Shown here: in pieces, positions 1 to 64,000 of the stretch
Position numbering within the stretch: position 1 is the stretch's first letter
Layout: each line of letters begins with the position of its first letter
Source: Yuukianura sp. NJ FZ-2021
Taxonomy: Eukaryota
Direction of reading: 5' to 3'
DNA: 64,000 nucleotides
Assembly (NCBI GenBank): GCA_046563655.1
Contig: JAJCTO010000013.1
Coordinates: 124,001 to 188,000, forward strand
Program-made: the position numbers and the translations under genes
Notes under the pieces: generated by a model
Database searches by the model: none
The model's input: the letters and a program-made list of their open reading frames with translations, nothing else
What the model was told of the DNA's origin: nothing

Positions 1-463
1 ATTTCAGAAAAGTAAGTCATTTTTACCCGGCATCGTTCCGCACTTAGGTTTTTCGAATGTTTTGTTTTGAAACAAATTTTTATAAATAAAATTAACGAGA
101 CCAGGGACGACACAGCAATTGAAATTGGGTTCATGTAGCCTTTTTTATGAGGATTTCAATACTGTAGTTGACTTTTACCCAGTATTGTTCCGGAGCGCCG
201 CTTTCTTGAATTTGTTGTTTTGAAACATGAATTTTCATAAATAAAGGTAACAAGATGAGGGACGACACAGCAAGTGAAAGTGGGTTCCTGTAGCACTTTT
301 TATTAGGAATTCAGAAATGTAGTTGACTTTTACCCAGCATCGTTCAGGAATGCATTTCTTTTGAATTTTTTTGTTTTGAAACATGAATTTTCATAAATAA
401 AGGTAACAAGATGAGGGACGACACAGCAAGTGAAAGTAGATTCCTGTAGCACTTTTTATGAGG

Positions 464-699
464 ATTTCAAAAATGTAATTTACTTTACGTTCATTCTCAC
501 ATTTGCATGTTCATTCTTACAAATTTAATTCGTTTTGCGTCAAAATGGTGCTCGGCATTACCCTGGGTGCGGTATAAAAACCCCAGATAAAATTCGAGGC
601 GGAGCGATTAATCCCGACTTTTAAGTCCGCTCTATCCAGCTTTAATGGCGATCTATCCACACCAATTAAACTTGGGGTCCTGCAGTACTTTTCAGGAGG
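464..699. repeat. 236-bp monomer d of satellite A (first copy; one per unit): satellite-like ends with an unrelated core
   Basis: It starts like the other monomers (ATTTCAAAAATGTAATTTACTTT) and ends like them (CACACCAATTAAACTTGGGGTCCTGCAGTACTTTTCAGGAGG). The central ~170 bp has no visible match to a, b or c. Confidence 0.85.
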
Positions 700-3600
700 A
701 TTTCAGAAAAGTAAGTCATTTTTACCCGGCATCGTTCCGCACTTAGGTTTTTCGAATGTTTTGTTTTGAAACAAATTTTTATAAATAAAATTAACGAGAC
801 CAGGGACGACACAGCAATTGAAATTGGGTTCATGTAGCCTTTTTTATGAGGATTTCAATACTGTAGTTGACTTTTACCCAGTATTGTTCCGGAGCGCCGC
901 TTTCTTGAATTTGTTGTTTTGAAACATGAATTTTCATAAATAAAGGTAACAAGATGAGGGACGACACAGCAAGTGAAAGTGGGTTCCTGTAGCACTTTTT
1001 ATGAGGAATTCAGAAATGTAGTTGACTTTTACCCAGCATCGTTCCGGAATGCATTTCTTTTGAATTCTTTGTTTTGAAACATGAATTTTCATAAATAAAG
1101 GTAACAAGATGAGGGACGACACAGCAAGTGAAAGTAGATTCCTGTAGCACTTTTTATGAGGATTTCAAAAATGTAATTTACTTTACGTTCATTCTCACAT
1201 TTGCATGTTCATTCTTACAAATTTAATTCGTTTTGCGTCAAAATGGTGCTCGGCATTACCCTGGGTGCGGTATAAAAACCCCAGATAAAATTCGAGGCGG
1301 AGCGATTAATCCCGACTTTTAAGTCCGCTCTATCCAGCTTTAATGGCGATCTATCCACACCAATTAAACTTGGGGTCCTGCAGTACTTTTCAGGAGGATT
1401 TCAGAAAAGTAAGTCATTTTTACCCGGCATCGTTCCGCACTTAGGTTTTTCGAATGTTTTGTTTTGAAACAAATTTTTATAAATAAAATTAACGAGACCA
1501 GGGACGACACAGCAATTGAAATTGGGTTCATGTAGCCTTTTTTATGAGGATTTCAATACTGTAGTTGACTTTTACCCAGTATTGTTCCGGAGCGCCGCTT
1601 TCTTGAATTTGTTGTTTTGAAACATGAATTTTCATAAATAAAGGTAACAAGATGAGGGACGACACAGCAAGTGAAAGTGGGTTCCTGTAGCACTTTTTAT
1701 GAGGAATTCAGAAATGTAGTTGACTTTTACCCAGCATCGTTCAGGAATGCATTTCTTTTGAATTTTTTTGTTTTGAAACATGAATTTTCATAAATAAAGG
1801 TAACAAGATGAGGGACGACACAGCAAGTGAAAGTAGATTCCTGTAGCACTTTTTATGAGGATTTCAAAAATGTAATTTACTTTACGTTCATTCTCACATT
1901 TGCATGTTCATTCTTACAAATTTAATTCGTTTTGCGTCAAAATGGTGCTCGGCATTACCCTGGGTGCGGTATAAAAACCCCAGATAAAATTCGAGGCGGA
2001 GCGATTAATCCCGACTTTTAAGTCCGCTCTATCCAGCTTTAATGGCGATCTATCCACACCAATTAAACTTGGGGTCCTGCAGTACTTTTCAGGAGGATTT
2101 CAGAAAAGTAAGTCATTTTTACCCGGCATCGTTCCGCACTTAGGTTTTTCGAATGTTTTGTTTTGAAACAAATTTTTATAAATAAAATTAACGAGACCAG
2201 GGACGACACAGCAATTGAAATTGGGTTCATGTAGCCTTTTTTATGAGGATTTCAATACTGTAGTTGACTTTTACCCAGTATTGTTCCGGAGCGCCGCTTT
2301 CTTGAATTTGTTGTTTTGAAACATGAATTTTCATAAATAAAGGTAACAAGATGAGGGACGACACAGCAAGTGAAAGTGGGTTCCTGTAGCACTTTTTATG
2401 AGGAATTCAGAAATGTAGTTGACTTTTACCCAGCATCGTTCCGGAATGCATTTCTTTTGAATTCTTTGTTTTGAAACATGAATTTTCATAAATAAAGGTA
2501 ACAAGATGAGGGACGACACAGCAAGTGAAAGTAGATTCCTGTAGCACTTTTTATGAGGATTTCAAAAATGTAATTTACTTTACGTTCATTCTCACATTTG
2601 CATGTTCATTCTTACAAATTTAATTCGTTTTGCGTCAAAATGGTGCTCGGCATTACCCTGGGTGCGGTATAAAAACCCCAGATAAAATTCGAGGCGGAGC
2701 GATTAATCCCGACTTTTAAGTCCGCTCTATCCAGCTTTAATGGCGATCTATCCACACCAATTAAACTTGGGGTCCTGCAGTACTTTTCAGGAGGATTTCA
2801 GAAAAGTAAGTCATTTTTACCCGGCATCGTTCCGCACTTAGGTTTTTCGAATGTTTTGTTTTGAAACAAATTTTTATAAATAAAATTAACGAGACCAGGG
2901 ACGACACAGCAATTGAAATTGGGTTCATGTAGCCTTTTTTATGAGGATTTCAATACTGTAGTTGACTTTTACCCAGTATTGTTCCGGAGCGCCGCTTTCT
3001 TGAATTTGTTGTTTTGAAACATGAATTTTCATAAATAAAGGTAACAAGATGAGGGACGACACAGCAAGTGAAAGTGGGTTCCTGTAGCACTTTTTATGAG
3101 GAATTCAGAAATGTAGTTGACTTTTACCCAGCATCGTTCAGGAATGCATTTCTTTTGAATTCTTTGTTTTGAAACATGAATTTTCATAAATAAAGGTAAC
3201 AAGATGAGGGACGACACAGCAAGTGAAAGTAGATTCCTGTAGCACTTTTTATGAGGATTTCAAAAATGTAATTTCTTTTACGTTCATTCTCACATTTGCA
3301 TGTTCATTCTTACAAATTTAATTCGTTTTGCGTCAAAATGGTGCTCGGCATTACCCTGGGTGCGGTATAAAAACCCCAGATAAAATTCGAGGCGGAGCGA
3401 TTAATCCCGACTTTTAAGTCCGCTCTATCCAGCTTTAATGGCGATCTATCCACACCAATTAAACTTGGGGTCCTGCAGTACTTTTCAGGAGGATTTCAGA
3501 AAAGTAAGTCATTTTTACCCGGCATCGTTCCGCACTTAGGTTTTTCGAATGTTTTGTTTTGAAACAAATTTTTATAAATAAAATTAACGAGACCAGGGAC

Positions 3601-6600
3601 GACACAGCAATTGAAATTGGGTTCATGTAGCCTTTTTTATGAGGATTTCAATACTGTAGTTGACTTTTACCCAGTATTGTTCCGGAGCGCCGCTTTCTTG
3701 AATTTGTTGTTTTGAAACATGAATTTTCATAAATAAAGGTAACAAGATGAGGGACGACACAGCAAGTGAAAGTGGGTTCCTGTAGCACTTTTTATGAGGA
3801 ATTCAGAAATGTAGTTGACTTTTACCCAGCATCGTTCCGGAATGCATTTCTTTTGAATTCTTTGTTTTGAAACATGAATTTTCATAAATAAAGGTAACAA
3901 GATGAGGGACGACACAGCAAGTGAAAGTAGATTCCTGTAGCACTTTTTATGAGGATTTCAAAAATGTAATTTACTTTACGTTCATTCTCACATTTGCATG
4001 TTCATTCTTACAAATTTAATTCGTTTTGCGTCAAAATGGTGCTCGGCATTACCCTGGGTGCGGTATAAAAACCCCAGATAAAATTCGAGGCGGAGCGATT
4101 AATCCCGACTTTTAAGTCCGCTCTATCCAGCTTTAATGGCGATCTATCCACACCAATTAAACTTGGGGTCCTGCAGTACTTTTCAGGAGGATTTCAGAAA
4201 AGTAAGTCATTTTTACCCGGCATCGTTCCGCACTTAGGTTTTTCGAATGTTTTGTTTTGAAACAAATTTTTATAAATAAAATTAACGAGACCAGGGACGA
4301 CACAGCAATTGAAATTGGGTTCATGTAGCCTTTTTTATGAGGATTTCAATACTGTAGTTGACTTTTACCCAGTATTGTTCCGGAGCGCCGCTTTCTTGAA
4401 TTTGTTGTTTTGAAACATGAATTTTCATAAATAAAGGTAACAAGATGAGGGACGACACAGCAAGTGAAAGTGGGTTCCTGTAGCACTTTTTATGAGGAAT
4501 TCAGAAATGTAGTTGACTTTTACCCAGCATCGTTCAGGAATGCATTTCTTTTGAATTTTTTGTTTTGAAACATGAATTTTCATAAATAAAGGTAACAAGA
4601 TGAGGGACGACACAGCAAGTGAAAGTAGATTCCTGTAGCACTTTTTATGAGGATTTCAAAAATGTAATTTACTTTACGTTCATTCTCACATTTGCATGTT
4701 CATTCTTACAAATTTAATTCGTTTTGCGTCAAAATGGTGCTCGGCATTACCCTGGGTGCGGTATAAAAACCCCAGATAAAATTCGAGGCGGAGCGATTAA
4801 TCCCGACTTTTAAGTCCGCTCTATCCAGCTTTAATGGCGATCTATCCACACCAATTAAACTTGGGGTCCTGCAGTACTTTTCAGGAGGATTTCAGAAAAG
4901 TAAGTCATTTTTACCCGGCATCGTTCCGCACTTAGGTTTTTCGAATGTTTTGTTTTGAAACAAATTTTTATAAATAAAATTAACGAGACCAGGGACGACA
5001 CAGCAATTGAAATTGGGTTCATGTAGCCTTTTTTATGAGGATTTCAATACTGTAGTTGACTTTTACCCAGTATTGTTCCGGAGCGCCGCTTTCTTGAATT
5101 TGTTGTTTTGAAACATGAATTTTCATAAATAAAGGTAACAAGATGAGGGACGACACAGCAAGTGAAAGTGGGTTCCTGTAGCACTTTTTATGAGGAATTC
5201 AGAAATGTAGTTGACTTTTACCCAGCATCGTTCCGGAATGCATTTCTTTTGAATTCTTTGTTTTGAAACATGAATTTTCATAAATAAAGGTAACAAGATG
5301 AGGGACGACACAGCAAGTGAAAGTAGATTCCTGTAGCACTTTTTATGAGGATTTCAAAAATGTAATTTACTTTACGTTCATTCTCACATTTGCATGTTCA
5401 TTCTTACAAATTTAATTCGTTTTGCGTCAAAATGGTGCTCGGCATTACCCTGGGTGCGGTATAAAAACCCCAGATAAAATTCGAGGCGGAGCGATTAATC
5501 CCGACTTTTAAGTCCGCTCTATCCAGCTTTAATGGCGATCTATCCACACCAATTAAACTTGGGGTCCTGCAGTACTTTTCAGGAGGATTTCAGAAAAGTA
5601 AGTCATTTTTACCCGGCATCGTTCCGCACTTAGGTTTTTCGAATGTTTTGTTTTGAAACAAATTTTTATAAATAAAATTAACGAGACCAGGGACGACACA
5701 GCAATTGAAATTGGGTTCATGTAGCCTTTTTTATGAGGATTTCAATACTGTAGTTGACTTTTACCCAGTATTGTTCCGGAGCGCCGCTTTCTTGAATTTG
5801 TTGTTTTGAAACATGAATTTTCATAAATAAAGGTAACAAGATGAGGGACGACACAGCAAGTGAAAGTGGGTTCCTGTAGCACTTTTTATGAGGAATTCAG
5901 AAATGTAGTTGACTTTTACCCAGCATCGTTCAGGAATGCATTTCTTTTGAATTTTTTTGTTTTGAAACATGAATTTTCATAAATAAAGGTAACAAGATGA
6001 GGGACGACACAGCAAGTGAAAGTAGATTCCTGTAGCACTTTTTATGAGGATTTCAAAAATGTAATTTACTTTACGTTCATTCTCACATTTGCATGTTCAT
6101 TCTTACAAATTTAATTCGTTTTGCGTCAAAATGGTGCTCGGCATTACCCTGGGTGCGGTATAAAAACCCCAGATAAAATTCGAGGCGGAGCGATTAATCC
6201 CGACTTTTAAGTCCGCTCTATCCAGCTTTAATGGCGATCTATCCACACCAATTAAACTTGGGGTCCTGCAGTACTTTTCAGGAGGATTTCAGAAAAGTAA
6301 GTCATTTTTACCCGGCATCGTTCCGCACTTAGGTTTTTCGAATGTTTTGTTTTGAAACAAATTTTTATAAATAAAATTAACGAGACCAGGGACGACACAG
6401 CAATTGAAATTGGGTTCATGTAGCCTTTTTTATGAGGATTTCAATACTGTAGTTGACTTTTACCCAGTATTGTTCCGGAGCGCCGCTTTCTTGAATTTGT
6501 TGTTTTGAAACATGAATTTTCATAAATAAAGGTAACAAGATGAGGGACGACACAGCAAGTGAAAGTGGGTTCCTGTAGCACTTTTTATGAGGAATTCAGA

Positions 6601-9600
6601 AATGTAGTTGACTTTTACCCAGCATCGTTCCGGAATGCATTTCTTTTGAATTCTTTGTTTTGAAACATGAATTTTCATAAATAAAGGTAACAAGATGAGG
6701 GACGACACAGCAAGTGAAAGTAGATTCCTGTAGCACTTTTTATGAGGATTTCAAAAATGTAATTTACTTTACGTTCATTCTCACATTTGCATGTTCATTC
6801 TTACAAATTTAATTCGTTTTGCGTCAAAATGGTGCTCGGCATTACCCTGGGTGCGGTATAAAAACCCCAGATAAAATTCGAGGCGGAGCGATTAATCCCG
6901 ACTTTTAAGTCCGCTCTATCCAGCTTTAATGGCGATCTATCCACACCAATTAAACTTGGGGTCCTGCAGTACTTTTCAGGAGGATTTCAGAAAAGTAAGT
7001 CATTTTTACCCGGCATCGTTCCGCACTTAGGTTTTTCGAATGTTTTGTTTTGAAACAAATTTTTATAAATAAAATTAACGAGACCAGGGACGACACAGCA
7101 ATTGAAATTGGGTTCATGTAGCCTTTTTTATGAGGATTTCAATACTGTAGTTGACTTTTACCCAGTATTGTTCCGGAGCGCCGCTTTCTTGAATTTGTTG
7201 TTTTGAAACATGAATTTTCATAAATAAAGGTAACAAGATGAGGGACGACACAGCAAGTGAAAGTGGGTTCCTGTAGCACTTTTTATGAGGAATTCAGAAA
7301 TGTAGTTGACTTTTACCCAGCATCGTTCCGGAATGCATTTCTTTTGAATTTTTTGTTTTGAAACATGAATTTTCATAAATAAAGGTAACAAGATGAGGGA
7401 CGACACAGCAAGTGAAAGTAGATTCCTGTAGCACTTTTTATGAGGATTTCAAAAATGTAATTTACTTTACGTTCATTCTCACATTTGCATGTTCATTCTT
7501 ACAAATTTAATTCGTTTTGCGTCAAAATGGTGCTCGGCATTACCCTGGGTGCGGTATAAAAACCCCAGATAAAATTCGAGGCGGAGCGATTAATCCCGAC
7601 TTTTAAGTCCGCTCTATCCAGCTTTAATGGCGATCTATCCACACCAATTAAACTTGGGGTCCTGCAGTACTTTTCAGGAGGATTTCAGAAAAGTAAGTCA
7701 TTTTTACCCGGCATCGTTCCGCACTTAGGTTTTTCGAATGTTTTGTTTTGAAACAAATTTTTATAAATAAAATTAACGAGACCAGGGACGACACAGCAAT
7801 TGAAATTGGGTTCATGTAGCCTTTTTTATGAGGATTTCAATACTGTAGTTGACTTTTACCCAGTATTGTTCCGGAGCGCCGCTTTCTTGAATTTGTTGTT
7901 TTGAAACATGAATTTTCATAAATAAAGGTAACAAGATGAGGGACGACACAGCAAGTGAAAGTGGGTTCCTGTAGCACTTTTTATGAGGAATTCAGAAATG
8001 TAGTTGACTTTTACCCAGCATCGTTCCGGAATGCATTTCTTTTGAATTCTTTGTTTTGAAACATGAATTTTCATAAATAAAGGTAACAAGATGAGGGACG
8101 ACACAGCAAGTGAAAGTAGATTCCTGTAGCACTTTTTATGAGGATTTCAAAAATGTAATTTACTTTACGTTCATTCTCACATTTGCATGTTCATTCTTAC
8201 AAATTTAATTCGTTTTGCGTCAAAATGGTGCTCGGCATTACCCTGGGTGCGGTATAAAAACCCCAGATAAAATTCGAGGCGGAGCGATTAATCCCGACTT
8301 TTAAGTCCGCTCTATCCAGCTTTAATGGCGATCTATCCACACCAATTAAACTTGGGGTCCTGCAGTACTTTTCAGGAGGATTTCAGAAAAGTAAGTCATT
8401 TTTACCCGGCATCGTTCCGCACTTAGGTTTTTCGAATGTTTTGTTTTGAAACAAATTTTTATAAATAAAATTAACGAGACCAGGGACGACACAGCAATTG
8501 AAATTGGGTTCATGTAGCCTTTTTTATGAGGATTTCAATACTGTAGTTGACTTTTACCCAGTATTGTTCCGGAGCGCCGCTTTCTTGAATTTGTTGTTTT
8601 GAAACATGAATTTTCATAAATAAAGGTAACAAGATGAGGGACGACACAGCAAGTGAAAGTGGGTTCCTGTAGCACTTTTTATGAGGAATTCAGAAATGTA
8701 GTTGACTTTTACCCAGCATCGTTCCGGAATGCATTTCTTTTGAATTTTTTGTTTTGAAACATGAATTTTCATAAATAAAGGTAACAAGATGAGGGACGAC
8801 ACAGCAAGTGAAAGTAGATTCCTGTAGCACTTTTTATGAGGATTTCAAAAATGTAATTTACTTTACGTTCATTCTCACATTTGCATGTTCATTCTTACAA
8901 ATTTAATTCGTTTTGCGTCAAAATGGTGCTCGGCATTACCCTGGGTGCGGTATAAAAACCCCAGATAAAATTCGAGGCGGAGCGATTAATCCCGACTTTT
9001 AAGTCCGCTCTATCCAGCTTTAATGGCGATCTATCCACACCAATTAAACTTGGGGTCCTGCAGTACTTTTCAGGAGGATTTCAGAAAAGTAAGTCATTTT
9101 TACCCGGCATCGTTCCGCACTTAGGTTTTTCGAATGTTTTGTTTTGAAACAAATTTTTATAAATAAAATTAACGAGACCAGGGACGACACAGCAATTGAA
9201 ATTGGGTTCATGTAGCCTTTTTTATGAGGATTTCAATACTGTAGTTGACTTTTACCCAGTATTGTTCCGGAGCGCCGCTTTCTTGAATTTGTTGTTTTGA
9301 AACATGAATTTTCATAAATAAAGGTAACAAGATGAGGGACGACACAGCAAGTGAAAGTGGGTTCCTGTAGCACTTTTTATGAGGAATTCAGAAATGTAGT
9401 TGACTTTTACCCAGCATCGTTCCGGAATGCATTTCTTTTGAATTTTTTGTTTTGAAACATGAATTTTCATAAATAAAGGTAACAAGATGAGGGACGACAC
9501 AGCAAGTGAAAGTAGATTCCTGTAGCACTTTTTATGAGGATTTCAAAAATGTAATTTACTTTACGTTCATTCTCACATTTGCATGTTCATTCTTACAAAT

Positions 9601-12600
9601 TTAATTCGTTTTGCGTCAAAATGGTGCTCGGCATTACCCTGGGTGCGGTATAAAAACCCCAGATAAAATTCGAGGCGGAGCGATTAATCCCGACTTTTAA
9701 GTCCGCTCTATCCAGCTTTAATGGCGATCTATCCACACCAATTAAACTTGGGGTCCTGCAGTACTTTTCAGGAGGATTTCAGAAAAGTAAGTCATTTTTA
9801 CCCGGCATCGTTCCGCACTTAGGTTTTTCGAATGTTTTGTTTTGAAACAAATTTTTATAAATAAAATTAACGAGACCAGGGACGACACAGCAATTGAAAT
9901 TGGGTTCATGTAGCCTTTTTTATGAGGATTTCAATACTGTAGTTGACTTTTACCCAGTATTGTTCCGGAGCGCCACTTTCTTGAATTTGTTGTTTTGAAA
10001 CATGAATTTTCATAAATAAAGGTAACAAGATGAGGGACGACACAGCAAGTGAAAGTGGGTTCCTGTAGCACTTTTTATGAGGAATTCAGAAATGTAGTTG
10101 ACTTTTACCCAGCATCGTTCCGGAATGCATTTCTTTTGAATTTTTTGTTTTGAAACATGAATTTTCATAAATAAAGGTAACAAGATGAGGGACGACACAG
10201 CAAGTGAAAGTAGATTCCTGTAGCACTTTTTATGAGGATTTCAAAAATGTAATTTACTTTACGTTCATTCTCACATTTGCATGTTCATTCTTACAAATTT
10301 AATTCGTTTTGCGTCAAAATGGTGCTCGGCATTACCCTGGGTGCGGTATAAAAACCCCAGATAAAATTCGAGGCGGAGCGATTAATCCCGACTTTTAAGT
10401 CCGCTCTATCCAGCTTTAATGGCGATCTATCCACACCAATTAAACTTGGGGTCCTGCAGTACTTTTCAGGAGGATTTCAGAAAAGTAAGTCATTTTTACC
10501 CGGCATCGTTCCGCACTTAGGTTTTTCGAATGTTTTGTTTTGAAACAAATTTTTATAAATAAAATTAACGAGACCAGGGACGACACAGCAATTGAAATTG
10601 GGTTCATGTAGCCTTTTTTATGAGGATTTCAATACTGTAGTTGACTTTTACCCAGTATTGTTCCGGAGCGCCACTTTCTTGAATTTGTTGTTTTGAAACA
10701 TGAATTTTCATCAATAAAGGTAACAAGATGAAAGACGACACAGCAAGTGAAAGTGGGTTCCAGTAGCACTTTTTATGAGGAATTCAGAAATGTAGTTGAC
10801 TTTTACCCAGCATCGTTCCGGAATGCATTTCTTTTGAATTTTTTGTTTTGAAACATGAATTTTCATAAATAAAGGTAACAAGATGAGGGACGACACAGCA
10901 AGTGAAAGTAGATTCCTGTAGCACTTTTTATGAGGATTTCAAAAATGTAATTTACTTTACGTTCATTCTCACATTTGCATGTTCATTCTTACAAATTTAA
11001 TTCGTTTTGCGTCAAAATGGTGCTCGGCATTACCCTGGGTGCGGTATAAAAACCCCAGATAAAATTCGAGGCGGAGCGATTAATCCCGACTTTTAAGTCC
11101 GCTCTATCCAGCTTTAATGGCGATCTATCCACACCAATTAAACTTGGGGTCCTGCAGTACTTTTCAGGAGGATTTCAGAAAAGTAAGTCATTTTTACCCG
11201 GCATCGTTCCGCACTTAGGTTTTTCGAATGTTTTGTTTTGAAACAAATTTTTATAAATAAAATTAACGAGACCAGGGACGACACAGCAATTGAAATTGGG
11301 TTCATGTAGCCTTTTTTATGAGGATTTCAATACTGTAGTTGACTTTTACCCAGTATTGTTCCGGAGCGCCGCTTTCTTGAATTTGTTGTTTTGAAACATG
11401 AATTTTCATAAATAAAGGTAACAAGATGAGGGACGACACAGCAAGTGAAAGTGGGTTCCTGTAGCACTTTTTATGAGGAATTCAGAAATGTAGTTGACTT
11501 TTACCCAGCATCGTTCCGGAATGCATTTCTTTTGAATTCTTTGTTTTGAAACATGAATTTTCATAAATAAAGGTAACAAGATGAGGGACGACACAGCAAG
11601 TGAAAGTAGATTCCTGTAGCACTTTTTATGAGGATTTCAAAAATGTAATTTACTTTACGTTCATTCTCACATTTGCATGTTCATTCTTACAAATTTAATT
11701 CGTTTTGCGTCAAAATGGTGCTCGGCATTACCCTGGGTGCGGTATAAAAACCCCAGATAAAATTCGAGGCGGAGCGATTAATCCCGACTTTTAAGTCCGC
11801 TCTATCCAGCTTTAATGGCGATCTATCCACACCAATTAAACTTGGGGTCCTGCAGTACTTTTCAGGAGGATTTCAGAAAAGTAAGTCATTTTTACCCGGC
11901 ATCGTTCCGCACTTAGGTTTTTCGAATGTTTTGTTTTGAAACAAATTTTTATAAATAAAATTAACGAGACCAGGGACGACACAGCAATTGAAATTGGGTT
12001 CATGTAGCCTTTTTTATGAGGATTTCAATACTGTAGTTGACTTTTACCCAGTATTGTTCCGGAGCGCCGCTTTCTTGAATTTGTTGTTTTGAAACATGAA
12101 TTTTCATAAATAAAGGTAACAAGATGAGGGACGACACAGCAAGTGAAAGTGGGTTCCTGTAGCACTTTTTATGAGGAATTCAGAAATGTAGTTGACTTTT
12201 ACCCAGCATCGTTCCGGAATGCATTTCTTTTGAATTTTTTGTTTTGAAACATGAATTTTCATAAATAAAGGTAACAAGATGAGGGACGACACAGCAAGTG
12301 AAAGTAGATTCCTGTAGCACTTTTTATGAGGATTTCAAAAATGTAATTTACTTTACGTTCATTCTCACATTTGCATGTTCATTCTTACAAATTTAATTCG
12401 TTTTGCGTCAAAATGGTGCTCGGCATTACCCTGGGTGCGGTATAAAAACCCCAGATAAAATTCGAGGCGGAGCGATTAATCCCGACTTTTAAGTCCGCTC
12501 TATCCAGCTTTAATGGCGATCTATCCACACCAATTAAACTTGGGGTCCTGCAGTACTTTTCAGGAGGATTTCAGAAAAGTAAGTCATTTTTACCCGGCAT

Positions 12601-15600
12601 CGTTCCGCACTTAGGTTTTTCGAATGTTTTGTTTTGAAACAAATTTTTATAAATAAAATTAACGAGACCAGGGACGACACAGCAATTGAAATTGGGTTCA
12701 TGTAGCCTTTTTTATGAGGATTTCAATACTGTAGTTGACTTTTACCCAGTATTGTTCCGGAGCGCCGCTTTCTTGAATTTGTTGTTTTGAAACATGAATT
12801 TTCATAAATAAAGGTAACAAGATGAGGGACGACACAGCAAGTGAAAGTGGGTTCCTGTAGCACTTTTTATGAGGAATTCAGAAATGTAGTTGACTTTTAC
12901 CCAGCATCGTTCCGGAATGCATTTCTTTTGAATTCTTTGTTTTGAAACATGAATTTTCATAAATAAAGGTAACAAGATGAGGGACGACACAGCAAGTGAA
13001 AGTAGATTCCTGTAGCACTTTTTATGAGGATTTCAAAAATGTAATTTACTTTACGTTCATTCTCACATTTGCATGTTCATTCTTACAAATTTAATTCGTT
13101 TTGCGTCAAAATGGTGCTCGGCATTACCCTGGGTGCGGTATAAAAACCCCAGATAAAATTCGAGGCGGAGCGATTAATCCCGACTTTTAAGTCCGCTCTA
13201 TCCAGCTTTAATGGCGATCTATCCACACCAATTAAACTTGGGGTCCTGCAGTACTTTTCAGGAGGATTTCAGAAAAGTAAGTCATTTTTACCCGGCATCG
13301 TTCCGCACTTAGGTTTTTCGAATGTTTTGTTTTGAAACAAATTTTTATAAATAAAATTAACGAGACCAGGGACGACACAGCAATTGAAATTGGGTTCATG
13401 TAGCCTTTTTTATGAGGATTTCAATACTGTAGTTGACTTTTACCCAGTATTGTTCCGGAGCGCCGCTTTCTTGAATTTGTTGTTTTGAAACATGAATTTT
13501 CATAAATAAAGGTAACAAGATGAGGGACGACACAGCAAGTGAAAGTGGGTTCCTGTAGCACTTTTTATGAGGATTTCAAAGATGTAGTTGACTTTTACCC
13601 AGCATCGTTTCGGAATGCATTTCTTTTGAATTTTTTGTTTTGAAACATGAATTTTCATAAATAAAGGTAACAAGATGAGGGACGACACAGCAAGTGAAAG
13701 TAGATTCCTGTAGCACTTTTTATGAGGATTTCAAAAATGTAATTTACTTTACGTTCATTCTCACATTTGCATGTTCATTCTTACAAATTTAATTCGTTTT
13801 GCGTCAAAATGGTGCTCGGCATTACCCTGGGTGCGGTATAAAAACCCCAGATAAAATTCGAGGCGGAGCGATTAATCCCGACTTTTAAGTCCGCTCTATC
13901 CAGCTTTAATGGCGATCTATCCACACCAATTAAACTTGGGGTCCTGCAGTACTTTTCAGGAGGATTTCAGAAAAGTAAGTCATTTTTACCCGGCATCGTT
14001 CCGCACTTAGGTTTTTCGAATGTTTTGTTTTGAAACAAATTTTTATAAATAAAATTAACGAGACCAGGGACGACACAGCAATTGAAATTGGGTTCATGTA
14101 GCCTTTTTTATGAGGATTTCAATACTGTAGTTGACTTTTACCCAGTATTGTTCCGGAGCGCCACTTTCTTGAATTTGTTGTTTTGAAACATGAATTTTCA
14201 TAAATAAAGGTAACAAGATGAGGGACGACACAGCAAGTGAAAGTGGGTTCCTGTAGCACTTTTTATGAGGAATTCAGAAATGTAGTTGACTTTTACCCAG
14301 CATCGTTCCGGAATGCATTTCTTTTGAATTTTTTGTTTTGAAACATGAATTTTCATAAATAAAGGTAACAAGATGAGGGACGACACAGCAAGTGAAAGTA
14401 GATTCCTGTAGCACTTTTTATGAGGATTTCAAAAATGTAATTTACTTTACGTTCATTCTCACATTTGCATGTTCATTCTTACAAATTTAATTCGTTTTGC
14501 GTCAAAATGGTGCTCGGCATTACCCTGGGTGCGGTATAAAAACCCCAGATAAAATTCGAGGCGGAGCGATTAATCCCGACTTTTAAGTCCGCTCTATCCA
14601 GCTTTAATGGCGATCTATCCACACCAATTAAACTTGGGGTCCTGCAGTACTTTTCAGGAGGATTTCAGAAAAGTAAGTCATTTTTACCCGGCATCGTTCC
14701 GCCCTAAGGTTTTTCGAATGTTTTGTTTTGAAACAAATTTTTATAAATAAAATTAACGAGACCAGGGACGACACAGCAATTGAAATTGGGTTCATGTAGC
14801 CTTTTTTATGAGGATTTCAATACTGTAGTTGACTTTTACCCAGTATTGTTCCGGAGCGCCGCTTTCTTGAATTTGTTGTTTTGAAACATGAATTTTCATA
14901 AATAAAGGTAACAAGATGAGGGACGACACAGCAAGTGAAAGTGGGTTCCAGTAGCACTTTTTATGAGGAATTCAGAAATGTAGTTGACTTTTACCCAGCA
15001 TCGTTCCGGAATGCATTTCTTTTGAATTTTTTGTTTTGAAACATGAATTTTCATAAATAAAGGTAACAAGATGAGGGACGACACAGCAAGTGAAAGTAGA
15101 TTCCTGTAGCACTTTTTATGAGGATTTCAAAAATGTAATTTACTTTACGTTCATTCTCACATTTGCATGTTCATTCTTACAAATTTAATTCGTTTTGCGT
15201 CAAAATGGTGCTCGGCATTACCCTGGGTGCGGTATAAAAACCCCAGATAAAATTCGAGGCGGAGCGATTAATCCCGACTTTTAAGTCCGCTCTATCCAGC
15301 TTTAATGGCGATCTATCCACACCAATTAAACTTGGGGTCCTGCAGTACTTTTCAGGAGGATTTCAGAAAAGTAAGTCATTTTCACCTGGCATCGTTCCGC
15401 ACTGAGGTTTTTCGAATGTTTTGTTTTGAAACAAATTTTCATAAATAAAATTAACAAGATGAGGGACGACACAGCAAGTGAAAGTGGGTTCCAGTAGCAC
15501 TTTTTATGAGGATTTCAAAAATGTAGTTAACTTTTACCCAGCATCGTTCCGGAGTGCATTTCTTTTGAATTGTTTGTTTTGAAACATGAATTTTCATAAA

Positions 15601-18600
15601 TAAAGGTAACAAGATGACGGACGACACAGCAAGTAAAAGTTGGTTGCTCTAATACTTTTCATGAGGATTTCAAAAATGTAATTTACTTTACGTTCATTCT
15701 CACATTTGCATGTTCATTCTTACAAATTTAATTCGTTTTGCGTCAAAATGGTGCTCGGCATTACCCTGGGTGCGGTATAAAAACCCCAGATAAAATTCGA
15801 GGCGGAGCGATTAATCCCGACTTTTAAGTCCGCTCTATCCAGCTTTAATGGCGATCTATCCACACCGATTAAACTTGGGGTCCTGCAGTACTTTTCAGGA
15901 GGATTTCAGAAAAGTAACTCATTTTCACCCGGCATCGTTCCGCACTGAGGTTTTTCGAATGTTTTGTTTTGAAACAAATTTTCATAAATAAAATTAACAA
16001 GATGAGGGACGACACAGCAAGTGAAAGTGGGTTCCAGTAGCACTTTTTATGAGGAATTCAGAAATGTAGTTGACTTTTACCCAGCATCGTTCCGGAATGC
16101 ATTTTTCTTGAAATGTTGTTTTGAAACATGAATTTTCATAAATAAAGGTAACAAGATGAGGGACGACACAGCAAGTGAAAGTAGATTCCTGTAGCACTTT
16201 TTATGAGGATTTCAAAAATGTAATTTACTTTACGTTCATTCTCACATTTGCATGTTCATTCTTACAAATTTAATTCGTTTTGCGTCAAAATGGTGCTCGG
16301 CATTACCCTGGGTGCGGTATAAAAACCCCAGATAAAATTCGAGGCGGAGCGATTAATCCCGACTTTTAAGTCCGCTCTATCCAGCTTTAATGGCGATCTA
16401 TCCACACCAATTAAACTTGGGGTCCTGCAGTACTTTTCAGGAGGATTTCAGAAAAGTAACTCATTTTCACCCGGCATCGTTCCGCGCTGAGGTTTTTCGA
16501 ATGTTTTGTTTTGAAACAAATTTTCATAAATAAAAGTAACGAGACCAGGGACGACACAGCAATTGAGATTGTGTTCATGTAGCCTTTTTTATGAGGATTT
16601 CAATACTGTAGTTGACTTTTACCCAGTATTGTTCCGGAGCGCGACTTTCTTGAATTTGTTGTTTTGAAACATGAATTTTCATAAATAAAGGTAACAAGAT
16701 GAGGGACGACACAGCAAGTGAAAGTGGGTTCCAGTAGCACTTTTTATGAGGAATTCAGAAATGTAGTTGACTTTTACCCAGCATCGTTCCGGAATGCATT
16801 TCTTTTGAATTTTTTGTTTTGAAACATGAATTTTCATAAATAAAGGTAACAAGATGAGGGACGACACAGCAAGTGAAAGTAGATTCCTGTAGCACTTTTT
16901 ATGAGGATTTCAAAAATGTAATTTACTTTACGTTCATTCTCACATTTGCATGTTCATTCTTACAAATTTAATTCGTTTTGCGTCAAAATGGTGCTCGGCA
17001 TTACCCTGGGTGCGGTATAAAAACCCCAGATAAAATTCGAGGCGGAGCGATTAATCCCGACTTTTAAGTCCGCTCTATCCAGCTTTAATGGCGATCTATC
17101 CACACCAATTAAACTTGGGGTCCTGCAGTACTTTTCAGGAGGATTTCAGAAAAGTAACTCATTTTCACCCGGCATCGTTCCGCGCTGAGGTTTTTCGAAT
17201 GTTTTGTTTTGAAACAAATTTTCATAAATAAAAGTAACGAGACCAGGGACGACACAGCAATTGAGATTGTGTTCATGTAGCCTTTTTTATGAGGATTTCA
17301 ATACTGTAGTTGACTTTTACCCATTATTGTTCCGGAGCGCCACTTTCTTGAATTTGTTGTTTTGAAACATGAATTTTCATAAATAAAGGTAACAAGATGA
17401 GGGACGACACAGCAAGTGAAAGTGGGTTCCTGTAGCACTTTTTATGAGGAATTCAGAAATGTAGTTGACTTTTACCCAGCATCGTTCCGGAATGCATTTC
17501 TTTTGAATTTTTTGTTTTGAAACATGAATTTTCATAAATAAAGGTAACAAGATGAGGGACGACACAGCAAGTGAAAGTAGATTCCTGTAGCACTTTTTAT
17601 GAGGATTTCAAAAATGTAATTTACTTTACGTTCATTCTCACATTTGCATGTTCATTCTTACAAATTTAATTCGTTTTGCGTCAAAATGGTGCTCGGCATT
17701 ACCCTGGGTGCGGTATAAAAACCCCAGATAAAATTCGAGGCGGAGCGATTAATCCCGACTTTTAAGTCCGCTCTATCCAGCTTTAATGGCGATCTATCCA
17801 CACCAATTAAACTTGGGGTCCTGCAGTACTTTTCAGGAGGATTTCAGAAAAGTAACTCATTTTCACCCGGCATCGTTCCGCACTTAGGTTTTTCGAATGT
17901 TTTGTTTTGAAACAAATTTTTATAAATAAAATTAACGAGACCAGGGACGACACAGCAATTGAAATTGGGTTCATGTAGCCTTTTTTATGAGGATTTCAAT
18001 ACTGTAGTTGACTTTTACCCAGTATTGTTCCGGAGCGCCGCTTTCTTGAATTTGTTGTTTTGAAACATGAATTTTCATAAATAAAGGTAACAAGATGAGG
18101 GACGACACAGCAAGTGAAAGTGGGTTCCAGTAGCACTTTTTATGAGGAATTCAGAAATGTAGTTGACTTTTACCCAGCATCGTTCCGGAATGCATTTCTT
18201 TTGAATTTTTTGTTTTGAAACATGAATTTTCATAAATAAAGGTAACAAGATGAGGGACGACACAGCAAGTGAAAGTAGATTCCTGTAGCACTTTTTATGA
18301 GGATTTCAAAAATGTAATTTACTTTACGTTCATTCTCACATTTGCATGTTCATTCTTACAAATTTAATTCGTTTTGCGTCAAAATGGTGCTCGGCATTAC
18401 CCTGGGTGCGGTATAAAAACCCCAGATAAAATTCGAGGCGGAGCGATTAATCCCGACTTTTAAGTCCGCTCTATCCAGCTTTAATGGCGATCTATCCACA
18501 CCAATTAAACTTGGGGTCCTGCAGTACTTTTCAGGAGGATTTCAGAAAAGTAACTCATTTTCACCCGGCATCGTTCCGCGCTGAGGTTTTTCGAATGTTT

Positions 18601-21600
18601 TGTTTTGAAACAAATTTTCATAAATAAAAGTAACGAGACCAGGGACGACACAGCAATTGAGATTGTGTTCATGTAGCCTTTTTTATGAGGATTTCAATAC
18701 TGTAGTTGACTTTTACCCATTATTGTTCCGGAGCGCCACTTTCTTGAATTTGTTGTTTTGAAACATGAATTTTCATAAATAAAGGTAACAAGATGAGGGA
18801 CGACACAGCAAGTGAAAGTGGGTTCCTGTAGCACTTTTTATGAGGAATTCAGAAATGTAGTTGACTTTTACCCAGCATCGTTCCGGAATGCATTTCTTTT
18901 GAAATGTTGTTTTGAAACATGAATTTTCATAAATAAAGGTAACAAGATGAGGGACGACACAGCAAGTGAAAGTAGATTCCTGTAGCACTTTTTATGAGGA
19001 TTTCAAAAATGTAATTTACTTTACGTTCATTCTCACATTTGCATGTTCATTCTTACAAATTTAATTCGTTTTGCGTCAAAATGGTGCTCGGCATTACCCT
19101 GGGTGCGGTATAAAAACCCCAGATAAAATTCGAGGCGGAGCGATTAATCCCGACTTTTAAGTCCGCTCTATCCAGCTTTAATGGCGATCTATCCACACCA
19201 ATTAAACTTGGGGTCCTGCAGTACTTTTCAGGAGGATTTCAGAAAAGTAACTCATTTTCACCCGGCATCGTTCCGCACTGAGGTTTTTCGAATGTTTTGT
19301 TTTGAAACAAATTTTCATAAATAAAATTAACGAGACCAGGGACGACACAGCAATTGAAATTGGGTTCATGTAGCCTTTTTTATGAGGATTTCAATACTGT
19401 AGTTGACTTTTACCCAGTATTGTTCCGGAGCGCCGCTTTCTTGAATTTGTTGTTTTGAAACATGAATTTTCATAAATAAAGGTAACAAGATGAGGGACGA
19501 CACAGCAAGTGAAAGTGGGTTCCAGTAGCACTTTTTATGAGGAATTCAGAAATGTAGTTGACTTTTACCCAGCATCGTTTCGGAATGCATTTCTTTTGAA
19601 TTTTTTGTTTTGAAACATGAATTTTCATAAATAAAGGTAACAAGATGAGGGACGACACAGCAAGTGAAAGTAGATTCCTGTAGCACTTTTTATGAGGATT
19701 TCAAAAATGTAATTTACTTTACGTTCATTCTCACATTTGCATGTTCATTCTTACAAATTTAATTCGTTTTGCGTCAAAATGGTGCTCGGCATTACCCTGG
19801 GTGCGGTATAAAAACCCCAGATAAAATTCGAGGCGGAGCGATTAATCCCGACTTTTAAGTCCGCTCTATCCAGCTTTAATGGCGATCTATCCACACCAAT
19901 TAAACTTGGGGTCCTGCAGTACTTTTCAGGAGGATTTCAGAAAAGTAACTCATTTTCACCCGGCATCGTTCCGCGCTGAGGTTTTTCGAATGTTTTGTTT
20001 TGAAACAAATTTTCATAAATAAAAGTAACGAGACCAGGGACGACACAGCAATTGAAATTGGGTTCATGTAGCCTTTTTTATGAGGATTTCAATACTGTAG
20101 TTGACTTTTACCCAGTATTGTTCCGGAGCGCCACTTTCTTGAATTTGTTGTTTTGAAACATGAATTTTCATAAATAAAGGTAACAAGATGAGGGACGACA
20201 CAGCAAGTGAAAGTGGGTTCCTGTAGCACTTTTTATGAGGAATTCAGAAATGTAGTTGACTTTTACCCAGCATCGTTCCGGAATGCATTTCTTTTGAATT
20301 CTTTGTTTTGAAACATGAATTTTCATAAATAAAGGTAACAAGATGAGGGACGACACAGCAAGTGAAAGTAGATTCCTGTAGCACTTTTTATGAGGATTTC
20401 AAAAATGTAATTTACTTTACGTTCATTCTCACATTTGCATGTTCATTCTTACAAATTTAATTCGTTTTGCGTCAAAATGGTGCTCGGCATTACCCTGGGT
20501 GCGGTATAAAAACCCCAGATAAAATTCGAGGCGGAGCGATTAATCCCGACTTTTAAGTCCGCTCTATCCAGCTTTAATGGCGATCTATCCACACCAATTA
20601 AACTTGGGGTCCTGCAGTACTTTTCAGGAGGATTTCAGAAAAGTAACTCATTTTCACCCGGCATCGTTCCGCACTGAGGTTTTTCGAATGTTTTGTTTTG
20701 AAACAAATTTTCATAAATAAAATTAACGAGACCAGGGACAACGCAGCAATTGAAATTGGGTTCATGTAGCCTTTTTTATGAGGATTTCAATACTGTAGTT
20801 GACTTTTACCCAGTATTGTTCCGGAGCGCCGCTTTCTTGAATTTGTTGTTTTGAAACATGAATTTTCATAAATAAAGGTAACAAGATGAGGGACGACACA
20901 GCAAGTGAAAGTGGGTTCCAGTAGCACTTTTTATGAGGAATTCAGAAATGTAGTTGACTTTTACCCAGCATCGTTTCGGAATGCATTTCTTTTGAATTTT
21001 TTGTTTTGAAACATGAATTTTCATAAATAAAGGTAACAAGATGAGGGACGACACAGCAAGTGAAAGTAGATTCCTGTAGCACTTTTTATGAGGATTTCAA
21101 AAATGTAATTTACTTTACGTTCATTCTCACATTTGCATGTTCATTCTTACAAATTTAATTCGTTTTGCGTCAAAATGGTGCTCGGCATTACCCTGGGTGC
21201 GGTATAAAAACCCCAGATAAAATTCGAGGCGGAGCGATTAATCCCGACTTTTAAGTCCGCTCTATCCAGCTTTAATGGCGATCTATCCACACCAATTAAA
21301 CTTGGGGTCCTGCAGTACTTTTCAGGAGGATTTCAGAAAAGTAACTCATTTTCACCCGGCATCGTTCCGCGCTGAGGTTTTTCGAATGTTTTGTTTTGAA
21401 ACAAATTTTCATAAATAAAAGTAACGAGACCAGGGACGACACAGCAATTGAAATTGGGTTCATGTAGCCTTTTTTATGAGGATTTCAATACTGTAGTTGA
21501 CTTTTACCCAGTATTGTTCCGGAGCGCCACTTTCTTGAATTTGTTGTTTTGAAACATGAATTTTCATAAATAAAGGTAACAAGATGAGGGACGACACAGC

Positions 21601-24600
21601 AAGTGAAAGTGGGTTCCTGTAGCCTTTTTTATGAGGATTTCAATACTGTAGTTGACTTTTACCCAGCATCGTTCCGGAATGCATTTCTTTTGAATTGTTT
21701 GTTTTGAAACATGAATTTTCATAAATAAAGGTATCAAGATGAGGGACGACACAGCAAGTCAAAGTAGGTTGCTGTAGCACTGTTTATGAGGATTTCAAAA
21801 ATGTAATTTACTTTACGTTCATTCTCACATTTGCATGTTCATTCTTACAAATTTAATTCGTTTTGCGTCAAAATGGTGCTCGGCATTACCCTGGGTGCGG
21901 TATAAAAACCCCAGATAAAATTCGAGGCGGAGCGATTAATCCCGACTTTTAAGTCCGCTCTATCCAGCTTTAATGGCGATCTATCCACACCAATTAAACT
22001 TGGGGTCCTGCAGTACTTTTCAGGAGGATTTCAGAAAAGTAACTCATTTTCACCCGGCATCGTTCCGCACTGAGGTTTTTCGAATGTTTTGTTTTGAAAC
22101 AAATTTTCATAAATAAAATTAACGAGACCAGGGACAACGCAGCAATTGAAATTGGGTTCATGTAGCCTTTTTTATGAGGATTTCAATACTGTAGTTGACT
22201 TTTACCCAGTATTGTTCCGGAGCGCCGCTTTCTTGAATTTGTTGTTTTGAAACATGAATTTTCATAAATAAAGGTAACAAGATGAGGGACGACACAGCAA
22301 GTGAAAGTGGGTTCCAGTAGCACTTTTTATGAGGAATTCAGAAATGTAGTTGACTTTTACCCAGCATCGTTTCGGAATGCATTTCTTTTGAATTTTTTGT
22401 TTTGAAACATGAATTTTCATAAATAAAGGTAACAAGATGAGGGACGACACAGCAAGTGAAAGTAGATTCCTGTAGCACTTTTTATGAGGATTTCAAAAAT
22501 GTAATTTACTTTACGTTCATTCTCACATTTGCATGTTCATTCTTACAAATTTAATTCGTTTTGCGTCAAAATGGTGCTCGGCATTACCCTGGGTGCGGTA
22601 TAAAAACCCCAGATAAAATTCGAGGCGGAGCGATTAATCCCGACTTTTAAGTCCGCTCTATCCAGCTTTAATGGCGATCTATCCACACCAATTAAACTTG
22701 GGGTCCTGCAGTACTTTTCAGGAGGATTTCAGAAAAGTAACTCATTTTCACCCGGCATCGTTCCGCGCTGAGGTTTTTCGAATGTTTTGTTTTGAAACAA
22801 ATTTTCATAAATAAAAGTAACGAGACCAGGGACGACACAGCAATTGAAATTGGGTTCATGTAGCCTTTTTTATGAGGATTTCAATACTGTAGTTGACTTT
22901 TACCCAGTATTGTTCCGGAGCGCCACTTTCTTGAATTTGTTGTTTTGAAACATGAATTTTCATAAATAAAGGTAACAAGATGAGGGACGACACAGCAAGT
23001 GAAAGTGGGTTCCTGTAGCCTTTTTTATGAGGATTTCAATACTGTAGTTGACTTTTGCATAGCATTGTTCCGGAGTGCATTTCTTTTGAATTGTTTGTTT
23101 TGAAACATGAATTTTTATAAATAAAGGTATCAAGATGAGGGACGACACAGCAAGTCAAAGTAGGTTGCTGTAGCATTTTTCATGAGGATTTCAAAAATGT
23201 AATTTACTTTACGTTCATTCTCACATTTGCATGTTCATTCTTACAAATTTAATTCGTTTTGCGTCAAAATGGTGCTCGGCATTACCCTGGGTGCGGTATA
23301 AAAACCCCAGATAAAATTCGAGGCGGAGCGATTAATCCCGACTTTTAAGTCCGCTCTATCCAGCTTTAATGGCGATCTATCCACACCGATTAAACTTGGG
23401 GTCCTGCAGTACTTTTCAGGAGGATTTCAGAAAAGTAACTCATTTTCACCCGGCATCGTTCCGCACTGAGGTTTTTCGAATGTTTTGTTTTGAAACAAAT
23501 TTTCATAAATAAAATTAACGAGACCAGGGACAACGCAGCAATTGAAATTGGGTTCATGTAGCCTTTTTTATGAGGATTTCAATACTGTAGTTGACTTTTA
23601 CCCAGTATTGTTCCGGAGCGCCGCTTTCTTGAATTTGTTGTTTTGAAACATGAATTTTCATAAATAAAGGTAACAAGATGAGGGACGACACAGCAAGTGA
23701 AAGTGGGTTCCAGTAGCACTTTTTATGAGGAATTCAGAAATGTAGTTGACTTTTACCCAGCATCGTTTCGGAATGCATTTCTTTTGAATTTTTTGTTTTG
23801 AAACATGAATTTTCATAAATAAAGGTAACAAGATGAGGGACGACACAGCAAGTCAAAGTAGGTTGCTGTAGCACTTTTCATGAGGATTTCAACAATGTAA
23901 TTCACTTTCTGTTCATTCTCACATTTGCATGTTCATTCTCACAAATTTAAGTCGTTTTGCGTAAAAATGGTGCTCGGCATTGCACTGGGTGCCGTATACC
24001 AACCCAAGATAAAATCCGAGGCAGAGCGGTTCATACAGACTTTTTAGTCCGCTCCATCCAGATTTAATGGCGATCTATCCACGCCAATTAGACTTGGGTT
24101 CCTGTAGTACTTTTCAGGAGGATTTCAGAAAACTCATTTTCACTCGGAATCGCTCCGCGTGGAGGTTTTTCGAATGATTTGTTTTGAAACAAATTTTCAT
24201 AAAGAAAAGTAACAAGATGAGGGACAACACAGCAAGTGAAAGTGGGGTCCTGTAGACCTTTTTATGAGGATTTCAAAAATGTAGTTGACTTTTGCATAGC
24301 ATTGTTCCGGAGTGCATTTCTTTTGAATTGTTTGTTTTGAAACATGAATTTTCATAAATAAAGGTAACAAGATGATGGACGACACAGCAAGTAAAAGTTG
24401 GTTGCTCTAATACTTTTCATGAGGATTTCAAAAATGTAATTTACTTTACGTTCATTCTCACATTTGCATGTTCATTCTTACAAATTTAATTCGTTTTGCG
24501 TCAAAATGGTGCTCGGCATTACCCTGGGTGCGGTATAAAAACCCCAGATAAAATTCGAGGCGGAGCGATTAATCCCGACTTTTAAGTCCGCTCTATCCAG

Positions 24601-27600
24601 CTTTAATGGCGATCTATCCACACCGATTAAACTTGGGGTCCTGCAGTACTTTTCAGGAGGATTTCAGAAAAGTAACTCATTTTCACCCGGCATCGTTCCG
24701 CACTGAGGTTTTTCGAATGTTTTGTTTTGAAACAAATTTTCATAAATAAAATTAACGAGACCAGGGACAACGCAGCAATTGAAATTGGGTTCATGTAGCC
24801 TTTTTTATGAGGATTTCAATACTGTAGTTGACTTTTACCCAGTATTGTTCCGGAGCGCCGCTTTCTTGAATTTGTTGTTTTGAAACATGAATTTTCATAA
24901 ATAAAGGTAACAAGATGAGGGACGACACAGCAAGTGAAAGTGGGTTCCAGTAGCACTTTTTATGAGGAATTCAGAAATGTAGTTGACTTTTACCCAGCAT
25001 CGTTTCGGAATGCATTTCTTTTGAATTTTTTTGTTTTGAAACATGAATTTTTATAAATAAAGGTATCAAGATGAGGGACGACACAGCAAGTCAAAGTAGG
25101 TTGCTGTAGCACTTTTCATGAGGATTTCAAAAATGTAATTTACTTTACGTTCATTCTCACATTTGCATGTTCATTCTTACAAATTTAATTCGTTTTGCGT
25201 CAAAATGGTGCTCGGCATTACCCTGGGTGCGGTATAAAAACCCCAGATAAAATTCGAGGCGGAGCGATTAATCCCGACTTTTAAGTCCGCTCTATCCAGC
25301 TTTAATGGCGATCTATCCACACCAATTAAACTTGGGGTCCTGCAGTACTTTTCAGGAGGATTTCAGAAAAGTAACTCATTTTCACCCGGCATCGTTCCGC
25401 ACTGAGGTTTTTCGAATGTTTTGTTTTGAAACAAATTTTCATAAATAAAATTAACGAGACCAGGGACAACGCAGCAATTGAAATTGGGTTCATGTAGCCT
25501 TTTTTATGAGGATTTCAATACTGTAGTTGACTTTTACCCATTATTGTTCCGGAGCGCCACTTTCTTGAATTTGTTGTTTTGAAACATGAATTTTCATAAA
25601 TAAAGGTAACAAGATGAGGGACGACACAGCAAGTGAAAGTGGGTTCCAGTAGCACTTTTTATGAGGAATTCAGAAATGTAGTTGACTTTTACCCAGCATC
25701 GTTCCGGAATGCATTTCTTTTGAATTTTTTGTTTTGAAACATGAATTTTCATAAATAAAGGTAACAAGATGAGGGACGACACAGCAAGTGAAAGTAGATT
25801 CCTGTAGCACTTTTTATGAGGATTTCAAAAATGTAATTTACTTTACGTTCATTCTCACATTTGCATGTTCATTCTTACAAATTTAATTCGTTTTGCGTCA
25901 AAATGGTGCTCGGCATTACCCTGGGTGCGGTATAAAAACCCCAGATAAAATTCGAGGCGGAGCGATTAATCCCGACTTTTAAGTCCGCTCTATCCAGCTT
26001 TAATGGCGATCTATCCACACCGATTAAACTTGGGGTCCTGCAGTACTTTTCAGGAGGATTTCAGAAAAGTAACTCATTTTCACCCGGCATCGTTCCGCAC
26101 TGAGGTTTTTCGAATGTTTTGTTTTGAAACAAATTTTCATAAATAAAATTAACGAGACCAGGGACAACGCAGCAATTGAAATTGGGTTCATGTAGCCTTT
26201 TTTATGAGGATTTCAATACTGTAGTTGACTTTTACCCATTATTGTTCCGGAGCGCCACTTTCTTGAATTTGTTGTTTTGAAACATGAATTTTCATAAATA
26301 AAGGTAACAAGATGAGGGACGACACAGCAAGTGAAAGTGGGTTCCAGTAGCACTTTTTATGAGGAATTCAGAAATGTAGTTGACTTTTACCCAGCATCGT
26401 TCCGGAATGCATTTCTTTTGAATTTTTTGTTTTGAAACATGAATTTTCATAAATAAAGGTAACAAGATGAGGGACGACACAGCAAGTGAAAGTGGGTTCC
26501 TGTAGCACTTTTTATGAGGATTTCAAAAATGTAATTTACTTTACGTTCATTCTCACATTTGCATGTTCATTCTTACAAATTTAATTCGTTTTGCGTCAAA
26601 ATGGTGCTCGGCATTACCCTGGGTGCGGTATAAAAACCCCAGATAAAATTCGAGGCGGAGCGATTAATCCCGACTTTTAAGTCCGCTCTATCCAGCTTTA
26701 ATGGCGATCTATCCACACCAATTAAACTTGGGGTCCTGCAGTACTTTTCAGGAGGATTTCAGAAAAGTAACTCATTTTCACCCGGCATCGTTCCGCACTG
26801 AGGTTTTTCGAATGTTTTGTTTTGAAACAAATTTTCATAAATAAAATTAACGAGACCAGGGACAACGCAGCAATTGAAATTGGGTTCATGTAGCCTTTTT
26901 TATGAGGATTTCAATACTGTAGTTGACTTTTACCCAGTATTGTTCCGGAGCGCCGCTTTCTTGAATTTGTTGTTTTGAAACATGAATTTTCATAAATAAA
27001 GGTAACAAGATGAGGGACGACACAGCAAGTGAAAGTGGGTTCCAGTAGCACTTTTTATGAGGAATTCAGAAATGTAGTTGACTTTTACCCAGCATCGTTT
27101 CGGAATGCATTTCTTTTGAATTTTTTTGTTTTGAAACATGAATTTTCATAAATAAAGGTATCAAGATGAGGGACGACACAGCAAGTCAAAGTAGGTTGCT
27201 GTAGCACTTTTCATGAGGATTTCAACAATGTAATTCACTTTCTGTTCATTCTCACATTTGCATGTTCATTCTCACAAATTTAAGTCGTTTTGCGTAAAAA
27301 TGGTGCTCGGCATTGCACTGGGTGCCGTATACCAACCCAAGATAAAATCCGAGGCAGAGCGGTTCATACAGACTTTTTAGTCCGCTCCATCCAGATTTAA
27401 TGGCGATCTATCCACGCCAATTAGACTTGGGTTCCTGTAGTACTTTTCAGGAGGATTTCAGAAAAAAACTCATTTTCACTCGGAATCGCTCCGCGTGGAG
27501 GTTTTTCGAATGATTTGTTTTGAAACAAATTTTCATAAAGAAAAGTAACAAGATGAGGGACAACACAGCAAGTGAAAGTGGGGTCCTGTAGACCTTTTTA

Positions 27601-30600
27601 TGAGGATTTCAAAAATGTAGTTGACTTTTGCATAGCATTGTTCCGGAGTGCATTTCTTTTGAATTGTTTGTTTTGAAACATGAATTTTCATAAATAAAGG
27701 TAACAAGATGATGGACGACACAGCAAGTAAAAGTTGGTTGCTCTAATACTTTTCATGAGGATTTCAAAAATGTAATTTACTTTACGTTCATTCTCACATT
27801 TGCATGTTCATTCTTACAAATTTAATTCGTTTTGCGTCAAAATGGTGCTCGGCATTACCCTGGGTGCGGTATAAAAACCCCAGATAAAATTCGAGGCGGA
27901 GCGATTAATCCCGACTTTTAAGTCCGCTCTATCCAGCTTTAATGGCGATCTATCCACACCGATTAAACTTGGGGTCCTGCAGTACTTTTCAGGAGGATTT
28001 CAGAAAAGTAACTCATTTTCACCCGGCATCGTTCCGCACTGAGGTTTTTCGAATGTTTTGTTTTGAAACAAATTTTCATAAATAAAATTAACGAGACCAG
28101 GGACAACGCAGCAATTGAAATTGGGTTCATGTAGCCTTTTTTATGAGGATTTCAATACTGTAGTTGACTTTTACCCAGTATTGTTCCCGAGCGCCGCTTT
28201 CTTGAATTTGTTGTTTTGAAACATGAATTTTCATAAATAAAGGTAACAAGATGAGGGACGACACAGCAAGTGAAAGTGGGTTCCAGTAGCACTTTTTATG
28301 AGGAATTCAGAAATGTAGTTGACTTTTACCCAGCATCGTTTCGGAATGCATTTCTTTTGAATTTTTTTGTTTTGAAACATGAATTTTCATAAATAAAGGT
28401 ATCAAGATGAGGGACGACACAGCAAGTCAAAGTAGGTTGCTGTAGCACTTTTCATGAGGATTTCAACAATGTAATTCACTTTCTGTTCATTCTCACATTT
28501 GCATGTTCATTCTCACAAATTTAAGTCGTTTTGCGTAAAAATGGTGCTCGGCATTGCACTGGGTGCCGTATACCAACCCAAGATAAAATCCGAGGCAGAG
28601 CGGTTCATACAGACTTTTTAGTCCGCTCCATCCAGATTTAATGGCGATCTATCCACGCCAATTAGACTTGGGTTCCTGTAGTACTTTTCAGGAGGATTTC
28701 AGAAAAAAAAACTCATTTTCACTCGGAATCGCTCCGCGTGGAGGTTTTTCGAATGATTTGTTTTGAAACAAATTTTCATAAAGAAAAGTAACAAGATGAG
28801 GGACAACACAGCAAGTGAAAGTGGGGTCCTGTAGACCTTTTTATGAGGATTTCAAAAATGTAGTTGACTTTTGCATAGCATTGTTCCGGAGTGCATTTCT
28901 TTTGAATTGTTTGTTTTGAAACATGAATTTTCATAAATAAAGGTAACAAGATGACGGACGACACAGCAAGTAAAAGTTGGTTGCTCTAATACTTTTCATG
29001 AGGATTTCAAAAATGTAATTTACTTTACGTTCATTCTCACATTTGCATGTTCATTCTTACAAATTTAATTCGTTTTGCGTCAAAATGGTGCTCGGCATTA
29101 CCCTGGGTGCGGTATAAAAACCCCAGATAAAATTCGAGGCGGAGCGATTAATCCCGACTTTTAAGTCCGCTCTATCCAGCTTTAATGGCGATCTATCCAC
29201 ACCGATTAAACTTGGGGTCCTGCAGTACTTTTCAGGAGGATTTCAGAAAAGTAACTCATTTTCACCCGGCATCGTTCCGCACTGAGGTTTTTCGAATGTT
29301 TTGTTTTGAAACAAATTTTCATAAATAAAATTAACGAGACCAGGGACAACGCAGCAATTGAAATTGGGTTCATGTAGCCTTTTTTATGAGGATTTCAATA
29401 CTGTAGTTGACTTTTACCCATTATTGTTCCGGAGCGCCACTTTCTTTGAATATGTTGTTTTGAAACATGAATTTTCATAAATAAAGGTAACAAGATGAGG
29501 GACGACACAGCAAGTGAAAGTGGGTTCCAGTAGCACTTTTTATGAGGAATTCAGAAATGTAGTTGACTTTTACCCAGCATCGTTTCGGAATGCATTTCTT
29601 TTGAATTTTTTTGTTTTGAAACATGAATTTTCATAAATAAAGGTATCAAGATGAGGGACGACACAGCAAGTCAAAGTAGGTTGCTGTAGCACTTTTCATG
29701 AGGATTTCAAAAATGTAATTTACTTTACGTTCATTCTCACATTTGCATGTTCATTCTTACAAATTTAATTCGTTTTGCGTCAAAATGGTGCTCGGCATTA
29801 CCCTGGGTGCGGTATAAAAACCCCAGATAAAATTCGAGGCGGAGCGATTAATCCCGACTTTTAAGTCCGCTCTATCCAGCTTTAATGGCGATCTATCCAC
29901 ACCGATTAAACTTGGGGTCCTGCAGTACTTTTCAGGAGGATTTCAGAAAAGTAACTCATTTTCACCCGGCATCGTTCCGCACTGAGGTTTTTCGAATGTT
30001 TTGTTTTGAAACAAATTTTCATAAATAAAATTAACGAGACCAGGGACAACGCAGCAATTGAAATTGGGTTCATGTAGCCTTTTTTATGAGGATTTCAATA
30101 CTGTAGTTGACTTTTACCCATTATTGTTCCGGAGCGCCACTTTCTTGAATTTGTTGTTTTGAAACATGAATTTTCATAAATAAAGGTAACAAGATGAGGG
30201 ACGACACAGCAAGTGAAAGTGGGTTCCAGTAGCACTTTTTATGAGGAATTCAGGAATGTAGTTGACTTTTACCCAGCATCGTTCCGGAATGCATTTCTTT
30301 TGAATTTTTTGTTTTGAAACATGAATTTTCATAAATAAAGGTAACAAGATGAGGGACGACACAGCAAGTGAAAGTAGATTCCTGTAGCACTTTTTATGAG
30401 GAATTCAGGAATGTAGTTGACTTTTACCCAGCATCGTTCCGGAATGCATTTCTTTTGAATTTTTTGTTTTGAAACATGAATTTTCATAAATAAAGGTAAC
30501 AAGATGAGGGACGACACAGCAAGTGAAAGTAGATTCCTGTAGCACTTTTTATGAGGATTTCAAAAATGTAATTTACTTTACGTTCATTCTCACATTTGCA

Positions 30601-33600
30601 TGTTCATTCTTACAAATTTAATTCGTTTTGCGTCAAAATGGTGCTCGGCATTACCCTGGGTGCGGTATAAAAACCCCAGATAAAATTCGAGGCGGAGCGA
30701 TTAATCCCGACTTTTAAGTCCGCTCTATCCAGCTTTAATGGCGATCTATCCACACCGATTAAACTTGGGGTCCTGCAGTACTTTTCAGGAGGATTTCAGA
30801 AAAGTAACTCATTTTCACCCGGCATCGTTCCGCACTGAGGTTTTTCGAATGTTTTGTTTTGAAACAAATTTTCATAAATAAAATTAACGAGACCAGGGAC
30901 AACGCAGCAATTGAGATTGTGTTCATGTAGCCTTTTTTATGAGGATTTCAATACTGTAGTTGACTTTTACCCATTATTGTTCCGGAGCGCCACTTTCTTG
31001 AATTTGTTGTTTTGAAACATGAATTTTCATAAATAAAGGTAACAAGATGAGGGACGACACAGCAAGTGAAAGTGGGTTCCAGTAGCACTTTTTATGAGGA
31101 ATTCAGAAATGTAGTTGACTTTTACCCAGCATCGTTCCGGAATGCATTTCTTTTGAATTTTTTGTTTTGAAACATGAATTTTCATAAATAAAGGTAACAA
31201 GATGAGGGACGACACAGCAAGTGAAAGTAGATTCCTGTAGCACTTTTTATGAGGATTTCAAAAATGTAATTTACTTTACGTTCATTCTCACATTTGCATG
31301 TTCATTCTTACAAATTTAATTCGTTTTGCGTCAAAATGGTGCTCGGCATTACCCTGGGTGCGGTATAAAAACCCCAGATAAAATTCGAGGCGGAGCGATT
31401 AATCCCGACTTTTAAGTCCGCTCTATCCAGCTTTAATGGCGATCTATCCACACCAATTAAACTTGGGGTCCTGCAGTACTTTTCAGGAGGATTTCAGAAA
31501 AGTAACTCATTTTCACCCGGCATCGTTCCGCACTGAGGTTTTTCGAATGTTTTGTTTTGAAACAAATTTTCATAAATAAAATTAACGAGACCAGGGACAA
31601 CGCAGCAATTGAAATTGGGTTCATGTAGCCTTTTTTATGAGGATTTCAATACTGTAGTTGACTTTTACCCATTATTGTTCCGGAGCGCCACTTTCTTGAA
31701 TTTGTTGTTTTGAAACATGAATTTTCATAAATAAAGGTAACAAGATGAGGGACGACACAGCAAGTGAAAGTGGGTTCCAGTAGCACTTTTTATGAGGAAT
31801 TCAGAAATGTAGTTGACTTTTACCCAGCATCGTTCCGGAATGCATTTCTTTTGAATTTTTTGTTTTGAAACATGAATTTTCATAAATAAAGGTAACAAGA
31901 TGAGGGACGACACAGCAAGTGAAAGTAGATTCCTGTAGCACTTTTTATGAGGATTTCAAAAATGTAATTTACTTTACGTTCATTCTCACATTTGCATGTT
32001 CATTCTTACAAATTTAATTCGTTTTGCGTCAAAATGGTGCTCGGCATTACCCTGGGTGCGGTATAAAAACCCCAGATAAAATTCGAGGCGGAGCGATTAA
32101 TCCCGACTTTTAAGTCCGCTCTATCCAGCTTTAATGGCGATCTATCCACACCAATTAAACTTGGGGTCCTGCAGTACTTTTCAGGAGGATTTCAGAAAAG
32201 TAAGTCATTTTTACCCGGCATCGTTCCGCACTTAGGTTTTTCGAATGTTTTGTTTTGAAACAAATTTTTATAAATAAAATTAACGAGACCAGGGACGACA
32301 CAGCAATTGAAATTGGGTTCATGTAGCCTTTTTTATGAGGATTTCAATACTGTAGTTGACTTTTACCCAGTATTGTTCCGGAGCGCCGCTTTCTTGAATT
32401 TGTTGTTTTGAAACATGAATTTTCATAAATAAAGGTAACAAGATGAGGGACGACACAGCAAGTGAAAGTAGATTCCTGTAGCACTTTTTATGAGGATTTC
32501 AAAAATGTAATTTACTTTACGTTCATTCTCACATTTGCATGTTCATTCTTACAAATTTAATTCGTTTTGCGTCAAAATGGTGCTCGGCATTACCCTGGGT
32601 GCGGTATAAAAACCCCAGATAAAATTCGAGGCGGAGCGATTAATCCCGACTTTTAAGTCCGCTCTATCCAGCTTTAATGGCGATCTATCCACACCAATTA
32701 AACTTGGGGTCCTGCAGTACTTTTCAGGAGGATTTCAGAAAAGTAACTCATTTTCACCCGGCATCGTTCCGCACTGAGGTTTTTCGAATGTTTTGTTTTG
32801 AAACAAATTTTCATAAATAAAATTAACGAGACCAGGGACAACGCAGCAATTGAGATTGTGTTCATGTAGCCTTTTTTATGAGGATTTCAATACTGTAGTT
32901 GACTTTTACCCATTATTGTTCCGGAGCGCCACTTTCTTGAATTTGTTGTTTTGAAACATGAATTTTCATAAATAAAGGTAACAAGATGAGGGACGACACA
33001 GCAAGTGAAAGTGGGTTCCAGTAGCACTTTTTATGAGGAATTCAGAAATGTAGTTGACTTTTACCCAGCATCGTTCCGGAATGCATTTCTTTTGAATTTT
33101 TTGTTTTGAAACATGAATTTTCATAAATAAAGGTAACAAGATGAGGGACGACACAGCAAGTGAAAGTAGATTCCTGTAGCACTTTTTATGAGGATTTCAA
33201 AAATGTAATTTACTTTACGTTCATTCTCACATTTGCATGTTCATTCTTACAAATTTAATTCGTTTTGCGTCAAAATGGTGCTCGGCATTACCCTGGGTGC
33301 GGTATAAAAACCCCAGATAAAATTCGAGGCGGAGCGATTAATCCCGACTTTTAAGTCCGCTCTATCCAGCTTTAATGGCGATCTATCCACACCGATTAAA
33401 CTTGGGGTCCTGCAGTACTTTTCAGGAGGATTTCAGAAAAGTAACTCATTTTCACCCGGCATCGTTCCGCACTGAGGTTTTTCGAATGTTTTGTTTTGAA
33501 ACAAATTTTCATAAATAAAATTAACGAGACCAGGGACAACGCAGCAATTGAAATTGGGTTCATGTAGCCTTTTTTATGAGGATTTCAATACTGTAGTTGA

Positions 33601-36600
33601 CTTTTACCCATTATTGTTCCGGAGCGCCACTTTCTTGAATTTGTTGTTTTGAAACATGAATTTTCATAAATAAAGGTAACAAGATGAGGGACGACACAGC
33701 AAGTGAAAGTGGGTTCCAGTAGCACTTTTTATGAGGAATTCAGAAATGTAGTTGACTTTTACCCAGCATCGTTTCGGAATGCATTTCTTTTGAATTTTTT
33801 TGTTTTGAAACATGAATTTTCATAAATAAAGGTATCAAGATGAGGGACGACACAGCAAGTGAAAGTGGGTTCCAGTAGCACTTTTTATGAGGATTTCAAC
33901 AATGTAATTCACTTTCTGTTCATTCTCACATTTGCATGTTCATTCTCACAAATTTAAGTCGTTTTGCGTAAAAATGGTGCTCGGCATTGCACTGGGTGCC
34001 GTATACCAACCCAAGATAAAATCCGAGGCAGAGCGGTTCATACAGACTTTTTAGTCCGCTCCATCCAGATTTAATGGCGATCTATCCACGCCAATTAGAC
34101 TTGGGTTCCTGTAGTACTTTTCAGGAGGATTTCAGAAAAGTAACTCATTTTCACTCGGAATCGCTCCGCGTGGAGGTTTTTCGAATGATTTGTTTTGAAA
34201 CAAATTTTCATAAAGAAAAGTAACAAGATGAGGGACAACACAGCAAGTGAAAGTGGGGTCCTGTAGACCTTTTTATGAGGATTTCAAAAATGTAGTTGAC
34301 TTTTGCATAGCATTGTTCCGGAGTGCATTTCTTTTGAATTGTTTGTTTTGAAACATGAATTTTCATAAATAAAGGTAACAAGATGATGGACGACACAGCA
34401 AGTAAAAGTTGGTTGCTCTAATACTTTTCATGAGGATTTCAAAAATGTAATTTACTTTACGTTCATTCTCACATTTGCATGTTCATTCTTACAAATTTAA
34501 TTCGTTTTGCGTCAAAATGGTGCTCGGCATTACCCTGGGTGCGGTATAAAAACCCCAGATAAAATTCGAGGCGGAGCGATTAATCCCGACTTTTAAGTCC
34601 GCTCTATCCAGCTTTAATGGCGATCTATCCACACCGATTAAACTTGGGGTCCTGCAGTACTTTCCAGGAGGATTTCAGAAAAGTAAGTCATTTTCACCCG
34701 GCATCGTTCCGCACTGAGGTTTTTCGAATGTTTTGTTTTGAAACAAATTTTTATAAATAAAATTAACGAGACCAGGGACGACACAGCAATTGAGATTGGG
34801 TTCATGTAGCCTTTTTTATGAGGATTTCAATACTGTAGTTGACTTTTACCCAGTATTGTTCCCGAGCGCCGCTTTCTTGAATTTGTTGTTTTGAAACATG
34901 AATTTTCATAAATAAAGGTAACAAGATGAGGGACGACACAGCAAGTGAAAGTGGGTTCCAGTAGCACTTTTTATGAGGAATTCAGAAATGTAGTTGACTT
35001 TTACCCAGCATCGTTTCGGAATGCATTTCTTTTGAATTTTTTGTTTTGAAACATGAATTTTCATAAATAAAGGTAACAAGATGAGGGACGACACAGCAAG
35101 TCAAAGTAGGTTGCTGTAGCACTTTTCATGAGGATTTCAACAATGTAATTCACTTTCTGTTCATTCTCACATTTGCATGTTCATTCTCACAAATTTAAGT
35201 CGTTTTGCGTAAAAATGGTGCTCGGCATTGCACTGGGTGCCGTATACCAACCCAAGATAAAATCCGAGGCAGAGCGGTTCATACAGACTTTTTAGTCCGC
35301 TCCATCCAGATTTAATGGCGATCTATCCACGCCAATTAGACTTGGGTTCCTGTAGTACTTTTCAGGAGGATTTCAGAAAAAAAACTCATTTTCACTCGGA
35401 ATCGCTCCGCGTGGAGGTTTTTCGAATGATTTGTTTTGAAACAAATTTTCATAAAGAAAAGTAACAAGATGAGGGACAACACAGCAAGTGAAAGTGGGGT
35501 CCTGTAGACCTTTTTATGAGGATTTCAAAAATGTAGTTGACTTTTGCATAGCATTGTTCCGGAGTGCATTTCTTTTGAATTGTTTGTTTTGAAACATGAA
35601 TTTTCATAAATAAAGGTAACAAGATGATGGACGACACAGCAAGTAAAAGTTGGTTGCTCTAATACTTTTCATGAGGATTTCAAAAATGTAATTTACTTTA
35701 CGTTCATTCTCACATTTGCATGTTCATTCTTACAAATTTAATTCGTTTTGCGTCAAAATGGTGCTCGGCATTACCCTGGGTGCGGTATAAAAACCCCAGA
35801 TAAAATTCGAGGCGGAGCGATTAATCCCGACTTTTAAGTCCGCTCTATCCAGCTTTAATGGCGATCTATCCACACCGATTAAACTTGGGGTCCTGCAGTA
35901 CTTTCCAGGAGGATTTCAGAAAAGTAAGTCATTTTCACCCGGCATCGTTCCGCACTGAGGTTTTTCGAATGTTTTGTTTTGAAACAAATTTTTATAAATA
36001 AAATTAACGAGACCAGGGACGACACAGCAATTGAGATTGGGTTCATGTAGCCTTTTTTATGAGGATTTCAATACTGTAGTTGACTTTTACCCAGTATTGT
36101 TCCCGAGCGCCGCTTTCTTGAATTTGTTGTTTTGAAACATGAATTTTCATAAATAAAGGTAACAAGATGAGGGACGACACAGCAAGTGAAAGTGGGTTCC
36201 AGTAGCACTTTTTATGAGGAATTCAGAAATGTAGTTGACTTTTACCCAGCATCGTTTCGGAATGCATTTCTTTTGAATTTTTTTGTTTTGAAACATGAAT
36301 TTTCATAAATAAAGGTATCAAGATGAGGGACGACACAGCAAGTCAAAGTAGGTTGCTGTAGCACTTTTCATGAGGATTTCAACAATGTAATTCACTTTCT
36401 GTTCATTCTCACATTTGCATGTTCATTCTCACAAATTTAAGTCGTTTTGCGTAAAAATGGTGCTCGGCATTGCACTGGGTGCCGTATACCAACCCAAGAT
36501 AAAATCCGAGGCAGAGCGGTTCATACAGACTTTTTAGTCCGCTCCATCCAGATTTAATGGCGATCTATCCACGCCAATTAGACTTGGGTTCCTGTAGTAC

Positions 36601-39600
36601 TTTTCAGGAGGATTTCAGAAAAAAACTCATTTTCACTCGGAATCGCTCCGCGTGGAGGTTTTTCGAATGATTTGTTTTGAAACAAATTTTCATAAAGAAA
36701 ATGAATTTTCATAAATAAAGGTAACAAGATGAGGGACGACACAGCAAGTGAAAGTGGGTTCCAGTAGCACTTTTTATGAGGAATTCAGAAATGTAGTTGA
36801 CTTTTACCCAGCATCGTTCCGGAATGCATTTCTTTTGAATTTTTTTGTTTTGAAACATGAATTTTCATAAATAAAGGTAACAAGATGAGGGACGACACAG
36901 CAAGTGAAAGTAGATTCCTGTAGCACTTTTTATGAGGATTTCAAAAATGTAATTTACTTTACGTTCATTCTCACATTTGCATGTTCATTCTTACAAATTT
37001 AATTCGTTTTGCGTCAAAATGGTGCTCGGCATTACCCTGGGTGCGGTATAAAAACCCCAGATAAAATTCGAGGCGGAGCGATTAATCCCGACTTTTAAGT
37101 CCGCTCTATCCAGCTTTAATGGCGATCTATCCACACCGATTAAACTTGGGGTCCTGCAGTACTTTTCAGGAGGATTTCAGAAAAGTAACTCATTTTCACC
37201 CGGCATCGTTCCGCACTGAGGTTTTTCGAATGTTTTGTTTTGAAACAAATTTTCATAAATAAAATTAACGAGACCAGGGACAACGCAGCAATTGAAATTG
37301 GGTTCATGTAGCCTTTTTTATGAGGATTTCAATACTGTAGTTGACTTTTACCCATTATTGTTCCGGAGCGCCACTTTCTTGAATTTGTTGTTTTGAAACA
37401 TGAATTTTCATAAATAAAGGTAACAAGATGAGGGACGACACAGCAAGTGAAGGTGGGTTCCAGTAGCACTTTTTATGAGGAATTCAGAAATGTAGTTGAC
37501 TTTTACCCAGCATCGTTCCGGAATGCATTTCTTTTGAATTTTTTGTTTTGAAACATGAATTTTCATAAATAAAGGTAACAAGATGAGGGACGACACAGCA
37601 AGTGAAAGTAGATTCCTGTAGCACTTTTTATGAGGATTTCAAAAATGTAATTTACTTTACGTTCATTCTCACATTTGCATGTTCATTCTTACAAATTTAA
37701 TTCGTTTTGCGTCAAAATGGTGCTCGGCATTACCCTGGGTGCGGTATAAAAACCCCAGATAAAATTCGAGGCGGAGCGATTAATCCCGACTTTTAAGTCC
37801 GCTCTATCCAGCTTTAATGGCGATCTATCCACACCGATTAAACTTGGGGTCCTGCAGTACTTTCCAGGAGGATTTCAGAAAAGTAAGTCATTTTCACCTG
37901 GCATCGTTCCGCACTGAGGTTTTTCGAATGTTTTGTTTTGAAACAAATTTTTATAAATAAAATTAACGAGACCAGGGACGACACAGCAATTGAGATTGGG
38001 TTCATGTAGCCTTTTTTATGAGGATTTCAATACTGTAGTTGACTTTTACCCAGTATTGTTCCCGAGCGCCGCTTTCTTGAATTTGTTGTTTTGAAACATG
38101 AATTTTCATAAATAAAGGTAACAAGATGAGGGACGACACAGCAAGTGAAAGTGGGTTCCAGTAGCACTTTTTATGAGGAATTCAGAAATGTAGTTGACTT
38201 TTACCCAGCATCGTTTCGGAATGCATTTCTTTTGAATTTTTTTGTTTTGAAACATGAATTTTCATAAATAAAGGTATCAAGATGAGGGACGACACAGCAA
38301 GTCAAAGTAGGTTGCTGTAGCACTTTTCATGAGGATTTCAACAATGTAATTCACTTTCTGTTCATTCTCACATTTGCATGTTCATTCTCACAAATTTAAG
38401 TCGTTTTGCGTAAAAATGGTGCTCGGCATTGCACTGGGTGCCGTATACCAACCCAAGATAAAATCCGAGGCAGAGCGGTTCATACAGACTTTTTAGTCCG
38501 CTCCATCCAGATTTAATGGCGATCTATCCACGCCAATTAGACTTGGGTTCCTGTAGTACTTTTCAGGAGGATTTCAGAAAAAAAACTCATTTTCACTCGG
38601 AATCGCTCCGCGTGGAGGTTTTTCGAATGATTTGTTTTGAAACAAATTTTCATAAAGAAAAGTAACAAGATGAGGGACAACACAGCAAGTGAAAGTGGGT
38701 TCCAGTAGCACTTTTTATGAGGAATTCAGAAATGTAGTTGACTTTTACCCAGCATCGTTTCGGAATGCATTTCTTTTGAATTTTTTGTTTTGAAACATGA
38801 ATTTTCATAAATAAAGGTAACAAGATGAGGGACGACACAGCAAGTGAAAGTAGATTCCTGTAGCACTTTTTATGAGGATTTCAAAAATGTAATTTACTTT
38901 ACGTTCATTCTCACATTTGCATGTTCATTCTTACAAATTTAATTCGTTTTGCGTCAAAATGGTGCTCGGCATTACCCTGGGTGCGGTATAAAAACCCCAG
39001 ATAAAATTCGAGGCGGAGCGATTAATCCCGACTTTTAAGTCCGCTCTATCCAGCTTTAATGGCGATCTATCCACACCGATTAAACTTGGGGTCCTGCAGT
39101 ACTTTTCAGGAGGATTTCAGAAAAGTAACTCATTTTCACCCGGCATCGTTCCGCACTGAGGTTTTTCGAATGTTTTGTTTTGAAACAAATTTTCATAAAT
39201 AAAATTAACGAGACCAGGGACAACGCAGCAATTGAAATTGGGTTCATGTAGCCTTTTTTATGAGGATTTCAATACTGTAGTTGACTTTTACCCATTATTG
39301 TTCCGGAGCGCCACTTTCTTGAATTTGTTGTTTTGAAACATGAATTTTCATAAATAAAGGTAACAAGATGAGGGACGACACAGCAAGTGAAGGTGGGTTC
39401 CAGTAGCACATTTTATGAGGAATTCAGAAATGTAGTTGACTTTTACCCAGCATCGTTCCGGAATGCATTTCTTTTGAATTTTTTGTTTTGAAACATGAAT
39501 TTTCATAAATAAAGGTAACAAGATGAGGGACGACACAGCAAGTGAAAGTAGATTCCTGTAGCACTTTTTATGAGGATTTCAAAAATGTAATTTACTTTAC

Positions 39601-41030
39601 GTTCATTCTCACATTTGCATGTTCATTCTTACAAATTTAATTCGTTTTGCGTCAAAATGGTGCTCGGCATTACCCTGGGTGCGGTATAAAAAACCCAGAT
39701 AAAATTCGAGGCGGAGCGATTAATCCCGACTTTCAAGTCCGCTCTATCCAGCTTTAATGGCGATCTATCCACACCAATTAAACTTGGGGTCCTGCAGTAC
39801 TTTTCAGGAGGATTTCAGAAAAGTAACTCATTTTCACCCGGCATCGTTCCGCACTGAGGTTTTTCGAATGTTTTGTTTTGAAACAAATTTTCATAAATAA
39901 AATTAACGAGACCAGGGACAACGCAGCAATTGAAATTGGGTTCATGTAGCCTTTTTTATGAGGATTTCAATACTGTAGTTGACTTTTACCCATTATTGTT
40001 CCGGAGCGCCACTTTCTTGAATTTGTTGTTTTGAAACATGAATTTTCATAAATAAAGGTAACAAGATGAGGGACGACACAGCAAGTGAAAGTAGATTCCT
40101 GTAGCACTTTTTATGAGGATTTCAAAAATGTAATTTACTTTACGTTCATTCTCACATTTGCATGTTCATTCTTACCAATTTAATTCGTTTTGCGTCAAAA
40201 TTTTGCTCGGCATTACCCTGGGTGCGGTATAAAAACCCCAGATAAAATTCGAGGCGGAGCGATTAATCCCGACTTTTAAGTCCGCTCTATCCAGCTTTAA
40301 TGGCGATCTATCTACACCAATTAAACTTGGGGTCCTGCAGTACTTTTCAGGAGGATTTCAGAAAAGTAACTCATTTTCACCCGGCATCGTTCCGCACTGA
40401 GGTTTTTCGAATGTTTTGTTTTGAAACAAATTTTCATAAATAAAATTAACGAGACCAGGGACAACGCAGCAATTGAAATTGGGTTCATGTAGCCTTTTTT
40501 ATGAGGATTTCAATACTGTAGTTGACTTTTACCCATTATTGTTCCGGAGCGCCACTTTCTTGAATTTGTTGTTTTGAAACATGAATTTTCATAAATAAAG
40601 GTAACAAGATGAGGGACGACACAGCAAGTGAAGGTGGGTTCCAGTAGCACATTTTATGAGGAATTCAGAAATGTAGTTGACTTTTACCCAGCATCGTTCC
40701 GGAATGCATTTCTTTTGAATTTTTTGTTTTGAAACATGAATTTTCATAAATAAAGGTAACAAGATGAGGGACGACACAGCAAGAGAAAGTAGATTCCTGT
40801 AGCACTTTTTATCAGGATTTCAAAAATGTAATTTACTTTACGTTCATTCTTACATTTGCATGTTCATTCTTACAAATTTAATTCGTTTTGCGTCAAAATG
40901 GTGCTCGGCATTGCACTGGGTGCCGTATACCAACCCAAGATAAAATTCGAGGCGGAGTGATTAATCCCGACTTTTAAGTCCGCTCTATCCAGCTTTAATG
41001 GCGATCTATCCACACCAATTAGGGGCGAGT

Positions 41031-41086
41031 TGGCTCAGTGGTTAAGCCATCAATGCTTTTCCACTGGCCGGCCTGGGTTCGCACCC
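41031..41086 (+). promoter_or_regulatory. Internal RNA polymerase III type-2 promoter (A box and B box) of the SINE
   Basis: A box TGGCTCAGTGG at 41031-41041 matches TRGCNNAGYGG. B box GGTTCGCACCC at 41076-41086 has one deviation from GGTTCGANNCC and sits in a T-arm-like stem CTGGG/CCCAG. The spacing is tRNA-like. Confidence 0.85.
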
Positions 41087-41533
41087 AGTCAGCGGGAGAG
41101 GAAAAAGAAGTCGAGGCCGTGGGTCCTCCCTGTCCCGAAGCAGGGAGGCAAGTGCTGGACTTCTGCCTTTCCTGCGGCTGTTGTGCGGACACCCCAAGAT
41201 AAAGGAGAGTGTCGGGGGCACCGCATCTGCAAGAACTGCCTGCTGTGGTCACAGTACCAAGCTGACCTTGAGTCAGAGGTCTGTGATCATCGCATGGAGC
41301 AGGTAAGAGCTTCGCAGATGTTGGTGTTTACTGATTACTACTTCTTGAACCAGTCCATTAAGCAAAAAACACTCATTCAATCTGATTTGTTTATCGAAAT
41401 ACGGACGACCTCCGTAGGGTGATAACATTCAGATTATCATAATGTGTGTTTGCTCAGAAAGGACAAAAAATAACGCTGTTTCTAAAGGGGTTGATGTTGA
41501 AATATTCCATATAAGCGAATGCTCAGCGTGAGT

Positions 41534-41581
41534 CAGTCACCTAAATATAGGTGACTGCTCCCCCCAATAAACATATATATA
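41534..41581 (+). other. SINE 3' terminal module: stem-loop, AATAAA and (AT)n tail
   Basis: CAGTCACCTA-AATA-TAGGTGACTG is a perfect 10-bp stem (41534-41557), followed by CTCCCCCC-AATAAA-C-ATATATATA. Confidence 0.85.
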
Positions 41582-41946
41582 TATCCACACCAATTAAACT
41601 TGGGGTCCTGCAGTACTTTTCAGGAGGATTTCAGAAAAGTAAGTCATTTTTCCCCGACATCGTTCCGCACTTAGGTTTTTCGAATGTTTTGTTTTGAGAC
41701 AAATTTTTATAAATAAAATTAACGAGACCAGGGACGACACAGCAATTGAAATTGGGTTCATGTAGCCTTTTTTATGAGGATTTCAATACTGTAGTTGACT
41801 TTTACCCAGCATCGTTCCGGAACGCCACTTTCTTGAATTTGTTGTTTTGAAACATGAATTTTCATAAATAAAGGTAACAAGATAAGGGACGACACAGCAA
41901 GTGAAAGTGGGTTCCAGTAGCACTTTTTATGAGGAATTCAGGAATG

Positions 41947-44900
41947 GAGAAATATGGATTTCCGGTGAAATCTAATAGCAAATTCGGATTCACCGACTTG
42001 AACTTCATGTGAGCACACTTTCAAAGGTGGGTATTTAGAAAGGCAGTTTTTCTAGAATTTTGAAGAGGGTTAAATTGCTCTGCAAATTCACAAAATGGCT
42101 GTATCTCGAGAAATATGGATTGCCGGTGAAATCTAATTGCAAATTCGGATTCATCGACTTGAAATTGATGTGAGTACACTTTCAAAGCTGGGTATTTAGA
42201 AAGGCAGTTTTTCTAGAATTTTGAAGGGGGTTAAATTGCTCTGCAAATTCACAAAATGGCTGTATCTCAAGAAATATGGATCGCCGGTGAAATCTAATTG
42301 CAAATTCGGATTCACCGACTTGAAATTGATGTGAGTACACTTTCAAAGGTGGACATTTAGAAAGGCAGTTTTTCTAGAATTTGTATGGCGTAAAATTGCT
42401 CTGCAAATTCACAAAATGGCTGTATCTCGAGAAATATGGATTGCCGGTGAAATCTAATTGCAAATTCGGATTCACCGACTTGAAATTGGTGTGAGTACAC
42501 TTTCAAAGGTGGACATTTAGAAAGGCAGTTTTTCTAGAATTTTGTAAGAGGAAAAATTGCTCTGCAAATTCACAAAATGGCTGTATCTCGAGAAATATGG
42601 ATTTCCGGTGAAATCTAATTGCAAATTCGGATTCACCGACTTGAAATTGATGTGAGTACACTTTCAAAGGTGGACATTTAGAAAGGCAGTTTTTCTAGAA
42701 TTTGTAGGGCGTAAAATTGCTCTGCAAATTCACAAAATGGCTGTATCTCAAGAAATATGGATTGCCGGTGAAATCTAATTGCAAATTCGGATTCACCGAC
42801 TTGAAATTGATGTGAGTACACTTTCAAAGGTGGACATTTAGAAAGGCAGTTTTTCTAGAATTTGTATGGCGTAACATTGCTCTGCAAATTCACAAAATGG
42901 CTGTATCTCGAGAAATATGGATTGCCGGTGAAATCTAATTGCAAATTCGGATTCACCGACTTGAAATTGATGTGAGTACACTTTCAAAGCTGGGTATTTA
43001 GAAAGGCAGTTTTTCTAGAATTTTGAAAAGGGTTAAATTGCTCTGCAAATTCACAAAATGGCTGTATCTCGAGAAATATGGATTGCCGGTGAAGTCTAAT
43101 TGAAAATTCGGATTCACCGACTTGAAATTGATGTGAGTACACTTTCAAAGCTGGGTATTTAGAAAGGCAGTTTTTCTAGAATTTTGAAGGGGGTTAAATT
43201 GCTCTGCAAATTCACAAAATGGCTGTATCTCGAGAAATATGGATTGCCGGTGAAATCTAATTGCAAATTCGGATTCACCGACTTGAAATTGATGTGAGTA
43301 CACTTTCAAAGGTGGACATTTAGAAAGGCAGTTTTTCTAGAATTTGTATGGCGTAAAATTGCTCTGCAAATTCACAAAATGGCTGTATCTCGAGAAATAT
43401 GGATTGCCGGTGAAATCTAATTGCAAATTCGTATTCACCGACTTGAAATTGATGTGAGTACACTTTCAAAGGTGGGTATTTAGAAAGGCAGTTTTTCTAG
43501 AATTTTGAAGAGGGTTAAATTGCTCTGCAAATTCACAAAATGGCTGTATCTCGAGAAATATGGATTGCCGGTGAAATCTAATTGCAAATTCGGATTCATC
43601 GACTTGAAATTGATGTGAGTACACTTTCAAAGCTGGGTATTTAGAAAGGCAGTTTTTCTAGAATTTGTATGCCGTAAAATTGCTCTGCAAATTCACAAAA
43701 TGGCTGTATCTCGAGAAATATGGATTGCCGGTGAAATCTAATTGCAAATTCGGATTCACCGACTTGAAATTGATGTGAGTACACTTTCAAAGGTGGGTAT
43801 TTAGAAAGGCAGTTTTTCTAGAATTTTGATGGGGGTTAAATTGCTCTGCAAATTCACAAAATGGCTGTATCTCGAGAAATATGGATTGCCGGTGAAATCT
43901 AATTGCAAATTCGTATTCACCGACTTGAAGTTGATGTGAGTACACTTTCAAAGGTGGGTATTTAGAAAGGCAGTTTTTCTAGAATTTTGAAGGGGGTTAA
44001 ATTGCTCTGCAAATTCACAAAATGGCTGTATCTCGAGAAATATGGATTGCCGGTGAAATCTAATTGCAAATTCGTATTCACCGACTTGAAATTGATGTGA
44101 GTACACTTTCAAAGGTGGGTATTTAGAAAGGCAGTTTTTCTAGAATTTTGAAGGGGTTAAATTGCTCTGCAAATTCATAAAATGGCTGTATCTCGAGAAA
44201 TATGGATTGCCGGTGAAATCTAATTGCAAATTCGGATTCACCGACTTGAAATTGATGTGAGTACACTTTCAAAGGTGGACATTTAGAAAGGCAGTTTTTC
44301 TAGAATTTGTATGGCGTAAAATTGCTCTGCAAATTCACAAAATGGCTGTATCTCGAGAAATATAGATTGCCGGTGAAATCTAATTGCAAATTCGGATTCA
44401 TCGACTTGAAATTGATGTGAGTACACTTTCAAAGGTGGGTATTTAGAAAGGCAGTTTTCTAGAATTTGTATGGCGTAAAATTGCTCTGCAAATTCACAAA
44501 ATGGCTGTATCTCAAGAAATATGGATCGCCGGTGAAATCTAATTGCAAATTCGGATTCACCGACTTGAAATTGATGTGAGTACACTTTCAAAGGTGGACA
44601 TTTAGAAAGGCAGTTTTTCTAGAATTTGTATGGCGTAAAATTGCTCTGCAAATTCACAAAATGGCTGTATCTCGAGAAATATGGATTGCCGGTGAAATCT
44701 AATTGCAAATTCGGATTCACCGACTTGAAATTGGTGTGAGTACACTTTCAAAGGTGGACATTTAGAAAGGCAGTTTTTCTAGAATTTTGTAAGAGGAAAA
44801 ATTGCTCTGCAAATTCACAAAATGGCTGTATCTCGAGAAATATGGATTTCCGGTGAAATCTAATTGCAAATTCGGATTCACCGACTTGAAATTGATGTGA

Positions 44901-47900
44901 GTACACTTTCAAAGGTGGACATTTAGAAAGGCAGTTTTTCTAGAATTTGTAGGGCGTAAAATTGCTCTGCAAATTCACAAAATGGCTGTATCTCAAGAAA
45001 TATGGATTGCCGGTGAAATCTAATTGCAAATTCGGATTCACCGACTTGAAATTGATGTGAGTACACTTTCAAAGGTGGACATTTAGAAAGGCAGTTTTTC
45101 TAGAATTTGTATGGCGTAACATTGCTCTGCAAATTCACAAAATGGCTGTATCTCGAGAAATATGGATTGCCGGTGAAATCTAATTGCAAATTCGGATTCA
45201 CCGACTTGAAATTGATGTGAGTACACTTTCAAAGCTGGGTATTTAGAAAGGCAGTTTTTCTAGAATTTTGAAAAGGGTTAAATTGCTCTGCAAATTCACA
45301 AAATGGCTGTATCTCGAGAAATATGGATTGCCGGTGAAGTCTAATTGAAAATTCGGATTCACCGACTTGAAATTGATGTGAGTACACTTTCAAAGCTGGG
45401 TATTTAGAAAGGCAGTTTTTCTAGAATTTTGAAGGGGGTTAAATTGCTCTGCAAATTCACAAAATGGCTGTATCTCGAGAAATATGGATTGCCGGTGAAA
45501 TCTAATTGCAAATTCGGATTCACCGACTTGAAATTGATGTGAGTACACTTTCAAAGGTGGACATTTAGAAAGGCAGTTTTTCTAGAATTTGTATGGCGTA
45601 AAATTGCTCTGCAAATTCACAAAATGGCTGTATCTCGAGAAATATGGATTGCCGGTGAAATCTAATTGCAAATTCGTATTCACCGACTTGAAATTGATGT
45701 GAGTACACTTTCAAAGGTGGGTATTTAGAAAGGCAGTTTTTCTAGAATTTTGAAGAGGGTTAAATTGCTCTGCAAATTCACAAAATGGCTGTATCTCGAG
45801 AAATATGGATTGCCGGTGAAATCTAATTGCAAATTCGGATTCATCGACTTGAAATTGATGTGAGTACACTTTCAAAGCTGGGTATTTAGAAAGGCAGTTT
45901 TTCTAGAATTTGTATGCCGTAAAATTGCTCTGCAAATTCACAAAATGGCTGTATCTCGAGAAATATGGATTGCCGGTGAAATCTAATTGCAAATTCGGAT
46001 TCACCGACTTGAAATTGATGTGAGTACACTTTCAAAGGTGGGTATTTAGAAAGGCAGTTTTTCTAGAATTTTGTGAAGGGAAAAATTGCTCTGCAAATTC
46101 ACAAAATGGCTGTATCTCGAGAAATATGGATTGCCGGTGAAATCTAATTGCAAATTCGTATTCACCGACTTGAAGTTGATGTGAGTACACTTTCAAAGGT
46201 GGGTATTTAGAAAGGCAGTTTTTCTAGAATTTTGAAGGGGGTTAAATTGCTCTGCAAATTCACAAAATGGCTGTATCTCGAGAAATATGGATTGCCGGTG
46301 AAATCGAATTGCAAATTCGTATTCACCGACTTGAAATTGATGTGAGTACACTTTCAAAGGTGGGTATTTAGAAAGGCAGTTTTTCTAGAATTTTGAAGGG
46401 GGTTAAATTGCTCTGCAAATTCAGAAAATGGCTGTATCTCGAGAAATATGGATTGCCGGTGAAATCTAATTGCAAATTCGGATTCACCGACTTGAAATTG
46501 ATGTGAGTACACTTTCAAAGGTGGACATTTAGAAAGGCAGTTTTTCTAGAATTTGTATGGCGTAAAATTGCTCTGCAAATTCACAAAATGGCTGTATCTC
46601 GAGAAATATAGATTGCCGGTGAAATCTAATTGCAAATTCGGATTCATCGACTTGAAATTGATGTGAGTACACTTTCAAAGGTGGGTATTTAGAAAGGCAG
46701 TTTTTCTAGAATTTGTATGGCGTAAAATTGCTCTGCAAATTCACAAAATGGCTGTATCTCAAGAAATATGGATCGCCGGTGAAATCTAATTGCAAATTCG
46801 GATTCACCGACTTGAAATTGATGTGAGTACACTTTCAATGGTGGACATTTAGAAAGGCAGTTTTTCTAGAATTTGTATGGCGTAAAATTGCTCTGCAAAT
46901 TCACAAAATGGCTGTATCTCGAGAAATATGGATTGCCGGTGAAATCTAATTGCAAATTCGGATTCACCGACTTGAAATTGGTGTGAGTACACTTTCAAAG
47001 GTGGACATTTAGAAAGGCAGTTTTTCTAGAATTTTGTAAGAGGAAAAATTGCTCTGCAAATTCACAAAATGGCTGTATCTCGAGAAATATGGATTTCCGG
47101 TGAAATCTAATTGCAAATTCGGATTCACCGACTTGAAATTGATGTGAGTACACTTTCAAAGGTGGACATTTAGAAAGGCAGTTTTTCTAGAATTTGTAGG
47201 GCGTAAAATTGCTCTGCAAATTCACAAAATGGCTGTATCTCAAGAAATATGGATTGCCGGTGAAATCTAATTGCAAATTCGGATTCACCGACTTGAAATT
47301 GATGTGAGTACACTTTCAAAGGTGGACATTTAGAAAGGCAGTTTTTCTAGAATTTGTATGGCGTAACATTGCTCTGCAAATTCACAAAATGGCTGTATCT
47401 CGAGAAATATGGATTGCCGGTGAAATCTAATTGCAAATTCGGATTCACCGACTTGAAATTGATGTGAGTACACTTTCAAAGGTGGACATTTAGAAAGGCA
47501 GTTTTTCTAGAATTTGTATGGCGTAAAATTGCTCTGCAAATTCACAAAATGGCTGTATCTCGAGAAATATAGATTGCCGGTGAAATCTAATTGCAAATTC
47601 GGATTCATCGACTTGAAATTGATGTGAGTACACTTTCAAAGGTGGGTATTTAGAAAGGCAGTTTTTCTAGAATTTGTATGGCGTAAAATTGCTCTGCAAA
47701 TTCACAAAATGGCTGTATCTCAAGAAATATGGATCGCCGGTGAAATCTAATTGCAAATTCGGATTCACCGACTTGAAATTGATGTGAGTACACTTTCAAA
47801 GGTGGACATTTAGAAAGGCAGTTTTTCTAGAATTTGTATGGCGTAAAATTGCTCTGCAAATTCACAAAATGGCTGTATCTCGAGAAATATGGATTGCCGG

Positions 47901-50900
47901 TGAAATCTAATTGCAAATTCGGATTCACCGACTTGAAATTGGTGTGAGTACACTTTCAAAGGTGGACATTTAGAAAGGCAGTTTTTCTAGAATTTTGTAA
48001 GAGGAAAAATTGCTCTGCAAATTCACAAAATGGCTGTATCTCGAGAAATATGGATTTCCGGTGAAATCTAATTGCAAATTCGGATTCACCGACTTGAAAT
48101 TGATGTGAGTACACTTTCAAAGGTGGACATTTAGAAAGGCAGTTTTTCTAGAATTTGTAGGGCGTAAAATTGCTCTGCAAATTCACAAAATGGCTGTATC
48201 TCAAGAAATATGGATTGCCGGTGAAATCTAATTGCAAATTCGGATTCACCGACTTGAAATTGATGTGAGTACACTTTCAAAGGTGGACATTTAGAAAGGC
48301 AGTTTTTCTAGAATTTGTATGGCGTAACATTGCTCTGCAAATTCACAAAATGGCTGTATCTCGAGAAATATGGATTGCCGGTGAAATCTAATTGCAAATT
48401 CGGATTCACCGACTTGAAATTGATGTGAGTACACTTTCAAAGCTGGGTATTTAGAAAGGCAGTTTTTCTAGAATTTTGAAAAGGGTTAAATTGCTCTGCA
48501 AATTCACAAAATGGCTGTATCTCGAGAAATATGGATTGCCGGTGAAGTCTAATTGAAAATTCGGATTCACCGACTTGAAATTGATGTGAGTACACTTTCA
48601 AAGCTGGGTATTTAGAAAGGCAGTTTTTCTAGAATTTTGAAGGGGGTTAAATTGCTCTGCAAATTCACAAAATGGCTGTATCTCGAGAAATATGGATTGC
48701 CGGTGAAATCTAATTGCAAATTCGGATTCACCGACTTGAAATTGATGTGAGTACACTTTCAAAGGTGGACATTTAGAAAGGCAGTTTTTCTAGAATTTGT
48801 ATGGCGTAAAATTGCTCTGCAAATTCACAAAATGGCTGTATCTCGAGAAATATGGATTGCCGGTGAAATCTAATTGCAAATTCGTATTCACCGACTTGAA
48901 ATTGATGTGAGTACACTTTCAAAGGTGGGTATTTAGAAAGGCAGTTTTTCTAGAATTTTGAAGAGGGTTAAATTGCTCTGCAAATTCACAAAATGGCTGT
49001 ATCTCGAGAAATATGGATTGCCGGTGAAATCTAATTGCAAATTCGGATTCATCGACTTGAAATTGATGTGAGTACACTTTCAAAGCTGGGTATTTAGAAA
49101 GGCAGTTTTTCTAGAATTTGTATGCCGTAAAATTGCTCTGCAAATTCACAAAATGGCTGTATCTCGAGAAATATGGATTGCCGGTGAAATCTAATTGCAA
49201 ATTCGGATTCACCGACTTGAAATTGATGTGAGTACACTTTCAAAGGTGGGTATTTAGAAAGGCAGTTTTTCTAGAATTTTGTGAAGGGAAAAATTGCTCT
49301 GCAAATTCACAAAATGGCTGTATCTCGAGAAATATGGATTGCCGGTGAAATCTAATTGCAAATTCGTATTCACCGACTTGAAGTTGATGTGAGTACACTT
49401 TCAAAGGTGGGTATTTAGAAAGGCAGTTTTTCTAGAATTTTGAAGGGGTTAAATTGCTCAGCAAATTCACAAAATGGCTGTATCTCGAGAAATATGGATT
49501 GCCGGTGAAATCGAATTGCAAATTCGTATTCACCGACTTGAAATTGATGTGAGTACACTTTCAAAGGTGGGTATTTAGAAAGGCAGTTTTTCTAGAATTT
49601 TGAAAGGGTTTAAGTTGCTCTGCAAATTCATAAAATGGCTGTATCTCGAGAAATATGGATTGCCGGTGAAATCTAATTGCAAATTCGGATTCACCGACTT
49701 GAAATTGATGTGAGTACACTTTCAAAGGTGGACATTTAGAAAGGCAGTTTTTCTAGAATTTGTATGGCGTAAAATTGCTCTGCAAATTCACAAAATGGCT
49801 GTATCTCGAGAAATATAGATTGCCGGTGAAATCTAATTGCAAATTCGGATTCATCGACTTGAAATTGATGTGAGTACACTTTCAAAGGTGGGTATTTAGA
49901 AAGGCAGTTTTTCTAGAATTTGTATGGCGTAAAATTGCTCTGCAAATTCACAAAATGGCTGTATCTCAAGAAATATGGATCGCCGGTGAAATCTAATTGC
50001 AAATTCGGATTCACCGACTTGAAATTGATGTGAGTACACTTTCAAAGGTGGACATTTAGAAAGGCAGTTTTTCTAGAATTTGTATGGCGTAAAATTGCTC
50101 TGCAAATTCACAAAATGGCTGTATCTCGAGAAATATGGATTGCCGGTGAAATCTAATTGCAAATTCGGATTCACCGACTTGAAATTGGTGTGAGTACACT
50201 TTCAAAGGTGGACATTTAGAAAGGCAGTTTTTCTAGAATTTTGTAAGAGGAAAAATTGCTCTGCAAATTCACAAAATGGCTGTATCTCGAGAAATATGGA
50301 TTTCCGGTGAAATCTAATTGCAAATTCGGATTCACCGACTTGAAATTGATGTGAGTACACTTTCAAAGGTGGACATTTAGAAAGGCAGTTTTTCTAGAAT
50401 TTGTAGGGCGTAAAATTGCTCTGCAAATTCACAAAATGGCTGTATCTCAAGAAATATGGATTGCCGGTGAAATCTAATTGCAAATTCGGATTCACCGACT
50501 TGAAATTGATGTGAGTACACTTTCAAAGGTGGACATTTAGAAAGGCAGTTTTTCTAGAATTTGTATGGCGTAACATTGCTCTGCAAATTCACAAAATGGC
50601 TGTATCTCGAGAAATATGGATTGCCGGTGAAATCTAATTGCAAATTCGGATTCACCGACTTGAAATTGATGTGAGTACACTTTCAAAGCTGGGTATTTAG
50701 AAAGGCAGTTTTTCTAGAATTTTGAAAAGGGTTAAATTGCTCTGCAAATTCACAAAATGGCTGTATCTCGAGAAATATGGATTGCCGGTGAAATCTAATT
50801 GAAAATTCGGATTCACCGACTTGAAATTGATGTGAGTACACTTTCAAAGCTGGGTATTTAGAAAGGCAGTTTTTCTAGAATTTTGAAGGGGGTTAAATTG

Positions 50901-53900
50901 CTCTGCAAATTCACAAAATGGCTGTATCTCGAGAAATATGGATTGCCGGTGAAATCTAATTGCAAATTCGGATTCACCGACTTGAAATTGATGTGAGTAC
51001 ACTTTCAAAGGTGGACATTTAGAAAGGCAGTTTTTCTAGAATTTGTATGGCGTAAAATTGCTCTGCAAATTCACAAAATGGCTGTATCTCGAGAAATATG
51101 GATTGCCGGTGAAATCTAATTGCAAATTCGTATTCACCGACTTGAAATTGATGTGAGTACACTTTCAAAGGTGGGTATTTAGAAAGGCAGTTTTTCTAGA
51201 ATTTTGAAGAGGGTTAAATTGCTCTGCAAATTCACAAAATGGCTGTATCTCGAGAAATATGGATTGCCGGTGAAATCTAATTGCAAATTCGGATTCATCG
51301 ACTTGAAATTGATGTGAGTACACTTTCAAAGCTGGGTATTTAGAAAGGTAGTTTTTCTAGAATTTTGTAAAGGGAAAAATTGCTCTGCAAATTCACAAAA
51401 TGGCTGTATCTCGAGAAATATGGATTGCCGGTGAAATCTAATTGCAAATTCGTATTCACCGACTTGAAATTGATGTGAGTACACTTTCAAAGGTGGGTAT
51501 TTAGAAAGGCAGTTTTTCTAGAATTTTGAAGAGGGTTAAATTGCTCTGCAAATTCACAAAATGGCTGTATCTCGAGAAATATGGATTGCCGGTGAAATCT
51601 AATTGAAAATTCGGATTCACCGACTTGAAATTGATGTGAGTACACTTTCAAAGCTGGGTATTTAGAAAGGCAGTTTTTCTAGAATTTGTATGCCGTAAAA
51701 TTGCTCTGCAAATTCACAAAATGGCTGTATCTCGAGAAATATGGATTGCCGGTGAAATCTAATTGCAAATTCGGATTCACCGACTTGAAATTGATGTGAG
51801 TACACTTTCAAAGGTGGGTATTTAGAAAGGCAGTTTTTCTAGAATTTTGAAGGGGGTTAAATTGCTCTGCAAATTCACAAAATGGCTGTATCTCGAGAAA
51901 TATGGATTGCCGGTGAAATCTAATTGCAAATTCGTATTCACCGACTTGAAATTGATGTGAGTACACTTTCAAAGGTGGGTATTTAGAAAGGCAGTTTTTC
52001 TAGAATTTTGAAGGGGGTTAAATTGCTCTGCAAATTCACAAAATGGCTGTATCTCGAGAAATATGGATTGCCGGTGAAATCTAATTGCAAATTCGTATTC
52101 ACCGACTTGAAATTGATGTGAGTACACTTTCAAAGGTGGGTATTTAGAAAGGCAGTTTTTCTAGAATTTTGAAGGGGTTAAATTGCTCTGCAAATTCACA
52201 AAATGGCTGTATCTCGAGAAATATGGATTGCCGGTGAAATCTAATTGCAAATTCGGATTCACCGACTTGAAATTGATGTGAGTACACTTTCAAAGGTGGA
52301 CATTTAGAAAGGCAGTTTTTCTAGAATTTGTATGGCGTAAACTTGCTCTGCAAATTCACAAAATGGCTGTATCTCGAGAAATATGGATTGCCGGTGAAAT
52401 CTAATTGCAAATTCGGATTCATCGACTTGAAATTGATGTGAGTACACTTTCAAAGGTGGGTATTTAGAAAGGCAGTTTTTCTAGAATTTGTATGGCGTAA
52501 AATTGCTCTGCAAATTCACAAAATGGCTGTATCTCAAGAAATATGGATCGCCGGTGAAATCTAATTGCAAATTCGGATTCACCGACTTGAAATTGATGTG
52601 AGTACACTTTCAAAGGTGGACATTTAGAAAGGCAGTTTTTCTAGAATTTGTATGGCGTAAAATTGCTCTGCAAATTCACAAAATGGCTGTATCTCGAGAA
52701 ATATAGATTGCCGGTGAAATCTAATTGCAAATTCGGATTCATCGACTTGAAATTGATGTGAGTACACTTTCAAAGGTGGGTATTTAGAAAGGCAGTTTTT
52801 CTAGAATTTGTATGGCGTAAAATTGCTCTGCAAATTCACAAAATGGCTGTATCTCAAGAAATATGGATCGCCGGTGAAATCTAATTGCAAATTCGGATTC
52901 ACCGACTTGAAATTGATGTGAGTACACTTTCAAAGGTGGACATTTAGAAAGGCAGTTTTTCTAGAATTTGTATGGCGTAAAATTGCTCTGCAAATTCACA
53001 AAATGGCTGTATCTCGAGAAATATGGATTGCCGGTAAAATCTAATTGCAAATTCGGATTCACCGACTTGAAATTGGTGTGAGTACACTTTCAAAGGTGGA
53101 CATTTAGAAAGGCAGTTTTTCTAGAATTTTGTAAGAGGAAAAATTGCTCTGCAAATTCACAAAATGGCTGTATCTCGAGAAATATGGATTGCCGGTGAAA
53201 TCTAATTGAAAATTCGGATTCACCGACTTGAAATTGATGTGAGTACACTTTCAAAGCTGGGTATTTAGAAAGGCAGTTTTTCTAGAATTTTGAAGGGGTT
53301 TAAATTGCTCTGCAAATTCACAAAATGGCTGTATCTCGAGAAATATGGATTGCCGGTGAAATCTAATTGCAAATTCGGATTCACCGACTTGAAATTGATG
53401 TGAGTACACTTTCAAAGGTGGACATTTAGAAAGGCAGTTTTTCTAGAATTTGTATGGCGTAAAATTGCTCTGCAAATTCACAAAATGGCTGTATCTCGAG
53501 AAATATGGATTGCCGGTGAAATCTAATTGCAAATTCGTATTCACCGACTTGAAATTGATGTGAGTACACTTTCAAAGGTGGGTATTTAGAAAGGCAGTTT
53601 TTCTAGAATTTTGAAGAGGGTTAAATTGCTCTGCAAATTCACAAAATGGCTGTATCTCGAGAAATATGGATTGCCGGTGAAATCTAATTGAAAATTCGGA
53701 TTCACCGACTTGAAATTGATGTGAGTACACTTTCAAAGCTGGGTATTTAGAAAGGCAGTTTTTCTAGAATTTGTATGCCGTAAAATTGCTCTGCAAATTC
53801 ACAAAATGGCTGTATCTCGAGAAATATGGATTGCCGGTGAAATCTAATTGCAAATTCGGATTCACCGACTTGAAATTGATGTGAGTACACTTTCAAAGGT

Positions 53901-55134
53901 GGGTATTTAGAAAGGCAGTTTTTCTAGAATTTTGAAGGGGGTTAAATTGCTCTGCAAATTCACAAAATGGCTGTATCTCGAGAAATATGGATTGCCGGTG
54001 AAATCTAATTGCAAATTCGTATTCACCGACTTGAAATTGATGTGAGTACACTTTCAAAGGTGGGTATTTAGAAAGGCAGTTTTTCTAGAATTTTGAAGGG
54101 GGATAAATTGCTCTGCAAGTTCACAAAATGGCTGTATCTCGAGAAATATGGATTGCCTGTGAAATCTAATTGCAAATTCGGATTCACCGACTTGAAATTG
54201 ATGTGAGTACACTTTCAAAGGTGGGTATTTAGAAAGGCAGTTTTTCTAGAATTTTGAAGGGGGTTAAATTGCTCTGCAAATTCACAAAATGGCTGTATCT
54301 CGAGAAATATGGATTGCCGGTGAAATCTAATTGCAAATTCGGATTCACCGACTTGAAATTGATGTGAGTACACTTTCAAAGGTGGACATTTAGAAAGGCA
54401 GTTTTTCTAGAATTTGTATGGCGTAAAATTGCTCTGCAAATTCACAAAATGGCTGTATCTCGAGAAATATAGATTGCCGGTGAAATCTAATTGCAAATTC
54501 GGATTCATCGACTTGAAATTGATGTGAGTACACTTTCAAAGCTGGGTATTTAGAAAGGCAGTTTTTCTAGAATTTGTAGGGCGTAAAATTGCTCTGCAAA
54601 TTCACAAAATGGCTGTATCTCAAGAAATATGGATCGCCGGTGAAATCTAATTGCAAATTCGGATTCACCGACTTGAAATTGATGTGAGTACACTTTCAAA
54701 GGTGGACATTTAGAAAGGCAGTTTTTCTAGAATTTGTATGGCGTAAAATTGCTCTGCAAATTCACAAAATGGCTGTATCTCGAGAAATATGGATTGCCGG
54801 TGAAATCTAATTGCAAATTCGGATTCACCGACTTGAAATTGGTGTGAGTACACTTTCAAAGGTGGACATTTAGAAAGGCAGTTTTTCTAGAATTTGTATG
54901 GCGTAAAATTGCTCTGCAAATTCACAAAATGGCTGTATCTCGAGAAATATGGATTGCCGGTGAAATCTAATTGCAAATTCGGATTCACCGACTTGAAATT
55001 GATGTGAGTACACTTTCAAAGCTGGGTATTTAGAAAGGCAGTTTTTCTAGAATTTTGAAGGGGGTTAAATTGCTCTGCAAATTCACAAAATGGCTGTATC
55101 TCGAGAAATATGGATTGAAGGTGAAATCTAATTG
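41947..55134. repeat. Satellite B, left block: 160/161-bp monomers (about 82), with a 14-mer higher-order repeat over roughly 42100-51300
   Basis: GAGAAATATGGAT recurs at 41947, 42108 and onward. The diagnostic variant GTAACATTG occurs at 42871, 45116, 47363, 48324 and 50570 (spacings 2245, 2247, 961, 2246). Confidence 0.97.
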
Positions 55135-55188
55135 TTGTTGTTGTTGTTGTAAGTTTATTGCTCCTTGCGGGCCCAAAGCCCATGGAGC
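55135..55188 (-). other. 3' terminal module of the ORF1-only element: stem-loop, poly(A) signal and (CAA)n tail
   Basis: The minus strand reads GCTCC-AT-GGGC-TTTGG-GCCC-GCAA-GGAGC, then AATAAA (55159-55154), CTTA and (CAA)5. Confidence 0.85.
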
Positions 55189-55528
55189 TCAAAAAAGAAA
55201 TTTAAGCCAATTTATACTTTACAGAGTTCGGGGAGATTAATTTAGAAGTAGACTTTAGTTAGTGTTACCTTTACAAAAAGTTTAAAGTTAATTATAATTA
55301 AAGGTTAATTATTGAAGCCAATCAGTTAATTTAGTGGTAGAAGCCTAACTCATAACTAGTTTACACAAGACTCTATAATATAGTATTTGGGCTGCAAATG
55401 AAATAATAGAGTAAAAAACATCAGTGATTCAAATTAGTTATTCAGCTAACCTTGGTGATACTTATAACAGAGTGGAAATTATGACTAAACTATGAAACAG
55501 AGGGCTATTGATAATATTAACAGATTAT

Positions 55529-56530
55529 CTAACATCGTTTTCTACGATCTCTTAGTAGTGCAACAGCTTCCTTCATTTTTACTTTGTTAAGGTTGCGGCT
55601 AATTTCATCCAGAGTATTATCAGTGACGTCACCGTAGAGATGTGTTGCTTGTTTAACAAAGCCCATCTTTCCATTGTCTGCTACGGCGGCCTTCAATGAG
55701 AGCAGATCCATGAGCGGGTTATGTTTCTTGCTTGATTTGGTCCCGTCAGGCTTCGCTGGTTTTACATATTCAGATTGGGTGAGACTTATGTCGTGGGAAA
55801 CAGATTCTGAACTTTGCTGACTGGACGGTTGGCTAGAATTTCCAAGTTTCTTTTTCCTCTTTCGCTTACACTTTTCCAAAGAACTGGATGTTTGATGACT
55901 CTCCTCGGTTATTGCAACATTAGGTAGAACCAGCCCCTCCTCCAAATCCGGATTTTGGGGGTGGGGCGACAATGGTTTACATTCAGGAGCTTCACTTTCG
56001 TGTGTATGGGTACTTAGGATGTCATCGTTCCTTAGAAGTTCAGCATAGGGTATATTACAGGATGCTGAGATTATGTCACCAACCTTGATGCTGAATGTCG
56101 AAGTAGATGGCTTGCCGTTAATCCTTTGCTCTGGAGTCATATCATCAGAAATGCCGATTTTTGAGCCTTTTAGCAAGTGTCCACGACTAAAAAGTATAGA
56201 TTTCTCTTTTAAAGTTTTCAGCGTAACAAGAGTGGTACCTTTTTTTCCAAACACTTTCACAGCTTCAACCCGAATTCGTATACCTAATTTCTGATGAATC
56301 CACTGTGAAACTGATTTAGTAGAAATTACACTGAGTTCTAGTCCATGAATGAGGATATTAAATTGATTTCCTTTGGATGTTGGAGGGCTACGTAAAAACT
56401 GACCTTGGTTGTTGAATTGATTATCAAATTGAACTTTGACCTTAGAGATGTTTTTCAGTTGTTCGTCCGTAAATCGGTGAGTGTGGAAAACAGAAATTAA
56501 ACTTTTTAGGCAAAAGTTAGCTATTTCCAT
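55529..56530 (-). CDS. LINE ORF1p-like RNA-binding protein (L1/CR1/L2-type RRM region), followed by a low-complexity linker, a basic NLS-like motif and an unrecognised C-terminal region
   Basis: Uninterrupted ATG-initiated 333-aa ORF in AT-rich DNA. Residues 58-136 (NILIHGLE...LGI...TLVTL...K..LF.....LKGSKIGISDDMTPEQR) match the pattern I recall for LINE ORF1 RRM/CTD proteins (Transposase_22-like). KRKRKKK lies at aa 222-228. The assignment is from motif recognition only. Confidence 0.75.
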   Translation of the reverse strand: MEIANFCLKSLISVFHTHRFTDEQLKNISKVKVQFDNQFNNQGQFLRSPPTSKGNQFNILIHGLELSVISTKSVSQWIHQKLGIRIRVEAVKVFGKKGTTLVTLKTLKEKSILFSRGHLLKGSKIGISDDMTPEQRINGKPSTSTFSIKVGDIISASCNIPYAELLRNDDILSTHTHESEAPECKPLSPHPQNPDLEEGLVLPNVAITEESHQTSSSLEKCKRKRKKKLGNSSQPSSQQSSESVSHDISLTQSEYVKPAKPDGTKSSKKHNPLMDLLSLKAAVADNGKMGFVKQATHLYGDVTDNTLDEISRNLNKVKMKEAVALLRDRRKRC

Positions 56531-56704
56531 TGTAGTTGAATGAATCGAAGTGTGATTGATTAGCAGTCGGCGGAGAAAGATTCAACTTTAGTGACCTTAG
56601 GAGTTTGAGTTAAGAGGGAAATCTTATTGACTTGAGCTTGATTTAAGCTTGTAATAAAGATGGGATTCTAATAACCAAGGATTTGTGTCAGAGAGAAATA
56701 GATT

Positions 56705-56738
56705 ACGTCTTGTCGTCTTCGTGACCAAACTCGAACTC
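56705..56738 (-). promoter_or_regulatory. Internal Pol II core promoter (partial Inr plus DPE) at the 5' end of the element
   Basis: The minus strand begins G-AGTTCGAGTTTGGTCACGAAGACGACAAGACGT. With A at 56737 as +1, AGTT fits the Inr half A(+1)KTY, G is at +24, and AGACG is at +28 to +32 (56710-56706), matching DPE consensus RGWYV at the canonical position. Confidence 0.7.
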
Positions 56739-59700
56739 GGTGAAATCTAATTGCAAATTCGGATTCACCGACTTGAAATTGGTGTGAGTACACTTTCAAA
56801 GGTGGACATTTAGAAAGGCAGTTTTTCTAGAATTTTGTAAGGGGAAAAATTGCTCTGCAAATTCACAAAATGGCTGTATCTCGAGAAATATGGATTTCCG
56901 GTGAAATCTAATTGCAAATTCGGATTCACCGACTTGAAATTGATGTGAGTACACTTTCAAAGGTGGGTATTTAGAAAGGCAGTTTTTCTAGAATTTGTAG
57001 GGCGTAAAATTGCTCTGCAAATTCACAAAATGGCTGTATCTCGAGAAATATGGATTGCCGGTGAAATCTAATTGCAAATTCGGATTCACCGACTTGAAAT
57101 TGATGTGAGTACACTTTCAAAGGTGGGTATTTAGAAAGGCAGTTTTTCTAGAATTTTGAAGGGGTTAAATTGCTCTGCAAATTCACAAAATGGCTGTATC
57201 TCGAGAAATATGGATTGCCGGTGAAATCTAATTGCAAATTCGGATTCACCGACTTGAAATTGATGTGAGTACACTTTCAAAGGTGGGTATTTAGAAAGGC
57301 AGTTTTTCTAGAATTTTGAAGGGGTTAAATTGCTCTGCAAATTCACAAAATGGCTGTATCTCGAGAAATATGGATTGCCGGTGAAATCTAATTGCAAATT
57401 CGGATTCACCGACTTGAAATTGATGTGAGTACACTTTCAAAGGTGGGTATTTAGAAAGGCAGTTTTTCTAGAATTTTGTAAGGGGAAAAATTGCTCTGCA
57501 AATTCACAAAATGGCTGTATCTCGAGAAATATGGATTGCCGGTGAAATCTAATTGCAAATTCGGATTCACCGACTTGAAATTGATGTGAGTACACTTTCA
57601 AAGGTGGACATTTAGAAAGGCAGTTTTTCTAGAATTTGTATGGCGTAAAATTGCTCTGCAAATTCACAAAATGGCTGTATCTCGAGAAATATGGATTGCC
57701 GGTGAAATCTAATTGCAAATTCGGATTCACCGACTTGAAATTGATGTGAGTACACTTTCAAAGGTGGGTATTTAGAAAGGCAGTTTTTCTAGAATTTTGA
57801 AGGGGGTTAAATTGCTCTGCAAATTCACAAAATGGCTGTATCTCGAGAAATATGGATTGCCGGTGAAATCTAATTGCAAATTCGGATTCACCGACTTGAA
57901 ATTGATGTGAGTACACTTTCAAAGGTGGGTATTTAGAAAGGCAGTTTTTCTAGAATTTGTAGGGCGTAAAATTGCTCTGCAAATTCACAAAATGGCTGTA
58001 TCTCGAGAAATATGGATTGCCGGTGAAATCTAATTGCAAATTCGGATTCACCGACTTGAAATTGATGTGAGTACACTTTCAAAGGTGGACATTTAGAAAG
58101 GCAGTTTTTCTAGAATTTGTATGGCGTAAAATTGCTCTGCAAATTCACAAAATGGCTGTATCTCGAGAAATATGGATTGCCGGTGAAATCTAATTGCAAA
58201 TTCGGATTCACCGACTTGAAATTGATGTGAGTACACTTTCAAAGGTGGACATTTAGAAAGGCAGTTTTTCTAGAATTTTGTAAGGGGAAAAATTGCTCTG
58301 CAAATTCACAAAATGGCTGTATCTCGAGAAATATGGATTTCCGGTGAAATCTAATTGCAAATTCGGATTCACCGACTTGAAATTGATGTGAGTACACTTT
58401 CAAAGGTGGGTATTTAGAAAGGCAGTTTTTCTAGAATTTTGAAGGGCGTAAAATTGCTCTGCAAATTCACAAAATGGCTGTATCTCGAGAAATATGGATT
58501 GCCGGTGAAATCTAATTGCAAATTCGGATTCACCGACTTGAAATTGATGTGAGTACACTTTCAAAGGTGGGTATTTAGAAAGGCAGTTTTTCTAGAATTT
58601 GTATGGCGTAAAATTGCTCTGCAAATTCACAAAATGGCTGTATCTCGAGAAATATGGATCGCCGGTGAAATCTAATTGCAAATTCGGATTCACCGACTTG
58701 AAATTGATGTGAGTACACTTTCAAAGGTGGACATTTAGAAAGGCAGTTTTTCTAGAATTTTGAAGGGCGTAAAATTGCTCTGCAAATTCACAAAATGGCT
58801 GTATCTCGAGAAATATGGATTGCCGGTGAAATCTAATTGCAAATTCGGATTCACCGACTTGAAATTGATGTGAGTACACTTTCAAAGGTGGACATTTAGA
58901 AAGGCAGTTTTTCTAGAATTTTGTAAGGGGAAAAATTGCTCTGCAAATTCACAAAATGGCTGTATCTCGAGAAATATGGATTTCCGGTGAAATCTAATTG
59001 CAAATTCGGATTCACCGACTTGAAATTGATGTGAGTACACTTTCAAAGGTGGGTATTTAGAAAGGCAGTTTTTCTAGAATTTTGAAGGGCGTAAAATTGC
59101 TCTGCAAATTCACAAAATGGCTGTATCTCGAGAAATATGGATTGCCGGTGAAATCTAATTGCAAATTCGGATTCACCGACTTGAAATTGATGTGAGTACA
59201 CTTTCAAAGGTGGGTATTTAGAAAGGCAGTTTTTCTAGAATTTTGAAGAGGGTTAAATTGCTCTGCAAATTCACAAAATGGCTGTATCTCGAGAAATATG
59301 GATTGCCGGTGAAATCTAATTGCAAATTCGGATTCACCGACTTGAAATTGATGTGAGTACACTTTCAAAGGTGGGTATTTAGAAAGGCAGTTTTTCTAGA
59401 ATTTTGTAAGGGGAAAAATTGCTCTGCAAATTCACAAAATGGCTGTATCTCGAGAAATATGGATTTCCGGTGAAATCTAATTGCAAATTCGGATTCACCG
59501 ACTTGAAATTGATGTGAGTACACTTTCAAAGGTGGACATTTAGAAAGGCAGTTTTTCTAGAATTTGTAGGGCGTAAAATTGCTCTGCAAATTCACAAAAT
59601 GGCTGTATCTCGAGAAATATGGATTGCCGGTGAAATCTAATTGCAAATTCGGATTCACCGACTTGAAATTGATGTGAGTACACTTTCAAAGGTGGGTATT

Positions 59701-62700
59701 TAGAAAGGCAGTTTTTCTAGAATTTTGAAGGGGGTTAAATTGCTCTGCAAATTCACAAAATGGCTGTATCTCGAGAAATATGGATTGCCGGTGAAATCTA
59801 ATTGCAAATTCGGATTCACCGACTTGAAATTGATGTGAGTACACTTTCAAAGGTGGACATTTAGAAAGGCAGTTTTTCTAGAATTTTGTAAGGGGAAAAA
59901 TTGCTCTGCAAATTCACAAAATGGCTGTATCTCGAGAAATATGGATTTCCGGTGAAATCTAATTGCAAATTCGGATTCACCGACTTGAAATTGATGTGAG
60001 TACACTTTCAAAGGTGGACATTTAGAAAGGCAGTTTTTCTAGAATTTGTAGGGCGTAAAATTGCTCTGCAAATTCACAAAATGGCTGTATCTCGAGAAAT
60101 ATGGATTGCCGGTGAAATCTAATTGCAAATTCGGATTCACCGACTTGAAATTGATGTGAGTACACTTTCAAAGGTGGGTATTTAGAAAGGCAGTTTTTCT
60201 AGAATTTTGAAGGGGTTAAATTGCTCTGCAAATTCACAAAATGGCTGTATCTCGAGAAATATGGATTGCCGGTGAAATCTAATTGCAAATTCGGATTCAC
60301 CGACTTGAAATTGATGTGAGTACACTTTCAAAGGTGGGTATTTAGAAAGGCAGTTTTTCTAGAATTTTGAAGGGGTTAAATTGCTCTGCAAATTCACAAA
60401 ATGGCTGTATCTCGAGAAATATGGATTGCCGGTGAAATCTAATTGCAAATTCGGATTCACCGACTTGAAATTGATGTGAGTACACTTTCAAAGGTGGGTA
60501 TTTAGAAAGGCAGTTTTTCTAGAATTTTGTAAGGGGAAAAATTGCTCTGCAAATTCACAAAATGGCTGTATCTCGAGAAATATGGATTGCCGGTGAAATC
60601 TAATTGCAAATTCGGATTCACCGACTTGAAATTGATGTGAGTACACTTTCAAAGGTGGGTATTTAGAAAGGCAGTTTTTCTAGAATTTTGTATGGCGTCA
60701 AAATTGCTCTGCAAATTCACAAAATGGCTGTATCTCGAGAAATATGGATTGCCGGTGAAATCTAATTGCAAATTCGGATTCACCGACTTGAAATTGATGT
60801 GAGTACACTTTCAAAGGTGGGTATTTAGAAAGGCAGTTTTTCTAGAATTTTGAAGGGGTTAAATTGCTCTGCAAATTCACAAAATGGCTGTATCTCGAGA
60901 AATATGGATTGCCGGTGAAATCTAATTGCAAATTCGGATTCACCGACTTGAAATTGATGTGAGTACACTTTCAAAGGTGGGTATTTAGAAAGGCAGTTTT
61001 TCTAGAATTTGTAGGGCGTAAAATTGCTCTGCAAATTCACAAAATGGCTGTATCTCGAGAAATATGGATTGCCGGTGAAATCTAATTGCAAATTCGGATT
61101 CACCGACTTGAAATTGATGTGAGTACACTTTCAAAGGTGGGTATTTAGAAAGGCAGTTTTTCTAGAATTTTGAAGGGCGTAAAATTGCTCTGCAAATTCA
61201 CAAAATGGCTGTATCTCGAGAAATATGGATTGCCGGTGAAATCTAATTGCAAATTCGGATTCACCGACTTGAAATTGATGTGAGTACACTTTCAAAGGTG
61301 GGTATTTAGAAAGGCAGTTTTTCTAGAATTTTGTAAGGGGAAAAATTGCTCTGCAAATTCACAAAATGGCTGTATCTCGAGAAATATGGATTTCCGGTGA
61401 AATCTAATTGCAAATTCGGATTCACCGACTTGAAATTGATGTGAGTACACTTTCAAAGGTGGACATTTAGAAAGGCAGTTTTTCTAGAATTTGTAGGGCG
61501 TAAAATTGCTCTGCAAATTCACAAAATGGCTGTATCTCGAGAAATATGGATTGCCGGTGAAATCTAATTGCAAATTCGGATTCACCGACTTGAAATTGAT
61601 GTGAGTACACTTTCAAAGGTGGGTATTTAGAAAGGCAGTTTTTCTAGAATTTTGAAGGGGTTAAATTGCTCTGCAAATTCACAAAATGGCTGTATCTCGA
61701 GAAATATGGATTGCCGGTGAAATCTAATTGCAAATTCGGATTCACCGACTTGAAATTGATGTGAGTACACTTTCAAAGGTGGGTATTTAGAAAGGCAGTT
61801 TTTCTAGAATTTTGAAGAGGGTTAAATTGCTCTGCAAATTCACAAAATGGCTGTATCTCGAGAAATATGGATTGCCGGTGAAATCTAATTGCAAATTCGG
61901 ATTCACCGACTTGAAATTGATGTGAGTACACTTTCAAAGGTGGGTATTTAGAAAGGCAGTTTTTCTAGAATTTTGAAGGGGTTAAATTGCTCTGCAAATT
62001 CACAAAATGGCTGTATCTCGAGAAATATGGATTGCCGGTGAAATCTAATTGCAAATTCGGATTCACCGACTTGAAATTGATGTGAGTACACTTTCAAAGG
62101 TGGGTATTTAGAAAGGCAGTTTTTCTAGAATTTTGAAGGGGTTTAAATTGCTCTGCAAATTCACAAAATGGCTGTATCTCGAGAAATATGGATTGCCGGT
62201 GAAATCTAATTGCAAATTCGGATTCACCGACTTGAAATTGATGTGAGTACACTTTCAAAGGTGGACATTTAGAAAGGCAGTTTTTCTAGAATTTTGTAAG
62301 AGGAAAAATTGCTCTGCAAATTCACAAAATGGCTGTATCTCGAGAAATATGGATTGCCGGTGAAATCTAATTGCAAATTCGGATTCACCGACTTGAAATT
62401 GATGTGAGTACACTTTCAAAGGTGGGTATTTAGAAAGGCAGTTTTTCTAGAATTTGTAGGGCGTAAAATTGCTCTGCAAATTCACAAAATGGCTGTATCT
62501 CGAGAAATATGGATTGCCGGTGAAATCTAATTGCAAATTCGGATTCACCGACTTGAAATTGATGTGAGTACACTTTCAAAGGTGGGTATTTAGAAAGGCA
62601 GTTTTTCTAGAATTTTGAAGAGGGTTAAATTGCTCTGCAAATTCACAAAATGGCTGTATCTCGAGAAATATGGATTGCCGGTGAAATCTAATTGCAAATT

Positions 62701-64000
62701 CGGATTCACCGACTTGAAATTGATGTGAGTACACTTTCAAAGGTGGGTATTTAGAAAGGCAGTTTTTCTAGAATTTTGAAGGGGTTAAATTGCTCTGCAA
62801 ATTCACAAAATGGCTGTATCTCGAGAAATATGGATTGCCGGTGAAATCTAATTGCAAATTCGGATTCACCGACTTGAAATTGATGTGAGTACACTTTCAA
62901 AGGTGGGTATTTAGAAAGGCAGTTTTTCTAGAATTTTGAAGGGGTTAAATTGCTCTGCAAATTCACAAAATGGCTGTATCTCGAGAAATATGGATTGCCG
63001 GTGAAATCTAATTGCAAATTCGGATTCACCGACTTGAAATTGATGTGAGTACACTTTCAAAGGTGGGTATTTAGAAAGGCAGTTTTTCTAGAATTTTGAA
63101 GGGGGTTAAATTGCTCTGCAAATTCACAAAATGGCTGTATCTCGAGAAATATGGATTGCCGGTGAAATCTAATTGCAAATTCGGATTCACCGACTTGAAA
63201 TTGATGTGAGTACACTTTCAAAGGTGGGTATTTAGAAAGGCAGTTTTTCTAGAATTTTGAAGGGGTTAAATTGCTCTGCAAATTCACAAAATGGCTGTAT
63301 CTCGAGAAATATGGATTGCCGGTGAAATCTAATTGCAAATTCGGATTCACCGACTTGAAATTGATGTGAGTACACTTTCAAAGGTGGGTATTTAGAAAGG
63401 CAGTTTTTCTAGAATTTTGAAGGGGGTTAAATTGCTCTGCAAATTCACAAAATGGCTGTATCTCGAGAAATATGGATTGCCGGTGAAATCTAATTGCAAA
63501 TTCGGATTCACCGACTTGAAATTGATGTGAGTACACTTTCAAAGGTGGGTATTTAGAAAGGCAGTTTTTCTAGAATTTTGAAGGGCGTAAAATTGCTCTG
63601 CAAATTCACAAAATGGCTGTATCTCGAGAAATATGGATTTCCGGTGAAATCTAATTGCAAATTCGGATTCACCGACTTGAAATTGATGTGAGTACACTTT
63701 CAAAGGTGGGTATTTAGAAAGGCAGTTTTTCTAGAATTTTGAAGGGGTTAAATTGCTCTGCAAATTCACAAAATGGCTGTATCTCGAGAAATATGGATTG
63801 CCGGTGAAATCTAATTGCAAATTCGGATTCACCGACTTGAAATTGATGTGAGTACACTTTCAAAGGTGGGTATTTAGAAAGGCAGTTTTTCTAGAATTTT
63901 GAAGGGGGTTAAATTGCTCTGCAAATTCACAAAATGGCTGTATCTCGAGAAATATGGATTGCCGGTGAAATCTAATTGCAAATTCGGATTCACCGACTTG
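56739..64000. repeat. Satellite B, right block: about 45 more homogeneous 160/161-bp monomers
   Basis: The same monomer resumes in register after the TSD. Variation is largely confined to GGGT/GGAC and the segment after TTCTAGAATTT. The array runs off the right edge of the window. Confidence 0.97.

Follow-up and report, generated by a model that had tools for sequence, protein, structure and literature searches.

Within the window, that is, the whole 64-kb stretch of DNA that was analysed, positions 55135-56738 are occupied by a 1604-bp insertion, with its sense on the minus strand, in a host sequence that consists of a 160-bp satellite (Table 1). The insertion is flanked on both sides by the 15-nt sequence GGTGAAATCTAATTG, so that the perfect target site duplication (TSD) claimed in the initial annotation is confirmed. 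Joining both flanks and deleting one copy of the TSD yields an empty site of 321 nt in which the interrupted monomer, and with it an intact satellite dimer, is restored and which aligns over its full length with 8 of the 8 neighbouring dimers listed (93.8-96.9%, with 2 gaps, one of which is due to an extra base in the reconstruction). Because the empty site aligns end to end with the neighbouring dimers, the flanking repeat is a true duplication and not a reflection of satellite periodicity. The element has no LTRs, its sole terminal direct repeat being the TSD, and no terminal inverted repeat is found among the 25 inverted pairs listed for it, out of 30. The hallmarks of a non-LTR, target-primed insertion are present, namely a flanking TSD and a simple-repeat (CAA)5 tail at the junction.

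Table 1. Features of the insertion and its flanks, in window coordinates
Feature	Position	Strand	Evidence
TSD copy adjoining the 3' tail of the element	55120..55134		15/15 identity with 56739-56753
(CAA)5 3' tail	55135..55149	-	Read directly from the sequence
3'UTR, 394 nt, GC 0.305, without coding remnant	55135..55528	-	Sense frames inside of at most 27 aa
AATAAA, separated from the tail by 4 nt	55154..55159	-	Read from the sequence
3'-terminal hairpin, 5-bp outer and 6-bp inner stem	55160..55188	-	Folding
Single intact ORF, 333 aa and TAG stop, ORF1p-like, protein P0001	55529..56530	-	Translation, relatives, synonymous excess
C-terminal helical region, codons about 270-333, ending in RDRRKRC	55532..55723	-	tblastn to L001; low-confidence helices
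Basic patch KCKRKRKKKLG, codons 219-229, NLS-like by eye, in a low-complexity linker	55844..55876	-	Translation
RRM-fold core, codons 55-135, beta-alpha-beta-beta-alpha-beta	56126..56368	-	AlphaFold2, Foldseek, VIA-align
5'UTR, 208 nt, no upstream ATG	56531..56738	-	Sequence reading
Promoter-like 5' terminus	56703..56738	-	Likeness to the L002 start and the Drosophila LINE consensus
TSD copy adjoining the 5' end of the element	56739..56753		15/15 identity with 55120-55134

The coding capacity of the element is limited to one intact ORF, the ATG of which lies in the context ACTACAATGG. When all six frames of the 1604 bp are considered, the next-longest stop-to-stop frame spans 81 aa and is antisense; accordingly, both the single 333-aa ORF and the lack of a reverse transcriptase (RT) or endonuclease noted earlier are borne out. 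The ORF2 that characterizes an autonomous LINE is missing, as judged by the short sense frames inside the 3'UTR. A SINE was considered as a candidate and is ruled out by the intact ORF; an Rfam search over 40800-57000 gives no match at E up to 0.1, and ARAGORN gives no match either.

The encoded protein and its relatives

A Pfam search started with the 333-aa protein P0001 identifies no family at E up to 10, and with its relatives P0003-P0011, searched at E up to 1, no family is recognized either, Transposase_22/Tnp_22 included; what lies below the threshold there is unrelated. PDB searches by sequence and by profile detect nothing relevant, at most coiled-coil noise, and the ESM Atlas offers only sub-0.9 leads (Baculo_FP_2nd and Transposase_22). 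The protein contains no CCHC zinc knuckle of the form CX2CX4HX4C and has only five cysteine residues, at positions 7, 158, 184, 221 and 333.

The AlphaFold2 model of P0001 has the RRM topology over residues 51-130, with pLDDT values of 70-93 (10-residue block means). Outside residues 55-135 the model is poor (mean pLDDT 51), with low-confidence helices at residues 2-17 and 22-42 and with no convincing coiled coil or C-terminal domain (CTD), nothing of the latter being modelled after residue 138. A Foldseek search identifies human LINE-1 ORF1p as the best 5 of 1745 matches, with E values from 2.3e-4 to 7.6e-4, and a VIA-align comparison of P0001 with 2ykq_A gives a Z score of 9.8 and an rmsd of 3.2 A over 93 aligned residues, generic RRMs trailing LINE-1 ORF1p by less than 1 Z unit. 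The predicted RRM fold can be regarded as secure, and a specific kinship of the modelled core to LINE-1 ORF1p is only suggestive. For the relative P0008, the three best structural rows are LINE-1 ORF1p, with 151 residues, Z scores of 10.5, 10.4 and 9.6 and rmsd values of 11-12 A, and the RRM-CTD structure 2ldy is matched with Z 8.6 over 120 aligned residues. In the P0008 model the RRM is followed by a helix and a beta-hairpin, and the alignment of this protein with L1 ORF1p reaches chain residue 305. The LINE-1-like class of ORF1p, as outlined in the available portion of PMC3905857, combines a coiled coil, an RRM and a CTD. Given the modelled RRM core, the 333-aa protein is predicted to bind RNA. 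Basic runs similar to the KCKRKRKKKLG patch occur in P0008 and P0003, and the patch might serve as a nuclear localization signal.

An HMMER search started with P0001 returns seven matches, six of which are credible and some of which are coiled-coil and RRM proteins of the ORF1 type; the seventh, P0002, was discarded as a low-complexity repeat. A word-indexed sequence search started with P0001 finds no relative, and the same kind of search started with the profile A1 retrieves three short ORF1-like proteins only. No relative emerges from protein scans of genome_contigs and viral_contigs, and a search for longer forms in which ORF1 and ORF2 are fused finds none, which is weak evidence.

Two distant relatives reside on metagenome contigs, L001 and L002, with 30-42% protein identity; in both, a short 3'UTR immediately follows the ORF, and neither contains ORF2. 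L002 (1392 bp) starts at the position that corresponds to element position 6 and carries a 295-aa ORF at 94-981, followed by a 3'UTR of at least 411 nt that ends within the hairpin and in which the sense frames do not exceed 56 aa. In L001, where the ORF is degenerate, the 3'UTR measures 300 nt, and a hairpin and a TAA-rich tail are also present; a tblastn search with residues 236-332 of P0001 detects 41% identity (E 8e-12) in this contig, and a scan for frames of at least 60 aa reveals a single one, of 70 aa, across the ORF end. The search for a TSD around the L001 copy yields short repeats at the chance level only, so that the 5' boundary of this copy is undefined.

Termini, copies and coding constraint

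The 5' end of the element was initially described as intact and promoter-like, which the sequence confirms. It starts with an initiator-like sequence, G followed by AGTTCG, at 56732-38, and carries AGACGTAA at element positions 29-36 (56710-56703), where AGACGT occupies +29 to +34. The internal promoters of the Drosophila elements Doc, F, G, I and jockey contain, according to the accessible part of PMC1636488, a downstream element RGWCGT[GT][CT] at about +29 to +36, and the 5' end of the window element resembles them in this motif and its position: AGACGTAA agrees with 6 of the 8 positions of that consensus, a comparison that concerns motif and position only. The agreement of the initiator is partial (AGTTC vs A[GT]T[CT]G).

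An ungapped comparison of the 5' end with the start of the L002 contig shows 23 identities in 29 positions (P about 6e-8). The conserved stretch comprises the first 34 nt, and the remainder of the 5'UTR does not align with L002; where the window element has AGACGTAA, L002 has AGACGTGA, with AGACGT at the same position in both. In three runs of one sample, a variant of the 5'UTR is present in which 56533-56618 are replaced by 10 nt. A scan of viral_contigs with the 15-nt 5' motif finds 82 stretches, none of which extends the match to at least 20 columns and none of which encodes a relative. The motif and its conserved position are compatible with transcription that would be driven by the 5' end of the element itself.

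At the 3' end, the (CAA)n tail, the AATAAA and the stem-loop that had been pointed out are all present. A sixth CAA opens the TSD and is shared by tail and duplication, which creates microhomology to the end of the target at which priming would occur. The AATAAA is not kept in L001, and its role here is putative. The hairpin has a minimum free energy of -17.3 kcal/mol (z -2.96), and 3 of 200 shuffled sequences fold equally well; its motif TCCATRGGC...GCC is common to all three elements (the window element, L001 and L002), and the comparison with L001 includes one compensatory pair, from G-C to A-U. Apart from the hairpin, no alignment is obtained among the three 3'UTRs. The combination of a hairpin with a short-repeat tail directly at the TSD suggests that the 3' end is recognized by the reverse transcriptase of a partner. 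A 563-bp SINE-like insert at 41022-41584 has a 3' end without homology to that of the element, and a partner shared by the two is unsupported.

Contigs assembled from public sequencing runs (4 runs, 2 samples, 2 organisms) contain at least three variants of the element that are 9-12% diverged, and in the contigs of these 4 runs the diverged pieces coexist with pieces that show 0-1 differences from the window; in X1, for example, the interval 56207-56481 is covered by three distinct versions. The match of one 3.4-kb contig stops exactly at 56738, pointing to a second copy with an identical 5' base, and an apparent copy of 160 bp, truncated at its 5' end, has 14 flanking letters repeated on both sides. 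Two other copies found in contigs have non-satellite flanks, so that the possible association of the element with satellite or centromeric DNA is not supported. The family may be small; contig depth is not usable as a measure of copy number. Contig joints that skip about 1620 nt were also considered, and they represent other, empty satellite monomers that are uninformative on polymorphism of the insertion.

The indels in the two main variants sum to -9 and 0, and the reading frame is kept. Among the ORF differences shown, 16 of 29 are synonymous, vs an expected fraction of 0.256 under the observed spectrum (P about 7e-4; rough omega 0.28), a value obtained from 41 of 269 differences, pooled over contigs and runs and not phylogenetically independent. 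A comparison of this dN/dS type among copies had been proposed at the outset, and its outcome is an enrichment of synonymous changes. Given that forms 9-12% diverged, with the frame preserved and a synonymous excess, are present in the source organism, the ORF1-only form is not brand new.

These data bear directly on the possibility that the element is a dead copy of an ordinary autonomous LINE, internally deleted in a single event during or after insertion. Internal deletions are common among LINE copies in general, and there is only one copy of the element within the 64-kb window, both of which speak for such an event. Against this stand the diverged pieces that run across the stop codon into the 3'UTR (e.g., 55417-55586), so that each of the 4 runs contains variants with an identical ORF-end/3'UTR junction, the element-sized relatives without ORF2 on other contigs, the intact ORF together with the perfect TSD, and the enrichment of synonymous changes among the copy differences shown. 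A one-off deletion is very unlikely on this evidence, and the earlier view that the element represents a family is upheld by the shared junction in the diverged variants of the four runs.

A second possibility is that a LINE retrocopied a host gene, for instance a domesticated, ORF1-derived gene like L1TD1, into the satellite, in which case there would be no transposon family. The single ORF, UTRs of mRNA size and the AATAAA are what such a copy would show, and the available section of PMC4161310 documents the domestication of L1 ORF1. The tail, however, consists of (CAA)n, with poly(A) absent, and a conserved hairpin adjoins this simple-repeat tail; the first 34 nt are kept in a 30%-identical relative, with a LINE-type downstream promoter motif in its canonical position; and there are several diverged copies, including the apparent 5'-truncated one with its flanking repeats. 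The origin of the element as a host retrocopy appears extremely unlikely.

Proposed cycle and origin

The best explanation of the locus is that it harbours what is probably a LINE-derived, non-autonomous retroposon, full-length, that has kept an ORF1p-type gene and both ends and has no RT or endonuclease; it would represent an apparently active, compact 1.6-kb family. The initial annotation had proposed a self-transcribing ORF1-only family that borrows ORF2p in trans. The family itself, the ORF1-type RRM core, the synonymous excess and the 5' motif support this proposal in part; transcription from the 5' motif, RNA binding, recognition of the 3' hairpin and the help of a partner in trans are predictions.

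Under the reading as a non-autonomous retroposon, the cycle could proceed as follows. RNA polymerase II would start at an internal promoter of the initiator/DPE type within the first ~36 nt, and the promoter would travel with the transcript. Once translated, the 333-aa protein would coat its own RNA via the RRM core, and an ORF2 protein, presumably borrowed in trans from an autonomous LINE that resides in the genome of the same host, would recognize the 3' hairpin and the (CAA)n tail. This ORF2 protein would nick the target at AATTG^CAAAT, such that the TTG end could pair with the CAA repeats and prime reverse transcription, and a second nick 15 bp off would give rise to the 15-bp duplication. 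Among the contig matches listed, there is no RT-bearing element that shares the 3' end of the window element.

Two histories are compatible with this cycle, and they differ in the past of the element, not in its working. Tentatively, and with a likelihood that we place below even, the window family, L001 and L002 descend from an old, self-perpetuating ORF1-only lineage in which ORF2 was lost before the three split, that is, from a parasite of LINEs outside telomeres that kept the promoter, the L1-like RRM and the hairpin throughout. Alternatively, each host could have seen its own recent loss of ORF2, in the manner of HAL1, so that the three would be separate, short-lived deletion derivatives of related autonomous LINEs that are still extant and have the same ends. 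Precedents for repeated loss are provided by HAL1, which arose several times from L1 (PMC5753468, in the part available), and by the telomeric Jockey-clade elements of Drosophila, which repeatedly lost ORF2 (PMC13534243, likewise in part). Moreover, no shared deletion junction is visible because the three 3'UTRs fail to align outside the hairpin. Conversely, all three elements have a 3'UTR of 300-411 nt straight after the ORF1 stop; no sizeable coding remnant is left in the 3'UTR of either the window element or L002; and the ORF1-only form is already diverged in the source organism, with frame and synonymous excess. Independent loss is a possible origin that, in our estimate, falls somewhat on the doubtful side.

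Comparison with known systems

Full-text literature searches for ORF1-only or ORF2-less non-LTR elements, HAL1 and CAA repeats retrieve no description of the window family, and a full-text search with strings from the satellite sequence finds no match; the family looks unnamed. ORF1-only retroposons amount to a natural experiment on the service that ORF1p renders to LINE RNA, in which the chaperone is kept and the enzyme is outsourced. If the present reading is true, the element adds a compact 1.6-kb family beyond HAL1 and telomeric settings, with a 5' promoter motif and a 3' hairpin that are both conserved and with an ORF1p family that lacks annotation, and offers a tractable system for the study of the cis-preference of ORF1p, trans-complementation by the ORF2p of a partner and 3'-end recognition. 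The general picture of how LINEs work is unchanged by the element. It would be a useful entry in repeat libraries because annotation based on Pfam would miss it.

At the 3' end, a parallel is found in 'stringent-type' pairs of LINEs and SINEs, such as UnaL2 and UnaSINE1 of the eel, which share a 3' stem-loop and a short-repeat tail. The window element similarly has a 3' hairpin and, behind it, a small number of short tandem repeats that run up to the TSD; unlike the SINE of such pairs, it is protein-coding and putatively of the Pol II type. With respect to the protein, human LINE-1 ORF1p (2ykp, 2ykq, 2yko and 2ldy) is the best structural match to the RRM core, at a sequence identity of 12-15%, and in the relative P0008 the likeness covers the helix, the RRM and the start of the CTD. 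By contrast, the P0001 model contains neither a long coiled coil nor a CTD that could be assigned with confidence.

Among ORF1-only elements, HAL1 ('half-L1') is a mammalian non-autonomous LINE derivative that encodes ORF1p only and depends on the ORF2p of a LINE, as stated in the accessible text of PMC5753468. Like HAL1, the window element encodes only a protein of the ORF1p type, the RRM core of which matches L1 ORF1p best in structure. Unlike HAL1, it has no sequence match to L1 ORF1 (Pfam Transposase_22 is absent), it ends in (CAA)n after a hairpin instead of an L1-type poly(A), and its promoter-like 5' end is of the initiator/DPE type, as described for insect LINEs. The satellites, the promoter type and the relatives further indicate that the host is evidently no mammal. 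HeT-A and the other telomeric Jockey-clade elements of Drosophila likewise encode ORF1 alone and depend on other elements for the ORF2 protein, and lineages of this type can be maintained and spawn further ORF1-only lineages (PMC13534243, in the sections available). The window element shares the ORF1-only organization with the HeT-A-type elements. In contrast to the HeT-A Gag and Jockey-like ORF1p, P0001 lacks a CCHC zinc knuckle, and the element differs from HeT-A itself, which forms terminal head-to-tail arrays without TSDs, in being a single TSD-flanked insertion inside a 160-bp satellite and in having no poly(A) tail. The kind of element is already known from HAL1 and HeT-A, and a non-telomeric ORF1-only family is the less usual case.

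Insertion anatomy and termini

The initial annotation described a complete ORF1-only retroposon within a satellite array, and all of its observations on this element stand, namely, the TSD, the (CAA)n tail, the hairpin, the intact ORF, the promoter-like 5' end and the lack of RT or endonuclease (see the table). When the flanks are joined minus one TSD copy, the resulting 321-nt stretch, with one surplus base at the junction, aligns over its full length with each of the 8 neighbouring dimers listed (93.8-96.9%); thus, the 15 bp are a real target duplication and not satellite periodicity. The TSD is the sole terminal direct repeat of the element, and no terminal inverted pair is found among the 25 of 30 pairs listed. 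Across the six frames, no other stop-to-stop frame exceeds 81 aa, and sense frames inside the 3'UTR reach 27 aa at most. The TSD itself opens with a further, sixth CAA, so that the nicked target end (...AATTG-3') could pair with the tail of the element RNA.

PMC1636488 gives a downstream element A/G-G-A/T-C-G-T-G/T-C/T at approximately +29 to +36 in Doc, F, G, I and jockey, and an initiator A/T/G-TCA-G/T-T-C/T-G. Compared with this downstream consensus, positions 29-36 of the window element (AGACGTAA) match at 6 of 8 places, and the same place in L002, a metagenome contig with a distant relative (AGACGTGA), at 7 of 8. The two 5' ends align with 23/29 ungapped identities (P about 6e-8); the remaining 5'UTRs do not align. 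A partial initiator, G-AGTTCG, forms the start of the element, and its first G could be cap-derived. The 5' end fits a putative internal Pol II promoter that would be carried in the transcript; no RNA dataset is listed among the public runs that contain parts of the element. Origin as a retrocopy of a host gene is extremely improbable given that it accounts neither for the tail of CAA repeats nor for the 3' hairpin and the conserved 5' motif of LINE type.

Features of the element, its satellite surroundings, variant pieces in public runs and distant relatives (window coordinates unless stated otherwise)
Feature	Coordinates	Length	Strand	Details
Element	55135-56738	1604 bp	minus (sense)	
TSD copies	55120-34; 56739-53	15 bp		GGTGAAATCTAATTG, 15/15 identical
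5'UTR		208 nt	minus	without ATG
Start codon				ATG, context ACTACAATGG
ORF		333 codons + TAG stop	minus	
3'UTR		394 nt	minus	AT-rich, GC 0.305
3' hairpin		29 nt		-17.3 kcal/mol, z -2.96, 3/200 shuffles as good
3' terminus				hairpin, then CAATAAACTTA, then (CAA)5
Stop-to-3'UTR piece, run X1	55417-55586			
Stop-to-3'UTR piece, run X2	55446-55586			
Stop-to-3'UTR piece, run X3	55417-55549			
Stop-to-3'UTR piece, run X4	55347-55592			
Satellite A	1 to ~41,000			155-bp repeat in ~698-bp units
Satellite B	41,947-64,000			160-bp repeat, 321-bp dimer; copies match at 95-97%
SINE-like insert	41022-41584	563 bp	+	within satellite A unit
TSD of SINE-like insert	41010-41021; 41585-41596	12 bp		CCACACCAATTA, perfect
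L002 (relative)		1392 bp		starts at position 6 of window element's 5' end; 93-nt 5'UTR; 295-aa ORF (P0008) at contig 94-981; 3'UTR at least 411 nt
L001 (relative)		2105 bp		degenerate copy

The encoded protein and constraint on its ORF

The product of the element's ORF, P0001, has no match in Pfam at E-values up to 10, in PDB by sequence, or in the first word-indexed protein search. A full HMMER search against 1.84 billion representatives yields 7 matches, one of which (P0002) was dropped as a low-complexity repeat. The six retained relatives, all from short contigs of 0.9-2.1 kb, are P0003 (40% identity, residues 76-226), P0008 (31%, residues 1-136, beginning, like P0001, with MEVAIFCLK) and four further proteins in which 'NIVIHGLE...ISITDDLTxEER' comes after a coiled coil; none of the six matches the L1 ORF1 Pfam families.

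The AlphaFold2 model of P0001, for which 9 aligned sequences were used, has a mean pLDDT of 51 and is poor as a whole; residues 51-130 have pLDDT 70-93 (10-residue block means) and a beta-alpha-beta-beta-alpha-beta topology. A Foldseek search of PDB started with this model returns the human LINE-1 ORF1p trimer as the best five matches (E 2.3e-4 to 7.6e-4), with ordinary RRMs next. The top VIA-align match is 2ykq_A (Z 9.8, rmsd 3.2 A over 93 residues, model 48-141 versus chain 145-263), followed by generic RRMs at Z 9.0-7.4, so that the top matches are statistically tied. For P0008, the three best VIA-align matches are LINE-1 ORF1p over 151 residues (Z 10.5, 10.4 and 9.6; the rmsd of 11-12 A reflects alignment across several domains), and the RRM-CTD structure 2ldy is matched with Z 8.6 over 120 residues. 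At the model level, the predicted RRM of P0001 is secure, and the predicted coiled coil and CTD are not; a CCHC knuckle is absent. By eye, a basic patch (residues 219-229) and the basic C-terminus resemble elements for nuclear import or RNA binding. We read P0001 as a probable ORF1p of the LINE-1-like class, in the sense of the definition given in the introduction of PMC3905857.

The 41 of 269 differences listed between the element and its variants include 29 in the ORF, of which 16 are synonymous and 16 fall at third codon positions. With an expected synonymous share of 0.256, obtained from the substitution spectrum of public run X1, the observed 16/29 corresponds to P = 7e-4, with omega roughly 0.28; 8/11 of the differences listed for the RRM region are synonymous. 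Among the indels (12 of 32 listed), those in the ORF of one variant are -2, -4 and -3 (net -9), those of another +1 and -1 (net 0), and a minor contig has a single -1. As the counts combine several contigs and runs and lack phylogenetic independence, they are moderate evidence that the ORF is under coding constraint.

Variant copies and distant relatives

For all that lies beyond the window, the evidence is drawn from contigs of public runs, collections of proteins and metagenome contigs. Parts of the element are present in four public runs from 2 samples and 2 organisms (sampled-word shares 0.49, 0.27, 0.16 and 0.07); the run sequences are Logan contigs, the depth of which is not a copy number, and were compared with the element at a likeness of at least 85%. 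Pieces identical to the window or with a single difference (e.g., 257 nt with 0, 256 nt with 1) occur beside pieces diverged by 9-12%, and X1 contains three distinct versions of 56207-56481, with 1, 28 and 29 differences. In 4/4 runs, diverged pieces cross the stop codon into the 3'UTR, which shows that the diverged copies, too, lack ORF2.

A 3.4-kb contig from organism B matches 56192-56738; the match stops exactly at the element's first base, past which the contig has another 2.9 kb unlike the element. A 17.9-kb contig in X4 carries 55155-55294 and then continues with dissimilar sequence, another record stops at the tail (place 55132), and the loose ends of both have 14 letters in common; we read these records as a probable 5'-truncated copy of ~160 bp with its own duplication at a non-satellite site. 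Run contigs also include a 5'UTR variant with 10 nt in place of 56533-56618 and a 3'UTR variant with 152 nt missing. The breakpoint 55194, located just upstream (sense) of the terminal hairpin in the 3'UTR, is common to two joints, 55194 to 55347 (X4) and 55194 to 56060 (X1), and the last ~60 nt (hairpin and tail) may be a separate module joined to varied upstream sequence.

A scan of metagenome contigs identifies two distant relatives, L001 and L002, both with a short 3'UTR directly after the ORF. L002 ends inside a hairpin with the motif TCCATGGGC...GCC, the same as in the window element; a contig of 1358 bp from a different source encodes P0009, a near-identical protein. In L001, the tblastn alignments lie in two frames and include an internal stop, with 42% identity over residues 57-162 and 41% over residues 236-332. 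Some 300 nt separate the ORF end of L001 from a hairpin that contains TCCATAGGC...GCC, and a TAA-rich tail comes next; no 5' boundary of this copy is definable on the contig. Alignment of the three 3'UTRs is confined to the hairpin, in which a G-C pair in the window corresponds to A-U in L001 (one compensatory pair), and each of the three hairpins is more stable than its shuffled counterparts (z -2.2 to -3.0). That the element is a dead one-off deletion is very unlikely, being contradicted by the ORF-end/3'UTR junction common to the diverged copies in all four runs and the relatives; the initial proposal of a family is borne out.

At 1288-1308, in its 3'UTR, L002 carries the 21 nt of the family's 5' terminus (window 56718-56738) in inverted orientation, with 20/22 matches to the window 5' end and 10/10 to L002's own first bases; in the window element, the aligned place is complementary to the first 7 bases over 7 nt only (CGAACTC, 55230-55224). 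The inverted stretch may represent a 5'-3' panhandle or a rearrangement.

Satellite setting and comparison with known systems

The window consists almost wholly of satellite DNA (GC 0.36-0.38 throughout), and satellite B is broken only at 55,134 to 56,738. In satellite A, a unique spacer and a 21-bp doublet (TTTAAGGCCGATCTATCCAGC) accompany ~3.3 copies of the 155-bp unit in the ~698-bp higher-order repeat; units of reduced length (~543 bp) also occur, and heterogeneity rises toward 24,000-41,000. The 12-mer duplicated around the SINE-like insert otherwise occurs once per satellite A unit, intact units being uninterrupted there. The head of this insert has a tRNA-derived look by eye (A-box-like TGGCTCAGTGG, B-box-like GGTTCGCACCC), with no call from ARAGORN or Rfam; at its 3' end, a strong hairpin (z -5.1, 0/200 shuffles) precedes CCCCCCAATAAAC and the (AT)n tail, a layout in common with the ORF1-only element, yet the two are not homologous. 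Just past this insert (41585-41950), satellite A switches directly to satellite B at ~41,940-41,947, and GC skew changes from ~0.05 to ~0.21.

The suggested association of the element with satellite or centromeric DNA is unsupported: satellite B contains one copy, and neither of the two other contexts seen is satellite B. Because the unrelated SINE-like insert is also present in them, the satellites simply accumulate insertions.

Taken together, the element is most likely a non-autonomous ORF1-only LINE derivative. Transcription would start from its own 5' end and the RRM protein would coat the RNA; the ORF2 protein of a putative resident partner LINE would recognise the hairpin and (CAA)n end, nick AATTG^CAAAT and prime on the CAA repeats, resulting in a full-length copy with a 15-bp duplication. 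The anatomy, the fold, the common architecture and the coding constraint are observed; the steps from transcription to priming are proposed. ORF2 was lost either once, long ago, or repeatedly, as described for HAL1 in PMC5753468 and for telomeric Jockey elements in PMC13534243.

The ORF1-only kind is already known from HAL1 and from HeT-A and its relatives; full-text literature searches found no description of a family such as this one, which would be of greater interest if its ORF1-only state proves ancient. Unlike these systems, the window family encodes an L1-like RRM protein that escapes Pfam, combines an insect-LINE-type initiator/DPE 5' end with a hairpin and short-repeat 3' end, and is not telomeric.
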